A DNA stretch of 63,041 nt, the filler included, from Asterionella formosa (taxonomy: Eukaryota): the NCBI GenBank assembly GCA_002256025.1. It is 20 parts of 20 records of this genome, joined end to end, with 100 filler letters (N's around TTAATTAATTAA, not from the genome) between each part and the next. Parts side by side here need not be neighbours in the genome. Positions count along the whole stretch, not along the records: positions 11,050 to 39,144 come from NKIB01001308.1; 19 more parts are not named here. One strand, written 5' to 3'. The position numbers were made by a program, and so were the translations under genes. Positions 1-63,041 of this stretch are shown here, one piece after another. Positions within the stretch are counted from its first letter, which is position 1, and every line of letters begins with the position of its first letter. Under the pieces are notes generated by a model, which saw only the letters and a list, made by a program, of their open reading frames with translations, made no database searches and had not been told where the DNA came from.

Positions 1-169
1 TTAAGTAATTATTATTTAGGGGCAATATGGGGCAAATCGAGTTTTTCGGCATTAAAATTGCCGATTTTTAGCATGACAACCAGAATAACGGTTATATGCA
101 TGGAGATGGTACAACAAGCGTAAAACACACAAGAATGATTGTAACAACATGCAACATCAATGAAAATTA

Positions 170-610
170 AACATGATTTTTGGAGCAACCAAAGTATGAA
201 ATGCGATGTAATAAGTTGCATCAAATAAGAAATAGAAAAAATTGTTTTGGGTTAGAAATGAAGTGAAAAATAGGAGTTTCAATGGAGACATATGCATTGT
301 GACATTGTAGTACTTACACAGGCAATTGAATTTCCATCACCACACAATCAAAGACCGAAATAAGTAGAAAATAGCTGAATCCAATTTAGACCTGCATCGT
401 TATGTAGCATAGATGATCTGGTTGCTGCAACCATTCACATCGCTGTAGTAGCCTGACCCAAGTTGCTTGCAGTCCTTCCGCCCACAGTCGCTCCTCCCAC
501 CAAACAACCCTGATCATCATTCCATTCCAATCCATTCTGATTGAGTATGATTGCCAGGCTACTCCAGCACTATCAACTCCCTCTAGCTGAGTGTTGTAAC
601 GTAGCTTGTG
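170..610 (+). repeat. Dispersed repeat family E, copy 1
   Basis: Colinear with 3693-4133 (e.g. TTTGGAGCAACCAAAGTATGAAATGCGATGTAATAAG ... CTAGCTGAGT) with scattered substitutions and indels. Confidence 0.9.
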
Positions 611-859
611 GATTGATTTGTTACTATTTTCAAATGAAAATTAAGAACTTCTTCGAACTTGACAAGAAACTTGCCTCAATTTTTATGTCTTGCACTGCTG
701 CCCTAGTATCTACCTGTAAGTTTTATGTAAAAGGACAGATTAATTGCTTTCTCTTTACGACATACCTGCTATTAGTAACATTCAACTAGAGGTGTAATGT
801 ACATATTATTTTGTAAATATAAAGACCAGAAACTAAGAGCATTAACAGTTTCCTAATCC

Positions 860-890
860 GCTGCACGCCAATGCGGTGCAGCCCAGCTAA
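860..890 (+). mobile_element. Possible Helitron 3' terminus
   Basis: GC-rich hairpin GCTGCACGC-CAAT-GCGGTGCAGC (860-882) followed 4 nt later by CTAA|T, matching CTRR|T. Confidence 0.4.
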
Positions 891-1100
891 TAGCGTTAAG
901 TTTAGCTAGCCTTTCATGATCCATTCTCATCACAGATGCATTTTGGAAATTCCAATCTTCGTTCTATTGAATTGCTGCCTTAAATCATTTTTAAATCGTA
1001 ACAGACAAATTTGACGATTCTGGTTGCGAACCGGATTTTTATTATATCCTAAATCGCATCTACCGGTAATCTTTTAGATATCCCTTGAATGAAACTTCCG

Positions 1101-1655
1101 CTATGTAAAGGAACCCTCGCTGCCCAGCTCGCCCATCGCCTTCTTGACCAACGTTTTAGTTTGGACCATCATATCTATGAAGGCCCAAAGTTGTAGTTCT
1201 GTTACACTCTTTTCTCTCGGTACATAGACCGCCTCATCAATATCCGCATTGCTTGAAATATCGACAAGCCCTTGTTCTTTATATTGCTTGGCTGCCGCCA
1301 TTCTTGCTTCGTTTTGAACTCTCTCCCCAGCAGTCATCAGGACGGAATCAAAGAGTTCAGTAAAGCGTCTAGGGTATCCGTTGGGTTTCGCGAGCTCCTC
1401 TGCAAAGAGCGTCGAAACTTTCTTCCGACGGGATTCATCGTCGTTTTCCAGTGACAGTGCCATGACGAGCTGGTCCATTTCCTGAACTTCTTCAATCGTA
1501 AAATCATGACTGGAGCTCATACAAAATGATGATTCCATTCGATGTGATGGATTTTTCCGAACAGCAAAGGGCGCATCCAGGTTGAAAGCAACTGTTTTGG
1601 ATGAGAACACTATCAACATTGAACTCAACAAGGCTAATGTCGACATGATCATCAA
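1101..1655 (-). CDS. Hypothetical protein, probably plastid-targeted
   Basis: 184-aa ORF; hydrophobic signal peptide ending TVA-F (ASAFAP-like), Ser-rich transit region, helical C-terminus. Confidence 0.7.
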   Translation of the reverse strand: MMIMSTLALLSSMLIVFSSKTVAFNLDAPFAVRKNPSHRMESSFCMSSSHDFTIEEVQEMDQLVMALSLENDDESRRKKVSTLFAEELAKPNGYPRRFTELFDSVLMTAGERVQNEARMAAAKQYKEQGLVDISSNADIDEAVYVPREKSVTELQLWAFIDMMVQTKTLVKKAMGELGSEGSFT

Positions 1656-1742
1656 TCAGCTGATGTAAATGGAGATGGTTTTGTTTAGATTTAGTACCGT
1701 AATAAGCAATTGCGTCGGCGAATTGGTTTGTATGCCGGTATA

Positions 1743-1842
1743 NNNNNNNNNNNNNNNNNNNNNNNNNNNNNNNNNNNNNNNNNNNNTTAATTAATTAANN
1801 NNNNNNNNNNNNNNNNNNNNNNNNNNNNNNNNNNNNNNNNNN
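1743..1842. other. Artificial contig-joining spacer (first of 19)
   Basis: 100-bp N44-TTAATTAATTAA-N44 blocks, also at 3585, 5427, 7268, 9109, 10950, 39145, 40985, 42825, 44665, 46505, 48345, 50184, 52022, 53859, 55696, 57533, 59369 and 61206; the 12-mer gives stops in all six frames. Confidence 0.99.
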
Positions 1843-3354
1843 CATTGGATTGGGATAAGCAGGCCTTGAGAATCTTGACTGGTCACCTTTTAAATATTTA
1901 TCCCTCAAAAGTGCTTGTTTTTGATCATCACAACGGCCATTGCAATGGCCATCACTTACCTTCTCTTATCTTTGCTCCTTAATGTGATCTTGTGGATTGC
2001 TTGTTCACTGCTGGTTCAAAAATTGTAACTATGAGATGATGGTTCCTCGAGGGCGCTCATTCCAATTTAGTTTTTAGTGATTTTAACATTGGTTGTCAAG
2101 GCAACGCAAAGCAAACATTTTGAAATTACAAAGCAAAATGCACAGGACATTTGGTCTGAGAAGGAGGAATGAACCATGAAAAGTTTGATGAACCTCAAAA
2201 CTGCCAAGGAAGATAGTTAATGCTATAATATAATTAATAACATACATTAGTAAGTGGAAAGGATTAATAATTTCAATTATATAGCAGCATTATGAATCAT
2301 AGGTGGTTGAGAACAAGTATGTTCATTGCTTTGGTCCATCTTTCTTTGTCTACTTCGCAACAATTATATTAAAGTATGTATGGCCATTAGTGGAGACCAA
2401 TATGCAATGCATTCAAGATTTAGTTGCCTTTCTTTTTTCCTTCCTCGTCCAAAGATGTTTACAAACAGAAATTATAGTGGTACATCAAATATGTTGAGCC
2501 CACTCAATTTCAGAAATGAATTTGCGTGGGTACATGTTCCTGTTTCAACAAACAATAAAGGAGGACCAACATTCTCATAACATCAATCTTGTATCCTTGA
2601 TTGATGCAAGGCATTCTCTTGTCACCACGAAAATCAATCCTCTCAATTCCAAGACTCTCTTATCAATTGCATCATTTTAAATTACTTCGAAATGGATCAA
2701 ATCCTTCTTGTACTTTTCGTTGAAACCTGTAGATATCTTTCTCCTTTCAATTTTTTGGTTGAAACTTGTAGACAGAATTCACCACAGCAAGCTTTTGGCA
2801 ATTCTGACAAATCGCCTCTTCATGTTCAGACATGGGCATTGGATTTATGCTGACGGACAAGGATTACCTTCAGTGCCTTGCTTGTTAGTATTGTTACCAT
2901 TCGTCGTGTTTCTTTCTATTCGTTCTCCCTTCGTCACTGAAAATCAATTGCAAGTTTCCAACAAGCTCATGGAACATGGAACGAATGGTACTACGTGTCA
3001 CCAAGAACATCTGAGACTCAATGAAGATCAAACAATGACAAACAGAGGTATCATCATGGTGAGTGTAGCAATCAAGTGTGAGGCTGTGGCTCCTCAGTGC
3101 ATGTGGCATGTATTTGTCAAGAGATTCATGATGGTTTATTATTTACAAGTGGTATGTTCATTCATATATTTAATGAAGAGGAAATGAATGACATCAACTA
3201 GGATGACTCTACTTTTATGTATTCAAAACAAATATTGGGTTGTGCTAAATTTTACAAATGTAGAACCAGCTACTGGTACAATGGGCCGGTGTGTACCTGA
3301 TGTACTTTGGGGGGGGCACCAAGCCATAATTCGGATCGAAGTTCTGTATCCTAG

Positions 3355-3413
3355 TACCGGTAGGTACATGGTATGGTATGGTATGGTATGGTATGGTACC
3401 AGGTACCAGGTAC
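3355..3413. repeat. (TGGTA)n microsatellite merging into a TACCAGGTA array
   Basis: TACCGGTAGGTACA-(TGGTA)6-CCAGGTACCAGGTAC read directly. Confidence 0.9.
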
Positions 3414-3692
3414 AACAGGGGTCCTATCGTGAGAGACCACGTATGTACCACAGTCAAGTCCTTGCCTTTTTGCTTGGTGACGCTGGTTCCTAAGATACCA
3501 GTACGATAGTTGACAATTGCCCATTCACACATGATACTTACGTAATTTGCATCGAAGTGCATAAACACAGATTCCATCAAGACANNNNNNNNNNNNNNNN
3601 NNNNNNNNNNNNNNNNNNNNNNNNNNNNTTAATTAATTAANNNNNNNNNNNNNNNNNNNNNNNNNNNNNNNNNNNNNNNNNNNNGAAAATTG

Positions 3693-4133
3693 AACATGAT
3701 GTTTGGAGCAACCAAAGTATGAAATGCGATGTAATAAGTAGCATCAAATGAGAAATAGAAAAAATTGTTTTGGGTTAGAAATGAAATAAAAAATAAGAGT
3801 TCCAATGGAGACGTATGCATTGTGAATCATTGTAGTACTTACACACCAGGCAACATTCACTTTCCATCACCACACAATCGAAGACCAAAATAAGAAGGGA
3901 AAAGCTGAACCCAATCTTGACCTACATCGTCATGTAGCGTAAATGGTCTGGTTTCTGCAACAATGCGCATCGCTGTAGCAGCCTGACACCAGTAGCAGTA
4001 TTTCCGCCACAGTCATTCCTCTCCGCTGCCCACCAAACAAGCAACCCTGATCATTCCATTCTGAGCAAGCTTGATCGCCACGCTGCTCCAGAACTATTGA
4101 CTCTCTCTAGCTGAGTATTCGTCATGTAGCTTC
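3693..4133 (+). repeat. Dispersed repeat family E, copy 2
   Basis: Homologous to 170-610. Confidence 0.9.
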
Positions 4134-5003
4134 TGATACGAACTCGTAGTAGAAATGTAGCAAAGCGCGTTAGTACAAGAAAAGCATTGTTTGGCGGCAA
4201 TATTGACATCATTGTCAACGACTATTCAAATCAACAAATACGATCAACAACGGCACAATACCACATCTTCAATGAGTGGTCATTGATAAATGCATTGGTT
4301 CTCATGTAGATATGTACAATCGAAACAAAACGACATAGCGTAACGACAAACAACGATGGAAGCGATCAAAACAAACCACGGAAGCAATCAAATCGGAAAG
4401 TCGATAAATACGACCTACAATCCACATTCAGTATTTCACTGTTGTACTCACCGATCCGCTTCAACTAGCATAACAAGCAGCAGACGATGGGATCAAAGAA
4501 AGACGAACGTTGCCTATTGCAAGCCCGAATAGAGGAAAGGCAGGCAAGATAGAGTGAGAACTATATTTGTGAGGACGAAATCGGGCATACGGTATGTAAA
4601 ATCAATGAATATGTGAACGATATAATTCAACATTTCAGGTCTCGTAAAAATAATACCTAGTCTACAGAGATAATATTATAACGTGTTCAAAGTAAGCGTT
4701 AAAGCATGCATGGTTGTTTTTAGTACCACGTACGTATGTAGACTAGATGACTGCCGGTACCGGTAGAATATCCGTTAAGCATCATTACATACATGACCGG
4801 AGCAAAAACTTGCCACCAACATCAGATGTATCGATATCATCATGCGTCCGACGAAATATGGACGATGCGACTACATGAATACCTCGAGAAGACAAGCAAT
4901 CCAACAATCAACCGCATCCGTTAGGCAAAGAATCGCTACTGGCGTCATCGTGGAACTGATTTCGCTTCAAACCGGTCATGATGGACGACGATTGGCATGG
5001 TGA

Positions 5004-5425
5004 TGTTAAAGTATTACCTTTTTGTATAGATCTATATCGTTAGACAAAGAAGACTATAGATAGAGACGTTCGTTTCTCTTTCCGTTTCTATATTCTTATT
5101 GTGAGTTTACTAATCTAGTTTAGGTTGTTCTGTTTGAACAAAACAAACGAACTATTCTCCAAATGCTGTTTGCATTTCTAGGAACATACAATCATAGATA
5201 GACCCATGTCTATCTCACACTTACTGATCATAGGTATTTAACCATGATCATTCATTTCAAACTATCGGTCTTCCGAAATAGCTTATGTTGTCCGGCTCAT
5301 TATAGTCGGAGTAGCAAAGTATAATGTGTGGTTGATGAGAGCTTGGTACATCAAAGTGGACTCATTCGAATCGTTTGACTCGTTTGACTCCGAGTCCTAA
5401 CTACGTAGATGAGCTCACTTTAACA
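5004..5425. mobile_element. LTR family A copy at contig end
   Basis: About 420 bp with termini TGTTAAAGT...ACTTTAACA (9-bp inverted ends, TG..CA); near-identical to 11247-11667. Confidence 0.88.
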
Positions 5426-6521
5426 CNNNNNNNNNNNNNNNNNNNNNNNNNNNNNNNNNNNNNNNNNNNNTTAATTAATTAANNNNNNNNNNNNNNNNNN
5501 NNNNNNNNNNNNNNNNNNNNNNNNNNCCGCGTCTGATGAAGCAATAATCGCGCATCAGGATCGTTTGTTGCTCCTCGCTCCCAACCGCCTGGTACTGTAT
5601 CAGGTACAATATCCCCACGTCCAGTCGTCCCCAACCTCCCTCCCAACCAGCAGGCAGCCCATCTCGCCCTTTGCTGGCGTTGCTTCCCTTGTTCCTTTTC
5701 TCCCTTCTCCCATGCTCCTATCTCCCCTCCTTGTAGATCTGGTACTGCGAACCCAAATATTTTATGGAATACTGGTAGATGGTGTAAAATGGTTAGTACA
5801 TCTCCATTATGTATGATGATGGATCAAGCATAATAGCTGATGTAGTGAAGGGATAATTTGAGTTGAGTCACAAAAGTGACTTTAACTATGATTACGCTCC
5901 AACTATGTGTTATAGCTAGTAAATGTGGCTTCCAAGGCCCACAGAATTACTTTGGAAGAGACTACCTCATTGAAGTAGAGTGAAAAAGATCAAAATGGAT
6001 CTTCGGATGGAGCTTATTCTACTAGCTAGTAGTGGAGATCAAAGAATGTTCCATGTCCTTTCCAAAAAAAATGCCTCTTTTGCAGCAAGGACGCCCAAAT
6101 CAGTATGGAATCCACATTGACGTCAATAAGCAACTTGGCCAGATGGATGGATGAGCTGAAAGGTTCGGCCAGCCAGAAAATATACAATCAGCTCGGGAAT
6201 CTATCTCAGCCCGGAAACAGCTGGCAAAATCGTCATTTTCAAGTGGATGAGGGGCTTTTGAGATACCGGTATTCCGGTCACCAGTTGTAATGGCACCTTG
6301 TTGAAGGGACTGACCAAAATGTGCCGAAGCCAGATGTTGTCGGTTTGTGGGGGGGGGGGGGACGGGTGGTGTAGGTGAGGGGGTTAAAGGGTATTTATAT
6401 TTGATTCATTGTTCCTTTTGACAGCAGAAACTTGTCTTGGTATTGAGGATGCTGTGGTTTGGTTACCCCTCCTGACTGGAATGATCACGAGCTTGATACA
6501 TCATATCACGCTGTTCTCCAA

Positions 6522-6818
6522 TTATTTGGTTCCAAATGGTGTCAGGGGATGAGATATGATATATAGCTCTTCACTTGGATTGTTACCCTGGTTCTGTCTG
6601 TCATATGAGCGGTAGTTCTTCCGGCTACATTCACCACAGCTAGCTATTGCGCCCCGCAAAGCGTCTGCCATTATGTCCATAGTTTTGGGCACCATTACCT
6701 GATTGCGTGTCTTGATATACATATCCAATGTTTTGTCCACTATTGCTACCGCATTGAAAATATCGCTAGGGTTGTAAAAACGGCGTGGAACAGGGAGTTT
6801 CCTATTATGAATTCCCAT
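6522..6818 (-). CDS. Possible hypothetical ORF or exon
   Basis: 98-aa ATG ORF with protein-like composition; no recognised motif. Confidence 0.2.
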   Translation of the reverse strand: MGIHNRKLPVPRRFYNPSDIFNAVAIVDKTLDMYIKTRNQVMVPKTMDIMADALRGAIASCGECSRKNYRSYDRQNQGNNPSEELYIISHPLTPFGTK

Positions 6819-7367
6819 GATTCAAGTGTCCATTTGAATATTTGAATTAAATAGGCATCGGGGTCAGATTGATAGAGTAACATTCAAAAACAATGATATT
6901 TAAACGTTTATACTTTTTCTACGTTGCTGAATGAAGACATAATTTCTCTCAATGCCAAAACACATATATAAATTAGGAGCATGCCAACATGTATGCTCAT
7001 GGCTTGATGGTCCTTTTTTTGACAATTTTTTGGATAGTTATGATTCTAAGAGGGATAACTGCAACTTCTCTCCAGAAATGAGGTCCTTACCATCTGAATA
7101 TAGATCATACCCCTAAGTCGAGGAATGACTGTATCTAAGCATATGCAAAGTAGTCGTATTGATGAAAGCTAATTTTACCTTCAACTATTTTATTTCGTTG
7201 CAGGTACTGTGTGGATTGAAGTACAGAATAACATTATTTTGGAAAAAACAGACCTCGTGATGTGTAANNNNNNNNNNNNNNNNNNNNNNNNNNNNNNNNN
7301 NNNNNNNNNNNTTAATTAATTAANNNNNNNNNNNNNNNNNNNNNNNNNNNNNNNNNNNNNNNNNNNN

Positions 7368-9108
7368 CTACTACTGAGTATCTCATCAATCATATCAAGA
7401 AAGTGTTCGACTATGGCAACGACATAGGAACCGCGCTCGAGTTATTAGAACCAATGAGCACATTGGCATGGAAGCCAAGAATGCAAGTGAGCATGGCAAC
7501 AACAGAAGAAGATCGCGCTGCAGAGAATCGACAATATGAGATTGAGTTCAAGGCTGACTATGACACCTACAGTAAAAGGGTACAGGCCTACGAAAATAAT
7601 AATACCAAGGCATATACATTGCTCTGGGAAAGATGCAACAAAGCCATGAAGAACAAGATTGAAGCAAGATCCGATTACAGTAGGATCAAAAATAACCCAA
7701 TGACATTGCTTATGGCAATTAAAGAACATGCACTAAATTTTCAAGAGAATCGATATTCAATGTCGATCATTTTAGATGCAATGAGAACGATTTTGTTCAC
7801 AAAGCAAAAAGAAGGAGAAAGTCTACAAGACTACACCAAGAGATTTCGTGTGGCACGAGATGTGCTCAAGTCACACATGGGAGGACCCATTATCCTCACC
7901 AAGTTCGTTGAAGCCATAGATGGATACAATGAGAATGACATCAAACAACGAGATAAATTTCGCGAACAAGCTTTCAGTCAATTTATGGCATATTTATATC
8001 TCGATAATGCCAATAAAGCTAAATACGGTTCAATTATGACTGGGCTGAACACTCAACAATCACTCGGCAACGATCAATACCCGAAGACCATCACCGAATC
8101 AAATAATGTTCTCAGCAACCATCGGTTTGATGTAACAAATAAATCCAACTACAAGAAACCAGGAGATAATGATAAAGAGAGGAAACAAAAGGATGCAGGC
8201 AAGGAAGATGAAGATGTGAACTTATCGTTTGCACAGTTAGAAGGAAAATGTTACTGCTGCGGAAAAGCAGGTCACAAATCTCCTTCGTGCCGAGACAAGA
8301 ATAAACCCAAAGAGGAATGGGCTATCAACAAGGCCCAAAGCCATGCACAGGCACAGGCTAATACATCTGACACGAGTACAGTTACCTCTGTTAATTCCAA
8401 CAACCCGCCGTCATCACAAGCTTCACAACAAGCAAATGCCAATCAATTTGGATGGACGGGAGCTCATATGAAACTACAATTTTACCAAGCCTCTGAGATG
8501 CGTGACTGGATACTATTGGATAATCAATCAAGTGTCACAGTCTTTTGCAATCCAAAAATGGTTAATAACATTCGAATGTCAACCAACGGAAGCATGCACC
8601 TGGCCACAAATGGTGGATCCATGGTAACTAATATGAAGGCTGATCTTCCAGAATGGGGAGAATTATGGTTTAATGAAAAGGCTATCACAAACATCTTCAG
8701 TTATGCCGAAATGGCAGATAGGTACAGAATTACCTACAACTCTGAGAAAGAAGATGCATTCATTGTTCATTTGCCAGACAAAACAGTTGGATTTGAAAGA
8801 ATTGGGATGAACTTATATGTTTTCAAGCCAACTATAAGAATTAGAGCGGAGAATGCTCAAATGTTAAATACACTTGAAGAAAACAAAACATTTTACACTG
8901 AACGTCAATTTCAGAGAGCTAAGCGAGCTCATGATCTATTTCATGCCTTGGGTACACCATCAATTAACGATTTCAAGGCAATAATTCATATGAATACGAT
9001 CAACAATAATCCAGTGACTACCGATGATATCAAAATTGCAGAGAAAATTTTTGGACCTGACATCGGAACACTAAAAGGCAAGACAACTCGTCGCAAGCCG
9101 CTGCCAGT
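7368..9108 (+). mobile_element. Ty1/Copia (CoDi-like) gag-protease fragment, open frame truncated by both contig ends
   Basis: Gag core (QKEGESLQDYTKRF), CCHC knuckle CYCCGKAGHKSPSC, aspartic protease motif ILLDNQS, pre-integrase-like HALGTPS. Confidence 0.92.
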
Positions 9109-9237
9109 NNNNNNNNNNNNNNNNNNNNNNNNNNNNNNNNNNNNNNNNNNNNTTAATTAATTAANNNNNNNNNNNNNNNNNNNNNNNNNNNNNNNNNNNN
9201 NNNNNNNNTATATCATATCGTCACTGCATGGCTCTGA

Positions 9238-10563
9238 ATGACTGACTCACACTGGATTTCTCCATTGAAACCACGAACACCTCGCTCTCAACAGACAGAA
9301 GCATCGAGAACGAGTGAATCGACGCCAGCCCCGAACAAGAAGAAGGTTATGCGAAGGAGGACAACGTACAATCGTTGCTATTTTGGCGTCTTGGCTGTAG
9401 TAATTTCAGCTATTCCAGTCATGGTGTTCTCCTTCCTCTCTGGTGCAAAGCCCACCACAGCTGTAGCTAGTTCAGCGCTTCAAGTAAATATGGAGGCAAG
9501 ACTCAGGGGTTCCCTATGGGGATTCTTCGCAGGAGATGCTCTTGCTGCGCCCACTCATTGGTACTATGGTGGGGCTGCCCAAGTCAGGCGAGATTATGGC
9601 AGCAGTGGGATCACTGATTATGTCAAGCCAAAGACGAATCTAGAAGGCTCCATTCTGAATAAATCAAATATCAACGGAGGAGGTCGTGGCAGCTTTAGCA
9701 AGACTTCAGAGGGAATCTCCATTATTGGTGACGTTATCAATCATGGAAAACGAGACTATTGGGATCCCTCAAAACAGATACATTATCATGCGACTCTACA
9801 AAAGGGGGAAAACACTTTAGAAGCACAATTGGCGCGAGTATTGATGAAATCAATTGTCGCCTGCGGGGGCGAATTTGACGCTGACCACTTCCGAGAGGCA
9901 TATATTGCATTCATGACTACTCCAGGCTCCCACAATGATACTTATGCATCTACGTGCCATCGAATGTTCTTCGCGAATCTGAAGCTCCGAAAGTTAGACC
10001 CCAAGGACTGCCCTGACAATGATATGCACAATGTTGATACTATTGATGGACTTGTTTTACCAACAATTAGTGCATTGGCAATGACAGCTCAAGGACAATC
10101 TGACCAAAAGATTGCTCAAGTGGCTGCACAGACTGCTGCTGTGACTAGACGATCTGATACGCTAGAAAAGATGTCTAGACTTTGGTCACAAATTGTCAGT
10201 GCATCCCTCAGGGACGAATCCGAAGAGGCGCTGATGGAAGACTTAACATCTACTTCTAAACAACTAGGACTTCGTCGGCCTAATGGTCGTGGATCTGATG
10301 AAATGACTGCATGCTATATTTCACAGTCCTTTCCACCAACAATCAATATGATTGCAAAGTACCATGACAGGTGCTGGGATGGTTTGTTGGCCAATGCCAA
10401 CATTGGAGGTGAAAATGTTCATCGTGGGTCCATTTTGGGTGCTGTGCTGGGAGCTAGAGCTGGCCTTCCCAACCTACCACAGATGTTGTCAGAAGGGCTG
10501 CATGATAAAATATTACTTGAACAAGAAATTGATGCCTTTGTAAAGGCTGTAATGAAGAAGTAG
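9238..10563 (+). CDS. ADP-ribosylglycohydrolase-family protein (SelJ/crystallin-J1-like subgroup); true start may be a downstream Met
   Basis: RLRGSLWGFFAGDALAAPTHWYY near the N-terminus and ANANIGGENVHRGSILGAVLGA near the C-terminus; intact 441-aa ORF. Confidence 0.85.
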   Translation: MTDSHWISPLKPRTPRSQQTEASRTSESTPAPNKKKVMRRRTTYNRCYFGVLAVVISAIPVMVFSFLSGAKPTTAVASSALQVNMEARLRGSLWGFFAGDALAAPTHWYYGGAAQVRRDYGSSGITDYVKPKTNLEGSILNKSNINGGGRGSFSKTSEGISIIGDVINHGKRDYWDPSKQIHYHATLQKGENTLEAQLARVLMKSIVACGGEFDADHFREAYIAFMTTPGSHNDTYASTCHRMFFANLKLRKLDPKDCPDNDMHNVDTIDGLVLPTISALAMTAQGQSDQKIAQVAAQTAAVTRRSDTLEKMSRLWSQIVSASLRDESEEALMEDLTSTSKQLGLRRPNGRGSDEMTACYISQSFPPTINMIAKYHDRCWDGLLANANIGGENVHRGSILGAVLGARAGLPNLPQMLSEGLHDKILLEQEIDAFVKAVMKK

Positions 10564-11246
10564 TGGGTGCACTCTGATAATGAAAAATTATAATATTATG
10601 TGTGTAACAACACAAATCATAGTACCCATAACCCCAAAATTTGTGTTTGTGTTGACCAAATGTGGTAAACCTGGTAAGAACCTAAATAACAGTACAATAT
10701 ATAAGAAGATGTTTAGGCATGAATGACTATATACAACTTCCTGGAATATTTCAACACTTGCTTGCTCATCCTCAAAATGGGCAGCTCTTGCCAGAATAGA
10801 TATGCATATACATATGCATATCATTACATATCAATCAACCTCCTCAATAAATTAATCATCATTGCTTTTAGATTTCGACCATGTCTTCATCTTCTTCTGG
10901 TCAAAGGAGATCAGCCAGGGAGGGCTTCCCTTCCTCTCCAAGGCTGCTTNNNNNNNNNNNNNNNNNNNNNNNNNNNNNNNNNNNNNNNNNNNNTTAATTA
11001 ATTAANNNNNNNNNNNNNNNNNNNNNNNNNNNNNNNNNNNNNNNNNNNNTAGACTACGGAGAAAACGGTGGTGAAGTTGGTTTGCTCGCAGTGTTGGATT
11101 ATCAAAAAAGGTCCGATGTCTTGTACTCCCCTCTAAGTAAAATCAGTCGTGGCTGTGTACATTGAGGGGTACGAGAGACCAGGTTTTACGGTACCTACCG
11201 GTAATCAAAAGATGTAACCGCACATAAAATAATTACAGTAGACTAC

Positions 11247-11667
11247 TGTTAAAGTATTACCTTTTGTATAGATCTATATCGTTAGACAAAGAAGACTATA
11301 GATAGAGACGTTCGTTTCTCTTTCCGTTTCTATATTCTTATTGTGAGTTTACTAATCTAGTTTAGGTTGTTCTGTTTGAACAAAACAAACGAACTATTCT
11401 CCAAATGCTGTTTGCATTTCTAGGAACATACAATCATAGATAGACCCATGTCTATCTCACACTTACTGATCATAGGTATTTAACCATGATCATTCATTTC
11501 AAACTATCGGTCTTCCGAAATAGCTTATATTGTCCGGCTCATAATAGTCGGAGTAACAAAGTATAATGTGTGGTTGATGAGAGCTTGGTACATCAAAGTT
11601 GACTCATTCGAATCGTTTGACTCGTTTGACTCCGAGTCCTAACTACGTAGATGAGCTCACTTTAACA
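11247..11667. mobile_element. Solo LTR, family A, with 6-bp TSD GACTAC
   Basis: GACTAC at 11241-11246 and 11668-11673 flanks TGTTAAAGT...ACTTTAACA; second copy at 5004-5425. Confidence 0.92.
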
Positions 11668-12258
11668 GACTACCAGGTACCGGTGGTCAACTAGACCTAA
11701 TAATACCAGGCTTTCCACAGCATGCTCTGTTAGCTCAGACTCCTTGCTTGCAGATTTGGCTTCATGTATATTGTTTGCTTTCATTTTTGGTTGGTCTCCA
11801 TTGCTTTTCATATACTCTTGAGTCTTGGTATGATCCATTGCATGATATTCCATCATGTCTTGATTACTGTAATAGTTTTGTTCTTTCAATATCATCGCCA
11901 ATGCGAAATCTCCTTGGATTGTCTCCTGTGGCTCCTTTCCATTCCTGTAGTATAGTGTCATTTGTCTGGCTCCTTTGGCAAGCTTTAATTTGAACAGCGC
12001 TGTACTTGGAGAGAACGCAACTTCCACATTGTTGCATTCATAGTTTGATTTGTTAATTGACTGTATTTTCCAAGGTTTTCCTGTTTTTACTTCTTTTCCT
12101 TTCATAATCTTAGTAACAAGGTTGCATCGTGCCACCAATGATGCTGGTTGCTTTTTCTTATCGTCATGAATCGCTATGAGCGTTTGCTTTTCCCCCATGG
12201 CAATGGCGTCTTTCTCCGACGATTCCCCAAAGAAGGGAACCGGAGACCTTTGTAGCAT
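11662..12258 (-). CDS. Hypothetical ORF whose stop codon lies inside the solo LTR
   Basis: 198-aa ATG ORF, Lys-rich, no recognised motif. Confidence 0.4.
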   Translation of the reverse strand: MLQRSPVPFFGESSEKDAIAMGEKQTLIAIHDDKKKQPASLVARCNLVTKIMKGKEVKTGKPWKIQSINKSNYECNNVEVAFSPSTALFKLKLAKGARQMTLYYRNGKEPQETIQGDFALAMILKEQNYYSNQDMMEYHAMDHTKTQEYMKSNGDQPKMKANNIHEAKSASKESELTEHAVESLVLLGLVDHRYLVVC

Positions 12259-13251
12259 GACTATGCACGAGCTGACTCCTTGCTGCTCTGTTTATATTCT
12301 AGACTAGCTATAGACATGTTTTTCGAAAAAATTCTTATCAAAATTATATGTATATATATGTTTACATCATGTATAGATTTCTTGTTCAACAGATTCATAT
12401 TGTTCAATCATGTTTCCAGGCAACAATAAGAGATGATAAATCTATTTTCAAGAAATTCTATTAGCTTGAAATAGACATACTTATTGATTTGCGAGATCTT
12501 GAGTTTAAAAAATAAATCCCAAATTCCCCTAACTCACCTATTGTGAGAACATGACACTTTTGTGCAAAAATTGTAAGGGAGCGACCCTCCTGACCAGCTT
12601 CCCTCTCACCAATGCAGGCCCCTTCCTTCACCACCCCAGTATGCTCCCACACCTCTCCAGATCTTAATGGTACAACATCCACCAGACATTGCTTGTTGTA
12701 ACAGACACAACCAGCAACCTCCTAATTGTCTTTTGTTCAAACTCATCTTGCGTTCAATTACTCAACTTGTGGGTCAGCCACAAAGGCACTCATCATCTCT
12801 TCTTTGTGACCATCACTGCTGTGATGCTGACAATGTCAGAGGAGTTACTGACAAATTACCATCCAAGTACATGAAACGACATTAGATCCACAAACATGAT
12901 AACAAATCTCTCTCTGGGACTTTGTAACATCAATACATTTCAGTCTTGCACTCCAATACCATGATGGGTTCTTCTGTTTGAAAGAGTCAACAATTGTAGC
13001 CTTGTTATGGATCTTGCAGCCTCCCTTGTTGAATACACCTCTACTACTATGTGTATTATATAAACTATAATAAATTCAGAGATATTCCATCATACATCAA
13101 ATTGATCCCAACAAAGACGGCCTCTGAATGTGCCTTGGTTTGTTGTGGAGGATCAATCAAGTGATGAGCTTCATCACTTTCCTATACAATAGTTCTGTAT
13201 TGTAACAGCTTCGTACATTAAAAGGATAATTAGTTTTAGCTGACATTGTTG

Positions 13252-14199
13252 TCAATTTGTCATCATGAAAGTCTTGGAATGACGAAGGATCGCTCCACCA
13301 GAGTTATCTTCTTCATCCTCATACAAAGCACCAGCAACACAGCAACATGACTCAACAATACAAGCATAAAAACTATATTGGTGGTTGCCATCAGGACGAC
13401 ATGCAGAATTGGTGTAGTACAATATACAAAAGATGCAAATAACAAAAGGAAACAAGATGACAATGATCCCCAGATGTTTGTAGGTGAAGGAATCTTTCTG
13501 TTTGTCAGATAATAATAAGATACAAAATACCATGAGAGCATTCAATGCAAGCTGACTTGCTATTAATATCAAAAGGAGGCCAAAGAAAGAATTTGGATTT
13601 GTCCAGAAGTTCGCCATCATGCCTCGTATAGCAGAAGGATGTAGATCATACACAGGAGATATGTAACCATGAGGTGTGGGGCTAACAAGTATGATCAGTT
13701 GTCCACTCTCAGTAGCCTTATCATACACTTGTTGAGGAACACAAAACTGGTGTCCTAGTACCAGATCAGAACCAGAAGTTTCATCATATGTTGGACCAGG
13801 AGTGTGAACATCAATGGTGCCAATTCGTTGACGGAGGGTGTCAGCGGTCAATTCCAGATAATAAAACGTCCAAGAATAGAGTCCAAAACAGATGGGCTCG
13901 ACTTGAACTCGTGATGATTGGACTACTCCTACGAACTCTACTCCATGAAGCTCCACACGAATCAAATCGTGATACTTCCGCATGAACCAGATTCCAAGGT
14001 AGATAGTGGAACACCACAACCCCAAAAACGAAACAGAAACCCAAATGATCTCCAATAGATTTGGTGAATCATCACTGAACCATCCCCAAGAAATAAAACT
14101 TGCAGATGATGGCACGAAGAGGAACCAGCCCCGCCAAAGCTTCCCATTGAAATAGGAATTCATGCTTGTTGATATGATCGAGCCATGCTGGGAGAGCAT
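13252..14199 (-). CDS. Hypothetical multi-pass membrane protein
   Basis: 315-aa ORF with several hydrophobic segments separated by a soluble loop. Confidence 0.6.
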   Translation of the reverse strand: MLSQHGSIISTSMNSYFNGKLWRGWFLFVPSSASFISWGWFSDDSPNLLEIIWVSVSFLGLWCSTIYLGIWFMRKYHDLIRVELHGVEFVGVVQSSRVQVEPICFGLYSWTFYYLELTADTLRQRIGTIDVHTPGPTYDETSGSDLVLGHQFCVPQQVYDKATESGQLIILVSPTPHGYISPVYDLHPSAIRGMMANFWTNPNSFFGLLLILIASQLALNALMVFCILLLSDKQKDSFTYKHLGIIVILFPFVICIFCILYYTNSACRPDGNHQYSFYACIVESCCCVAGALYEDEEDNSGGAILRHSKTFMMTN

Positions 14200-15193
14200 G
14201 GAACTGCTTCGCTCCCTGCTACTATAGTAGGCTGTCCCAATAGTGGGGTTTATCTATTGCGTCGAAAGGTTTGGTATTAAGAAGCTCAGCATCATCATTG
14301 CATGTTTCTATCCTGGATGGAAGGCAATTTTCTTTTACCGGTACATTCCTGGTACAAGTAGCTACTGAACAAACAGCCGAGATGGAGGGAAATTTGAGAA
14401 CGGTGCGTTCTTGTTCAACGGAGTATGATCCGGGAAACCACGGTGGTTGGTTTTGACACCTGCCTCGCTTTCAAGTAATATTCTATATTCATAGCTGAAT
14501 ATATAAATGAAACAGGAAACGACTGGTCAATTTTGTTTTGCCGGCATAACGTACATTAAAATGATACTGACAAACCTGTAACAGACGAATGATATATACT
14601 TACTGTACAGCCATTTACGATGCCAGGTACGACACGTGGAAACAGGTACGATGGTACCCCTCCCATAGCGCTACTTAAAACATCATTTTTTGCCCCATTT
14701 GCCGCCTTCATAGAAATTATATTTAGCCTGTCTTCATAAAAATATAATGTCATCACATTTCTTCCCCGGATTGTTTTGGCATACATCACTATCATACATC
14801 AGTTGCATTAAAAATAGGGTTTAATTAATGCAACCCTTCAAGGAAGGATTTTGACAAACATGAATTGCTACATCTCATATCGAAATTCTCAGAAGAAGGG
14901 ATGATCATGATCGCAAACGAACCACTTGTCTGAGCATCTCCAGATCCAATGAATGTTAGCAGGCAAGCAAGCCCCAAGTCATTCAGTTGGCAACGGCTCG
15001 TCGATTTATTTTCAACAGGTCCATCACCAACATTAATTAATTAACTAGTGGTAGACAAGCGGTACTTGCTGCGATGTTTTTCAGAAACCAATCAAGTCTA
15101 GTGGAGCCCAAGTCAATGAATGACATCCACAAATATTTTCGTGTTAGACATTCTTGGGGGAATCATTCTGATCGTACTCAGTTTCATGACAGA

Positions 15194-18145
15194 CTATCTC
15201 TTCGGTTTTTCTGGATTCTTGGTCACCACAAGATCATCAAATTCATCACGGAATGACGGTGTCGATATCTCAGATGCGAATCTCTCGAGCAATAGATCTG
15301 GTGAATCAAGAAAAGAAGGGTCCGCTACATCCATCCTCGTTGTTGCTATCCCTGACTTTGGAATTAGTGAGGGTTCGGCTGTATTTGCGGATTTGCGAAC
15401 CTTTGCGCTTCTCGGGCGCGATGAAATTGATGATTTTTCAGCCATGGTGCTTTCTTGAAAAGGTGGTGGTGGCATGTTGCTAAACTCCAGTTCCCTCTTT
15501 CTCGCTCGAGCCTTCTTTGACTTTTGGTGTTTCAGCCCCTTTTCTGACTCATGCAATAAAATTGACGATTCCTCGAGGATGGGTTCCAGAAATGGCGAAA
15601 GTGGAGCAATGATAGAATTCAATTCTGTTTCGCTCTCGCGAGCCTTCGTGGATCTGGGCGGCTTCGAAGTTTGGCCCTCCACACTTGATGATTTCGTTGA
15701 GATGGAGTAATCCAACAATGGTGGTGGTGAAGAAATTCTAGAATCCAGTTCTCTCTTCTTCTTTCGTGACTTCGCTGCCTTAGCTGTTTTAGGCGGCTTT
15801 GTTGTCTCTTGTAATGAAGTTGACGATTTCTCGGCGATTGACTGTTTGACAAATAGAGACGCCGGGATTTTCTCAGGGATAGATTCTCGGGATGAAGGTG
15901 GTGAGGCAATACTAGAATTCAATTCCATCTTGCTCTCGCGTACCTTTGTGGATCTAGGAGGCTTCGATGTTTGGCCCTCTAAACTTGATGATTTCCTTGA
16001 GATGGAATAATCCAACAACGGTGGTGGTGAAGAAATTCTAGAATCCAACTCTCTCGTCTTCTTTCGTAACTTCTCTGACTTTGCTGTTTTAGGTGGCTTT
16101 GTTGTCTCTTGTAATGAAGTTGACGATTTCTCAGCGATAGAATGTTCGACGAATGGAGGTGCTGGAGCTATGCTACTATCCATCGTGCTGTCTCGTGCCT
16201 CCTTCTTGACCTTTTGTTTTTTTGTCGTTTTAGCTGGTGACTCGCGCAAGGGTTTGAATGGTTCCTCAGTTGTGTTGGGATTCTCAAGCAATGGATTTGG
16301 TGGGGAAAAAGGAATGAAATCCACTTCGTTCTTCTTCTTTCGTGCCTTTGTTGACTTGGCGGTTTTAGAAGTCTTCGTTTGAGCCTCGCGCGAGGGTATA
16401 AGCGAGTCATTAGCGGATTTAGAATCTTCAAAAATCAATGGATTTGGCGGAGGAAACGAGCCATCCCCTTCCTTCTCACCCTTTGGTGCCTTCTCGGACT
16501 GGGTGGCTTTGGCAAGTCTTCTTTGCTGGTAAATCAAAAGAGATGAACTCTGGAGAACAGAATTTTCTAGGAAGGCAAAAGGAGGTAGTGAACCAAGGAT
16601 AGCATATAATTCCCTTTGACTCCCTTCTACCTTTTCAAATTTAGCGGTTTCGGGTGTCTTTTTCGCCTGCTGCAAAGAATTTTTCTTTGATTTCTGTAGG
16701 ATAGGGTTTTCCATCTGGGAAGGTGATGAAGCAGTGACAGAATCCCATTCCGGTTTTCTTTCTGGTACTTTCTCTGGGTTTTCTGCTTCGGACGGCCTTG
16801 TGATTTGGCGTGATGATTTCTCGCGTATGTAAGGAGCAACACCAGAATCCCAGTCGTTCTTCATACTATCTCCCACTTTTCGGAGTCTCTTTTTCTTTTT
16901 TGTCTGGTGCAAGGGAGTAAATAATTTCTCAATGAGAAACATTTCAAAGAATGTACTCAGTTGATGATCAGAACTAGCATCAACTTCCTCCTTGCTTGTC
17001 CCTGCAAACGTTGAGTTTGAGGGTTTAGGAGTCTTGCCTGTCCCAAAGGATGATTTCTTTTTTAATACAGACGGTGGAAGAAGGCTTAAACCCACTTCCT
17101 CCTTGCTTTTTTGAGTCATCTTTGCATTGGGAACTTGGGTTGACTTTTGGGACTTTGGAGATTTCTCTTTGATGAGTTTGGTTGACTCAGCGAGCTTACC
17201 ACTAGAAGTAGGAAGCAACATCTTCGATGATTTGCGTCGTTTCTTCAGGGAATCCCTGTCATCCCTGTATTCTTTCAAATTCTTCTCGTTTATCGTTGAC
17301 TGACTCACCACCATCATTTCTGCAGGAGCCAATGTCGAACGTCCCTTCAGAAATATGTTATTCTCTGCCAGCTTCGTCGATGACGACCGTTTCCTCTGCT
17401 TCTTATGTGCCTTACCTGATACGCCCTTGGAGGTGATCCCTACGGCTTTCTTCCTCTTGATTTTCTTCTTGCCTTTCTTCGCAATAGCAAAAACGTCCAG
17501 CGACGATTTCGGTGTTGGTGTGTCAAAGCCAAATAGGGAAATCGGTGAATCGATTTCGATAGAAATTGTTTCGTCCAAGTTGAACAACACCGGCGTCATT
17601 GGGCGATTTGACGATATTGAACTAACATGTTTCGCATACTCATTAATCGAGGAAGAAGTATCTGTATCAGTAACGGATGACGAAGCATCCGTAAAAGAGG
17701 CCGTACGTGACTGGCGTCGATCGGGGAGAGGAGTTGACAAAGCCGATGAGTTTACAGCATTGTCCTCCGTTAGTATTTCTGAGCGCCCATCAGCAGAATT
17801 GCGTTGTTGCAGTTGCTTTCTTCTGTATTCTTCCACATCCGAACTGGCGAACGTAGACTTCGACTTATCCAAACCATCGGCATCTATTATCGGCCCCCGG
17901 GGATCAGATATACTTTTCGATTTCCGTGGGTCCCCAATCCTACTGCGACCCGTCTCTTCGTCCTCGACAAGAAGCAAGAAGGATCGCCTCCTTCCCCGCT
18001 GCGTTTTGCGAGCAGCATTTTTCTGGCTAATTAAACAACGGAATCCACAACCGAATCCACAACCCGACCGGACAAACCTTTGGAGCGAACCGCAAAATGT
18101 GTTCCCACAACATGATGAACGGTTCCCTGTCATCCGATGGTTCAT
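15194..18145 (-). CDS. Large low-complexity S/K/P/E-rich, probably disordered protein
   Basis: 983-aa open frame, basic clusters, internal peptide repeats (SIAEKSSTSLQETTKPPKTAK; RELDSRISSPPPLLDYSIS, each twice). Confidence 0.8.
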   Translation of the reverse strand: MNHRMTGNRSSCCGNTFCGSLQRFVRSGCGFGCGFRCLISQKNAARKTQRGRRRSFLLLVEDEETGRSRIGDPRKSKSISDPRGPIIDADGLDKSKSTFASSDVEEYRRKQLQQRNSADGRSEILTEDNAVNSSALSTPLPDRRQSRTASFTDASSSVTDTDTSSSINEYAKHVSSISSNRPMTPVLFNLDETISIEIDSPISLFGFDTPTPKSSLDVFAIAKKGKKKIKRKKAVGITSKGVSGKAHKKQRKRSSSTKLAENNIFLKGRSTLAPAEMMVVSQSTINEKNLKEYRDDRDSLKKRRKSSKMLLPTSSGKLAESTKLIKEKSPKSQKSTQVPNAKMTQKSKEEVGLSLLPPSVLKKKSSFGTGKTPKPSNSTFAGTSKEEVDASSDHQLSTFFEMFLIEKLFTPLHQTKKKKRLRKVGDSMKNDWDSGVAPYIREKSSRQITRPSEAENPEKVPERKPEWDSVTASSPSQMENPILQKSKKNSLQQAKKTPETAKFEKVEGSQRELYAILGSLPPFAFLENSVLQSSSLLIYQQRRLAKATQSEKAPKGEKEGDGSFPPPNPLIFEDSKSANDSLIPSREAQTKTSKTAKSTKARKKKNEVDFIPFSPPNPLLENPNTTEEPFKPLRESPAKTTKKQKVKKEARDSTMDSSIAPAPPFVEHSIAEKSSTSLQETTKPPKTAKSEKLRKKTRELDSRISSPPPLLDYSISRKSSSLEGQTSKPPRSTKVRESKMELNSSIASPPSSRESIPEKIPASLFVKQSIAEKSSTSLQETTKPPKTAKAAKSRKKKRELDSRISSPPPLLDYSISTKSSSVEGQTSKPPRSTKARESETELNSIIAPLSPFLEPILEESSILLHESEKGLKHQKSKKARARKRELEFSNMPPPPFQESTMAEKSSISSRPRSAKVRKSANTAEPSLIPKSGIATTRMDVADPSFLDSPDLLLERFASEISTPSFRDEFDDLVVTKNPEKPKR
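15620..16200 (-). repeat. Intragenic ~300-bp tandem duplication plus degenerate shorter repeats
   Basis: 15640-15850 matches 15940-16150 at a 300-nt period, preserving frame. Confidence 0.85.
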
Positions 18146-19269
18146 AGCTTAGTGCAATTAAGCAGCCAGCACATAGGACAATCTCATTAAAGTGGAAGTA
18201 TAAATGAAACGATTGGCATGTCGTCAACGACACTGCATGGCAATTTAAGTGATAAAGTGAAACAAAATCGTGCATTACTACTGTATGCCGATCAGAATCC
18301 TTCATAGTAGTTTGTGGCGAGGGCTTATACAAGAACGCTCCTCAACGCAACCCCAACTGTCCCTTCTTGGACCGAGAATTTTCCTCAGAGCCTACCAGGT
18401 AAACCATACCTGCCACGACGGCGATTTTTATCTTCATTTGTAAGGGGTAATATTGTATACCGTCCCTGCTTTCTTGACGTTTTCACGTATGACATATTGC
18501 CCGCCTACCACTGTTCTGTGATGTAATCGGAGTAATAGATACTCATGACAAGGAAGTGCTGAAACCCACTATTGCTTTACCTCAACTGCACATGGCGGAG
18601 CACTTGTCGTTGCGAACAGGATTCGGATGCCAGGGCAATATGATTCTAAATGTATATATTTCTTTCACGGGAAACAAAATACAACAAGCCACTATCATAA
18701 TTAGAATGTGTATAGAATAATTGTCGTTCGGAATACTTCCTACAGTTGTTGCGCCTACATGGACCATGCCACCGGATGTTTAACGGTTACAATCCTCAAA
18801 ACGAGCATACCGTCGTTTTCTTACTTCCTAGTATCATCACCACTTTCGGGGTTGCACATTCCATAATTGAACGCAAGTTGCCGTTGTTCTACTGTTATAT
18901 CGTACTTTGTACGTATATTGAGAATAGACGGTTCGAAGAAAAATGGGTCCTCATGCATCTGCATTTTGCTCGACATGAGCAAAAGTGGAAGTCGAAAAAG
19001 CCGAAAAACGTTTTTTGAAACGTAGTTGCCAAACTAATCTTTCAATTTAATAATATATACCCGGTACATGATTCTGTAGCTTAGAGCAAGCCGCACAATA
19101 GGGCAATTGAGCCGGAGAAAATCGTAGGAGTCAAAATGGCCCGGATAAATTTGAATTATCGATGCAACTGTTACTAACTAGACAAGTACCAGGGAGCCTG
19201 GTACCAGGTAGCTAGATTACCGGCACCAGTACTGCAGTTGGAGTTAGGAAATCAAGTCTTCTTCTCATT

Positions 19270-19318
19270 GAGGCTTTCCGGCGACAAATTGTCAATTTCA
19301 GAAAAATGACCGCAACTT
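19270..19318 (-). repeat. Fragment of repeat family D end
   Basis: Reverse complement AAGTTGCGGTCATTTT...GCCGGAAAGC matches 49673-49720. Confidence 0.6.
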
Positions 19319-20738
19319 AGGGCCCTGGGTACACATGGAGAACTTGTTGTTAAGGATAGGATCCGGATGCCAGGGCAATAGTATCGTAAAAATTGTCGTA
19401 GATAGATATGGCTAAATAAATAGTTTCTCTCCTTCTCCATCATACTAATGGAAAATTACCCCTCCGTATGTAGCCAAACACACAATTTTTACTTCCTCAA
19501 AAATGACATTAACTGGTAACCCTTCCTAGATGTTGTAATTCTTGTGAGTCAGACCTCATATCTAAAGTGGTAGGAGGCTGTACGGTGTATCAATGGAAGC
19601 AAATTTGCCTGCTGTCCCATTAGGTATCCAGCCAGCCATATTCAACAATCTTTATCTTGCAAGGTGAAGAACTTTCTCATTTTTCACTTTATGGAAATAG
19701 TTGTCAAATTAACAATATATCTTAGAAAAATTGCCATCCTGTAGAACTTAAAAAATTTACTCAAGTCTAGTTAGTAAAAGCGAAATCTCACCATATTCCT
19801 GGATCTATTAGTAAAATCAGTCAAATTTAGTCTGAACACTTTTAGTACCGGTATACTCTATCTATTGTCTACAAGGAGTTCCTTGGTCATGTCAAACATT
19901 CATATATGCATATATATATTGTCATGATTCTTCTGTTTGCTTTGTTGGTATACCGGTAGTACAACACCAGCTACCTGGTACCTGGTCCAGTACCAGGTGC
20001 ATGGATATGGTACCTGGTACGGGTACCTGGTTACCAGGGTAGGTACCTGGTACCGGGCACACCAGGATCACACTGATGTACCCTGATGCTGTGTTGAAAT
20101 ATATCGCGCCTACTGGTACTCTGGCGCGCTCCAATACTGCCCTGGAATGACCGGTCAAGATCTGTCTCGCGCCGCTCGTTTGCGTAGTATTATTTTGTTA
20201 TATAAATCCTGTCTATTTCCGTTTAGACATTCCTCAGACTAACTATGTAGCCTTCGGATACCTGTCGACATCAACAGCCTAACAGACACACGATGACAGT
20301 GCTGGTACCATCCTTTGGTTACCGATACTGTAGCCATTGTTGTCAATAATAACCAGCAGCCATACGACAGGTATCATTTACTCAATGGATGGTGACACTT
20401 GGAGGCTCAATCCATCCCAATCCGAATGCAATAACGGTATTCTAATGTGAATGCAGGTAACGGGGGTATATCATAAAATGTGCCTTTCATATCACACCTA
20501 TTGCCGGTATTCTGCACGAGTATAATTGGTTATGTACAATACAGTGGCACAGTAATATCATTCTACCGGTACCTGGTACCTACCGGTAGGCTAGTCTAGT
20601 CCATTTTTTTCGATGGATCTGGGTTCATCGACATTATTGCAAAGGGAAAAAAACTTAATAGCAACTCTCGCCATCATTCATCCTCCTTCCTGCTTCGCAA
20701 TCATCATCCATTACCAAAATATATTGATCAAGCTCATC

Positions 20739-21095
20739 ATGACGGCACAACAACTGCGCTTCTTGCTGGTTCTATGCGTCACCATTTTCATGTTGAACGA
20801 ACATGTTGTTGTTGTTTCTGCGTTTAGCATTCCAGTGGCAACTGCAACTTCCGCAGTTTGTACTTCAAGCATTTGTCCCACACATGTCATGACGATGACT
20901 CCAATGACAACAACGATGATGATGGCGGCGGCAGGTACCATCGATCCAACCGCATTTCTTTCCAATATCTTTTCTGCCATGATTCAATCGGATATTATAT
21001 TGGCTGTCCCGATTGTCGTTGCCTTGGCATGTGCCTTTCTTATTGCCTATGGGATTGTTGCTTATGCAAATCCACAAGTGGAAGACGATGAATGA
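20739..21095 (+). CDS. Small plastid-targeted membrane protein
   Basis: Signal peptide ending VSA-F, Thr/Met-rich transit peptide, C-terminal TM helix (LAVPIVVALACAFLIAYGIVAY) and acidic tail; ATG at 20739 preferred over 20613. Confidence 0.75.
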   Translation: MTAQQLRFLLVLCVTIFMLNEHVVVVSAFSIPVATATSAVCTSSICPTHVMTMTPMTTTMMMAAAGTIDPTAFLSNIFSAMIQSDIILAVPIVVALACAFLIAYGIVAYANPQVEDDE

Positions 21096-22369
21096 ATGAA
21101 TCACTCTCAAGTCGCTATTATATGTAGTTTTATAATATAATGGATTGATATGATGATTTATTTTTGGTAACTTGATTGTTCATGAATGATTTGAGAGCCA
21201 AATGCTATATACAACCAGTGTTATCTTTGAACAATATAAACTGGTAAGATCGTCGTTATTTATTATTCCATCACTACTACTATTATAACTTCATTATATA
21301 TCCACTCCTTTGTCAGTGTACCATAGGTTTAGTATAAATCTAGGTTTAAACAGTATCATACTACCATGTTTGGACCCCTCACAAATGCAGTATCAGTGCT
21401 AGCAGGGTACAGCCAAGTATCACATGATGGCATCACATCCATTGTCACTTGTAAAATAACTGTATGCAAGATGACAGCATCACACTAATATTGCACCAAC
21501 TATAATTCATTTTGTTTGTGGTTGAAATAAACATCAGCCCCTTGCTGATCAAAAATGGATCAGATCTAGTTTGCTTCCTGACTGATCCTTGATTTCTTGG
21601 TGGACATATCTGCATTTGACCAGTCAATGGTTTATCGATGTCTTGGCCTTTAGGTGAAATTGCTGCCTTAGAGTTCATTTATAGGTTTGAGAGACCATGT
21701 CCTGAAAGTTTCTCTCTTGACCATGACATTTAATACATGATCATCAACCATTCAATTAATCATGTCATATTCTGTGGTAAATGATTCTAATCAGGTTAAT
21801 ACTAGTGAAGGAAATGATTGAGATGCTCATACCCTGATTCATCCAAACAAAACGAGTTACATGATGTAAATGATATCCTCTGGATAACAAGCAAGGAAAG
21901 GACAATTGCTCAATGTGATGTTGTACCAACAAAGAATAGAAAGTACTGGTAGGTACATACGCACTACAATCATCATACATACGGTATTTCATTTGCCTAT
22001 CCTGCACCATGTAGGTGTATCAAATGCGCATACAAATATATTGAGAAATGCAGGCGAGTACCTGGTACCTGGTACCTGTCACCGGTACACGACATCGTCT
22101 ACCGGTACTGGTACATTTATTAGCAGTCATCATGATATGATAGTATATAGTCTCCATTGATGCGAATGTATAAATAAATATATTCAAGTCTGAAATGTCC
22201 TTATGATTATGGTCATAATTCAACATTTTCTACGATTTGGCTTCTCTTACATATATATGTATATGTATGTATGTAATACAAATTCAGCTCAATGTCGTTA
22301 CTATCAATTCATATATTTGATTACGAAGCTAGATAGATTACTCTTGAACTTCCCTTTTTCCATTTTCAC

Positions 22370-24184
22370 ATGTGGATATCTCGACTATCTGCTTCTCTTC
22401 AAAAACTTGGGCATGATGTTACAAGTGATTTGGCATCCGAAGAGGCAGAATCAGTATCAGGATCCATCACGGCACATTCGGTTCTATCTCGGTCGTCCTT
22501 TTTGGAACGAACCAGACTCGCACCAGTACGTGAGAGAGGAACTTCTCATCAGTCTGATGAAATTTCCGTCATTTCCAGTTACTCCATACCGGAAGAAGAT
22601 CCACGAAGTATGGTGATTGCCTATGAACGAAAAACGTCAGCGTCTCAGCTAGCAGCAACAATAACAACAACAACAACAACATCGTCATTATTGTGGCAAA
22701 GGGGAGCGCCACAAAATATAAAAGACCAATTGGAAGAAAAGGACACGCGAGTGAAGGAATTGGAACATTTGCAAAAGCTAGATCGGGAGGAATTGAAAAA
22801 AGTACGAAAAGAATTGAGCGATTTGAAATTAAAGTACCAGAAGGAATCCAAGGAATGGAAATTACGACATGAAGATTATTTGACGCAAACGCATCGACTC
22901 AATGAACGAATTGAAGCATACGATCGAGATTTGAACGATGATGAAATGATGCATCAATTCGAAAGCGACATTATCAATGGAGCCTACGATAGTGATGGTG
23001 AAGGGAATGATTTGCCTCCGGCTCCCAATGTCTATCACATGGACGAGGACAATCAGACGGTTGGTACCACCAAAAGCAATAAAATTACCTTCAGTTTGCC
23101 AAGTTGGGGGACTATAGGAGGTCCCAAGCGACGGAAAGAACGTGATGAAGGGCAACAACAAGCTGAACAAGAATATATGGAAATGCTTCAAACCAAATTA
23201 CTAAAATCAAAAAAAAAGATGCAAGTCTTAGTGAATCAATGCGAATTGTTGGACGAAACCCTAGAAGAAGAAACAAAGATAATGCGAAGTAAACTCAAGT
23301 TACAAGAGGAAGATAAATGCGATCTTGAAAATGAGTGGAGCGAAAAAAATTATCAAGCAGAATATCAATTCAAACAGAAAGAACAACAATTGTTGGCGAA
23401 AGTGATATCCAAGCAAGAGCAAATTACACGACTCGAAGACTTGGTGGACGAACTTCGAGACGCAGCTGATATGAAATCCCGTGGGGCGCTAGATATTGAC
23501 GAATTTGCTTCTATTGTCGCCTTGAACAGCATGAAGGAATCCTTTGACGTGCTGTCCAAAAAGAAGGATGCGATGGAGGCAGATTTGGGTCGACAAATTC
23601 TGTTATTAAAGGGAGAGTTAAAGCGTCTTCAAAACGACAACGAAAAGCAAGAAAAACTAATTGACAGGTTGGAATTTGGAGATTTATTAACAGCACTCGA
23701 ACTTGACACAACAATCGCCCCTGCTCAAAGTGATAATGAGGAAGGTGTGACAAAAACAGGGGCGAACAAGGACTCTAAAAGGAATATTCGCGGAGAAGAA
23801 TGCAGACGGAATCTACAACTAACGGCGTCGACAAAATCGTTGGAATCGAATCGATCAGGTGAACTACACCCTCGCACCATTTCTGAATCCAAGTCTCTTG
23901 ATCCCTCGATTGATGGTGCATCGATACCTTCGGATATCAAGGAAGATATAAATGATTTGATAGATTCGATTAGTTTGTTTGCCGATGTTAATGATCTCGT
24001 TGGTCTATCAGACTGTCCCGCTTCAGCAGACCGACGTCGAAGTTTAATGCTCCGCCGGCCAGAACATCCAGTAGATTCAACTTCATTTCGTAGAGAGAGC
24101 ATGCAAGTACAAGAGAACAAGTGGTCAATGATGGATGATGACATAAGAAAGAAGCAACAGAGAAGGCTTAGTCGCTTTTTATAG
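22370..24184 (+). CDS. Long coiled-coil protein, function unknown
   Basis: 604-aa ORF with extended E/K/L/Q heptad regions. Confidence 0.8.
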   Translation: MWISRLSASLQKLGHDVTSDLASEEAESVSGSITAHSVLSRSSFLERTRLAPVRERGTSHQSDEISVISSYSIPEEDPRSMVIAYERKTSASQLAATITTTTTTSSLLWQRGAPQNIKDQLEEKDTRVKELEHLQKLDREELKKVRKELSDLKLKYQKESKEWKLRHEDYLTQTHRLNERIEAYDRDLNDDEMMHQFESDIINGAYDSDGEGNDLPPAPNVYHMDEDNQTVGTTKSNKITFSLPSWGTIGGPKRRKERDEGQQQAEQEYMEMLQTKLLKSKKKMQVLVNQCELLDETLEEETKIMRSKLKLQEEDKCDLENEWSEKNYQAEYQFKQKEQQLLAKVISKQEQITRLEDLVDELRDAADMKSRGALDIDEFASIVALNSMKESFDVLSKKKDAMEADLGRQILLLKGELKRLQNDNEKQEKLIDRLEFGDLLTALELDTTIAPAQSDNEEGVTKTGANKDSKRNIRGEECRRNLQLTASTKSLESNRSGELHPRTISESKSLDPSIDGASIPSDIKEDINDLIDSISLFADVNDLVGLSDCPASADRRRSLMLRRPEHPVDSTSFRRESMQVQENKWSMMDDDIRKKQQRRLSRFL

Positions 24185-24742
24185 TTACTTGACAGGCGAA
24201 TTAAAATGAGGGGATTGACGGTTGATGTATTACTGTAGTATCTATACATGTACAATAGAATCCCAAAAAATTAAAGTGTGCTTGATTCACATATACCAGA
24301 TAATATTCCTTCCTACTAGCCAATTTCTATATAATGTTAGTATTTCCACTTCGACTGCTCTAGAACACCAGGAATATATCTCGGCAATGGAGTCTTGGTG
24401 TATTTGGGTGATTTGGAACCGGCAATGCATACATGGACCAGGACAATTTGGGAATGCTCTACATTTGGAAGATATTGAGTTGGTCCCATGAGGTATAAAT
24501 ATCCAACCAAGTTCTACAATCAATTTTTTTTTGAGGTGGGACTCTCCAGAATAAATATTTGAAAAATATTGATTGATTAACTATCAACTGCTCCATGTGT
24601 ATGCATTTAATGCTCTGACCTACATTCCAGCCCAGTAGCCTAGCATGTTTTACATGATCACAGCCATGCAAATGTTCCTTAAACAACAATAAACTTCACA
24701 GATATGAATATTACCCATAAGAATGACCAAGACAGATTTTCC

Positions 24743-26007
24743 TTAAACAATAAAGACTGCAAGAACAATGGCAATGCAAATGACAGAGATGGCATTAATG
24801 GGCCACATCATTGCATCACTTGTGGTGGGGGCCTTGGTGGAAGGGGGAGTGCTTGCTGGTGATCCACTTGCAGAAGCAGGGGTGGGTTGTGACGTTGCAG
24901 TGGACCCAATTATACTGGGAGGAGGTGTCATTGATGGAGCTGCAGTCATAGGAGCACTTGATGGTGCAGATGTAGGAACTCCACCAGCAGCTACTGGGGC
25001 CACTGTAGCAGGAGCCATACTTGGAGCCCCCATGGTATCAATAGCGGTAGGGTTCATGGTTGTCTGTTCCGTACCATTTCCACAGCAAACTCCCGAGAAC
25101 ATGGATTGGTATTCTGCACAGGTGAAGTTGGGGTTAACTGAATTTATGTACAACTCAAGATACCCACATGCAGTATCATTGAAATCTGAACTAGTATCGA
25201 TGAACACACGTGCTGGATCAGGAAGGAGAGTGGAACCACCACAGATTCGACAAGCACCTGCGGAGGCATTAGTGTTGTTACATCCACTGTCAGTATTGAT
25301 GTGGTGGAAATGGATGAAAAGAAGATGGTTAGAGCAGGCTAATGACAATGAGAAGATGGCGTTGAAATGGAATGTCCTCACCAGAGCACACCAGCTGTGG
25401 CCTGCAAGCCAGTGCACTCTTCTGTGGAAAAGGTAGCCAATAGTTGCGCAGCTGCGCAAGTAACATCAATAATTGGCAGGGTTGGATCAGGAATCATAGA
25501 ACCATCCTCACATAGTGGGCAACTCAGCGTAATACCAGGACAACCACAAACTGACTGTTCTGGGTTAAGGACAATGGGGTTAGCTGGACAGGTGGATTCA
25601 CTAAAGTATCCAAGATAATAATCTAGCTCCGAGCAGTTTACATTCCAAAGAGGGAGTGCATAATCCGGATTTCCAGGTGAGGTCCCATTTGAACACAAAA
25701 AGCACTCCTGGACAGAGCCAGGGCACCCACACAAAAAGTCCAAATTAGCAGATGATGTAGCATTCATACACTCTGAGCTATCCGACGGGAACGATTTGAT
25801 GAAATCTTCGACTTGCCCACACGTCGCGCCAATGAGCAGAGGAAGCAGTGCCAAATTTGGATTGTCCTGTGGCACACTTGTAGTGTTCAGTGACAAATCT
25901 GGGTTTGGCACAGCCGAACCATCATGGCACACAGTGCAGTTTTGCGCCAATATAGAAGGAGCAGCACAGATTGCAATAGTAAGGAGATAATGAAGCGCCA
26001 CTTTCAT
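24743..26007 (-). CDS. Secreted Cys-rich repeat protein with mucin stalk and probable GPI/TM anchor; exons 26007-25382 and 25286-24743
   Basis: Signal peptide MKVALHYLLTIAICAAPSILA; four CxxCxxG..P.P...C...CGC-type modules; a 95-bp GT-AG intron (25381-25287) joins the two ORFs as VLC|GC; S/T/P/A stalk; hydrophobic C-terminus. Confidence 0.85.
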
Positions 26008-26583
26008 GGTAACAGCTGGGTGCCACTGCTGATCTGGAGTCAAAGGAAGTCCTCATGGGCATGGTGAGCGATGCTGATATACCAAACAAAAAGCCAAATA
26101 TCAAGCAACAGACCTTTCGGACAGGGATTAAGCAGGAGGGAACAGTAGTTTGAGTTCCTAGTCAGAAAATGTGAGATAACAAGCAAGCAGCAAATGTTGC
26201 AGATATTTGAGCAAAGCAAAGATTTTGAACGTGTTTGCATATAGTAAATTTTATGATTGAGAACCGAACCCCGAAACCTTTTTAAGTTGTCAAGGAACAA
26301 TCGAATCGAAATGATATCAATTATGGATATAAATAAATGCTGTACCGGTAGTTGGAAATGCATACCGGTAATTGTTTTGCCGCTTGGCTGCTTTCCATTG
26401 AAGTAGAAGACGGTTTGTACAGTGGGAAAGAATATGCATGAGAGCTACATAGATTCCGTCGGGGTCAGAAAATGCGCGCACAGAGCGATCATAGAATTAC
26501 CGTATGTTTGTCGACCCTCGTGTGCTGCCAAGCTAAGATGGTTGGAAGAAAGGTGTTTAAAACTTCTGGGGAGCTCGAAGGAA

Positions 26584-26667
26584 TTGGGATGCCTGATGAC
26601 CAACTGGAATCAGGCGCTGATGAGTCAGAATGATTAACAGATTCATCTCTCATGCCGACGAATCAAA
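26584..26667 (+). ncRNA. Degenerate type III hammerhead-ribozyme-like fold
   Basis: Stem I TGCCTGAT/ATCAGGCG, core CTGATGA (26617-26623), stem II GTCAGAATGA/TCATGCCGAC, then GAA; the NUH triplet and A15.1 are non-canonical. Confidence 0.4.
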
Positions 26668-28260
26668 ATAGGTCTTCAAGGACTGAGTACCAATGATAAA
26701 TGCTATTGGTACTCAGTTCTGGAATCAACTAAGTATGAATTGTACTAGCCTGTTGTTACTTGTTACTCAGAAGAATATTGAAATTTAATTCATGCTGCAC
26801 AATCCATCGAAATTTTGAAGAGTTGTTAATTGTTGATCCTCGGTTGATACGGTTGTTTGTTCAAGCAATTGGTCAGGCTTAGTTCATTTGGTCAGTATCA
26901 ATACAGAGAAGAAAGAATTTTACCACCCCCACCACCCGCCTTTAGCATTTGAAACTAGATACCTGGTCTGAGGCATCAAGTAACAATCAATACTCATTTG
27001 GAAATGAAGTTGGTCAGTTGGCACATACTCGAATATGTTTCGTGAGAAAAGTGATTGGGACTTTTGCCCCCTTTTTCTACTGTTTCCTTTTGCCTTGAGC
27101 GAGAAAAAGATGATACAAGAAACAGATGATATGACTGGTGCTCCTAGCGATATTGGGTCCGTGTCTACAGTTATAGATTATATGTTACGAGGACAGAGGG
27201 AAGTAAATTCAATTACCCCAACGTGAGAAAAAAGGATAGTTGATTGAAATTACTTAAATGAATAAAGAAGAAAGTGAACTCCGGTTGTATTTAGAAAATC
27301 CCAGATGACAACAACCCCCCCCGCCTGCAATGAGTGTATATATATGCATAAGTATTATTGTTAGCTATCATGCAACGACAAAGATGTATGTACGCGAAAA
27401 TAATAGATCGGTACATGATCTAGAATATATATACGAGTACTCATCTCTGCCTCCATAACTGAATACATATCAACATATATTAGCTAACTCTATTAAGGTC
27501 TACCTGCTACCCGTATACCGTAAGAATATTGAGCGAACTGATACGATTTACAATTCACTATGATACCGATATATGATTGTGAAGTGTTCTATAGACAAGC
27601 ATGTGGTAGGTACCATGGGTACCATGGTACCAGGTATGGTAGTTAGTGGCAACATCATGACAATGATGATACGCCTATTGTAAACAGATAAATTACGAAT
27701 TATAAATCAATTATTGTTTTCAGCTACTGTTGTTGTTGTTGTTGTATATGTCTAATTGATGTATAACAGTTATGTGCGAACTACTACTAGGGTTTTGATC
27801 CGGCAAGAAATCATGGAGATGTTGTCGTTGCAGTCGAGCGCCATTTTGTTTCCGCCGATTTTCTACTATTTTAGCTATTTTGCAATGAATATCAAAGCTA
27901 TCAAGTCAACAGTTGTTTCACTGCTTGCTAGCGACACATGTATTCTATCTAAGAAAATATTAAATGTGTTAAGCAGTTGTATAAGATTGAAAATTGAAAA
28001 ATCATTAAATGATAATGAGAAATTTCTCATGTTCGATTCATGGCTGAGCGATTGTATAATTATATATGTTTGTTCAGTATATAGAAAATCATGCATTTTG
28101 TGTACAGGTATGTTCATATGATGCATACCGGTATGTTCATACTTCATACTAGTATGATGCATATCAGTATGTACCACAGCCGTTGGCACTTCTGTACATT
28201 TAGCTATACCGGTACTAGGCTACTACGGAGTTTTGTGAAATACATGTATTGGTAAACAAT

Positions 28261-28457
28261 GAGATTTCTCGAATAAGGAATCATAACAGCACTCAGAGTT
28301 GTGATTAGAAAAAAACATTTAACCCCCCCCCCTTTCGTAGCAAGGTTCGGAAACTGGTTTTTTCAGAAAATCATTCATCAAAATTGAGTTTTTGATAAAA
28401 TTAAAATTGATTGGCCAGATCGAAACCGTTTGAAATTTCTAAATGTCTAACTAATAT
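28261..28457 (-). repeat. Dispersed repeat family D (MITE-like) copy
   Basis: Reverse complement of about 49740-49937 (TCGTAGCAAGGTTCGGAAACTGGTTT; GAGATTTCTCGAATAAGGA). Confidence 0.85.
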
Positions 28458-29988
28458 TTGCGAGAGCCTAGTGGCTATTGCGACTGACTTGACTACTACT
28501 ACCACCGGTAAATAGATAACTAGGAGTTTGTATTGAGGCTTTGGCCTTCTCATTTGGAATTTTTATTGAAGCTTCTATGGATTCTCGAATTGGGGCTACT
28601 CAAACTGAAGCTTCCCGAATTGAAGTTTACCTCTGGGTTTAAAAACTAGTTTTATATTCTCATATTTTCTGTTTTACAATTATTTATAGACTGTATTACC
28701 TTAGGGTTGCGCAATATTACCGGAGGATTCGAATTTGAGTGCCTGTCAGTGCCGCAATTCAGTTTCAGCAAAATGACCAAAACTTGCAGTTTACCAGTAT
28801 ATTTATTACCTACATAATGAAAATGCATACTACTGGTAGCATATACAGAATGGTCTCAAAACAAGGCATCATCACAGTGCTTTGCATGTTGAAATCACTA
28901 TACTGTTGCAGATGCATGTGTTTGATCACTGAATTGGATGCTCGTCATTCCATCAATTATTCAAACGGTCTGGATTATAATGTATTTCTTGTAAAGACTG
29001 ATACAGTACGGGATTTGATTACTGTATTATAGCCATTGTTGGTGTGGTATTTATTTTGACTAACAGTAATTCAGTATGATACTGGAAATCGTTTTTTAGT
29101 ATTCTGTGTCTATTACTGGAATACATCATTGCTTTTTGATGGAGAATAATTCCCAAGGAGGATTTAATATAACTACTCGGTGAGTATTATTAATATGGAG
29201 TACAATTTACGATATAATATTCTGTTGACAATTTTAGTAGATTCAGCTACTTGTGTGTTTTCTAAAAGAGTGAGATTAAATTAAATGTAATTTTGAAATG
29301 AAGTTTCGATTGAAACATGGCAACTACTACATGTTTCTGAAATGAATTGTTCTTTTTTCCTTGGAGGTGAGGTTCTTTATAGTTCCTACAATTGTAGCAA
29401 AGTAAATTACATCCTCGTCCTTGTAACATAGTAGTACTATACTATATCTATCTAGCCTAGATAGATTCTAGGACATAGATGTTGCTTGACTGAAATACTT
29501 CTTTCAGGTAGCTCCAATATCATCGATTTTTCTTCAATTCTTTGGACAAAACTGATTTGTCTCTCCAATCACTCTCAGTTTAGGGTTAGGTGAACTTGTT
29601 TGGTAAACATAGGGAAAAACTTCATATAATTTGCCCTTTCAACATTGTTCTTTATCAAATGTCTGAAGGTTGTTAATCTTGATACATCATATTGTGCATT
29701 GTTCCCTCAAACACAATGACTTGTAGGGAAATGTTGTCTTCACACAAAAGTAGAGACCTAACTGGGAATCAGGAATCAAGAATTCTTCTGTGTTTCAAAT
29801 GGCGGGAGGCATTCATGCTTGGTGTTGATGACTCTATTACCGGTAAATGACTCTGTTTTAAATAACGGTATGATAACCATTATCATCATCATCATCATCA
29901 TCGATGCTAATTACCAGGTACCTGGTACCGTAATACCTTTGCTCACCATTTCAGTGCTCACCATTTCAGTGTATTATAAAGTAGTACG

Positions 29989-30561
29989 ATGATGGCTGCA
30001 ACAAGAACAAGAGCAACAACAACAACTCCTTCCAAGATTTTGTTCTTGTACAAGCAATGCCTTCGATCCGCACAACGGATTCCTGAATTGGATCAACGAG
30101 ACACGTACCAAAGTTACATTCGACAAGGCTTTCGTGATGTCAAGCAGGGACGACAAGCTGTCATGGCCATGAAGGATGCTGAGGAACAACTGGAGAGAAT
30201 GGATTACTATCATTCTATACGAGAACAAAGTATGAGACTAAAAATGACAGAATCACAGAAAAAGGTATTACCTAGTAGTACTTGTACCGAAGTGTCAGCG
30301 ACAGCAGCACCAAGGCCTGATACTGCCAGTCAGACCAGTACTGCGACAATTAGAGATACCTCCATTCTTCAGCAATGGATACTTGAGGCCATTCCCGATC
30401 TGCATGAGGATGATGTGCACCGATATGCGCAGCAGTTATCCGAAGATGGATTTGACTCACCTTTTCTGCTTCAAAAAGAATTGAAACTCAACGACCTTTT
30501 CTTTATGAAAAAGGGACATTTACGAGCACTGGTCAGGGCACATGGGATTTCAGACAAATGA
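29989..30561 (+). CDS. LYR-motif (Complex1_LYR) protein with C-terminal SAM-like domain
   Basis: ILFLYKQCLRSAQRIP...YIRQGFR LYR signature; C-terminal WI...YAQQLSEDGFDS...L...DL..MKKGHLRAL resembles SAM. Confidence 0.75.
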   Translation: MMAATRTRATTTTPSKILFLYKQCLRSAQRIPELDQRDTYQSYIRQGFRDVKQGRQAVMAMKDAEEQLERMDYYHSIREQSMRLKMTESQKKVLPSSTCTEVSATAAPRPDTASQTSTATIRDTSILQQWILEAIPDLHEDDVHRYAQQLSEDGFDSPFLLQKELKLNDLFFMKKGHLRALVRAHGISDK

Positions 30562-30843
30562 TTGCCGTCACATGTAGATGAGGCTAAGAATGCCACATAT
30601 TATATTGCAAACGCGCAGAAACTTTCTTATATGATTGTGCAACCTATTGAAGTCGCACGGAACTTGCCAAAGAAGGCGTTCGTGTTCTAACATTAACGTA
30701 AAATGTACAGATGATTAAGAAAGCACTTGAATTTTCTAAACATAATCACATAAACTGGTAACGTGGGCAAACATTGGAGGGTTTAGTCACCTATACATCG
30801 GAAAATTTCCAGTAATCATTTGTACAATTTGATGTATAGTTTT

Positions 30844-32490
30844 TCAAATGGCAACTCTTGGTGAAAGACAAATTTTGAATTCTGGTTTCGCTTTCATAGT
30901 AACAAAGGTAGTAAAGGTGAATTCAATATTCTGCAAGGTGGGAGCAATATGCAATTCAAAGGCTCGGAGGATGGGTGCCAGAATAAGCTGCACCTCCATT
31001 GTTGCAAATTGCTGTCCTACACAGTTTCTCCCTCCAGCCGAAAATGGCAAGTAACAAAATCGATGTCGCTTCTCCTCATTATCAATTCCCCCCGTCGGTA
31101 ACCACCGCTCCGGCGAAAACACAAGTGGATCAGGCCAATACAATGGATGTCGATGCAATAAATGAGGCGAAATAACAAGTCGTGTATTGGCTGGAATGTA
31201 ATGTCCCATGAAATTCTCGTCTCTTGATGTGCGCCGAATGATAATCCCAACAGGTGGATACAATCGTAGCACTTCTTTTAAAAATGCTGCCAAGTAGGTC
31301 ATCTTGTTCAATGCCTCCAAATCAATGGTTTCTGATCCTGGTGCATGTTGAATAATGTCGTCATACACACGCTGCTGAACTTCGGGGTACTTGACAAGAG
31401 CAAAGAATGCCCAATAACACCATGTTGACGTTGTTTCGTGACCTGCAACCAAAAATGTTTTAGCCTCATCTCGTAGCTCAATGTTGCTAAGTGCCTTATT
31501 GGACCGTTCATCATTTTCTGCATTTGTTCCCTCATCCTTGGCATCAAAGAGAAGCTGCAGTAATGATTTATGACTACTTGATGTAGATGAAGATTCTGAT
31601 AATGCTGCTTTGCTCCTTGCGTTGTGAATGACTTGGTCCACAGCTTCATTGAGACATTTGTTAGATCTACGTGTCTTCGGGTTCAGCCAAAGATCCATCC
31701 GAGGATACCCAAGGACAGCAAACACAGCAGTCAAAACAGTTGGTTTTAGGGATTCCAACAAAGATGTGCTTAAACTGTCCGAGCCAGAGGACAACTTGTC
31801 ATCACTATCACTAATTCCCACTGAATTTTGTTTCAACGTCCATTTCTTTTGCAATACATCCAAGGCATGAAAGTCATGAGAAAAGGCAACATCTCCAATG
31901 ATATCGAGGGTGAGAGCGGAAAGATGTTCAGCAACGTCAATGTCGTGCCCATCCATGGCCGTTTTGCTCCAGAACGAAATCAACGTCTCCACCTTGCTTG
32001 GGATTGACGCATTCAACGACTCCTTCAGAAAGCCAGTGTTGAAGGAGGGTTGGATAATGCGCCGATGCCGACTCCAAGCCGCTCCTTCCAACGTTACGAG
32101 GCCGTCACCAAGAATGTTCCTTAGTAGCGGAATCTTCTTGGGGAAGCGAACTGGAGTTTGACTGGACGACGCGGTCAGGACTAGTTTGACAATGTCAGCA
32201 TTTAATAGGAGCACAGATGGCCTGCCAAATAGATCTGTATACTGCAGCATGTCCACATCCTTCACACTGGACCTGCTGATGGCATCCGCCCACCAGCGCT
32301 TGTGAGGCGCCAGGAAGGGTGCGCGAGAAATATCAAGGAAATAGCCAAACAAAAAGGATGTTTTCGGTGGACCTGGAAGATCGTTCAAGGGGGATGTAAG
32401 CCATCGTACGTAAGAGCGGGCGAAGCGATAGAACAGGACAAGCAACGCTAAAAGTGCGGCGGTGGGGAACGCATTAGCCATCACCATCAT
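30844..32490 (-). CDS. Cytochrome P450, ER-anchored, intronless
   Basis: N-terminal TM and PGP hinge, I-helix AGHETT, EVLR (ExxR), PERW, haem motif PFSAGGRNCVG. Confidence 0.97.
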   Translation of the reverse strand: MMVMANAFPTAALLALLVLFYRFARSYVRWLTSPLNDLPGPPKTSFLFGYFLDISRAPFLAPHKRWWADAISRSSVKDVDMLQYTDLFGRPSVLLLNADIVKLVLTASSSQTPVRFPKKIPLLRNILGDGLVTLEGAAWSRHRRIIQPSFNTGFLKESLNASIPSKVETLISFWSKTAMDGHDIDVAEHLSALTLDIIGDVAFSHDFHALDVLQKKWTLKQNSVGISDSDDKLSSGSDSLSTSLLESLKPTVLTAVFAVLGYPRMDLWLNPKTRRSNKCLNEAVDQVIHNARSKAALSESSSTSSSHKSLLQLLFDAKDEGTNAENDERSNKALSNIELRDEAKTFLVAGHETTSTWCYWAFFALVKYPEVQQRVYDDIIQHAPGSETIDLEALNKMTYLAAFLKEVLRLYPPVGIIIRRTSRDENFMGHYIPANTRLVISPHLLHRHPLYWPDPLVFSPERWLPTGGIDNEEKRHRFCYLPFSAGGRNCVGQQFATMEVQLILAPILRAFELHIAPTLQNIEFTFTTFVTMKAKPEFKICLSPRVAI

Positions 32491-32659
32491 GGCGTCGTGA
32501 AACCCAAGACGCCACTACCAGTATAGGGAAAAATAAATACTATTATTTGACTCGATAAAGAAAATAAAACTCGTGCTGGAAAGCAATTTTTGAGCAACTA
32601 ATTCCCTATCATTAATTACAGATCGTTTTACTCACGGAAGGCAAGACTCGCCCGAGGTG

Positions 32660-32845
32660 CTCTCGTGCCTGCGACAGGAGTAACGGTATACATGTGTTCG
32701 AGCCTGAGTGGCGCGAGTAGGTTGACCTTCTCGCAAAGCGTCTATTGGTACTCAAGGCAAGACAGGCCAGAGGCACTCACTCACGTGCCAGCGAAACGAG
32801 TATATATGTGTTCGAGGCTGAGTGGCGCGAGTAGCTTGACCATTC
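32660..32845. repeat. GC-rich repeat family F, two tandem copies upstream of the P450
   Basis: TGTGTTCGAG(C/G)CTGAGTGGCGCGAGTAG(G/C)TTGACC occurs twice about 115 bp apart; a diverged reverse-complement copy is at 41942-41992. Confidence 0.75.
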
Positions 32846-34664
32846 AAGTGGCGCCCCCGGCTCTGCGAGAATGTCACCCTACGAGTGCCATCGGAGGAAG
32901 GTCCGGTACCAGGTAGTCCCCATTTCATGCGCCCCTTTTCAGTAACAATTCACTCCCAATGATTCATGCCATACCTGCCGGACGAGATAGGCCAGCTTTC
33001 GCTTAACAAAATGTTCGTTAAGTAATTTTGGAAAACGTTAGTCTTATTGACAGATGACGATTTGCAGAAGCAAACTCTGAACGTGACTCGGATTTGCCCC
33101 TGATCAACACCTTAAGAAAACCGTCTTCTTACTTCGGAATACAAATAAGAATCATTTACCGGTAACTTGCTGACTTAGAATAGAATTTGCTGATTACGAA
33201 TAGAATATGCTGACAACGACTACCGGTAGAACTTGAGGGCGAATACGAATAGATTTTCTGAATGACCCTTGTGATGCAGACGAAGTGCCTGGTAGGTAAC
33301 TGCAAGTTGCGTTCATTTTGCTTAAATAGACAATATAATACAGAATAAAGAATGCTAAATATTTAAGTTCAGCACAATAATCGAAATTTGCTGGTACTGG
33401 CACCTAAGAATGTAGACTACCTGGTACCGTATGTCCATGAGCCACGGTAAATTTGGTCCGATACCTGGTACCACCTTGTACGATGATGCATGAGGCGTGA
33501 TAATTATTCAGGGCACAATTTTTATGTACAAACAAAGTTTTACGTATGTTCAAACAAACATACCGGTACCATAGCAATATTAGCATGGCTATTAGTACAT
33601 ACCGGTACTCGATACCGGTACCGGTGAGCGATCTTGCGCATCAATACAGATGTATATAGGGTTAGTGTTATATCATATATGTATCAGAACTCAACAATGA
33701 AAGAACTCGACTAACCCTCATTGTATACTTTGGTGTTGACTTAGAGAACAAGTTACACACAAGGATTAACAAATAAGCTCATATATTCAACAAACACTAC
33801 TACTTCTAGTTAGATACTTCACTTTGAATTCAAAAAGAGTCCAATTAGAATTAATAATGTTGATGTCCTCTCAAGTTCCAGTGGTCCCATTGATGAAGGA
33901 TAACAACATACTAAACATCAAGATTCAAACCTCTTTGTGTATCCTTACAAGCCAGGTCGACATTTGGAGTCTTACAGCAAAGATATGATCAATTGACACT
34001 CAGGGGAAGCTTGTTGATTGATTTCAGTAAATCCTGTGACATGGCTAACACATATATCTTCAGTCCAGCAGATTGCTTGCTTGTTCTCCTATTGCTACAG
34101 AATATGCCTAATTGATATCGCCTTGTCTGAATGGATGAGCGTTGCAATGCACCCAGATACTCAGTCCTTTGACAGTTTCTACAAAATCATGGTGAGGTGG
34201 CTGAAGCATTATTGCACTCATGACATGTTCCTTTAAGTCAGCATCAGCGGATGTGGATATTATGAAAACTCGATAAAACCGTTCAATGTGCTGTTGATGA
34301 ATGTCACTGCCTGTCTCAAGACTTTAAAGAATTTCCTAAAACTCGTGATAACTCATCCAGAAGATCAAGAGGTTTCCGCCAAGGAAGATTTGAGGTTGAT
34401 TGTCGTTTTGCTTGATTGACAATGCGCGGCAACAAGTGTTTGAATGGAACAATGAAAAGAACACAAAATAATTGATTCGCTTGGTTTTGACTTACTTCGA
34501 GAGTCAACAATTATTCAAAGATCAACTCAAGCACATCCTCAAGCATGAATTCTACCATAAGCCGAAATCGACTTTGCATCGCTGAAGGCAATTGTGTTAT
34601 GTCGAGAGAACGCTCGTGTCTGATGTCAATTTTATCGCGTGCCTGGTGTCAATTTTCTAAGACA

Positions 34665-35000
34665 AAATCGTATATAAATAGTTGAAGTTGAAGACGATTC
34701 CATGACGCATCAAGAAAATAAGCGTGACTAGTGTCAATTTTAACAAAAGATCGTCTTCGCATTGCTAAATGCAGTCCTGTGATGTATCAAGAATACAACC
34801 ACCATTTCAAGTGTAAATTTGTACATGATAATTTTATACTCAGTGGTAATGGCAGGGCACATGCATTTTAATGCAGCCGGCCACGCATGGGATATGAAAC
34901 AACGGTCAAACATAAGGTTCATGGAGTTAATATTACTAACACTACTAACCTTGTTGCTGTTCGGACTCCTGTTCCTGTTCCTCTGGCGTAGAAATTCTAC
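34665..35000. repeat. Repeat family C nested inside the gypsy element
   Basis: Colinear with 60500-60785 (GTGACTAGTGTCA; GCATTTTAATGCAGCCGGCCACGCA; TTACTAACACTACTAACCTTGTT). Confidence 0.85.
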
Positions 35001-35287
35001 GTTGAGCAAATTATCATACTAACACAGCCCACTCTATTCATGTTTTTCTTCCGTGCATGTTTTACATAAGCAAATCCATGGGTTAACCCTGTGATGATGT
35101 CTGGTTAGGGTTCAGTGCCGAGGGCCATACCTGCTGACTATTATGAATCTGCCCAGGAAATTTTAGTGGTCATGAACCCTCCTGTTGGTCAGTTAGTGGC
35201 CGATGTGCCTAATAAAAAACCAGCAGAATGCTGAACAGATCGCCTTAACAGAAGTATGTGCAACAATAGCAACTAGCTATGCTATGA

Positions 35288-35295
<8 letters not shown>

Positions 35296-35327
<32 letters not shown>
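35296..35327. repeat. (TA)n microsatellite
   Basis: Read directly. Confidence 0.9.
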
Positions 35328-37988
35328 TTATGAGCAACAGCACATTGAATATGTCTTACGTCAATCATTACCTGAATAACTTTTGTTATCACCGCTATTG
35401 TAACGCGGGATGCATTTCATTCTCATGTCATTAGCAACCCAAGGATTGGTGGCTGCGTTGTACTATATACATGACATAAGATGAATATTAATTGATTGCG
35501 GTGGATCCTGATCTTTAACTTATGAATGGATTGTACTTCAGGACATTTTGTTGTAAAATCGAACATTTAAAATTAAATTATACCATGCATAGCAGGTATG
35601 ATCCCATCTTTTTTTCTTTGCCAGTACTCAGCATGATGCTCCCAAAATTTAATCCGTCAGCTTGTATCTTGCAACAGAAGTACCTGGTCTTAGTACCTTC
35701 TGCGAGTTTGCTCATTTGTCCAGCTGATTATTTTATGACGGATAATTTACAAATACCATGTCCTGTCTGCATGGTGGATATATCAGTGTTTTTCTGCATG
35801 TCATGCATTCCTATAATGATACGCACAGAACATTTGCACAATGGTTTGATATATTTTGATACACCTATTAAGGATTATGTTTACACATGGAACATTCAAG
35901 CTCCTAACTATACAGATACGGAAAGATGCTGTTATCATGGCCGAAGTCCTCCAGCACAATTCTATATGAAATGGTCTGTTGAAGAAACTGACTCATTGGG
36001 ATATCGATAAACTCCAACCGACTTCAAATTTTGGTCTTCAAATTTTAAAACAGGATTGAAATGGAACTAGTCCATTTGTATGGTTACCTATGCATACATC
36101 AACAAACTTTTATATCAATGAAAGGATTGTTAGTTGCAGATACTACACTCATGCGTTATCCTGATCGTAATTTTCCTTTCCATATTTTTTAATCATGTTT
36201 CTGATTTTCAATTAAGAAACTTTCAAAGAATTTCGCTCTATGTCATTGAATGCGATTCTACATGTTCACACTGATCATCATATTTTATCTTTATTACCCT
36301 ACACAGAAACTCAACGTGTTCTCCGGTGGAGGATTTATAATGAATAATATCTTCTCACTTTTCACATTATGAAGGGTACTGATAATGTCAAATATTAAAA
36401 CTTCTATCTCTCGCCTCCTGAGGCTTGTGTCTTTGGTGGGGGATGATATTGGACCGAAATCTTCAGCATCAACATCCATTTCTACTTTCTCAATTGAATT
36501 AGATGATAAACCTTTGTTTACCTGTTTCCTCAATCATCCAATTTTGGCAGACAATATTCAATATCCTCTGGATTATAACTCAATACATGATAGACAATTG
36601 CTGGATATACAATTGATTCTCAATAAACAACTCATCTCATTCTCAATCAACAAACACATCCGTTAAAATTTCCCTCTATCAATTTTCATCATATACATTT
36701 AATGTATTTTGTGAAGAATCCAGGAGATACTTGACGTATTGTTATTCCTACATCACTATTGTATCCTATTATTTATTGGTATCATCAGATGTTAGCTCAT
36801 GTGGGTATGACAAGATGAAATGCCACAGTTTCTACACGTTTTTACTATCCTTCATTAAAAGCAAGAGTGGAACATATTGCAAGCATATATGAAACATGGC
36901 AAAACGTACAAAATTATTTGGTGCTTGGTTTTGGTGAACTTCCACTAAGGAATGCATTGTTATTACAATACTCAGAAGTCACAGTGGATTTCATTGGTCC
37001 ATGGAAGATAACAGTGACTGCACAAGCGATTGAATTTCATGCTCCAACTTGAGTTAACACAGTCACCAATTTACCAGAAATTTCACATATCAATAATAAG
37101 ACATCAGAATATATTGCGATGAAATTTAAAAATGATTGGTTAGACAGATATCTCCGTCCAGAAGTTTGTAGAGATGACAATGAAAGTCAATTCATGACAA
37201 TGGAGGTCAATTTACTGGTATTCCTTTCATACACATGTAAGTATTGAATGGAATTAAAATTGGGACCATTACAGTCAAGATTCCACAAACAAATGCTATC
37301 CGTGAACGTTTACATCAATCTATCAGTAACAGTCTATGTACGAGTTATGTTAAAGGCTCATCCTCCAATCAAGGAATTTCAAGTTCAGAATTATTGTGGA
37401 TACTAATATTTATAGTACATTGTGTATTTTCACCAGGAACATGGGTTTTCCAACATGATTTGATCACAGATATGTAATTGATATTGGGATATCAATGTCG
37501 ATAAGTGATAATTGACAAATGACTACGTCGTGATAATTTCCGTCATCGTTCTTGCGATTACAAAGTTGGTGATAAGGTTTCAATCCTACTATTGGATAAT
37601 CCTAGTACTACCTTGGATAACCAAGGACGAGGTCCTTATTCTATTATTCAAGTATATGCCAATGGTACAGTTACTTTTCAACAAACTATGCATAATACGG
37701 AACGAATTAATATTCATTACATCAAACCTTTTCAAAGGTAAAAGGTTTTCCCTTGATGTGGGAGAGTGAGCGATCTTGCGCATCAATACAGATGTATATA
37801 GGGTTAGTTTTATATCATATATGTATCAGAACTCAATAATGAGAGAACTCGACTAACCCTCATTGTATACTTTGGTGTCGACTTGGAGAACGAGTTACAC
37901 ACAAGGATTAACAAATAAGCTCATATATTCAACAAATACTTCTACTTCTAGTTAGATACTTCACCAGTTCCCAGTTCCCAGGTACCAG

Positions 37989-38880
37989 GAAGGTGCGGTA
38001 ATTGCGCCATCTGCGCGCTTTTTTGGGTACAGCCCGCCTGAAGGGCTTTGCAAGTACGACCGACCGTTGGAGTCGGCTGGCTTCCTATCCATGTTCGTTC
38101 TTTTAAGTAAATTTAAATTATGACCGTACTTTGTGATTTGGCGTTCCCTCTTTAATAAACCCTTCAATTTGCTCACTACACGAAAGTTTTGCTCATCGCT
38201 AATAGCATTCGCTCATTACTCAGAGCATTTGCTCATTGCTCTTAGGAATTGCTTGTCGCTAAATAAATTTGCTCAGTACCTCAAATTTTTGCTCATAGCT
38301 AATAAAATCTGCTCATCGCCATGAACTATTTCATTTTCAAATAGTTACCGGTAAAGGCAGGAGCTGGCCCAGATTTTATCGATGTAGAGTTATGTTCGAA
38401 ATATTTTTTTTACGTTTGTAGCTACCAGTACAAAATAATTTTAGCATCATTATAATTTTGTGCATAAATAACATTCACATGAATAAATTTTATGTATGCA
38501 TTTAAATAATTTTACCATCCGATCTCGTTGTTGTCATGGTTGAATTCATTCATGATGACTTTGAAATCGAGTCCAATGCACAGCGATGGTTGTGAAATCG
38601 CTGAAGTAGCTATATTGTTTCTGCTATAGCACCCTGTTTGAGGAATTACTGCACAGTTTCAACTCCAGGTACCTTACTGTCAAGCTCAAGAGGTTTTGCA
38701 CGTAATTTGGTTGGTCATGTAGGCGTGGATTTGCCATGCTCAACACTAAATAGGTTGTATTTAAACGAAATCGTGTGCTCCCACGCCGCTTGATGCGTTT
38801 ACTGAAAGCGCTGATCATGGCGGTTATGTTGATAAATCAAGCGGCGCGGGAGGTTGTAAAATTGAAATTACCGCACCTTC
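37989..38880. mobile_element. Non-autonomous TIR element (PIF/Harbinger-like MITE)
   Basis: Perfect 15-bp TIR GAAGGTGCGGTAATT / AATTACCGCACCTTC; TSD CAG on both sides within TAC-CAG-GTA; about seven internal TTTGCTCA-type repeats at 38168-38316. Confidence 0.85.
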
Positions 38881-38956
38881 CAGGTATCTGGTTGTGTTCA
38901 GATACCGGTACATTGGTTCATTTATATACCGGATATACCATGCTCAAGGTACCAGG

Positions 38957-39144
38957 TGAGCGATCTTGCGCATCAATACAGATGTATATAGGGTTAGTGT
39001 TATATCATGTATGTATAAGAACTCAATAATGAGAGAACTCGACTAACCCTCATTGTATACTTTGGTGTCGACTTGGAGAACGAGTTACACACAAGGATTA
39101 ACAAATAAGCTCATATATTCAACAAATACTACTACTTCTAGTTA
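38957..39144 (+). mobile_element. LTR family B, third copy, truncated by contig end
   Basis: Near-identical to 37767-37954; preceded by TACCAGG. Confidence 0.92.
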
Positions 39145-39244
39145 NNNNNNNNNNNNNNNNNNNNNNNNNNNNNNNNNNNNNNNNNNNNTTAATTAATTAA
39201 NNNNNNNNNNNNNNNNNNNNNNNNNNNNNNNNNNNNNNNNNNNN

Positions 39245-40013
39245 CTTTCCAAATATCAATAGGCCCTTGTGTTTCTTCCTTAGCCATTTGCACTTTTCCA
39301 AAATCACTAGGAAAAATTTGAACCTTCTTCACTGAACCCGGGGGAGTGAAACTCGACAAGATAGCAAAGAGATCGACAGCTCTAACATGCGACCAGTCCA
39401 TATTCATGACAGCCATATAAGGAGACTCCACCTCAGTAATCGAGATTTCGTCCTCCTCTTTGTTCGAGGGATCCAGAACTCCAGCGATTTCATCCACGCC
39501 ATCTCCTTCCATATCAGAATCTTGGTCAGACTCCATGACTAAGGATGCATCGTCCTCTGACGAGGACGAAACGTCCACTTCACCACGAGACAAGGCCGTC
39601 AAGTAGGCGATGCGAGATGCTGGGTCGTCATGTTCGTCACCAGATATTTCGTCTTGATTTTCTTCATTCATCGATTCTTCTGTAGATGACTCGCCGTGTT
39701 CAGTGTGCTCGCCTTCCTTTAGTTCGTCGTTTGCAACCGTGTAAAAAGCAGTAAGTTCATTCGTTTGTTCAATGGGCCCTTGTCTCTTCTTTTTGATGCC
39801 ATATTTATCATTTTCTTGAAGTTGAAAGCGAGGATCAGTCAAAACTGAGGCAAACCTATCGTCGAGCACAACCTTATTCGTTTCCTCTTTCACTCTCGCA
39901 AACTGAGGCCGATTCAAGGCAGCTGCAAAACGCTCATCGAACCCTTGGGAATCATGTGGTTGAGGCTTCATAGCCCTTGGTTTCTTTTCTTTCGTTTTCT
40001 TCAAGCCGGCCAT
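39245..40013 (-). CDS. ESF1: ESF1 pre-rRNA processing protein, 5' part
   Basis: DDRFASVLTDPRF, DKYG, RGE plus acidic tract, AVMNMDWSHVRAVDLFAILSSF...VQIFPSDFGK..MAKEETQGP. Confidence 0.92.
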
Positions 40014-40895
40014 GATGCATCACTTGTCGTCCTTTGCGGCGGTTGCTTCTAGGAAGCGAAAGGGATATTGAAAGGGGGCCGAGTAATCGAATGTCACAAA
40101 GTTGTATTCGAGGCTACAGGAGGAGGAACTTAACTTTGTGTTGTCTCACTACCTGCATGATGATCATTAGAGGAGATAAAATTTTAGTGGCTGCCAGCCG
40201 TGCAGGGATTCCACCCTGAAATTACCGCTACGCACAGATTGGCCCATGATCGTACATATGTACGCACCACTATGCTGCATAGTAGCTGTCATAGCTAGAC
40301 TACCTGTGCATACGTTACTACCCCGTAACTAAACTAGCTGGTACCGGTACCAGTGCCAGTTAACCTGGTACCGGTATGCTACCAGGTACCGCATCACCAC
40401 AATGGCTGGCTGTGGTACCTAGTACGGTGCCCTGGTACTCATCATGTCGTACATACCCCCCTGCCGCTTTAGATGGTCCGGCAATCGAGATATTTAGCTT
40501 CATCTTTGCCTAAGTTTAAAACGTGTTTTACCGTTTACCGGACCTTTGTGGGAACATTTACCTGTACGTACATTGCATTTGCTTGGTTAGCCGTGTAGTT
40601 AGTTAGTATCCCAGAGTGGTGCGAGGTACCTGGTGCCCATCAGATCTACCGGTATACCTGTACCTGGTAACAGGTACCAGGTACCTGCATTCCGGTGCTA
40701 GGAGTAGCTATCATTGCTTTGATGTTCTGATAATTTTGTATGGCTGTGGTCCCATGATCTCTTCTGCTTGTTCGTTTCTTGAAGCCAGCAAGAAAGAGTT
40801 CTAATTAAACCACAGTCTACCATCATTGCTACATGCCATTTTCTGCTTATGTTGTCTTATCATAGACCGGTAAATAGCTCTGTATACATGTTGTC

Positions 40896-40984
40896 ATGAC
40901 AATACCGAGACTTGCAATCATCAGTGGAATATTAGGCGCAACAGCGTCATGCCTTGCGAAATTTGCTCTAGCGCCAGAATCTCC
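40896..40984 (+). CDS. Possible N-terminus of a TMEM42-like small membrane protein (truncated; absent from the ORF track)
   Basis: MTIPRLAIISGILGATASCLAKFALAPES, open to the contig end and divergent from ESF1; family call from recalled resemblance only. Confidence 0.4.
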
Positions 40985-41280
40985 NNNNNNNNNNNNNNNN
41001 NNNNNNNNNNNNNNNNNNNNNNNNNNNNTTAATTAATTAANNNNNNNNNNNNNNNNNNNNNNNNNNNNNNNNNNNNNNNNNNNNTAATATGTACGAGGTA
41101 ATATATTATGTTAGTTGCGGTACTTGCTGTTTTGACCAATGTATTGTATGTAATCCGTGTTATTGATTGTCTGATGTCGTCTTTTTTGCTGTACCGGTAG
41201 TTTCGTTATTTATATCAGCGTGTGGATGCAGGAGGTACCTGGTACCTCCTGGTAAAGTAATGCACAGGGCGTTATTTGTT

Positions 41281-41410
41281 GTAGTCACGTGATCATTTTC
41301 GTATTCTATCGCCTATTACATGCTAGAGTGATAGCAACAGCCAAAGCAAAAGGATAATTTGCACAGCTATATGTCGTAGTCACGTGATCATTTTCGTATT
41401 CTATCGCCTA
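41281..41410. repeat. 35-bp direct repeat containing the CACGTG palindrome
   Basis: GTAGTCACGTGATCATTTTCGTATTCTATCGCCTA at 41281 and 41376. Confidence 0.85.
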
Positions 41411-41992
41411 GTACTTCGTGGTGAGTTGCCCCCGGTATAAACCTGGTACCAGGTTACAGGGAATGTACCATAGCTATCACCATGCTCATTGAACATACTA
41501 TGTATATGTATATGATAGAAATAAAAAATAAAAAATATTATTTATGATGTCGTTCTGTTGATTTCGACATCAAGTATGGCATACGAACGGATTCTGGATT
41601 CCGTCCTGTGGTACACTCATGTGTGGAATATATATCTGACCTACGTAAAAGTCGAAGTGGCCGGTAAAACTGAAATGCAACTCAATTGCAGGATTGGGTA
41701 ATCCAAGAACTGTACATACAATTTATTTTCTCTGAGAAGGGCAATTGGCTAGTTTGCATCCAACATACAAACTATCTATGATATACCTTTTAAATGTAAG
41801 CTAAAAGGGCAATGTAGTGGCGAAATTCGCTCCGATACTAAGTTTGTAATTTGCCTCGGTAGTTAAGACCGTACTTGGGAGGAGTCTGCCTACTCGTAAT
41901 CTCATGTACCGGTACTCGACTTGGGAGGCCCTCCACTCGTTCGGTCAATCTACTCGCGCCTCCCAAGCCTCGAACACGAGAATGCTCGCAGG

Positions 41993-42824
41993 TGTTGAAA
42001 TTGCGTCCCGAAGCACTCTATGCTTTCTTGTATCCTGTAAGGACACGTCAGGGACCAAATAGGCTGTAGATATAACAACGATGTCTCCGTGATCGATTGT
42101 AATCGTTCCTAAGAGTTTTAATAGAATTATGGGTTTTTACTGTTGGCGTAGATTGTTTTCGAATTCTCTGGTACCATATTCTTTCTTGATTCATTCGATT
42201 CAATATGTAAAAGGTAATTTATACCGGGATTTTCTTTCCTAAAATATTTTCTCCAACACACTCCTGCTGGACACGGATGCTCACTTTGAATTCATAATTT
42301 GCTGACGAAAATGAATAAATTTTGTTCCAACCAGTGGCTTCGTCATGTAGTCTGCTAACATTGCATCCGATGGACAGTACTTGATTTGTACTTCCTTTCT
42401 TTCAATAAGATCAGTAATATAAAAATATTTGATGTTGAAATGTCGCGTGCGTTTTCCTGAACTTGCTTTTCCATTTGCTTCTAGCTTCATTGCGCTAGTG
42501 TTGTCACGGTAAATGACATTCGTAGTCACCTTGTGTCCTTGTGCTTCAATAAATAATTTCGTCCACAACACCTTTGATATGATGTCATTGACACCAACCA
42601 ATTCTGCTTCAGTCGAACTTCTAGTGTTCACTTTCTGTTTCGTGGACATAGAACAAATAATTCCGTTTCCAAGTGACATTGTAGCTCCTGTGTGACTTTT
42701 AAAATCTTTGTGCACTGCAAACGCTGCATCAACGTACCATTTAATGCTCTGAGTGTCATCAGCACTCATAGATGCAACCTCGTTCTGAGTTGCTTTCAAG
42801 AAATTCATGATCTTGACTAATTTT
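41993..42824 (-). mobile_element. 3' end of a Ty1/Copia (CoDi-like) element: RNase H, PPT and 3' LTR
   Basis: ORF ending at 42281 with WYVDAAFAVH, RSSTEAELVGV, DN, RTRHFNIKY, ADYMTKPL; purine tract CAGGAGTG then a putative LTR 42258-41993 with TGTTG...CAACA ends. Confidence 0.9.
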
Positions 42825-42924
42825 NNNNNNNNNNNNNNNNNNNNNNNNNNNNNNNNNNNNNNNNNNNNTTAATTAATTAANNNNNNNNNNNNNNNNNNNN
42901 NNNNNNNNNNNNNNNNNNNNNNNN

Positions 42925-44664
42925 TTCTGGGAGCCAGTCTGGTACCTCATGAGCAATAGAAAGTATCCGGCGAAGAGGTACCTTCGTGGACGCTTTGTGG
43001 GGATTGCCTGGACGACGGGAGACAACATGTGCTACCGCATCTGGACAGATGAAAAAGACCTCATCTCCAGAGAAATCCACCGTAGCGTGGTGCTCCCTCG
43101 GCATCCAGACGAGGAGTTTCCAAGAACCTTGGTCAAATACACAAGCGACTACTTCTTCCCAACTCCCAAATTGCCGAAGAACGGTCCAGAAGTTGTTAGT
43201 GCCAACCTCGAGGGGGGGAGGAAAAGGGTACGGGAACAGAGTAAACAACCTGACGAAGCTGACAAGAACAACGGTGGAACTCGCATAACACCGGGGCCGC
43301 GTGAGGGCAGAAGTAAACGACCGGGCAGTGGAGATCACACCACTTATACCCCAGGTACCGGGGCGCATAAAAACGTGGACATCGCGGAAGGAACCATACC
43401 GGAGAGTACTGATGTGGGAAACCTCGGCCCGGAGGAAGCAGAAGTTCGCAAGCGATGGCTTGAAATGACAGAAGCGGAGGCAAACCGCGTCCTAGAACTA
43501 TATGCACCACCTACCGAGGGGGTAGACTATGCAAATATGAAAACTATTCTTAGTCATAAAACCACTACTAGGGATGGAGTGAAAACCATTACATTCCGAG
43601 TAAAGTACCGGTCGGGAGAAGTGATCCAGTGCGATCTCGATGACCTGAAAATAGATGCGCCATACTCACTCGCAGTCTATCTCAGGCAGAAAAAGATCAT
43701 GTCCCCTACCCTCAGGGAATGGTCTCAGAGAACGCTAGAGACCCTAGATACTTCATTGTATAGGACCAGGCTAATAGAACCAAATACTTCAATCCGGAGG
43801 CGACATGCACATGATGCTAGCGCCACAGTGGTGACCCTGACCCGATGCAACTCAGCCTTCTCCAGTCGGCGGCGGGTGAAAACCAACTCGAAGCCGGGCA
43901 GGAACAAAAGGAGACCGCATCACTCAAGTGGATGTGAAGTCAAATATGGGGTGAAAATCCCCAGGACGGTAGGAGAAGCTATTGACCTGGACAAGCTTAA
44001 TGGTGATGACCTGTGGCACCAGGCAATAAAGAAGGAAATTGGTGCTCTCATGGAGATGCAGACCTTCAACATTCTTGGACCGGACGAATCTAAATCCTTC
44101 AAACGGGATGGATTTCAGTACGCTCGACTGATGATGATATTTGACGTCAAGCAGGATTTACGGAGAAAGGCCCGACTGGTTCTAGGAGGTCACATGATCG
44201 ATGCCTCAGGACACGATACATACGCGACCAACATGAAAGGAATCAGTGCCAGAATCCTCATGCTTATTGCAAGTGCAAACGAACTCAGGGTATTAACAGG
44301 TGATATAGGGAATGCGTATTTGTATGCCAGCACAAATGAAAAGATATTCTGCAGGCTAGGAGAAGAGTTCAGCATAGCAGGGCATGGGGCAACTGGAAGG
44401 ATTGCAGTGCTTGAAAAGGCACTGTATGGCACCAAGAGCGCAGCAAACCGATGGCATGCACACCTAGCAGACACCCTACGATGTATGGGTTTCACAACAA
44501 GCAGGTACGATGCAGACATTTGGTACCAAGCACGTAGTGATGGCTCTGGCTATGATTACATCGGGACACATACTGATGACCTGATGATAGTGGCAAAGAA
44601 CCCGGAAGGGTACTTTGAGGTGCTACAGGAGAAGTATACGATAAAGAAGATTGGCCCACCTACA
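42925..44664 (+). mobile_element. Copia (CoDi-I-like) pol fragment: integrase C-terminus, chromodomain-like module, RT; variant 1
   Basis: GRFVGIAWTTGD; ILSHK...FRVKYRSGE...DAPYSLAVY; KYGVKIPRTVGEA; KARLVLGGH; GDIGNAYL; KALYG; open across the contig. Confidence 0.92.
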
Positions 44665-44764
44665 NNNNNNNNNNNNNNNNNNNNNNNNNNNNNNNNNNNN
44701 NNNNNNNNTTAATTAATTAANNNNNNNNNNNNNNNNNNNNNNNNNNNNNNNNNNNNNNNNNNNN

Positions 44765-46504
44765 TTCTGGGAGCCAGTCTGGTACCTCATGAGCAATAGA
44801 AAGTATCCGGCGAAGAGGTACCTTCGTGGACGCTTTGTGGGGATTGCCTGGACGACGGGAGACAACATGTGCTACCGCATCTGGACAGATGAAAAAGACC
44901 TCATCTCCAGAGAAATCCACCGTAGCGTGGTGCTCCCTCGGCATCCAGACGAGGAGTTTCCAAGAACCTTGGTCAAATACACAAGCGACTACTTCTTCCC
45001 AACTCCCAAATTGCCGAAGAACGGTCCAGAAGTTGTTAGTGCCAACCTCGAGGGGGGGAGGAAAAGGGTACGGGAACAGAGTAAACAACCTGACGAAGCT
45101 GACAAGAACAACGGTGGAACTCGCATAACACCGGGGCCGCGTGAGGGCAGAAGTAAACGACCGGGCAGTGGAGATCACACCACTTATACCCCAGGTACCG
45201 GGGCGCATAAAAACGTGGACATCGCGGAAGGAACCATACCGGAGAGTACTGACGTGGGAAACCTCGGCCCGGAGGAAGCAGAAGTTCGCAAGCGATGGCT
45301 TGAAATGACAGAAGCGGAGGCAAACCGTGTCCTAGAACTATATGCACCACCTACCAAGGGGGTAGACTATGCAAATATGAAAACTATTCTTAGTCATAAA
45401 ACCACTACTAGGGATGGAGTGAAAACCATTACATTCCGAGTAAAGTACCGGTCGGGAGAAGTGATCCAGTGCGATCTCGATGACCTGAAGATAGATGCGC
45501 CATACTCACTCGCAGTCTATCTCAGGCAGAAAAAGATTATGTCCCCTACCCTCAGGGAATGGTCTCAGAGAACGCTAGAGACCCTAGATACTTCATTGTA
45601 TAGGACCAGGCTAATAGAACCAAATACTTCAATCCGGAGGCGACATGCACATGATGCTAGCGCCACAGTGGTGACCCTGACCCGATGCAACTCAGCCTTC
45701 TCCAGTCGGCGGCGGGTGAAAACCAACTCGAAGCCGGGCAGGAACAAAAGGAGACCGCATCACTCAAGTGGATGTGAAGTCAAATATGGGGTGAAAATCC
45801 CCAGGACGGTAGGAGAAGCTATTGCCCTGGACAAGCTTAATGGTGATGACCTGTGGCACCAGTCAATAAAGAAGGAAATTGGTGCTCTCATGGAGATGCA
45901 GACCTTCAACATTCTTGGACCGGACGAATCTAAATCCTTCAAACAGGATGGATTTCAGTACGCTCGACTGATGATGATATTTGACGTCAAGCAGGATTTA
46001 CGGAGAAAGGCCCGACTGGTTCTAGGAGGTCACATGATCGATGCCTCAGGACACGATACATACGCGACCAACATGAAAGGAATCAGTGCCAGAATCCTCA
46101 TGCTTATTGCAAGTGCAAACGAACTCAGGGTATTAACAGGGGATATAGGGAATGCGTATTTGTATGCCAGCACAAATGAAAAAATATTCTGCAGGCTAGG
46201 AGAAGAGTTCAGCATAGCAGGGCATGGGGCAACTGGAAGGATTGCAGTGCTTGAAAAGGCACTGTATGGCACCAAGAGCGCTGCAAACCGATGGCATGCA
46301 CATCTAGCAGACACCCTACGATGTATGGGTTTTGCAACAAGCAGATATGATGCAGATATTTGGTACCAAGCACGTAATGATGGCTCTGGCTATGATTACA
46401 TCGGGACACATACCGATGACTTGATGATAGTGGCAAAGAACCCGGAAGGGTACTTTGAGGTGCTACAGGAGAAGTATACGATAAAGAAGATTGGCCCACC
46501 TACA
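44765..46504 (+). mobile_element. Copia (CoDi-I-like) pol fragment; variant 2
   Basis: Same length and boundaries as 42925-44664, about 20 substitutions by eye. Confidence 0.92.
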
Positions 46505-46604
46505 NNNNNNNNNNNNNNNNNNNNNNNNNNNNNNNNNNNNNNNNNNNNTTAATTAATTAANNNNNNNNNNNNNNNNNNNNNNNNNNNNNNNNNNNNNNNN
46601 NNNN

Positions 46605-48344
46605 TTGATGATGATGAAACCCTGGCAATCTCAAATTCACCATTTCCATCTTCTTCAATCAGAAGAGAATATCGAGTACCTCCTGTTTTGGATTTCACAA
46701 TTCCAACGTCAACTGGGACAGCTTCCAATTTGTATTGTAAATCTCCAATATCTTCGCCAAGAAACTGACTACAAGCGGTTCCGATCACCATGTTCTCCAC
46801 CATTCTCGCCCCACTTTGAATATCCATCACATCTTTGCGTTTCTGGGAAGTCCTGGCTGGTAATTTACACAAGAATTTAAGATTCTTTTCCATTAGACCT
46901 CCATTAAAAACCTGTGGACTTCCGAAACGATGAATGTTTCTTACAGTATGCATCTGTTGATGAAACTTCGCAAGCTTCCATCCCTGAGAGGTTGTTGTTC
47001 TCGGGCATTCTTTTACCAGCTTAGTAAAATAGTTGACAACGCTTTGGTGTTCCTGTGGTAAATTTCCCACATCATAACTCTCTTTACTAAACCAGGCATT
47101 GTAGCAGAGCATCCCTTCGAATAGACCTTGAAAGTTTCGAATTCCTTGATTGGTCATACCACTTTCTTCTCGGCAGATTTTGATTCCAGCATCACATGCC
47201 ATGACAACACAGGCAATAAGCATCACTCCGATTCTTTCGTTAGCAGTTATTTTCGTTTTGCAACCATGAAAGCCGAAATTGAAGGAACAACGAGGAAGGT
47301 CTCGGTCACTCTGGTGAAGGAAGAGTTTAGATATGTTGTTGAACAACTGGTCAAACAGTTTTCGATTGGAATTACCCTTCACTGTTTTGGGGCGCCCGAT
47401 CATATAAGAATATAGCACATGAGGTGATCCATTATTCCTTCTTGAATGGAATGGAGTTTTTCAGAAGGAACGTGCCCATTTACACCAAGAGGATCGCCAC
47501 CAAAACACAACTGATACCAAAAGGGATAGATGAATCTTTGGCTCACATTATCCAATAAATCTTTTATGCCCCGGATTAATAGTTCCTCGTCATCAATCTG
47601 ACCTACAGGACTGCATTCATGAGATGGATTGTCCGTTTGATCAAACGGTCAATAACATTCACGACATATTCTGGCAGTCTTTAGATATGTTTTCTTTCGT
47701 CCGCATTGTCCATCTAAACCTTCAGCATCACCGAGAATTAGACCAACCGGAACTTTCACATTAAGTGTAAATTGATTGCCTCCGAAATTGAAAATGTGTT
47801 TGAATCCACCAGCTTGTTGGACATTCTTGACCCCCTCAAGAATCACACCAAGGACAGCGTGATAATCGGATTCCTTTTAATCGGGGGTTAGGGACTGGAT
47901 TTCAGATAGACTTGATGAGGTCAGCTTTGGGATCAATCCGATTGGCCGCCATGCATTGATCTTATTTCTCACATTGGTAGTAAATATACCAAGTGACATT
48001 AGGACAGGCTCCATTGTATACTTTCCTTTTTCAACCGTGTGTGTCTTGTCAATAAAGAACATGAGTGGAACAAGGAAGTCATTTGGCTGAGAACATAAAT
48101 ATTCATGGGCATCTATCCACCAGGTACCAGTGTGAAATTCGGATCTGACACTGGTGGGTTGTGGTGCTTTACACAGATTGACGAAATCAAATGACACATT
48201 TTGTGGTGACATTAGTATGTCATTTGTCAAGAGATTCTTAACCTGAGCCATGAAATCAAAACATACAACATCAATCAGTTTTCCATCATGCAATATGGCC
48301 TGTTTCACCTGGGGAGTTAAATCATTCATGTTAAATCGGTTTTG
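46605..48344 (-). pseudogene. Plavaka/CMC-like DDE transposase pseudogene
   Basis: Three ORF pieces form one protein: FIDKTH...EPV...LG, AWRPIG, GDAEG.D..CG, CREC, EKLHSIQEG, KFHQQMH...FGSP...E..LK; in-frame stops at 47877 and 47649 and a frameshift near 47420. Confidence 0.75.
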
Positions 48345-48444
48345 NNNNNNNNNNNNNNNNNNNNNNNNNNNNNNNNNNNNNNNNNNNNTTAATTAATTAA
48401 NNNNNNNNNNNNNNNNNNNNNNNNNNNNNNNNNNNNNNNNNNNN

Positions 48445-48768
48445 AAGCAACTGTCCGCCACTTCATCACCTCCGCCCAATCCCCGAATAACTTTAGTTCT
48501 GACATCTTCAACTGTGACTTCAATTCCGTAGCGTGAGAGAAGAAAGAAAACGATGTCTTCGTCTGAAAGGTAGAAGAAAGGTATTAGAAAGAAGCAATGC
48601 AACTCTGCAAAGACAACATGAGCATGCGAACAAAAGTTTGGTGTACGTACCGTTAATGGATCCGTTGGTTCGAATTCCACTCATATCTGTCTGACAGAGG
48701 GCAGAAATGTATTCTAGCTCCCGGACATCTGCGTTCGCCCCTATGGGCCTTTGGAATCCAATTGTCAT
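48445..48768 (-). CDS. 5' part of a hypothetical gene; exons 48768-48651 and 48562-contig end
   Basis: An 88-bp intron GTACGT...TTTCAG joins two ORFs in frame (GSIN-D-EDIVFFLLSRYG). Confidence 0.75.
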
Positions 48769-49466
48769 CTTGATTGGTATTATCGATGCAACGAATGATC
48801 AGCTGACAAAACAAAGCACCGGTAGGCAGGTATTAGAAATGTTTTTACAATGAGCAAATTCATTCCTCAAGTCTTACACCCTCGCGCTTCATTTACCTGG
48901 TACCAGAACAGTACCGGTACTCTCAGGTAGTTACCTGGTACCAGGGTACCTGGTAGACCAGCTGTGCATGATGAATTGAAGTTTGGCTGATGGATACAGA
49001 TTAAATAATACGCACACCAGGACATACATATTCTAGTACATGTATTATTTATCTCGGGAGGATATTCTGAACCACAACAAAAAACACGACTTGAAGGATA
49101 CATATGGTTGGTGTGAGAAAGAAGGGCGCGTGCATCATTTTCACCTTCATTGTTGTTCTTGCTTTGAGTTCGGTAGACTACCTGGTACCAGGTACCAGGT
49201 ACCTTGTATTACATCCGATACAGCGGCCCAACCGGTACCACATACTGTAAATAGGCAATCCTCAAGCAAAGAAAACAATAACGGTGTGGAAAATTGTTAC
49301 TCTGGAGTGCGTATAATAAGCCTGTGAATCACGATACCTGGTACCTGGTACCGTAGTGGGTTACATATGGCACCTGGTAGTTTGTACGGAATGTGTCACC
49401 AGTTTTGAGGGCAAACCCTCCTGGTCCTGGCTACAGCATACATACAAACTAGGAAAAGGTACCTGG

Positions 49467-49667
49467 TGAAGTATCTACTGGTAACTAGAAGTAGTAGTAT
49501 TAGTTAATCCTTGTGCGCATCTTGATCTCCTACCGGTAGGTTGACACTAAAGTACCGGGGTATTCAAATAGTTGTTTGTCGAGTTCTCTCCTGATAGAGT
49601 TCTGATATATCTACCGGTATGTAAACCTAACCCTATAGGTATGTCTGGTGTTGAGCGAGATCGCTCA
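49467..49667 (-). mobile_element. Old, diverged solo LTR of family B
   Basis: Begins TGAAGTATCT and ends AGATCGCTCA, the reverse complement of the family B ends; flanks CCTGG/CCTGC. Confidence 0.85.
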
Positions 49668-49937
49668 CCTGCAAGTTGCGGTCATTTTGCCGAAAATGGA
49701 ACGCGGCGCCGGCAAGCACTGATATTCGACTCCCCGCTAATATTACTTAGACATTTAGAAAACTCAAACGGTTTCGCGCTGGCCAATAAATTTCCTTATT
49801 ATCAAAATCTAATTTTAAAGAATAATTTTCTGAAGAAACCAGTTTCCGAACCTTGCTACGATTAGGGGTTTTTGGATTGGGGGGGTTTCCCCCTAATCGC
49901 AATTTTGAGTTTCAAGACTCCTTATTCGAGAAATCTC
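49668..49937 (+). repeat. Dispersed repeat family D copy
   Basis: Matches 28261-28457 and 19270-19318 in reverse complement. Confidence 0.85.
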
Positions 49938-50058
49938 CTAGTTTATATGCATTTCTGTTTTCAAACAGTGGTTGTGGTAAATATCGTTATGCATCATACA
50001 TAGGAGTACTACGTAGTACATCCATCTTGCATCCCTGTATGCATACCTATATCAACTA

Positions 50059-50183
50059 CCGTATACTTCATTGTCCTGGACCCCCCAATGTACACTGCCG
50101 TGACTGAATTTGACTGATTTTACTTAAGGGGGGCCCAGGACAATGAAGAGATTTCCCTTATAATGGACCTAAGTAAATTTCTT
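50059..50183 (+). mobile_element. Probable end of a Tc1/pogo(Tc2)-type element
   Basis: TA|CCGTA start; 21-bp inverted repeat CTTCATTGTCCTGG(A/G)CCCCCC at 50066-50086 and 50128-50148; the other end is off-contig. Confidence 0.5.
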
Positions 50184-50368
50184 NNNNNNNNNNNNNNNNN
50201 NNNNNNNNNNNNNNNNNNNNNNNNNNNTTAATTAATTAANNNNNNNNNNNNNNNNNNNNNNNNNNNNNNNNNNNNNNNNNNNNTCTGCCTCCTCATTGGC
50301 ACTCCGTTCCTCTACACCGGATCTAAATTTATTACAGAGGAGCTTCTCTTCCCTGGTAAATTCATTGC

Positions 50369-50665
50369 TTTCTCCAGTGATTTCGCCTATTGATCGACCA
50401 ACACTTGCTACACTTCCTCCTGATGCACCCCCAGTTTCTTCTGCATCTCCAGTCGCTTCTCCTAGCCCAATCACAGAGGGTCCAATTACATCTGTTTCTC
50501 CAGTGATTTCGCCTATTGACCGACCAACAGTTGCTACACTTCCTCCTGATGCACCCCCAGTTTCTTCTGCATCTCCAGTCGCTTCTCCTAGCCCAATCAC
50601 AGTGGGTCCTATTACATCTCTTTCTCCAGTGATTTCTCCTATTGACTGACCAACAGTTGCTACAA
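50369..50665. repeat. 126-bp tandem repeat (about 2.3 units), frame-preserving and possibly coding
   Basis: Unit TTTCTCCAGTGATTTCGCCTATTGA... at 50369, 50495 and 50621; open on both strands (G/E-rich on minus, P/S/T-rich on plus). Confidence 0.85.
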
Positions 50666-50925
50666 TTCCTTGTTGAACAGAGCACAGTGTAATATGCATG
50701 TTCCGCCAGCGTAGTGTTTACACAATACACATGCTCGCATACACTGGTATATAGCTAAAACAAGGAAAGACACGACAATGAATGTGATGGCTGGCTGTTG
50801 AGGATACCGGTATGTGATATGCATCAATCCATATCACAAATCATATTATAGTGATGTACATATCAACGCATCCGTATACTTAGATCCTATCCACTGTATA
50901 ATACTATCATATTAACTGTTGACTT

Positions 50926-52021
50926 TAACTGTATACATTAAACGACAAACACATATATTAATTAACATACTTTATGATTGCTTGATTTATTTTCTATGAT
51001 GTCTTGGTAATACTTGCGTACATATTTTATCGTATTTTATTATCATTGTATTATTTTGACATAATCATATTTTGATCAAAATTATATCATATATATTTTA
51101 TAAAATCATCATAATTTTATGATCAGTGTATCATAGTTCTGTGATGTGCTTTATTCATTATTACGTATCATACTTTGGTGATGTATGAATCGATGTAACC
51201 TTATCATGATATCACAGTATCATCTTATCAATCATGATGAGATGATTGGGAAGCAACTGTATTCTGCATCGTGCTACAGGGTATATTATTATATCATGCA
51301 ATTTAGTAGCGAAGTCACTCCGCCTGTAATGTACTAAAGTCGACAGTGCACATACCGGGTACCGGTACTCAAACGCTAATCAGGTTTGAGGCAACGGACA
51401 GTGGTTCCAACGAGCGAATGATGATACGGTACCAATTTTTCCAACGAAAGAACTTGTCTCTCTATTGATGAGGATGACACGGACACGGACACGGACACAG
51501 ACACGGACACAGACACGGACACAGACTTTTCCAGGAGCAAACAACAATGAAGAGACCCACTTGTCGCTCTATTGATGTTTACAAAGATGCGGACAAGTTC
51601 AACAGTGAATACAAGAACAACATACCAATGAAAACAAGTCGACAGTGTGTGCACGCACACGGCAAGCAAGTTTGAGGCAACGGACCATTCCAACAAGCAA
51701 AAACTGTATACATTAAACGACAAACATATATATTAATTAACATACTTTATGATTGCTTGATTTATATTCTATGATGTCTTGGTAACAAGTTGATGCGGAC
51801 AAGTTCAACAGTGAATACAAGAACATCATACCATTGAAAACAAGTCGACAGTGTGTGAACGCACACGCCAAGCAAGTTTGAGGCAACGGACCATTCCAAC
51901 AAGCAAATGACGATACAGATATCAAATTCTTCCTACGAGCAAACAACAAGGAAAAGAGCCACTTGCTTTCGCTCTCTTGATGGTATCAAAGATGCGGACA
52001 AGTTCAATAGTTGATTCAAGT
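50926..52021. repeat. Complex rearranged tandem-repeat region with a (GACAC[G/A])n microsatellite
   Basis: GTTTGAGGCAACGGAC three times, GATGCGGACAAGTTCAA three times; ~80-bp block 50926-51010 repeated at 51702-51785; hexamer run 51475-51525. Confidence 0.8.
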
Positions 52022-52121
52022 NNNNNNNNNNNNNNNNNNNNNNNNNNNNNNNNNNNNNNNNNNNNTTAATTAATTAANNNNNNNNNNNNNNNNNNNNNNN
52101 NNNNNNNNNNNNNNNNNNNNN

Positions 52122-53858
52122 CATTAATTGATGGTGTACCCAAGGCATGAAATAGATCACGAGCTCGCTTAGCTCTCTGAAATTGACGTTCAGTGTAAAA
52201 TGTTTTGTTTTCTTCAAGTGTATTTAACATTTGAGCATTCTCCGCTCTCGTTCTTGTAGTTGGCTTGAAAACATATAAGTTCATCCCAATTCTTTCAAAT
52301 CGAACTGTTTTGTCAGGCAAATGAACAATGAATGCATCTTCTTTCTCAGAGTCATAGGTAATTCTGTACCTATCTGCCATTTCGGCATAACTGAAGATGT
52401 TTGTGATTGCCTTTTCATTAAACCATACTTCTCCCCATTCTGGAAGATCAGCCTTCATATTAGTTACCATGGATCCACCATTTGTGGCCAGGTGCATGCT
52501 TCCGTTGGTTGACATTCGAATGTTATTAACCATTTTTGGATTGCAAAAGACTGTGACACTTGATTGATTATCCAATAGTATCCAGTCACGCATCTCAGAT
52601 GCTTGGTAAAATTGTAGTTTCATATGAGCTCCCATCCATCCAAATTGATTGGCATTTGCTTGTTGTGAAGCTTGTGATGACGGTGGGTTGTTGGAATTAA
52701 CAGAGGTAACTGTACTTGTGTCGGATGTATTAGCCTGTGCCTGTGCATGGCTTTGGGCCTTGTTAATTGCCCATTCCTCTTTGGGTTTATTCTTGTCTCG
52801 ACACGAAGGAGATTTGTGACCTGCTTTTCCGCAGCAGTAACATTTTCCTTCTAACTGTGCAAACGATAAGTTCACATCTTCGTCTTCGTTGCCTCCATCC
52901 TTTTGTTTCCTCTCTTTATCATTATCTCCTGGTTTCTTGTAGACAGATTTATTTGTTACGTCAAACCGATGGTTGCTGAGAACATTGTTTGATTCGGTGA
53001 TGCTCTTCGGGTATTGATCGTTGCCGAGTGACTGTTGAGTGTTCAGCCCGGTCATAATTGATCCGTATTTGGTCTTGTCGGCATTATCGAGATATAAATA
53101 TGCCATAAATTGACTGAAAGCTTGTTCACGAAATTTATCTCGTTGCTTGATGTCGGTCTCGTTGTATCCATCTATGGCTTCAACGAACTTGGTGAGGATA
53201 ATGGGTCCTCCCATGTGTGACTTGAGCACATCACGTGCCACACGGAATCTCTTGGTGTAGTCTTGTAGACTTTCTCCCTCTTTCTGCTTTGTAAATAAAA
53301 GCGTTTTCATCGCGTCTAAAATGATCGACATTGAATATCGATTTTCTTGAAAATTTAGTGCGTGTTCTTTAATTGCCATAAGCAATGTTATTGGGTTATT
53401 TTTGATCCTATTGTAATCGGATCTTGCTTCAATCTTGTTCTTCATGGCTTTGTTGCATCTTTCCCAGAGCAACGCATATGCCTTGGTATTATTATTTTCG
53501 TAGGCCTGTACCCTTTTACTGTAGGTGTCATAGTCAGCCTTGAACTCAATCTCATATTGTCGATTCTCTGCAGCGCGATCTTCTTCTGTTGTTGCAATGC
53601 TCACTTGCATTCTTGGCTTCCATGCCAATGTGCTCATTGGTTCTAATAACTCGAGCGCGGTTCCTATGTCGTTGCCATAGTCGAACACTTTCTTGATATG
53701 ATTGATGAGGTACTCAGTAGTAGTCTCATAATCAGATGCCTGCTTCGATGATCCGAGGTAGTAGTTATAGTCATTGACTGACTTCTTGATTGATTGAGAA
53801 GCAATATTGCTCCCTCCCTTGGCTTGAAACTTGCCCTTGGCTTGAGCCTTCTTGGTAA
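52122..53858 (-). mobile_element. Ty1/Copia gag-protease fragment, second copy of the 7368-9108 family
   Basis: Nearly identical protein; extends further 5' (TKKAQAKGKFQAKGG...YYLGSSKQASDYETTTEYLINHIKK). Confidence 0.92.
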
Positions 53859-53978
53859 NNNNNNNNNNNNNNNNNNNNNNNNNNNNNNNNNNNNNNNNNN
53901 NNTTAATTAATTAANNNNNNNNNNNNNNNNNNNNNNNNNNNNNNNNNNNNNNNNNNNNTATAATTCCGGTGGTTGACC

Positions 53979-55434
53979 ATGGCCCCAGAAGCGGAAAGCA
54001 AGATCCGCCACCGCCGCGGCGAGCATCCGGCTTCCAGCAAGCCGAAAATTTCGGAAGAGCGAGTGATTTCAAGCGTCGAAGGCCTGAAGGATAACGAAGT
54101 TGCTATTGATGGAGTAATTTATGACTTGGACTCCTTTGTTCATCCTGGTGGGTCCACCATTGGCATCTTTGGAGGCAACGATGTCACGGTCCAGTACAAA
54201 ATGATTCACACATACCATACAAGTAAGCATTTGGAGAAGATGAGGAAAGTTGGAAGCCTTGTGGACTATAGGAGCGAGTGAGTGTGTGTGTGGTGTGGAC
54301 TGTCACCAAAATACTGCTGAAATTGGTACAAATGTTCCCATCTCACCCGACACGATTCGCAGATACATGTTTGATACTCCCTTTGAAAGAGAATTGAAAG
54401 CAGAAGTATTCAAGATTGTGAGGCGTGGAAAGGAGTTTGGCACGTACGGATGGTACTTTCGTTGTGCAGTTTACCTTATCGTATTCTTCGGTCTGCAATA
54501 TCGATGGGTCGTTCATGGATCCTCCATCTCATTGGCTATTTTCTACGGAATCGCCCAAGCCTTGATTGGAATGAACGTTCAGCACGATGCCAACCATGGA
54601 GCAGCCTCAAAAAATCCTTGGATCAATGATGTGCTTGGGCTCGGCGCAGACATGATCGGAAGTTCCAGATGGTTATGGATGGAGCAACATTGGACTCATC
54701 ATGCCCACACAAACAATGCTGACAAGGACCCAGATGCTACAACAGCCGAGCCATTTCTCCTATTTAATCATTACTCAGTGGATCATGTAGCTCGCAAGTG
54801 GTTTCACAAGTTTCAAGCTATCTACGCCACTTTTTTGATGTCGGCATATTGGTTGGCATCAGTAACTAATACTGAAGTATTGGACTTGAAGCATTCGGGT
54901 GCTGCAAAGGCAGGGATACGAATGGAGAATGGCTATATCAAGGGTTGTCGCAAGTATGCCACTGCTTTGCGAATCTTGTACATTTACGTGAATATCATTA
55001 CTCCCTTTCAACGCGCACCCTTCCTCACTGCCTTTGGACATGTCATGCTCATGGGCGTGGCTGGATCACTTGTCTTGGCCATTTTGTTTTCCATGTCGCA
55101 CAACTTTCAAGGTGCTGAGCGTCACCCTACTAGTCAAAACGATAGTCCCGTCTGTTGGTTCAAATCTCAAGTAGAAACGTCGTGTACGTATGGAGGTTTT
55201 GTGTCGGGAGCCCTGACTGGAGGTCTAAACTTTCAAATTGAGCACCATTTATTTCCGCGCATGTCGTCAGCATGGTATCCGTACATTGCCCCGACGGTGA
55301 GAGATGTATGTCAGAGGCATGGCGTCCGGTACACGTACTATCCTTGGATGTGGCAAAATTGGAGGTCCACACTCCAGTACATGCACGAGACTGGAAATGC
55401 GTCATGGAAGGAGGGCAATCCATACTCTGGGTAA
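53979..55434 (+). CDS. Front-end (delta-5-like) fatty acid desaturase; exons 53979-54277 and 54363-55434
   Basis: Cytochrome b5 HPGG; His boxes HDANH, HWTHH, QIEHH; an 85-bp GT-AG intron restores DYRSE-YMFDT; resembles Phaeodactylum PtD5. Confidence 0.95.
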
Positions 55435-56188
55435 CGAACTAGGTAATCATTTTCGGCTAAACAACAAATCACAAAATTGTAATCCACGGAGACAAATTGG
55501 CTGCCACTTCTTCAAGTATTTACTTTTCTTTACCGGAATATATTAGTCATATGTTTTATCCTCGGCTTGACACACTTCATTTGAACTCTGAGCATGTTGT
55601 AGTGAATGCATGGTACCTGGTACCAGTTACCAGGTTTGAGGTATTTGATTGGAATCATACTTTTCGTACATGGCAGTATTCGGGTATGTACGTACNNNNN
55701 NNNNNNNNNNNNNNNNNNNNNNNNNNNNNNNNNNNNNNNTTAATTAATTAANNNNNNNNNNNNNNNNNNNNNNNNNNNNNNNNNNNNNNNNNNNNGAGAC
55801 AACAAAGAGTCGAACCTTACGCGCTGATTCAACTGGAAGCACCGACAATTCGATGTGCTCAAAGATGGTCTGTGACTGTTGCGGAAGTACAAGTTTTGAC
55901 CACGAAGCAAACGGATGTGATCATGAGGAGCGTTCCCTTCACTTTTTTGAGCATCCTTCCACCTAGTTGTTTGATGTGTGTTCATCTCGCCATCCAACAC
56001 AACGAGGGAACATGGTACAGGCACAACAAGAAAGGATTTCGAACATGGTGACACCACAGGACGAGTGTCAATTGTTGATGTCATGTTGCGGGAATGAATG
56101 GTGTCATCGGAAGTTTATCCACGGAAATATAGGGTTTAATGTCTAAAAACATATCACCAAAAGGTTTATGCTAAAGAGAAAGTTACAT

Positions 56189-57532
56189 CTATTGTTTAAG
56201 TTTTTCCCCTTTATCCTTGAATGCCCCCGATTGCGTGTAGAGTCGCAGAAAGTCGACAAAACTCAATCTATTCTTGTCTTTTTCGCTTGTATAGGTGTCG
56301 AATAAAGTATCAACTTCCTTTTGAGGGGGAGGATTCCCGGCTTTCTCAAGCGCAAGATAGGAGAAGCCTTTTCGAACCTCGGCTTTCGACAGAGTCTTGT
56401 TTTTATCAAAATCAAAGATATAGAAGAGCCGTTTCACTGCACTGAACACTCTAGGATCCATCTTTGCTCCGAAGGCTCGTAGGACTTGGTCGACATCTTT
56501 TTGGACGGTCGATGGCAGAGGTTCAAGGAACATGGTCTCTGCATATTCAACTTGTGAGTTAGCGTCGATCCAGGTTTTAAAAAAGACACTAAAGTCATAC
56601 ACAGCATGAGCGACGATACAAGGTACCAAATCCCCTCCGCTCAAGAGATACAGAAGCCCAAATATAAATCCATTCACTATCTGAAGACCAACAACAATAA
56701 TGTTCTCGGCCCAACCAGTTGAAGGTTGAGCGTGGCCCAAGCCAAACAACAACGCTTGACCGATCAATGGTAGGAGTGGATACCCTCCAAAGTAATGGCT
56801 TAACAAGGCGGGAATCTCCATTCGAAAGACAGTCTCTTCACAAATCCCTGTTGCACTCGCAAGGGCAAAACTCCACAAGAGCACATCCATAGTGCCTGTT
56901 GTTGGCATGGTGGTTCCTTTCAATCGTTCCGGCAAAAATTCGGACGGAGGACTCTTGCGTCTACCGAAGAGAGTCAAAACCATGGTAATGGTGGAGAAGT
57001 TAACGTTGGCAAAGGCTCTATTATCAGAATTTTCCACTAAATTTCCAATGGCGATAATGGGAAGGGCACCAAGAAATCCAAGGGCAACTCGAATCGGTGA
57101 CATTGTTAGATCAATATTTCCTTCACCGCCCCAGTGAAGAATCTCTTGAAAGTGAGAGAACCCGTCAATACCATCGGTTCCAAAGAAAATAGCAGCTAGA
57201 ATGACATTTGCCGCTAGCAAGATAAGGCATTGGTTGATGAGAAGCGCCAAGATCAATCGAAGATTCATGGCGCTCTTAGGACCTCGATTGGCCAAGTTTT
57301 CCGTCATATTGAAGCCGGGTGGAGCACGTGTTTGCACCTGGAGCATCGTCGAATCATCGTCGTCTTCTTCCAATTCACGATATCGGAGTGGAACCAATCG
57401 CGACCGATGGGTTGGACGTAACGCTTCAAGTACATACTTCGTGCTTGGCTGGATGGAAAAGGCAGCCGTACCGAGGCGAAGATGCATCGCAGCCAGCGAA
57501 GCGAGCAAAAAAACAGTTGGAATAATTCTCAT
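56189..57532 (-). CDS. CPBP (CAAX protease/Abi) intramembrane metalloprotease with C-terminal EF-hand, probably plastid-targeted
   Basis: EETVFR, FGLGH and HAVYD motifs; DFDKNKTLSKAE loop; presequence ending TAA-F. Confidence 0.85.
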   Translation of the reverse strand: MRIIPTVFLLASLAAMHLRLGTAAFSIQPSTKYVLEALRPTHRSRLVPLRYRELEEDDDDSTMLQVQTRAPPGFNMTENLANRGPKSAMNLRLILALLINQCLILLAANVILAAIFFGTDGIDGFSHFQEILHWGGEGNIDLTMSPIRVALGFLGALPIIAIGNLVENSDNRAFANVNFSTITMVLTLFGRRKSPPSEFLPERLKGTTMPTTGTMDVLLWSFALASATGICEETVFRMEIPALLSHYFGGYPLLPLIGQALLFGLGHAQPSTGWAENIIVVGLQIVNGFIFGLLYLLSGGDLVPCIVAHAVYDFSVFFKTWIDANSQVEYAETMFLEPLPSTVQKDVDQVLRAFGAKMDPRVFSAVKRLFYIFDFDKNKTLSKAEVRKGFSYLALEKAGNPPPQKEVDTLFDTYTSEKDKNRLSFVDFLRLYTQSGAFKDKGEKLKQ

Positions 57533-57917
57533 NNNNNNNNNNNNNNNNNNNNNNNNNNNNNNNNNNNNNNNNNNNNTTAATTAATTAANNNNNNNNNNNN
57601 NNNNNNNNNNNNNNNNNNNNNNNNNNNNNNNNATACCGCAGACTACTCCTACCAGCCATGGTCTGGTATGCCCAGCGTGTCACCGTGCATCCAGTCGTAT
57701 GAAGTCCAGACGAGTCCAGTTGACAGAACACAACAAGCAGGTGCATTTCTGCTTCTTGCTTGCGTCTTGGCGGCCCATCAAGCAAATACAAAATAATCAC
57801 TGCCTACCTGGTACTTGGATTATTACATAGGCATGGATCAAAATACAGCGCCAATCACAATATCATAGAAAAAAGTCGACAAGGACGACAATAAGTGCAA
57901 TTAGAGCAACACAGAAC

Positions 57918-59322
57918 ATGTTGACCAAGTTTGCTGTCCGCCAAAGTTCTAGAGCCTGTGCTGCTGGCCGCAGCCTATCATCTAGCCCATGGGCTGAGTA
58001 TGCCATGGCCCCACCTGATCCCATCATCGGCCTCGCAGACGCCTTCCAGAAGGACACTTTCCCGAAGAAGGTGATTGTTGGTGTTGGGGCCTACCGAGAT
58101 GATAACGGGAAGCCGTGTGTTCTTGATTGCGTTCGCGAGGCAGAGCAGATCCTGATGAGCAAAAACTTGGATCATGAATACTCTGGTATTGTAAGTTTCC
58201 ACAGAGGGAAGGTGTTTGCGCCTCTGGCCGCGTGATCCGAATGTGCCACTGTTCGCTAACATTTACCAACGGTACCTTTCCCACACAACGCCCTGTTCCA
58301 AATCTGATCTGATCTACCGGGTACATTTTCAGGCCGGAGATCCGAAATTCGTTGATCTATCCTTGAAGTTTGCCTTTGGGGAGGACTCCAAGCCACTCCT
58401 TGAAAATCGCATCGGTGGTGTTCAGACTCTCTCCGGAACTGGAGGTCTTCGAGTATTCGGAGAGCTCCTGCACAAACACGGACACAAGCACATTTATGTT
58501 CCCAATCCAACCTGGGGAAATCACATTCCAATCATGCAAAACTCTGGTTTGGAGGTGCGCAAGTACAGCTATTATAACGTGGAAACATCCGATTTGGACT
58601 TCGACAAGATGGTGAAGGACATTAAAGACATGCCTGAAGGCTCCTGTATCTTACTGCATGCGTGTGCTCACAACCCCACGGGAATGGACCCTTCCATGGA
58701 ACAATGGAAACAGCTGAGTGATGTCATCAAGGCAAAGAAGCTCCTACCCTTCTTCGATTGTGCTTACCAAGGGTTTGCCTCCGGAAATGCCCCAAAAGAT
58801 GCAGCTGCCATTCGTTTGTTTGTAGACGAAGGACACAACCTTGCCTTGGTGCAATCCTTTTCCAAGAACTTTGGGCTCTATGGTCAGCGAATTGGTGCGC
58901 TGTCTGTGGTTGGAGCCACAGAGCATGAAGCTGCGAATGTCGTCTCGCAAATGAAGATGGTCATTCGTCCCATGTATTCCAACCCACCCCGACATGGCGC
59001 GCGCCTCGTTTCTACCATCCTCTCCGACGACCAACTCACGAAACAGTTCATTGACGAATGCAAGGGAATGGCAGATCGTATCAATGAAATGAGATTGGTT
59101 CTCAGAAGTCTATTGGAGGATCAAGGATCCAACCGCAGTTGGGAGCATATTACCAAGCAGATTGGTATGTTTGCATACAGTGGTATGAGTAAGGACGAAG
59201 TCATTAAGTTGCGTGACACGCACCACATTTATTGTACTCTTGATGGTAGAATCAGCATGGCCGGAGTCACATCAGGTAACGTGGACTACATTGCTCAATC
59301 GATACATGATGTGACCAAGTAG
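57918..59322 (+). CDS. GOT2: Mitochondrial aspartate aminotransferase; exons 57918-58190 and 58333-59322
   Basis: Mitochondrial presequence, APPDPI, GVGAYRD, HACAHNPTG, DCAYQGFASG, PLP lysine SFSKNFGLYGQR; 142-bp intron GTAAGT...TTTCAG. Confidence 0.96.
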
Positions 59323-59367
59323 AACGTGGACTACATTGCTCAATCGATACATGATGTGACCAAGTAG
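59278..59367 (+). repeat. Exact 45-bp tandem duplication of the aminotransferase 3' end
   Basis: AACGTGGACTACATTGCTCAATCGATACATGATGTGACCAAGTAG twice, at the contig end. Confidence 0.9.
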
Positions 59368-59468
59368 ANNNNNNNNNNNNNNNNNNNNNNNNNNNNNNNN
59401 NNNNNNNNNNNNTTAATTAATTAANNNNNNNNNNNNNNNNNNNNNNNNNNNNNNNNNNNNNNNNNNNN

Positions 59469-60377
59469 GGCAAACTTGTGGGTTTCGTAGACTATGCCAT
59501 TGCATCACCTACATCGCGCGAAGAATATGTTCTGATCATTGTTGATCAACTTTACATTCAGTACAACCTTGCGACTGGATTTAACTTTCAAGTGCTAGAG
59601 AAGGCAAACATGGTCACAATTGTGACGGCTGCAAGTAGCACTTCTGGATCATCAATGCTGCGCGCACTCTCAGCCGGGCAAAGTGCTGCGATCAGTTTAT
59701 ACATCATTGAAGCTTGTGCAATGGTGGCCGCCACTTCCACAGAACCAAACTATATGATCCTCTCAATTCGCTTGACTAATCAGGCCTCTACTTGTCCTAC
59801 TCCATCCCCAACAAGTACGCCCACGAGCAACCCTACCATGCAACCCACGAGCAATCCTACCATGCAACCCACGAGCAATCCTACCATGCAACCCACGAGC
59901 AATCCTACCATGCAACCCACGAGCAACCCTACCACCCAACCAACTAAATTTCCCACCACCCAGCCTACGAGCAACCCTAGCACCCAACCAACTAGATTTC
60001 CTACCACTCAACCTACAAACAATCCTACTGCTGAGCCTACCACCCAGCCAACTCGATTTCCTACATCCCAGCCTACGAGCAACCCTACTACTGAGCCTAC
60101 CCGTTCGCCAACCACTACACCTACCCGTCCAACAATCACTAGACCTACCCCTTCACCAACCACTGCTCCTACCCGGCAACCAACCACTACACCTACCCAA
60201 TCACCAACCACTACAGCTACCCGTTCACCAACCACTGCTCCTACCCGTTCACCAACCACTACACCTACCCGTTCACCAACCACTACACCTACCCATTCAC
60301 CAACCGCTACACCTACCCGTCCAGCAACCGCTACACCTACCCTTGCACCAACTAGTCTCCCTACTGCAAAACCCTAA
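59469..60377 (+). CDS. 3' part of a mucin-like Pro/Thr-rich protein
   Basis: Open from the contig start; 24-bp PTSNPTMQ and PTRSPTTT repeats at 59810-60370. Confidence 0.75.
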   Translation, partial: GKLVGFVDYAIASPTSREEYVLIIVDQLYIQYNLATGFNFQVLEKANMVTIVTAASSTSGSSMLRALSAGQSAAISLYIIEACAMVAATSTEPNYMILSIRLTNQASTCPTPSPTSTPTSNPTMQPTSNPTMQPTSNPTMQPTSNPTMQPTSNPTTQPTKFPTTQPTSNPSTQPTRFPTTQPTNNPTAEPTTQPTRFPTSQPTSNPTTEPTRSPTTTPTRPTITRPTPSPTTAPTRQPTTTPTQSPTTTATRSPTTAPTRSPTTTPTRSPTTTPTHSPTATPTRPATATPTLAPTSLPTAKP

Positions 60378-60499
60378 CCCTAACCTTTCAGTGCAGGAGC
60401 ATTCGCATGGCGTTCCGAATGAGCAGGCCTTATTTCATTAATGAAACTCTTTAATTTAGTTGAATTACCTGCAGTAAAATAGTATGATGAATGTATAGA

Positions 60500-60785
60500 T
60501 TATATATAGTTGAAGTTGACGACAATCCCATGATGCATCAAGAAAACAAGTGTGACTAGTGTCAGTTTTAACAAAAGATCGTCGTTGGATTGCTGAATGT
60601 AAAACAACCATTTCACGCGAAAATTTGTACATGATAATTTTATAGGAGGGCACAAGCATTTTAATGCAGCCGGCCACGCAGGTGATAGTGAAACAACGGT
60701 CAAACAGAGGGCCCATCGAGTTACATTACTAACACTACTAACCTTGTTCCTGTTCATTTTCAACTGGCGTGGAAATTCAACGCGG
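60500..60785. repeat. Repeat family C copy
   Basis: Homologous to 34665-35000. Confidence 0.85.
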
Positions 60786-63041
60786 AGTGACAATATTTTC
60801 TGGCAACACGAAGAAAAATTTGTTCAGGAATCATCTCTATAATACGGTGCTTTTCTCTACAATTCGCAACATTTCCGTTCACAAATATTCTTCACTCTGA
60901 CAACCATTAATTCTGTTAGTTCGCTCCCATTTTGTCTTTACTTTGATCACATTAATACCTCAAGGTTAAACAAATGTATATGTACTATTCAAACAAATAA
61001 TTATGTGTAACCAATCAACGTTTAAATTAAATTCTAGCTACAATCGCAAAATCAATCAAATTAATCGCTTCGCTATATAGTTTATATTGATACTTTCTAT
61101 AGAACGTGATTCTCTAACCAATACGACAAGCAATGGATGTTCATTCTTGGAGCTGGATGCTGTAACGATTTGCAAGATTGCCTGGCTACTCATACTAAAA
61201 CTTTCNNNNNNNNNNNNNNNNNNNNNNNNNNNNNNNNNNNNNNNNNNNNTTAATTAATTAANNNNNNNNNNNNNNNNNNNNNNNNNNNNNNNNNNNNNNN
61301 NNNNNATAAAATAAGCTTGTTGATTTTGAGTGTAGGAATTAGTTGAATGCATCAAAATGCGTACTTGAAAATATCAAATATATTATCAGAATACATCATG
61401 TTTATTATTTAATCAGAGTATCATGCACCATGCATTCCTGATCATCAGTATATAACCTGATGATCTTGACGAAAGTATCTGAAATACTTCATGTAATTCT
61501 AAAAGACAGGTCCCATTGTACCGGACGGACGAATAAAAACGGTACTAAGCAATTGTGTCCATCTGTTTAGGCCCGAGTGCAATAACTGGTGAGAGACGAC
61601 AAATGAATGCTATATGCAAAAATCAAATTTTAGATTTTTTCATCTATAATGTGCATTTCTTTAAGTTTAGCTGCGACGGTTGTGTCAATTTGGTGCATCA
61701 GGATGGCAAAATCTCCTTTCTATGTATTTTAATCATTTCCTGGGCGATTCATAAATTTCTTGACATATATTATAGACGGCCGACTACAGAAGGCCTTGCT
61801 TGTAAAATGTTGGTTTATTGGGGAGAGATGACAAATGGATGCTCTTTTTGCAAAAATTCAATTTTACATTGAATATTTTTATGAACCAAGAACAAAAGAG
61901 GGTTGATGCATTTGTTCTGTTCGTAAAATTAAGCTGTATGTCGCTATGAATTATCCTCTAATTTTTTCTATATCATGTATAAAATGTATGTACCAAATAG
62001 CATAGCGTCTCATTTACCATGGAGATATTTGTTATGTTTGTTATGGTAATCACAGAGATGGCATGATGCAGAATTCTCCAGCCGCTCACAACAACGACAC
62101 TGTAGTGTTTTAGTATACATAAAACCAAATCGCAATATAGCTAGCGCCTACAAGGGCTACCTTGGGTACCATGAGCATATATCCAGCCATAGCTGGTCTG
62201 ACATTTGAATATGTGATGGTATGTTTGATATTGCAAATATACTGTTAAGCTGTTCCATCGAGCATAATAATGACTGTGACCATCATGTATATAGATATAA
62301 TGTTACATATGTTCATAATATTGGCAAGGCTAGTATCAGGGGGTAGTGCTGGTTGTGTCTGCTCATGTATGTACTATGTAACACAAGAAGGGCCATTGAG
62401 AAAATCTATTCTTATTTGTAAGTTGTAGTCCTTGTTCTTGTCAGCATGTTCTGAATATAAGAAGAGATTTCTTTTTGTATTTCGAAGCTAGAAGATAGCT
62501 TGCTGAACTGGTCCATCAGTCAGCACACCCAAGTCGTTTTCTGAAGCTAGAAGATGGGTTGCTGAACCAGTTCAGCAACTGATTCTGAAAATCGTCATCA
62601 TTCAATAAAAGCAACATTTTCCTATATTATTTAAGGTGTATTATTTCCATCAAAAACTGGCCTATCTCTTCCAGCAGGAAAGGGAAGAAGAATCATTGGG
62701 AGTGAGTCAAAACTAAAAAGGAGTGCTGCTGGACCACCCAGCAGGTACCACCATCATCATAAAGGTATATATATATATATATATATATTTGTATCTCGAA
62801 CTGTAAGGGTATCCTGGAGGTGGAATATGCTCACAACCACTTGGCACCGGTAATCCAATGTGTTCATTTAGCATCATAATAGGAAAAAAGCAATGGCGAA
62901 ATGCTTCCTCTATGAATATCATACCGGGTCCTAGGCAGAGTCGTGTTGTTAGGCTGAACTTAAGGTGCCCGAAATACCAAGATCGAATATTGTGAAGCTA
63001 TTGTCACAAAATCTTCGATCTTCGTATTCGAGAAATTTTAT

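Follow-up and report, generated by a model that had tools for sequence, protein, structure and literature searches.

TA-delimited CCGG and CCWGG palindromes outside the ORFs of Asterionella formosa as probable excision scars of TA-duplicating TIR transposons

Based on a window of 63,041 nucleotides, i.e., the whole stretch of DNA analysed (20 N-spaced pieces, one of 28 kb and 19 of ~1.74 kb, with 61,141 non-N bases), we have found that DNA outside the ORFs of the freshwater diatom Asterionella formosa is strongly enriched in the palindromes TACCGGTA and TACCWGGTA, which occur singly and in chains of short units delimited by TA. These palindromes and chains are probably the excision scars of TA-duplicating TIR transposons with CC(W)GG ends. 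The earlier note on this DNA had read the chains in this sense, and the reading is partly supported overall. Four independent lines from the window speak for scars: it contains TIR elements that have CC(W)GG-type ends and are flanked by TA, blocks have been added at TA sites in a solo LTR (LTR4), the units follow a recognizable grammar and the motifs are excluded from ORFs.

The enrichment is large by two measures. The 63-kb window contains 33 copies of TACCGGTA and 31 of TACCWGGTA, whereas 100 dinucleotide-preserving shuffles gave means of 0.28 and 0.21, respectively, with a largest count of 2 in both cases. Against a third-order Markov model over the 33,497 bp outside ORFs of at least 150 aa, TACCGGTA (33 observed, 3.85 expected), TACCAGGTA (11 observed, 0.72 expected) and TACCTGGTA (19 observed, 0.87 expected) are all in excess, and the k-mer check proposed in the earlier note thus places the motif above background. 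This enrichment of roughly 10- to 100-fold is specific and confined to DNA outside ORFs. Composition-like control palindromes in the window are either absent (TAGGCCTA, TACGCGTA, AACCGGTT, TTCCGGAA and CACCGGTG, all n=0) or found once (GACCGGTC and TAGCGCTA), and the order-reversed forms, TAGGCCTA and TAGGWCCTA, have no match there. TACCATA (n=6) and TATGGTA (n=8) are not enriched, the third-order model expecting 7.2 and 7.8, which counts against the scar reading. Flanking by TA follows the same partition, since at least one side carries TA in 58/93 CCGG and 58/89 CCWGG occurrences outside ORFs compared to 10/48 and 7/36 inside. The 31 CCWGG 9-mers are bordered by GG (22/31 and 19/31) and by CC (25/31 and 24/31); the flanks of TACCGGTA are near-random, with no extended consensus around it.

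With respect to genes, 63 of the 64 full motifs lie outside ORFs of at least 150 aa, which together span 27,644 of the 61,141 non-N bases, and the sole exception (11671) is located at the very end of an ORF. The earlier observation that no arrays were noticed in coding sequences is therefore borne out. Its companion claim, that arrays are dense beside gene 5' ends, stands in part: clusters are found 57-790 bp upstream of all four gene starts that had been named, but the overall 5' bias is only modest (25 motifs in 8150 bp of upstream-only DNA against 7 in 6042 bp of downstream-only DNA, counts that are not independent because the motifs are clustered). The enrichment 5' of genes is thus weak but present.

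All 15 chain sites reported earlier hold a cluster, and with these 15 sites in pieces separated by N spacers the chains do recur in unrelated contigs. They are given here by position, without strand, together with a chain at 27609:

3355..3414, chain of CCGG, GG, CATGG, five TGG and two CCAGG units, containing (ATGGT)6.2
19187..19226, short chain CCAGGGAGCCTGG-TA-CCAGG-TA
19951..20059, main array of ~15 TA-delimited units (CCGG, CCTGG, CCAGG, TGG, CGGG, GG and others)
20564..20591, mixed chain TA-CCGG-TA-CCTGG-TA-CC-TA-CCGG-TA, located ~150 bp 5' of the start codon (ATG) at 20739
22059..22110, chain upstream of the ORF at 22337-24181; Logan contigs of three runs start or end here
27609..27638, chain in which two full-length units (CCATGGG and CCATGG) are followed by CCAGG and TGG
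29912..29932, chain CCAGG-TA-CCTGG-TA-CCG, 57-77 bp upstream of an LYR-family ORF
33418..33627, two clusters (33418-33475 and 33561-33627) between the 5' side of a P450 gene and an LTR element
40340..40688, two clusters (40340-40439 and 40625-40688) upstream of an ESF1-like ORF (39246-40019, minus strand)
41192..41256, cluster of CCGG and CCTGG units
48894..49381, three clusters (48894-48957, 49179-49242 and 49335-49381), all in one 1.7-kb piece
55612..55636, short chain CCTGG-TA-CCAGT-TA-CCAGG

The chain that starts at 22059 had previously been put at ~22040. As stated before, the arrays are irregular. The chain at 19951-20059 reads as TA-delimited units (TACCGGTA ... TACCTGGTACCTGG ... TACCAGG ... 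GGTACCTGGTACGGGTACCTGGTTACCAGGGTAGGTACCTGGTACCGGG), and Tandem Repeats Finder (TRF) describes its stretch 19972-20031 by a period of 7 and 9.1 copies with only 66% matches and 14% indels. Unit length varies from 2 to 7 nt within a single array. Across the 16 array regions, 109 segments lie between successive TAs, and 62 of them are among the 16 possible strings formed by joining nothing, C, CC or CCA to nothing, G, GG or TGG. Such units match what staggered cuts of 2-3 nt at ends CCA..TGG would leave, which supports an origin by excision. The layout of a footprint (TA, left tip, right tip, TA) is present both as TA-CCGG-TA (n=33) and as TA-CCWGG-TA (n=31), while the full 3+3 scar TACCATGGTA is rare, with a single occurrence in the window (1 of 64), a point against the scar reading. 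The two core types differ in behaviour, both in the flanks given above and in location: CCGG units number 21 outside and 12 inside the 16 array regions, compared to 5 outside and 26 inside for CCWGG units. These differences are not predicted by the scar model.

Candidate sources of such tips are present in the same window. Element B is the single complete TIR element found, and a TIR core related to that of element B recurs at four further places where 0.02 are expected (here called fam2):

37985..38884, plus strand, element B, a 900-bp non-coding TIR element with TA on both sides
33299..33325, plus strand, fam2 TIR end, TA then ACTGCAAGTTGCGTTCATTTTGC, preceded by CCTGG-TA-GG-TA
28765..28790, minus strand, fam2 TIR end, TA then AACTGCAAGTTTTGGTCATTTTGC, preceded by CTGG-TA
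49668..49692, plus strand, fam2 TIR end CCTGCAAGTTGCGGTCATTTTGC, now abutted by the solo LTR
19300..19322, minus strand, fam2 TIR end whose tip is degenerate (..CCCTAAGTTGCGGTCATTTTTC in the minus-strand reading)

The ends of element B, CCAGGAAGGTGCGGTAATT and, as reverse complement, CCTGGAAGGTGCGGTAATT, form TIRs of 19 nt in which 18/19 bases match, the one mismatch being at base 3. One end thus starts with CCAGG and the other, read inward, with CCTGG, in agreement with the scar cores. Element B is itself located between scar-like units (CCCAGG-TA[B]TA-TCTGG), and it is multi-copy in four public runs, with many variant contigs over 38027-38756. In the case of fam2, two independent copies with different flanks (33304 and 28785) have the tip ACTGC in common and a third copy has CCTGC. 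A common tip despite different flanks suggests that the five terminal bases are the element's own and that the TA is the duplication. TA stands outside 5/6 TIR ends, for one of these five only when a later LTR insertion is conceptually removed. Directly before the ends, GG-TA is found at 3/6, or at 4/6 with that LTR conceptually removed, compared to GG before 224 of the 2702 non-coding TAs (8.3%). The proposal of repeated re-insertion at scars therefore gains some support from TIR ends that abut GG-TA, although the cases are few. Pfam detected no Tc1/mariner-type transposase among the 105 ORFs of at least 90 aa in the window; since element B is non-coding, an autonomous copy would lie elsewhere in the genome. 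Metagenome contigs that matched the TIR of element B (n=13, single matches) were discarded as chance, as these are unrelated sequences of 39-68% G+C in which the similarity is limited to the pattern. The two-unit chain pattern has three matches in viral contigs.

The most direct view of how a unit arises is offered by an LTR retrotransposon family, of which one diverged copy can be compared with three others:

33623..37964, plus strand, degenerate LTR retrotransposon with LTRs at 33623-33822 and 37765-37964 (LTR1 and LTR2)
38955-39144, third LTR (LTR3), comparator together with LTR1-2
49465..49667, minus strand, LTR4, a diverged solo LTR with four scar-type insertions absent from LTR1-3

The element at 33623-37964 has the direct TG...CA repeats and the purine tract before the 3' repeat that are expected of an LTR retrotransposon: the LTRs are 200 bp long, 96-98% identical and of the form TGAGCG...CTTCA, and GGGAGAG precedes the 3' repeat. 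Its possible coding remnants comprise a read-through at 36861-37262, the integrase zinc domain PF17921 being present in its three homologues (89, 66 and 65% identity), and a faint Pfam match to rve_3 (E = 0.084) among the short interior ORFs; they gave no reverse transcriptase match and no relevant PDB match. The extra blocks of LTR4 are TACTGGTA (49476-49483), TACCGGTA (49531-49538), TACCGGGGTA (49553-49562) and again TACCGGTA (49612-49619). Compared to LTR1-3, the added blocks amount to 6-8 bp at TA sites, i.e., CCGG+TA twice, CCGGGG+TA once and CTGG+TA once. They have the form required of an excision scar, and point mutation or slippage would not give them. By parsimony, the blocks would have been gained by LTR4 and not precisely lost from a common ancestor of LTR1-3. 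LTR4 thus provides insertions at pre-existing TAs relative to unscarred homologues, and the units therefore arise as insertions at TA. Motif-type indels are absent from the paralogue pairs 162-610/3685-4135, 28253-28790/49669-49945, 34673-35000/60501-60781, 7368-8967/52124-53723 and 5004-5425/11247-11667, and likewise from the two Copia pieces.

The same LTR family also bears on the motif as a target. CC(A)GG beside TA flanks the LTRs at 3/4 left and 3/3 right junctions, two of these junctions being taken from Logan contigs. LTR4 is bordered by GCAGG and CCAGG, and CCAGG precedes LTR3. In some cases at least, the motif is therefore where an insertion lands rather than what it leaves behind, which counts against the scar reading.

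Among public sequencing runs, the window or part of it is present in 20 of the 24 listed, and at least half of the sampled words are found in 5; the runs concerned comprise metagenomes from fresh water or lakes and a single algal culture. In the contigs of four runs over 19100-39099, contig ends accumulate at the arrays, and the region 33.8-38.4 kb is very high-copy. Among the contig joints listed, none spans element B and no series of occupied, empty and scarred alleles is seen; one contig over 33244-33648 contains 30 gap letters.

To account for these observations, we propose that the scars derive from cut-and-paste, Tc1/mariner-like TIR transposons with termini CC(W)GG...CC(W)GG, the insertion of which would duplicate the target TA. 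Upon excision the transposase would cut the 5' strand 2-3 nt inside each end, such that the flanks retain CC(A) and (T)GG, and end joining would then give TA-CCGG-TA, TA-CC(A/T)GG-TA and the shorter contents CCA, TGG, CC, GG and CCG. Each scar would present two TAs beside bases that resemble a transposon end, where new insertions may land again, and excision of a re-inserted element would add a further unit to a growing chain. A few perfect runs may have been added by replication slippage. Scars would survive only where an insertion of 6-7 bp is tolerated, i.e., outside coding sequence, and they are commoner 5' of genes. The window itself shows the enrichment, the TA-delimited order of the units, TIR elements that match them and the origin of the units as insertions at TA; we infer the enzyme class, the stagger of the cuts and the preference for re-insertion at scars. 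A more far-reaching joint reading, which we regard as possible but doubtful, is that the transposase prefers TA beside its own leftover tips, such that every excision yields two improved targets and the arrays grow autocatalytically upstream of genes, and that the LTR retrotransposon, an unrelated mobile element, has become specialized for insertion at the CCAGG core of these scars and tips, where it lands safely. If this were true, the arrays would record past transposition and at the same time serve two transposon classes as an insertion platform of their own making in a compact genome.

Three other explanations have been weighed. Ordinary mini- or microsatellites, in which a unit of 7 bp (or 5-6 bp) originates once per locus, spreads by slippage or unequal exchange and then decays, would find their best evidence in four short perfect runs, (ATGGT)6.2 at 3368-3398, (GGTACCA)2.7 at 3395-3413, (GTACCTG)3 at 22058-22078 and (TACCTGG)2.6 at 49335-49352. 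Slippage is indeed likely at 3368-3398, where (ATGGT)6.2 is free of mismatches. The head-to-tail repetition of a single unit that marks a micro- or minisatellite is however limited to these four runs, and most arrays lack it. The central W is identical in just 6/11 exact period-7 neighbours and 9/22 neighbours within 14 nt, which, together with the low identity within the main array, indicates that slippage of one unit is not enough to build them. Nor can slippage seed the same unit family at 15 or more unrelated places and at 21 isolated TACCGGTA, or yield the spread of unit lengths, the poor matches and many indels of the largest array and the single units inserted in unique sequence of LTR4. 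The earlier note had named slippage of one unit among the outcomes that would overturn its view; slippage explains a few perfect runs but not the irregular arrays of mixed units, and we consider a satellite origin highly improbable. The palindromes might instead be binding sites of a sequence-specific factor in promoters, in which transposons and the LTR retrotransposon merely land. Palindromic symmetry, clustering, location outside ORFs, a higher frequency 5' of genes and the use of CC(A)GG beside TA as a landing site by the LTRs are all in line with this idea, yet it leaves unexplained the truncated TA-delimited units (TGG, CCA, CC, GG, CCG) that share their TAs, the two core lengths CCGG and CCWGG side by side, the 6-8-bp insertions with TA duplication in the solo LTR and the identity of the cores with TIR tips, and TACCGGTA lacks the extended consensus of a site. 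Binding sites are hence an improbable source. A Grainyhead-type site, ACCGGT, was considered as the main reading and rejected, as AACCGGTT is absent (n=0) and the CCWGG form does not fit.

In the third explanation, TA-CCWGG-TA would be a favoured insertion site at which the two strands are cut 5 bp apart. Element B and the LTR element would then be bordered by CCWGG as duplicated target sequence rather than as a transposon tip, and the arrays would have some other origin. Read on the same strand, both ends of element B are CCAGG, a direct repeat that would equally be expected if CCAGG were a 5-bp duplication and the TIR 14 nt long; LTR4 lies between GCAGG and CCAGG, LTR3 follows CCAGG, and 5 bp is a common length of target duplication for LTR elements. 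Against this, fam2 keeps a tip other than CCWGG (ACTGC, ACTGC, CCTGC) in independent copies with different flanks, and the constancy of this tip implies that the five terminal bases are inherited with the element. A duplicated target would moreover leave CCWGG-CCWGG after excision, whereas the arrays always have TA between cores, and it offers no source for the ~100-fold excess of the motif. We therefore hold this explanation to be distinctly improbable and retain excision scars of TA-duplicating TIR transposons as the preferred reading.

Several elements of this reading have counterparts in known systems. For the Stowaway/Osmar elements (Tc1/mariner) of Triticeae, one study describes excision scars in which 1-4 bp of each TIR tip persist between the duplicated TAs, and in one case a new element had entered the TA of such an earlier scar (PMC1925063). 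The composition of TA, TIR-tip bases and TA, the presence of several scar variants per site and the re-insertion beside a footprint are similar here, but Stowaway/Osmar concerns one intron site followed over phylogeny (PMC1925063), whereas A. formosa displays a genome-wide k-mer signal with ~1 full motif per kb outside ORFs. A further difference is the stacking of scars in chains of up to ~15 units. Mos1 cleavages have a 3-bp stagger with TA duplication (PMC5481204), and mariner-like elements combine a cut at the 3' end with one on the 5' strand that lies 2-3 nt within the inverted repeat (PMC5481204, PMC2642840, PMC4505599). Our system resembles these in its TA flanks, in TIRs that are short and imperfect and in scars whose contents are compatible with a stagger of 2-3 nt, yet the 3+3 scar is rare here and the 2+2 (CCGG) and 2+3 forms dominate. 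The inverted repeat of Mos1 starts with CCAGGT, which resembles element B and many chain ends. The canonical footprint of Sleeping Beauty is TAC(A/T)GTA, formed by overhang pairing with a central mismatch. TACC(A/T)GGTA is likewise a palindromic scar with an ambiguous central base, but the same route would need a 5-nt overhang here, and we know of none described for the Tc1/mariner superfamily. Ty3 and Tf1 are target-specific LTR retrotransposons, and similarly the LTR element described here lies repeatedly beside CC(A)GG + TA in gene-upstream DNA; in contrast, its apparent target is a transposon scar or tip, seen at 4 LTR copies and 2 contig junctions only. Expression of TIR/Mariner elements in diatoms has been reported (PMC5963040). 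Among the papers listed by our search of one article collection, none describes footprint arrays and none treats TACCGGTA-type palindromes as a diatom motif.

Excision footprints are usually studied locus by locus. If the scar reading is true, scars dominate the non-coding k-mer spectrum in A. formosa, where most CCGG/CCWGG outside ORFs are TA-flanked, and because they stack into arrays, transposon traffic, target choice and end-joining outcomes would be readable from genome sequence. Cut-and-paste elements would then be a source of new short repeats in diatom promoters, and possibly of CpG/CWG methylation sites there, which another element class may exploit. For annotators of diatom genomes, the same reading would give a simple explanation of a very abundant palindrome.

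In the whole window TACCWGGTA occurs 31 times and TACCGGTA (TA-CCGG-TA) 33 times, against means of 0.21 and 0.28 in dinucleotide-preserving shuffles (maximum 2); control palindromes of equal composition but different order have 0 or 1 match each. The enrichment is still 9- to 22-fold over a third-order Markov model in the 33,497 bp not covered by long ORFs. Clusters are present at all 15 positions listed in the earlier note, and its statement that arrays are absent from coding sequences is borne out by 63 of the 64 full motifs: ORFs of at least 150 aa make up 45% of the bases, yet hold a single one. The observation of motif arrays is confirmed in full. Outside these ORFs, a TA adjoins 58 of 93 CCGG and 58 of 89 CCWGG sites on at least one side.

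Such TA-delimited units can be read as excision scars of a TA-duplicating transposon with terminal inverted repeats (TIRs). Mariner-type excision is described as cutting at the 3' end and 2-3 nt inside the 5' end (PMC2642840), and for Mos1 two cuts 3 bp apart and duplication of the target TA are reported (PMC5481204). Tips CCA...TGG cut in this way would leave the flanks TA-CC(A) and (T)GG-TA, and their joining would yield CCGG (2+2), CCAGG or CCTGG (3+2 or 2+3), CCATGG (3+3) and one-sided forms. When the 16 array regions are cut at each TA, 62 of 109 inter-TA segments are strings of a CCA prefix plus a TGG suffix (a set of 16 strings). The commonest units are CCTGG (18), CCGG (12), CCAGG (8) and TGG (7), accompanied by G, GG, CC, CCG and CCATGG. 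The scar reading is less well matched by the rarity of the 3+3 scar, of which there is one case, and by the one-sided scars, which show no overall enrichment in the window motif counts. Nor does it predict the contrast between the two main scar types. CCGG units outnumber CCWGG units 21 to 5 outside the array regions, versus 12 to 26 inside; most TACCGGTA copies stand alone, their flanks being close to random, and TACCWGGTA nearly always stands in a GG...CC context. At a guess, two transposon families differing in stagger and in their habit of local re-insertion would account for these two classes.

The following mobile elements bear on this reading.

33623-37964: degenerate LTR retrotransposon, LTRs at 33623-33822 and 37765-37964, start TG, end CA
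38955-39144: further LTR
49465-49667 (-): solo LTR (LTR4) in an array-rich piece, about 78% like the other copies
37985-38884 (+): element B, 900 bp, non-coding, 19-nt TIRs CCAGGAAGGTGCGGTAATT / CCTGGAAGGTGCGGTAATT, TA outside both

The remaining three LTR copies are 95-98% alike. Four additional blocks are present in LTR4 (CCGG+TA twice, CCGGGG+TA and CTGG+TA once each), and at each of them the other copies have plain TA or TG. From this alignment, the blocks appear to have the form that an excision scar must have, and we infer a gain in the old solo LTR as more parsimonious than four precise losses in younger copies. Such blocks would arise neither by slippage nor by point changes in an evolving binding site. 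Slippage of a single unit further predicts near-complete agreement of the central A/T, whereas this base is identical in only 6 of 11 exact period-7 neighbours and 9 of 22 neighbours at most 14 nt apart, as would be expected from independent events. The arrays are irregular, as previously described, and do not form clean tandem repeats: the array at 19951-20059 shows 66% matches and 14% indels. Four perfect short runs show that slippage acts on those runs; it contributes to the arrays but is not enough to explain them. The perfect 7-bp repeat CCAGTTC (x2.6) at 37964-37981, in the gap from the LTR end to the TA that precedes element B, likewise looks like a small slippage event within a CCAGG flank.

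Element B, found by scanning for TA-flanked inverted ends, has scar-like neighbours (CCCAGG-TA[B]TA-TCTGG). The single mismatch in its TIRs is not unusual, since natural mariner TIRs are described as imperfect (PMC4505599). It is a multi-copy element, being covered by dozens of variant contigs in four runs. Its CCAGG...CCAGG could alternatively represent a 5-bp target duplication. The main argument against this comes from a related TIR core, AAGTTGCGGTCATTTTGC, at four further places, three of them found by pattern search (expectation 0.02). In two copies the tip ACTGC follows straight after TA although flanks and interiors differ, which argues for TA as the duplication and for the terminal five bases as element sequence; the tip of a third copy is CCTGC. 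GG-TA immediately precedes 3 of 6 TIR ends, or 4 of 6 with a later LTR insertion conceptually removed, while GG precedes 8.3% of non-coding TAs (binomial chance about 0.01 and 0.0006, respectively, by our own arithmetic); this suggests elements caught at the edges of existing scars. No Tc1/mariner-type transposase was found among the 105 ORFs of at least 90 aa in the window.

The motif also serves as a landing site, here for the LTR retrotransposon. The 200-bp repeat present in four copies is the LTR of the element at 33623-37964, which has a purine tract before its 3' LTR. For a read-through of 36861-37262 there are three homologues, and the integrase zinc domain PF17921 is among their precomputed domains; the Pfam search gave only a faint rve_3 match, and a PDB search with the coding remnants gave none. 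The element is very high-copy among contigs of four runs. Most of its junctions seen are CC(A)GG adjoining TA (left flanks CCGG, CCAGG and GCAGG; right flanks CCAGG and CCAG..G; one contig junction CCAGG-TA), which keeps the target-site reading alive, and one LTR copy lies precisely at the tip of an element of the related TIR family. From these flanks, integration looks site-specific for the scar or tip motif, with a 5-bp duplication.

Further repeats occur in the window, whose 20 pieces (one of 28 kb, 11050-39144, and 19 of about 1.74 kb) are joined by N44-TTAATTAATTAA-N44 spacers. The 98.8% identical repeat at 5004-5426 and 11247-11667, beginning with TGTTAAAG in both copies and preceded by unrelated DNA, is probably another LTR. 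Two pieces, 42925-44664 and 44765-46504 (98.85% identity, gapless), each consist of one open frame of 580 aa, in which a reverse transcriptase domain of Copia type (RVT_2) was recognised, and are young Copia copies or alleles. An inverted 1600-bp pair (7368-8967 and 52124-53723; 96.4% identity, gapless) lies within 578-580-aa open frames without Pfam matches and belongs to a mobile element or a repeated gene. The ORF fragment 47880-48344 (-) carries a Plavaka transposase domain (E = 1.8e-10), which indicates a further DNA-transposon class in the diatom. Telomere-like AACCCT hexamers (x2.7, 60370-60385) follow a coding repeat of 24-bp period (59469-60374; PT disordered repeat, E = 4.6e-17). The best named relatives of the cytochrome P450 ORF at 30847-32514 (-) come from Epithemia, Seminavis, Thalassiosira and Odontella (43-47% identity).

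Freshwater and lake metagenome runs also contain window DNA. When contigs of runs X1, X2, X6 and X8 were compared with 19100-39099, contigs from independent lake metagenomes had breakpoints in arrays at 20564-20591, 22059-22078 and 29912-29955, and one metagenome contig lacked 30 letters somewhere within 33244-33648. The arrays thus break assemblies and are possibly polymorphic.

The density next to gene 5' ends proposed earlier is seen in the counts around 19 confident ORFs (25 full motifs in 8150 bp of upstream-only DNA, 7 in 6042 bp of downstream-only DNA), but the test is weak because motifs are clustered. Two convergent gene gaps of the 28-kb piece, both short, hold no full motif. Such a 5' bias is compatible with a regulatory role as well as with insertion into promoter DNA that is open; regulatory co-option of the arrays is speculation.

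Our literature search found no description of a genome-wide, array-forming scar phenomenon in a diatom. Stowaway scars in grasses are described as 1-4 bp of TIR within the TA duplication, with re-insertion of one grass element at a TA belonging to an older scar (PMC1925063), and expression of TIR/Mariner elements has been reported for diatoms (PMC5963040). Excision scars are the best-supported reading of the motifs, and we consider this reading reasonably probable. Whereas plant excision scars offer a single-locus precedent, in the diatom they would constitute a genome-wide, array-forming phenomenon.

Follow-up and report, generated by a model that had tools for sequence, protein, structure and literature searches.

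Probable excision scars of a TA-inserting transposon family as candidate targets of an LTR retrotransposon in Asterionella formosa

INTRODUCTION

Do unrelated mobile elements use the motif CC(W)GG as a shared landing pad in the genome of the alga Asterionella formosa, and which element makes that motif? The question is raised by positions 33600 to 39144 of the stretch of DNA analyzed here (the window; 63,041 nt, filler included; GCA_002256025.1; one strand), which joins 20 unrelated contigs through 100-bp linkers and contains 61,369 non-N bases (~61 kb). In a first-pass annotation, a third element class was thought to produce the motif, at which two LTR families (A and B) and a MITE would then insert. 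The region from 33600 to 39144 and an LTR B relative at 49467 to 49667 lie in different contigs. Junctions of LTR B were drawn from the window, from metagenome contigs, and from one Logan contig joint, which together form a small sample.

RESULTS

The palindrome TACCGGTA occurs 33 times in the ~61-kb window for 0.28 expected occurrences, and TACCWGGTA occurs 31 times for 0.21 expected; neither count was matched in any of 100 shuffles. These sequences correspond to TA-TA flanks on 33 of the 141 CCGG and 31 of the 125 CCWGG sites, for a total of 64 exact TA-CC(W)GG-TA sequences, and control palindromes, such as TA-GGCC-TA or AT-CCGG-AT, were found 0 to 2 times each in the window. All but one of the 64 are located outside open reading frames (ORFs) of at least 200 aa, which span 23,926 of the non-N bases. 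The composition of the motif, TA plus CC(W)GG plus TA, has the shape that a cut-and-paste transposon with CCWGG ends and a TA duplication would leave as its excision footprint. TACC(W)GGTA is most likely the scar left at each excision of such a transposon. The features discussed below are collected in Table 1.

TABLE 1 Mobile elements and scars in the window
Feature	Position	Strand	Description
Solo LTR A (TGTTAAAG...CTTTAACA)	11247..11667	+	Duplication GACTAC at 11241-46 and 11668-73
Scar TACCAGGTA beside LTR A	Starts 11671		
MITE-2d, decayed end	19301..19323	-	AAGTTGCGGTCAT core, beside CCCTGGGTA
Mixed scar array	19951..20052	.	CCGG, CCTGG, and CCAGG units between TAs
Further mixed arrays	20564-20588, 22059-22107, 33418-33624, 49179-49201		
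MITE-2c	28253..28791	-	Related to MITE-2a; end 28768-28791, then TA + CCAGTA
MITE-2b end	33299..33321	+	ACTGCAAGTTGCGTTCATTTTGC, preceded by CTGGTAGGTA
B1 5' LTR	33625..33821	+	197 nt, TG...CA; upstream flank ...GATACCGGTACCGG
B1 internal region	33822..37766	+	Degenerate, stops in all frames; integrase remnants at 3' end
B1 polypurine tract	Immediately 5' of 3' LTR	+	GGGAGAG
B1 3' LTR	37767..37963	+	Downstream flank CCAGTTC CCAGTTC CCAGGTA
MITE-1	37985..38884	+	Non-coding, inverted ends; TA at 37983-84 and 38885-86; left end CCAGGAAGGTGCGGTAATT, right end (reverse complement) CCTGGAAGGTGCGGTAATT
MITE-1 internal 20-bp repeats	38166-38316	+	
B2 LTR	38957..39144	+	Cut by assembly gap; upstream flank ...AAGGTACCAGG
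B3, diverged solo LTR of B family	49467..49667	-	Left CCTGG, right CCTGC; 4 scar-type insertions at TAs
MITE-2a	49668..49945	+	Transposon end CCTGCAAGTTGCGGTCATTTTGC abutting B3 directly; body homologous to 28253-28789

LTR B junctions lie at this motif, and they do so repeatedly in independent contigs. The three LTR B copies of 197 nt are 95 to 98% identical to each other, and B3 is a diverged relative. The junction strings listed in the first-pass annotation were all recovered where it had placed them and are far from chance. B1 begins at 33625 with ...GATACCGGTACCGG|TGAGCG (in short form, TACCGG|TG) and ends at 37963 with ...GATACTTCA|CCAGTTCCCAG; B2 begins at 38957 with ...AAGGTACCAGG|TGAGCG (TACCAGG|TG); and B3 extends from ...AAAGGTACCTGG|TGAAGTATC (49467) to ...GATCGCTCA|CCTGCAAG (49667). 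The LTR start is fixed at TG because the polypurine tract directly precedes the 3' LTR; GGGAGAG occupies this place in B1, as it does in 7 of the 10 metagenome loci, with LTRs of 197 nt delimited by TG and CA. Both flanks are visible in one LTR B copy only, B3, in which a 5-bp duplication (CCTGG/CCTGC, 4 of 5 positions matching) sits on the tip of an intact transposon end. No matching duplication is present at B1 (5' ACCGG/CCGG versus 3' CCAGT), which supplies two junctions yet no clean target. The 3' end of the B1 internal region gave an Integrase_H2C2 match (E value of 3.9e-4; 20.9 bits, under the Pfam cut-off of 25.5), the sole domain match in LTR B, for which no reverse transcriptase domain was detected. 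Stops are present in every LTR B copy seen. LTR B would be a family of Ty3/gypsy-like retrotransposons. LTR A had also been counted among the users of the motif, but it is a mere neighbor of a scar: its end at 11667 is directly followed by GACTACCAGGTACCGG, its duplication, GACTAC, lies beside the scar, and a second copy has a junction without the motif.

Retrotransposon cDNA is captured at double-strand breaks in yeast. The LTR B copies might likewise have been end-joined as cDNA into transposase breaks at TA|CCWGG ends, rather than placed by an integrase, since their junctions fall at the transposase cleavage site and B3 is located exactly at an intact transposon tip. However, all LTR copies start exactly with TG and end exactly with CA, with no bases lost or added, and the 5-bp duplication of B3 is an integrase signature. 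Moreover, the footprints left after Tc1/mariner cleavage comprise the terminal 2 to 4 nt (PMC6943129), and the full CCWGG is found on the LTR side of healed scars. One copy is also inserted at an ordinary site within a copia element. Such a capture of breaks is thus unlikely to account for the LTR B junctions.

If LTR B inserts at a motif made by another element, MITE-1 is a candidate for that element. In place, MITE-1 reads TA|CCAGGAAGGTGCGG...CCGCACCTTCCAGG|TA, i.e., TA|CCAGG...CCAGG|TA. Its inverted ends have 19 nt in common, with one mismatch at base 3, and the arm reaches 26 nt (92% complementary) once the flanks are counted in. Four more ends related to those of MITE-1 are present in the window (MITE-2a to MITE-2d), and the six ends, which represent two families, share the aligned pattern [flank]-(C/A)C(W/T)G(G/C)AAG(G/T)TGCGGT(A/C)AT, with TA preceding the MITE-2b and MITE-2c ends. 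A second end of MITE-2a was not found in its contig, which stops at 50183. CCWG ends are seen next to TA, and MITE-1 would be an unexcised copy, the source of the motif rather than a visitor. As MITE-1 carries the motif halves, a third element class would be unnecessary.

The first-pass annotation was right that an inverted-end element is present here, although its limits are better set at 37985 to 38884, with TA on each side. It had parsed the insertion as TAC-CAG-GTA with a 3-bp duplication, a parsing that is formally possible for MITE-1 only: taken alone, MITE-1 fits a 3-bp (CAG) or a 5-bp (CCAGG) duplication as well as it fits TA. In the corresponding scenario, CC(W)GG is the product of a third class and serves as the insertion site of both the LTR elements and the MITE, the latter with a 3-bp duplication; in MITE-1, CAG|GAAGG...CCTTC|CAG does combine perfect inverted ends with a 3-bp direct repeat that has no mismatch. 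This scenario is very unlikely in view of four observations: CCWG aligns inside the conserved end in two families and at six sites with differing flanks, the scars within B3 duplicate TA and not a 3-bp word, the motif is exactly TA plus the outermost end bases plus TA, and the window contains no candidate for the third class. A 3-bp-duplication transposon (CACTA or PIF/Harbinger-like) was rejected as the type of MITE-1, since the scars repeat TA rather than a triplet and CCWG falls within the conserved end at six ends. The duplication typical of Harbinger is TWA, and a TWA duplication is absent at MITE-1.

A search for a DD(E/D) transposase ORF in the window (Pfam, 31 ORFs; six frames of MITE-1 and MITE-2a) found none. 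No transposase gene was found with these ends, and the mariner-like, TA-targeting assignment is therefore one of anatomy only. TA duplication, inverted ends, and footprints were all found, as in a non-autonomous copy of the Tc1/mariner type, and the MITE family is on this basis probably Tc1/mariner-type and TA-targeting.

Comparison of B3 with LTR B revealed scar-type insertions at TAs within this LTR copy: all four insertions of at least 4 nt are CC..GG fillers at TA, one of them being an exact conversion of TA into TA-CCAG-TA. Scars also adjoin one another. In seven scar pairs, a TA is common to both members; the units are identical in four of these pairs and the fillers differ in three. GG precedes TA in 47 of 128 scar flanks, versus a background of 7.7%, and in 4 of 5 readable transposon ends (alignment read by eye). 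DNA transposons thus seem to prefer TAs bordering older scars, thereby building mixed arrays, to which slippage could contribute in part. The palindrome might instead be a host motif, either a protein-binding site or a 6- to 7-bp microsatellite, favored by both element types: it is perfect, it forms tandem arrays with 6- to 7-bp spacing, and it is confined to non-coding DNA. This origin is highly improbable, as the arrays mix CCGG, CCAGG, and CCTGG, with three of the seven adjacent pairs differing, new insertions occur at TA within an old LTR, and resident transposons have the motif halves as their tips.

For targeting of the scars by LTR B, the three junctions of the window prompted the hypothesis, and the true test is provided by three metagenome flanks only. 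Among 10 metagenome loci, 7 comprised PPT-LTR-PBS without host flank, and 3 had a host flank. Two of these three match the motif (GTACCTGG|TG and GTACCAGG|TG) in motif-poor surroundings. The third, CTTGG, lies within copia reverse transcriptase sequence. The joint ...GGTACCACTAAG|TG of the Logan contig is non-motif. In this small sample of seven LTR B events, one of which was drawn from a biased joint table, the exact phase CC(W)GG|TG is found at four of seven 5' junctions. The probability of at least four of seven lying exactly behind TACC(W)GG is 2e-10 at the motif frequency of the window. The TA-CC(W)G context extends to five of seven events if B3 is counted via its 3' side, CCAGGTACC, and the transposon tip, and the remaining two, CTTGG and CTAAG, do not fit. 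It is hardly credible that LTR B inserted at random into junk DNA full of the motif, despite the 6 motifs in the 225 bp upstream of B1 and the strong clustering of scars (neighbor distances of ≤30 bp in 18 of 63 intervals), given the exact phase of the junctions, the lack of any further exact motif across the 400- and 155-nt flanks of metagenome loci L006 and L010, and a probability of at most 3e-5 even if the local density were 3%. LTR B thus appears to target the CCWGG core, with a specificity that is strong but not absolute. This agrees with the aim at CC(W)GG originally ascribed to LTR B, which holds for three of three window copies (one with unmatched flanks) and for two of three metagenome flanks.

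DISCUSSION

We consider it probable that two transposon classes interact through a motif that one of them makes, by excision scarring, scar re-use, and targeting of the core by LTR B. A cut-and-paste family with inverted ends starting with CCWGG, of which the MITE-1 and MITE-2 copies would be non-coding members, would insert at TA and duplicate it, as Tc1/mariner elements do. Upon excision, both TAs and the outermost 2 to 3 bases of each end would remain and be united by end-joining, yielding TA-CCGG-TA or TA-CCWGG-TA. Scars would build up in non-coding DNA at ~1 per kb, and fresh insertions would favor a TA bordering an old scar in the context GG|TA, a re-use that would generate the mixed arrays, in which units are spaced by 6 and 7 bp. 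The LTR B integrase, which presumably reads the DNA sequence itself, would cut the CCWGG core with a 5-bp stagger, either in a healed scar (TA-CCWGG-TA) or at a resident transposon tip (TA|CCTGC...), and the LTR would therefore be flanked as ...TACCWGG|TG...CA|CCWGGTA.... Insertion into scars may offer the benefit of a safe harbor. Scar-then-colonize, the scheme of the first-pass annotation, is a fair description of this process; its shared landing pad applies to LTR B and the DNA transposons, at different positions within the pad, and excludes LTR A. The wider proposition stands at about even chances: a Ty3/gypsy-like lineage would practice near site-specific integration into the 9-bp palindrome TACCWGGTA, which would owe its existence solely to another transposon family, being left at excision or carried at the tips; the scars of that family would serve as harmless docking sites across the genome, and the DNA transposon would re-hit its own scars, leaving an excision ledger in non-coding DNA.

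The scars resemble Tc1/mariner footprints, described in PMC6943129 as the first or last 2 to 4 element nucleotides, end-joined between the TA dinucleotides of the duplication. The ends of the Mos1 tribe of mariners likewise begin with CCAGG (PMC3419177). The filler here is 4 to 5 nt, versus 3 nt for Sleeping Beauty (canonical TAC(A/T)GTA), and a literature search found no report of scars as dense as those observed here (~1 intact copy per kb) and arranged in mixed tandem arrays. Unlike in characterized Tc1/mariner elements, no transposase is linked to the ends in the window. The end of MITE-1, GGTGC..GTAATT(GCG), resembles the Hsmar1 end core (PMC8327481), a post hoc choice between very distant hosts; this pattern is found at the two MITE-1 ends only (2 matches versus 0.16 expected in the window), and the resemblance is a lead rather than a membership test. 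Like mariner-derived MITEs of the MADE1/Hsmar1 type, the elements are short and non-coding, with TA flanks and inverted ends of ~19 to 26 nt; unlike these, MITE-1 is long for a MITE (900 bp).

Strict sequence targeting, well documented among non-LTR retrotransposons, is rare for LTR elements, the integrases of which usually have no more than faint palindromic preferences. Retrotransposons that target a mobile element or a multicopy sequence include Tx1L, in Tx1D, and R1/R2, in rDNA. These non-LTR elements possess endonucleases of their own, whereas LTR B, an LTR element, bears an integrase. The principle is shared: the target is a harmless repeat that the genome or a second element provides. 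As for Tos17 (ANGTT-TSD-AACNT), a 5-bp staggered cut would be centered on a target with two-fold symmetry. PMC6911290 ascribes palindromic integration preferences to integrase multimers and mentions a "slight insertion preference" over 14,813 insertions in plants. In comparison to such weak preferences, an exact 6- to 7-nt word is present at four of seven LTR B 5' junctions, and, unlike known palindromic integrase targets, this word would be manufactured by another transposon. According to PMC3706591, strict target specificity had previously been seen among non-LTR retrotransposons only.

If a genome-wide logo of LTR B flanks were flat, all that would remain of the finding would be transposon footprints of an ordinary kind within repeat-rich DNA. 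If the proposed targeting is true, an integrase reading a 9-bp palindrome would be a model for the gain of sequence specificity by retroviral-type integrases, and the system would illustrate how one mobile element can create a niche for another. At ~1 excision scar per kb, the scars would give a direct tally of past cut-and-paste events, and this record may allow both end-joining repair and the re-use of targets to be studied in an alga with no need for experiments.

Composition of the window

The window DNA is eukaryotic and consists of 20 contigs, each separated from the next by a 100-bp linker (N44, a 12-nt word carrying stops in all frames, and N44); features on separate contigs are not genomic neighbors. 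One contig of 28 kb (11050-39144) lies mid-window, and the other nineteen, of ~1.74 kb each, are in descending length order. The window (1-63041) encodes, among others, a cytochrome P450, a fatty-acid desaturase, an aminotransferase, and a copia-type reverse transcriptase, and the stretch 30000-39144 was present in runs that carry the labels algae, freshwater, and lake metagenomes. Two pairs of contigs were near-duplicates over their whole length, without indels, and each pair probably represents a further retrotransposon family. The first (42925-44664 versus 44765-46504, 98.9% over 1740 nt) encodes a copia-type reverse transcriptase (RVT_2); the second (7368-9108 versus 52122-53858 on the reverse strand, 96.4% over 1600 nt) contains a long open reading frame (ORF) that has a CCHC-like motif and matches no Pfam family. 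Other repeats comprised 24-bp tandem repeats coding for a Pro/Thr-rich protein (PT repeat; 59772-60400) and ~300-bp repeats within a 984-aa Lys/Ser-rich ORF (15464-16802).

Coordinates and junctions of the elements (slashes mark the limits of an LTR)
Feature	Position	Detail
Linkers	1743-1842, 3585-3684, ... 61206-61305
LTR A, solo copy	11247-11667	duplication GACTAC at 11241-46 and 11668-73
LTR B, B1 LTRs	33625-33821 and 37767-37963	either side of a 3.9-kb degenerate interior; 5', TACCGG/TG; 3', CA/CCAGTTC CCAGTTC CCAGGTA, then MITE-1
LTR B, B2 LTR	38957 to gap at 39145	5', TACCAGG/TG
LTR B, B3	49467-49667, minus strand	diverged solo LTR on a separate contig; plus strand, GGTACCTGG/LTR/CCTGCAAGTTGCGGTCAT; right flank is the MITE-2a tip
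Insertions in B3 versus LTR B		CCGG; TACCCCGG; CCGGTAG; TACCAG
MITE-1	37985-38884	TA (37983-84 and 38885-86) directly outside both ends
MITE-2 family, four further ends	49668, 33299, 28791, ~19323
Metagenome locus L006, 5' flank		...ACAGGTACCTGG/TG
Metagenome locus L010, 5' flank		...GGGGTACCAGG/TG
Metagenome locus L002, 5' flank		...CAACTTGG/TG; inside copia-type reverse-transcriptase sequence

Abundance and origin of the motif

ACC(W)GGT occurred 92 times in 61 kb. The exact forms TACCWGGTA and TACCGGTA were observed 31 and 33 times in the window versus 0.21 and 0.28 expected, respectively, and neither count was approached in any of 100 shuffles. TA was present on both sides of 33 of the 141 CCGG and 31 of the 125 CCWGG sequences, versus 0 to 2 times for control palindromes. 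All but one of the exact motifs (63/64) were located outside ORFs of at least 200 aa, which span 23,926 of the 61,369 non-N bases. The motifs were clustered, with 18 of 63 neighbor distances of ≤30 bp, and seven pairs had a common TA. The fillers were unlike in three of these seven pairs, which argues against pure slippage.

The inverted ends of the noncoding element MITE-1 are CCAGGAAGGTGCGGTAATT and, read from the opposite strand, CCTGGAAGGTGCGGTAATT. All six ends, including those of the related MITE-2 family, aligned as (C/A)C(W/T)G(G/C)AAG(G/T)TGCGGT(A/C)AT, and the flanks varied beyond a TA, indicating that the CCWG bases are part of the transposon and that the duplication is TA. On this alignment, the motif consists exactly of TA, the outermost end bases, and TA, an arrangement that Tc1/mariner excision footprints also have. 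Comparison of B3 with LTR B provides a direct trace: each of the four insertions of at least 4 nt in B3 is a CC..GG filler placed at a TA. The TACCAG insertion corresponds to the exact change of TAGTTAGATAC to TAGTTA-CCAGTA-GATAC, and B3 also contains a 2-nt CC between two TAs.

A 3-nt overhang at MITE-1 excision would leave CCA and CCT tails. In a putative repair step, pairing of the last bases of these tails would generate TACCAGGTA, and loss of those bases would generate TACCGGTA. The sequence GGTACCATGGGTACCATGGTACCAGGTA at 27609-27636 holds TA-CCATGG-TA, a 6-nt filler retaining three bases per end (CCA+TGG), which fits a 3-nt overhang; TACCWWGGTA had only one exact occurrence in the window. 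Clean scar indels were detected neither in the paralogue pairs 162-610 versus 3685-4135 and 34660-34975 versus 60490-60770 nor between MITE-2a and MITE-2c, and the near-identical contig pairs contained none of any kind. No empty site, i.e., a contig skipping an LTR or MITE, was found among the matches listed for read contigs over 19200-39144 in four runs.

No transposase for the CCWGG-ended elements was found in the ORFs of the window, and a six-frame Pfam search of MITE-1 and MITE-2a gave no credible match. An ORF fragment (47880-48344, minus strand) matched the Plavaka transposase family (E 1.8e-10), a DNA transposon class distinct from the CCWGG-ended elements. Mos1-tribe mariner ends likewise begin with CCAGG (PMC3419177), and the Hsmar1 end core contains GGTGC..GTAATT (PMC8327481), a pattern found in the window at both MITE-1 ends only (2 versus 0.16 expected). 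These likenesses may be taken as two weak leads toward mariner. MITE-1 also contains, at 38166-38316, five to seven direct repeats of 20 bp centered on TTTGCTCAT, which may be internal transposase-binding sites or simply satellite-like. MITE-2c has an extra ~250 bp (28463-28712) in comparison to MITE-2a.

Structure of LTR B

The LTR of LTR B is 197 nt long, has TG...CA termini, and is found three times in the 28-kb contig, in copies 95 to 98% alike. A GGGAGAG polypurine tract abuts the 3' LTR of B1 and thereby establishes TG as the first bases of the LTR. The two LTRs of B1 (96.0% identity) are less alike than the B1 3' LTR and B2 (97.9%), so B1 may be a recombinant. A weak Integrase_H2C2 match was detected at the 3' end of the B1 interior, and the C-terminal reading ends with ...GRGPYSIIQVYANGTVTF... 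right before the polypurine tract, which may be the "GPY/F" region of gypsy integrases. LTR B looks Ty3/gypsy-like, a placement kept tentative by the stops in all copies seen. In one run (X1), the summed contig depth was ~1e6 over the B1 interior (33830-37819) versus ~1e3 over neighboring single-copy bins, which suggests a very high family copy number, such a summed depth not being itself a copy number.

LTR B insertion at the motif

The first-pass annotation had proposed that CC(W)GG is a shared landing pad for LTR B, LTR A, and the MITE, and every junction string that it reported was recovered at its position. Taking out the B3 LTR and one 5-nt word restored TA/CCTG(G/C)AAGTTGCGG, a normal TA-plus-end, indicating that the B3 insertion took place within the five outermost bases of a transposon end already in place. 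The duplication is of 5 bp, with matches at four of the five bases; B3 is the only copy in which both of its sides are visible, and the flanks of B1 showed no matching duplication.

Because the window junctions gave rise to the hypothesis, fresh junctions were sought by scanning metagenomes with the first 25 nt of LTR B. This search identified 10 loci, of which 7 were polypurine tract-LTR-primer binding site forms devoid of host flank. The remaining three flanks formed the independent test of LTR B targeting, and two of the three carried the exact motif (~8e-6 by the binomial formula, given a background frequency of 0.16% at each oriented position). There were no further exact motifs in the flanks of L006 (400 nt) and L010 (155 nt). 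Homology of the L002 flank to a MITE-2 end was considered and dropped, since its translation proved to be that of a copia-type reverse transcriptase. The LTR B start had no match in the viral or in the genome contig collections.

Two joints were also found in Logan contigs, one with a 3' flank (CA/CCAG+GTACC...) and the other, without the motif, being the seventh 5' junction (...GGTACC+ACTA+AG/TG). Logan joints were listed only if both sides fit the stretch 19200-39144, which favors motif-array-like flanks, and both were therefore given no weight as a test. The probability of at least four of seven 5' junctions being at the motif was 2e-10, or 3e-5 at a local density of 3%. End-joining capture could in principle place LTRs at such sites. 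Every LTR copy starts exactly with TG and ends exactly with CA, and these precise ends, together with the B3 duplication, point to an integrase as the more likely agent.

Other elements at the motif

The proposal did not hold for LTR A. A scar, TACCAGGTA, starts at 11671 beside the solo copy, so that LTR A adjoins the motif with an overlap limited to the first three motif bases, the core being absent from the duplication. The second copy (~5004 to the contig end) is preceded by ...GGCATGGTGA, with no motif within 30 nt.

For the DNA transposons, the idea of a shared pad was borne out in part, by an excess of GG before TA at scars and at resident ends. GG immediately preceded TA in 47 of 128 scar flanks, versus 7.7% of all TAs, and C was enriched at -4, indicating that scars tend to adjoin older, often decayed, scars. 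In the end alignment, GG preceded TA at MITE-1L, MITE-2a (B3 removed), MITE-2b, and MITE-2c, and GA did so at MITE-1R. The reconstructed target of MITE-1, CCAGG-TA-TCTGG, is a near-palindrome made of two scar halves. Either the transposase prefers GG/TA/CC contexts, half-created by each scar, or DNA transposon insertions gather in hotspots.

Comparison with known target preferences

A weak palindromic target preference is known for LTR integrases and is described as "slight" for 14,813 plant insertions in PMC6911290, which also cites a Tos17 consensus. According to PMC3706591, strict target specificity had been found only in non-LTR retrotransposons. LTR B appears to prefer a defined word strongly. 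In searches of the open-access literature, which do not establish absence, neither this motif nor LTR elements that target scars were described, and queries with the motif words and diatom or mariner footprints yielded nothing beyond primers and unrelated papers. Both excision footprints and MITEs flanked by TA are long established; what is unusual here is the density of the scars and their array structure, together with an LTR family whose preferred word is apparently made by another transposon, an arrangement that may benefit the LTR B retrotransposon.

Follow-up and report, generated by a model that had tools for sequence, protein, structure and literature searches.

Candidate Excision Footprints of a TA-Inserting Transposon in an Old Solo LTR and Elsewhere in Non-Coding Diatom DNA

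Introduction

Excision footprints are textbook knowledge, usually seen singly in assays or as rare, messy polymorphisms. Those of Tc1 and Tc3 read TA-CA-TG-TA, and the inverted repeat of the mariner element Mos1 starts with CCAGG. Among LTR elements, the gypsy/ZAM group of Drosophila shows sequence-specific integration at short palindromic targets. When a Tc1/mariner element is excised, its transposase severs the non-transferred strand several nucleotides in from the end, and after end-joining 2–4 nucleotides from the start or the finish of the element remain between TA dinucleotides; the canonical scars of Sleeping Beauty are TACAGTA and TACTGTA (PMC6943129). A genome-wide survey in rice, over 63% of two genomes, counted 94 excisions, most with deletions or filler and just 8 clean (PMC4423477).

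Here we analyze a stretch of 63,041 nucleotides, the whole of which is called the window below. An initial annotation of this DNA had drawn attention to an old LTR with four short insertions at TA dinucleotides and had attributed them to the excision of a TA-targeting element with CC...GG ends.

Results

Composition of the window and identity of the host

The window consists of 20 contig pieces joined by nineteen N44-TTAATTAATTAA-N44 linkers (e.g. 1743–1842, 39145–39244 and 50184–50283), across which distances are meaningless. Nineteen of the pieces are 1736–1742 bp long and stand in slowly falling order of length; the remaining one is of 28 kb (11050–39144). The old LTR (piece 48445–50183) and the young LTRs with which it is compared (piece 11050–39144) are unlinked, because they lie on separate contigs. 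The host is an intron-poor eukaryote. Long uninterrupted ORFs encode a P450, a fatty-acid desaturase and an aminotransferase, in addition to a Copia-type reverse transcriptase; the named relatives of the P450, at 42–47% identity, are all diatoms, and the runs containing the contig of the old LTR are labeled as algae or freshwater metagenomes.

Two pairs of contigs are nearly identical. One (7368–8967 versus 52124–53723, on opposite strands) agrees at 96.4% over 1600 bp with no gaps and represents a long ORF with no Pfam family and a weak hint of a zinc knuckle. The other (42925–44664 versus 44765–46504) agrees at 98.9% over 1740 bp, also with no gaps, and carries the Copia reverse transcriptase. 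Both pairs are probably repeat copies or haplotypes.

Four insertions private to one old LTR

The old LTR is a solo copy of LTR family B at 49467–49667, its TG...CA ends being read on the minus strand. It is flanked by CCTGG (49462–49466) and CCTGC (49668–49672), a near-identical 5-bp duplication that in LTR orientation reads GCAGG and CCAGG, 4 of 5 bases alike. The features of a solo LTR are all present in the family: TG...CA ends, a 5-bp target duplication and, in full copies, a polypurine tract by the 3′ LTR. The LTR begins with TGAGCG and ends with ACTTCA, and GGGAGAG stands just before it in 9 copies.

Four insertions, all at exactly the coordinates that the initial annotation had assigned to them, interrupt this copy, and at each a single TA has become TA-X-TA, with X being CTGG, CCGG, CCGGGG and CCGG. 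The first, TA-CTGG-TA (49476–49483), is composed of TA at 49476–49477 and CTGGTA at 49478–49483. The second, TA-CCGG-TA (TACCGGTA), occupies 49531–49538 and has CCTAGG as its counterpart in L001, one of the metagenome loci described below. The third, TA-CCGGGG-TA (TACCGGGGTA), at 49553–49562, is a variant form and the sole TACCGGGGTA of the window, while the fourth (49612–49619) is again TA-CCGG-TA (TACCGGTA) and is absent from the other aligned copies. Because TACTGGTA is the top one-mismatch variant of TACCGGTA, the first insertion is probably a TACCGGTA scar that has undergone a CpG-to-TpG change.

The alignment on which these statements rest comprises 14 LTR copies, four from the window and ten from metagenome loci recovered in one scan with a two-block LTR pattern; two of the 13 copies other than the old one are incomplete, owing to a run of N or to the end of their contig, and counts at a site refer only to the copies that cover it. 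The three young copies of the window, all on the plus strand (33625–33821, 37767–37963 and 38957–39144, the last ended by the contig end and linker), are without scars, which bears out the absence from these copies reported at the outset. The insertions are likewise missing from all 12 young copies and from L001, and are thus private to the old window copy. At the sites of scars 1, 3 and 4, every other covering copy has a single TA; at 49531, where the sequence is CTAAG or CCAAG in the 12 young copies, L001 alone has an unambiguous single TA.

L001 is a sister copy from the old subfamily. It possesses the diagnostic substitutions of the old copy together with a plain TA at all four sites, and differs from the old copy at 12% of positions (21/175), as compared to 20% (36/177) between old and young copies and 17% (33/194) between L001 and young copies. 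The initial annotation had recognized that motifs ancestral in a sister LTR subfamily would undo its proposal; the four insertions are not ancestral, because L001 lacks them.

The old LTR lies in a hot tract, beside the end of an old element. Its 1.7-kb contig holds 11 exact scars and includes, upstream of the LTR, a scar-dense tract (48894–49350) with the chains TACCTGGTACCAGGTACCAGGTA (49179–49201) and TACCTGGTACCTGGTA (49335–49350).

The DNA of the young LTR element is quite different in this respect. Comparison of its loci with the window copy gave 54 indels of at least 4 bp; the 31 of these that measured 4–14 bp were inspected, and none was scar-like. In loci L002–L010, which together contribute 25.7 kb of the young element, a single exact scar is present. 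This low scarring indicates either that scarring is mostly old or that those repeats are avoided. Comparison of the window with itself for paralogous indels, which offered few pairs, showed no indel of the scar type. The window copy of the young LTR element (33625–37963) has no long ORF, and no reverse transcriptase was found in its internal region. In run X1 the summed depth over this element exceeds that over single-copy DNA roughly a thousandfold, and several metagenome contigs (L002–L009) have internal sequence on both sides of one LTR, an arrangement that represents either tandem arrays or collapsed assembly.

A TA-flanked CC(W)GG motif throughout the window

The sequence TACCGGTA occurs 33 times in the window, whereas 100 dinucleotide-preserving shuffles gave a mean of 0.28 and a maximum of 2. 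TACCWGGTA (TACCTGGTA/TACCAGGTA, both strands) occurs 31 times, against 0.32 and a maximum of 3 in the shuffles. When written as TACC(N0–2)GGTA, the motif has 71 sites in 40 clusters distributed window-wide. The minor forms, TACCAGGGTA and TACCGGGTA (2 each) and TACCCGGTA, TACCATGGTA and TACCGGGGTA (1 each), would match the expected output of variable end-joining.

The motif is highly specific both in its core and in its flanks. TA is present on both sides of 33 of the 141 CCGG and 31 of the 125 CCWGG sequences, in contrast to control palindromes, for which the same count was 0/97 (GGCC), 0/65 (GGWCC), 0/63 (CGCG), 1/96 (GCGC), 3/363 (CATG) and 1/141 (CTAG). Among the 16 palindromic cores of the form TA-XY(W)Y′X′-TA, only CC stands out (33 without W and 31 with W) when the TA microsatellite is set aside (23 and 3), the next being TG (7 and 1). 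The bias toward TA duplication that the annotation had proposed as a check is seen in 4/4 insertions of the old LTR and in the CC(W)GG cores of the window as a whole.

The 64 exact scars (TACCGGTA or TACCWGGTA) are spread over 11 of the 20 contig pieces. The 22,020 bases of 16 listed long ORFs are free of them; the full set falls in the remaining 39,349 bases, at a density outside ORFs of approximately 1.6 per kb. They are also clustered: 40% of the gaps between successive scars are 60 bp or shorter, as compared to a mean of 6.8% and a maximum of 19% in 2000 random draws over 4001 TA sites. Nine chains were found in which a TA is common to adjacent units, and six of the nine mix unlike units, a composition that favors separate events over slippage. 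One-mismatch variants of TACCGGTA number 43 versus 33 exact copies, the top ones being its CpG-transition products, TACTGGTA (8) and TACCAGTA (4). L001 comes from an independent metagenome contig, and the 190 bp of host DNA that flank it are full of the TA-CC(W)GG-TA motifs, which are therefore not an artifact of one assembly.

Two features of the sequence around particular scars deserve mention. A (TGGTA)n run of about six units at 3363–3396 leads straight into TACCAGGTACCAGGTA and could have arisen, as a microsatellite, by expansion of a one-sided scar, TA-TGG-TA. One short contig overlaps at its end (5004–5425) positions 11247–11667, at the start of the 28-kb piece, with 98.8% identity, stopping just before the scar at 11671, and scars seem to break the assembly.

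Contigs of four runs (X1, X2, X6 and X9) were aligned to 19145–39144, a region in which repeats dominated the comparison; the indels listed (12 of 98) and the joints listed (15 of 232) lie away from scars. An X2 contig across the scar-rich interval 33244–33648 differs by 3 substitutions and 30 gap letters. The X1 contigs are identical to 19145–39144, and X1 is possibly the source sample, because they match without differences. In some X1 contigs the scar chain at 22059–22074 (region 22058–22076) is joined to LTR ends (37765 and 37967), which reflects either LTR insertion at a like site elsewhere or a heterozygous insertion here.

A candidate parent element

Every TACC...GGTA pair no more than 7 kb apart was scanned for inverted ends. 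The candidate parent is a 900-bp non-coding inverted-repeat element at 37985–38884 (plus strand), flanked by TA at 37983–37984 and 38885–38886, and no further TA-CC...GG-TA parent was found in the 63-kb window. Its ends are CCAGGAAGGTGCGGTAATT (37985–38003) and, on the minus strand, CCTGGAAGGTGCGGTAATT (38866–38884), giving the layout TA-CCAGGAAGGTGCGGTAATT...AATTACCGCACCTTCCAGG-TA, of which the outer bases are TA-CCAGG...CCAGG-TA; ends of the parent type may be written CCWGGAAGGTGCGG... The 19-base ends match each other at 18 positions, the sole mismatch being the central W, and 3 sites of the window match the end pattern, versus 0.01 expected. In this one element, the terminal bases next to the flanking TA agree with the bases of the scars, as is expected if scars retain the terminal 2–4 bases of an element. 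It contains no ORF of at least 100 aa and has no Pfam match.

Variant letters inside the 900-bp element are carried by 11–47 contigs of run X1, and the summed depth there is 18,794–85,862 versus 776–1,131 in single-copy contigs. Depth does not translate into copy number, but these observations are suggestive of a family with multiple copies. With inverted ends, a TA duplication, no coding capacity and several copies, the element has the characteristics of a non-autonomous, TA-targeting MITE. We infer from the shared end bases a link between this element and the scars, and the 900-bp family, or relatives sharing its transposase, presumably made them.

A pair at 25072–25435 was considered as a second element and judged to be due to chance, its ends being weak (13/16) and lying inside ORFs. 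The one match to the element end TACCWGGAAGGTGCGGTAATT in genome_contigs was also attributed to chance, as it belongs to a bacterial MAG of 60% GC without scars or a partner repeat; viral_contigs had no match to TACCWGGAAGGTGCGGTAATT.

The end of a related element family, CCTGCAAGTTGCGGTCATT (49668–49686, plus strand), abuts the old LTR, resembles the end of the 900-bp element at 16/19 positions, and is the third match of its end pattern. The family to which it belongs, a second inverted-repeat family with ends (A/C)CTGCAAGTTGCGGTCATTTTGC, is represented at 49668–50183, 28253–28789 (minus strand), 33300–33321 (plus strand) and 19273–19318 (minus strand). The scars that such a family (ends ACTGCAAG...) might leave, TA-AC(W)GT-TA, occur only 0 and 1 times in the window, without and with W.

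Pfam comparison of 54 of the 72 window ORFs of at least 100 aa, and of 150 of the 295 of 55–99 aa, revealed no transposase of the Tc1/mariner/pogo or another TA-targeting type. The sole transposase-like match is a fragment of Plavaka type (CACTA-like) at 47880–48344 (minus strand; PF18759, E 1.8e-10), which runs into a contig end.

Junctions of LTR family B beside CC(W)GG

All seven host junctions of LTR family B adjoin CC(W)GG, and four are exact CCWGG. In the window these junctions lie at 33620–33624, 37964–37968, 38952–38956, 49462–49466 and 49668–49672, and in the metagenome loci at 177–191 (L001) and 147–155 (L010). The pentamers are CCAGG, ACCGG, CCAGG and GCAGG on the 5′ side and CCTGG, CCAGT and CCAGG on the 3′ side, with TA directly beyond the pentamer at five of the seven junctions. 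There are 125 CCWGG in ~61 kb, or one at about 0.2% of positions. LTR family B seems to insert at the scar core and to duplicate 5 bp, CCWGG, in doing so.

Discussion

We propose, with a probability of roughly 75%, that the four micro-insertions are Tc1/mariner-type excision footprints of a TA-inserting element with ends CC(A)...(W)GG. The TA-targeting element with CC...GG ends postulated by the initial annotation gains support from the private insertions, the TA-flanked cores and the ends of the 900-bp element, while the transposase that such an element would need was not found among the window ORFs compared. In the mechanism that we envision, the element would insert at TA, duplicating it, and on excision the transposase would cut the non-transferred strands a few bases in from the ends, leaving TA and 2–3 element bases on either flank; end-joining would then yield TA-CC-GG-TA or TA-CC-W-GG-TA. 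Ends of the form CCA.../...AGG would leave a 3′ overhang of CCA on one strand and of CCT on its counterpart. Pairing of these overhangs by their last base would give TACCAGGTA (which is TACCTGGTA on the opposite strand), loss of the paired base would give TACCGGTA, and plain fill-in would give TACCATGGTA, a form observed once. A stagger of 2–3 nt yields both TACCGGTA and TACCWGGTA only via specific trimming or a 1-nt overlap. Alternatively, a stagger of 4–5 bases could produce the two main forms directly, although this would be unusual. The staggered cut, the pairing of overhangs and the route of repair are, in this scheme, proposed by analogy with Tc1/mariner elements. The chains of scars imply repeated insertion into or beside earlier scars, by either local hopping or a preference for scar-like targets, and chains and clustering therefore require an added assumption concerning target choice.

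Clustering is also what gives weight to an explanation that dispenses with a transposon, in which slippage, tandem duplication or templated end-joining copies existing TACC(W)GGTA units locally. Three of the nine chains are indeed homogeneous tandem units, the (TGGTA)n run is of a similar nature, and the flanks of scars often resemble decayed scars (C at −4, G at −2 and −1). Local copying nevertheless fails to explain isolated insertions at four separate TAs of one LTR and the scatter of scars over 11 of 20 unlinked pieces, and it accounts neither for the six chains of unlike units nor for a TA-flanked element that shares the end bases. We consider it unlikely as the origin of the motif, although it may contribute to the growth of chains. 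Somewhat less probable still is the idea that the LTR retrotransposon system produced or selected the palindromes, or that they serve as a functional motif, e.g. a protein-binding site, under selection. The CC(W)GG sequences at all seven LTR/host junctions, four of them exact CCWGG, are in its favor, as are the perfection of the palindrome and its confinement to DNA outside of long ORFs. Integration, on the other hand, copies a CCWGG that is already there and brings in no unit flanked by TA, and LTR elements are not known to depart by excision. Selection for a binding site is unsupported, because scars decay like neutral DNA, with more one-mismatch than exact copies and CpG transitions first, and the presence of four scars within a single dead solo LTR also argues against function.

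That the motifs are ancestral in the LTR subfamily, arise from alignment or assembly, or are due to chance appears very improbable. The assembly does consist of short contigs often broken at these motifs, for instance at the piece end at 5426. Against this reading stand the lack of all four insertions in L001, the shuffles, which never exceeded 3, the recurrence of the motifs in an independent metagenome contig, and the agreement of X1 contigs with 19145–39144, though X1 may be the source sample. Footprints of piggyBac, PIF-Harbinger or hAT elements (TTAA, TWA and 8-bp duplications, respectively, hAT scars being built from the flank) were rejected, as the duplicated unit here is TA and the core is constant whatever the flank.

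Excision of a Tc1/mariner-type element remains the preferred reading, and its scars show a plausible coarse trend with age, young copies having none and the old copy four. The suggestion in the initial annotation that scar density might serve as a mutational clock is nonetheless poorly supported, because scars are clustered and the sister LTR is free of them: L001 has 0 versus 4 at similar divergence. Scar density looks like a regional as much as a temporal property, and would make a poor clock without correction.

If the footprint reading holds, the scars make it possible to count directly the cut-and-paste events of the past, which ordinarily escape view, and they allow target choice and local hopping to be read from the genome sequence, in addition to offering a view of end-joining in diatoms. 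The footprints are uniform, approximately 100 times over-represented, and constitute a visible share of the non-coding DNA; in practical terms, they can break short-read assemblies. A more far-reaching and quite tentative proposal, which we regard as possible rather than probable, is that this diatom lineage carries a dense ledger of tens of thousands of scars or more, made by a mariner-like element that favors its own scars, and a high-copy LTR family specific for the scar core, the figure for the scars being an extrapolation from one 63-kb window. If true, the scars of one transposon would be landing pads for another, and such targeting by an LTR family would be a new kind of mobile-element interaction.

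In comparison with known systems, TACCGGTA is an exact analogue of the scars of Tc1 and Tc3, which retain two bases per end, and the 900-bp element starts with CCAGG, as does Mos1, while CCAGGAAGGTGCGGTAATT was matched to no named family beyond those five bases. With respect to Sleeping Beauty, a duplicated TA surrounds terminal bases in both cases and the product is a palindrome with a central W (TACCWGGTA here), and minor end-joining variants are to be expected as among Tc1/mariner footprints; in contrast, the core here comprises 4–5 bases (CCGG, CCWGG) instead of 3, and the scars are not assay products but fixed genomic marks, at the density noted above for non-ORF DNA and commonly in chains (PMC6943129). 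Like the Stowaway-type MITEs of rice, the elements are short, non-coding and bounded by inverted repeats with a TA duplication, and small insertions add to divergence, whereas the marks here are very uniform and far denser, and the host is a diatom (PMC4423477). A literature search, which most subscription journals lay beyond, found no account of the TA-CC(W)GG-TA motif or of footprints in diatoms; excision footprints as such are known, and their scale, uniformity and chains and the LTR targeting are, apparently, new to us. Finally, LTR family B resembles the gypsy/ZAM group in having a near-constant 5-bp flank, CCWGG, at 7/7 junctions, but differs from it in that it seems to favor, as its target, scars left by a different transposon.
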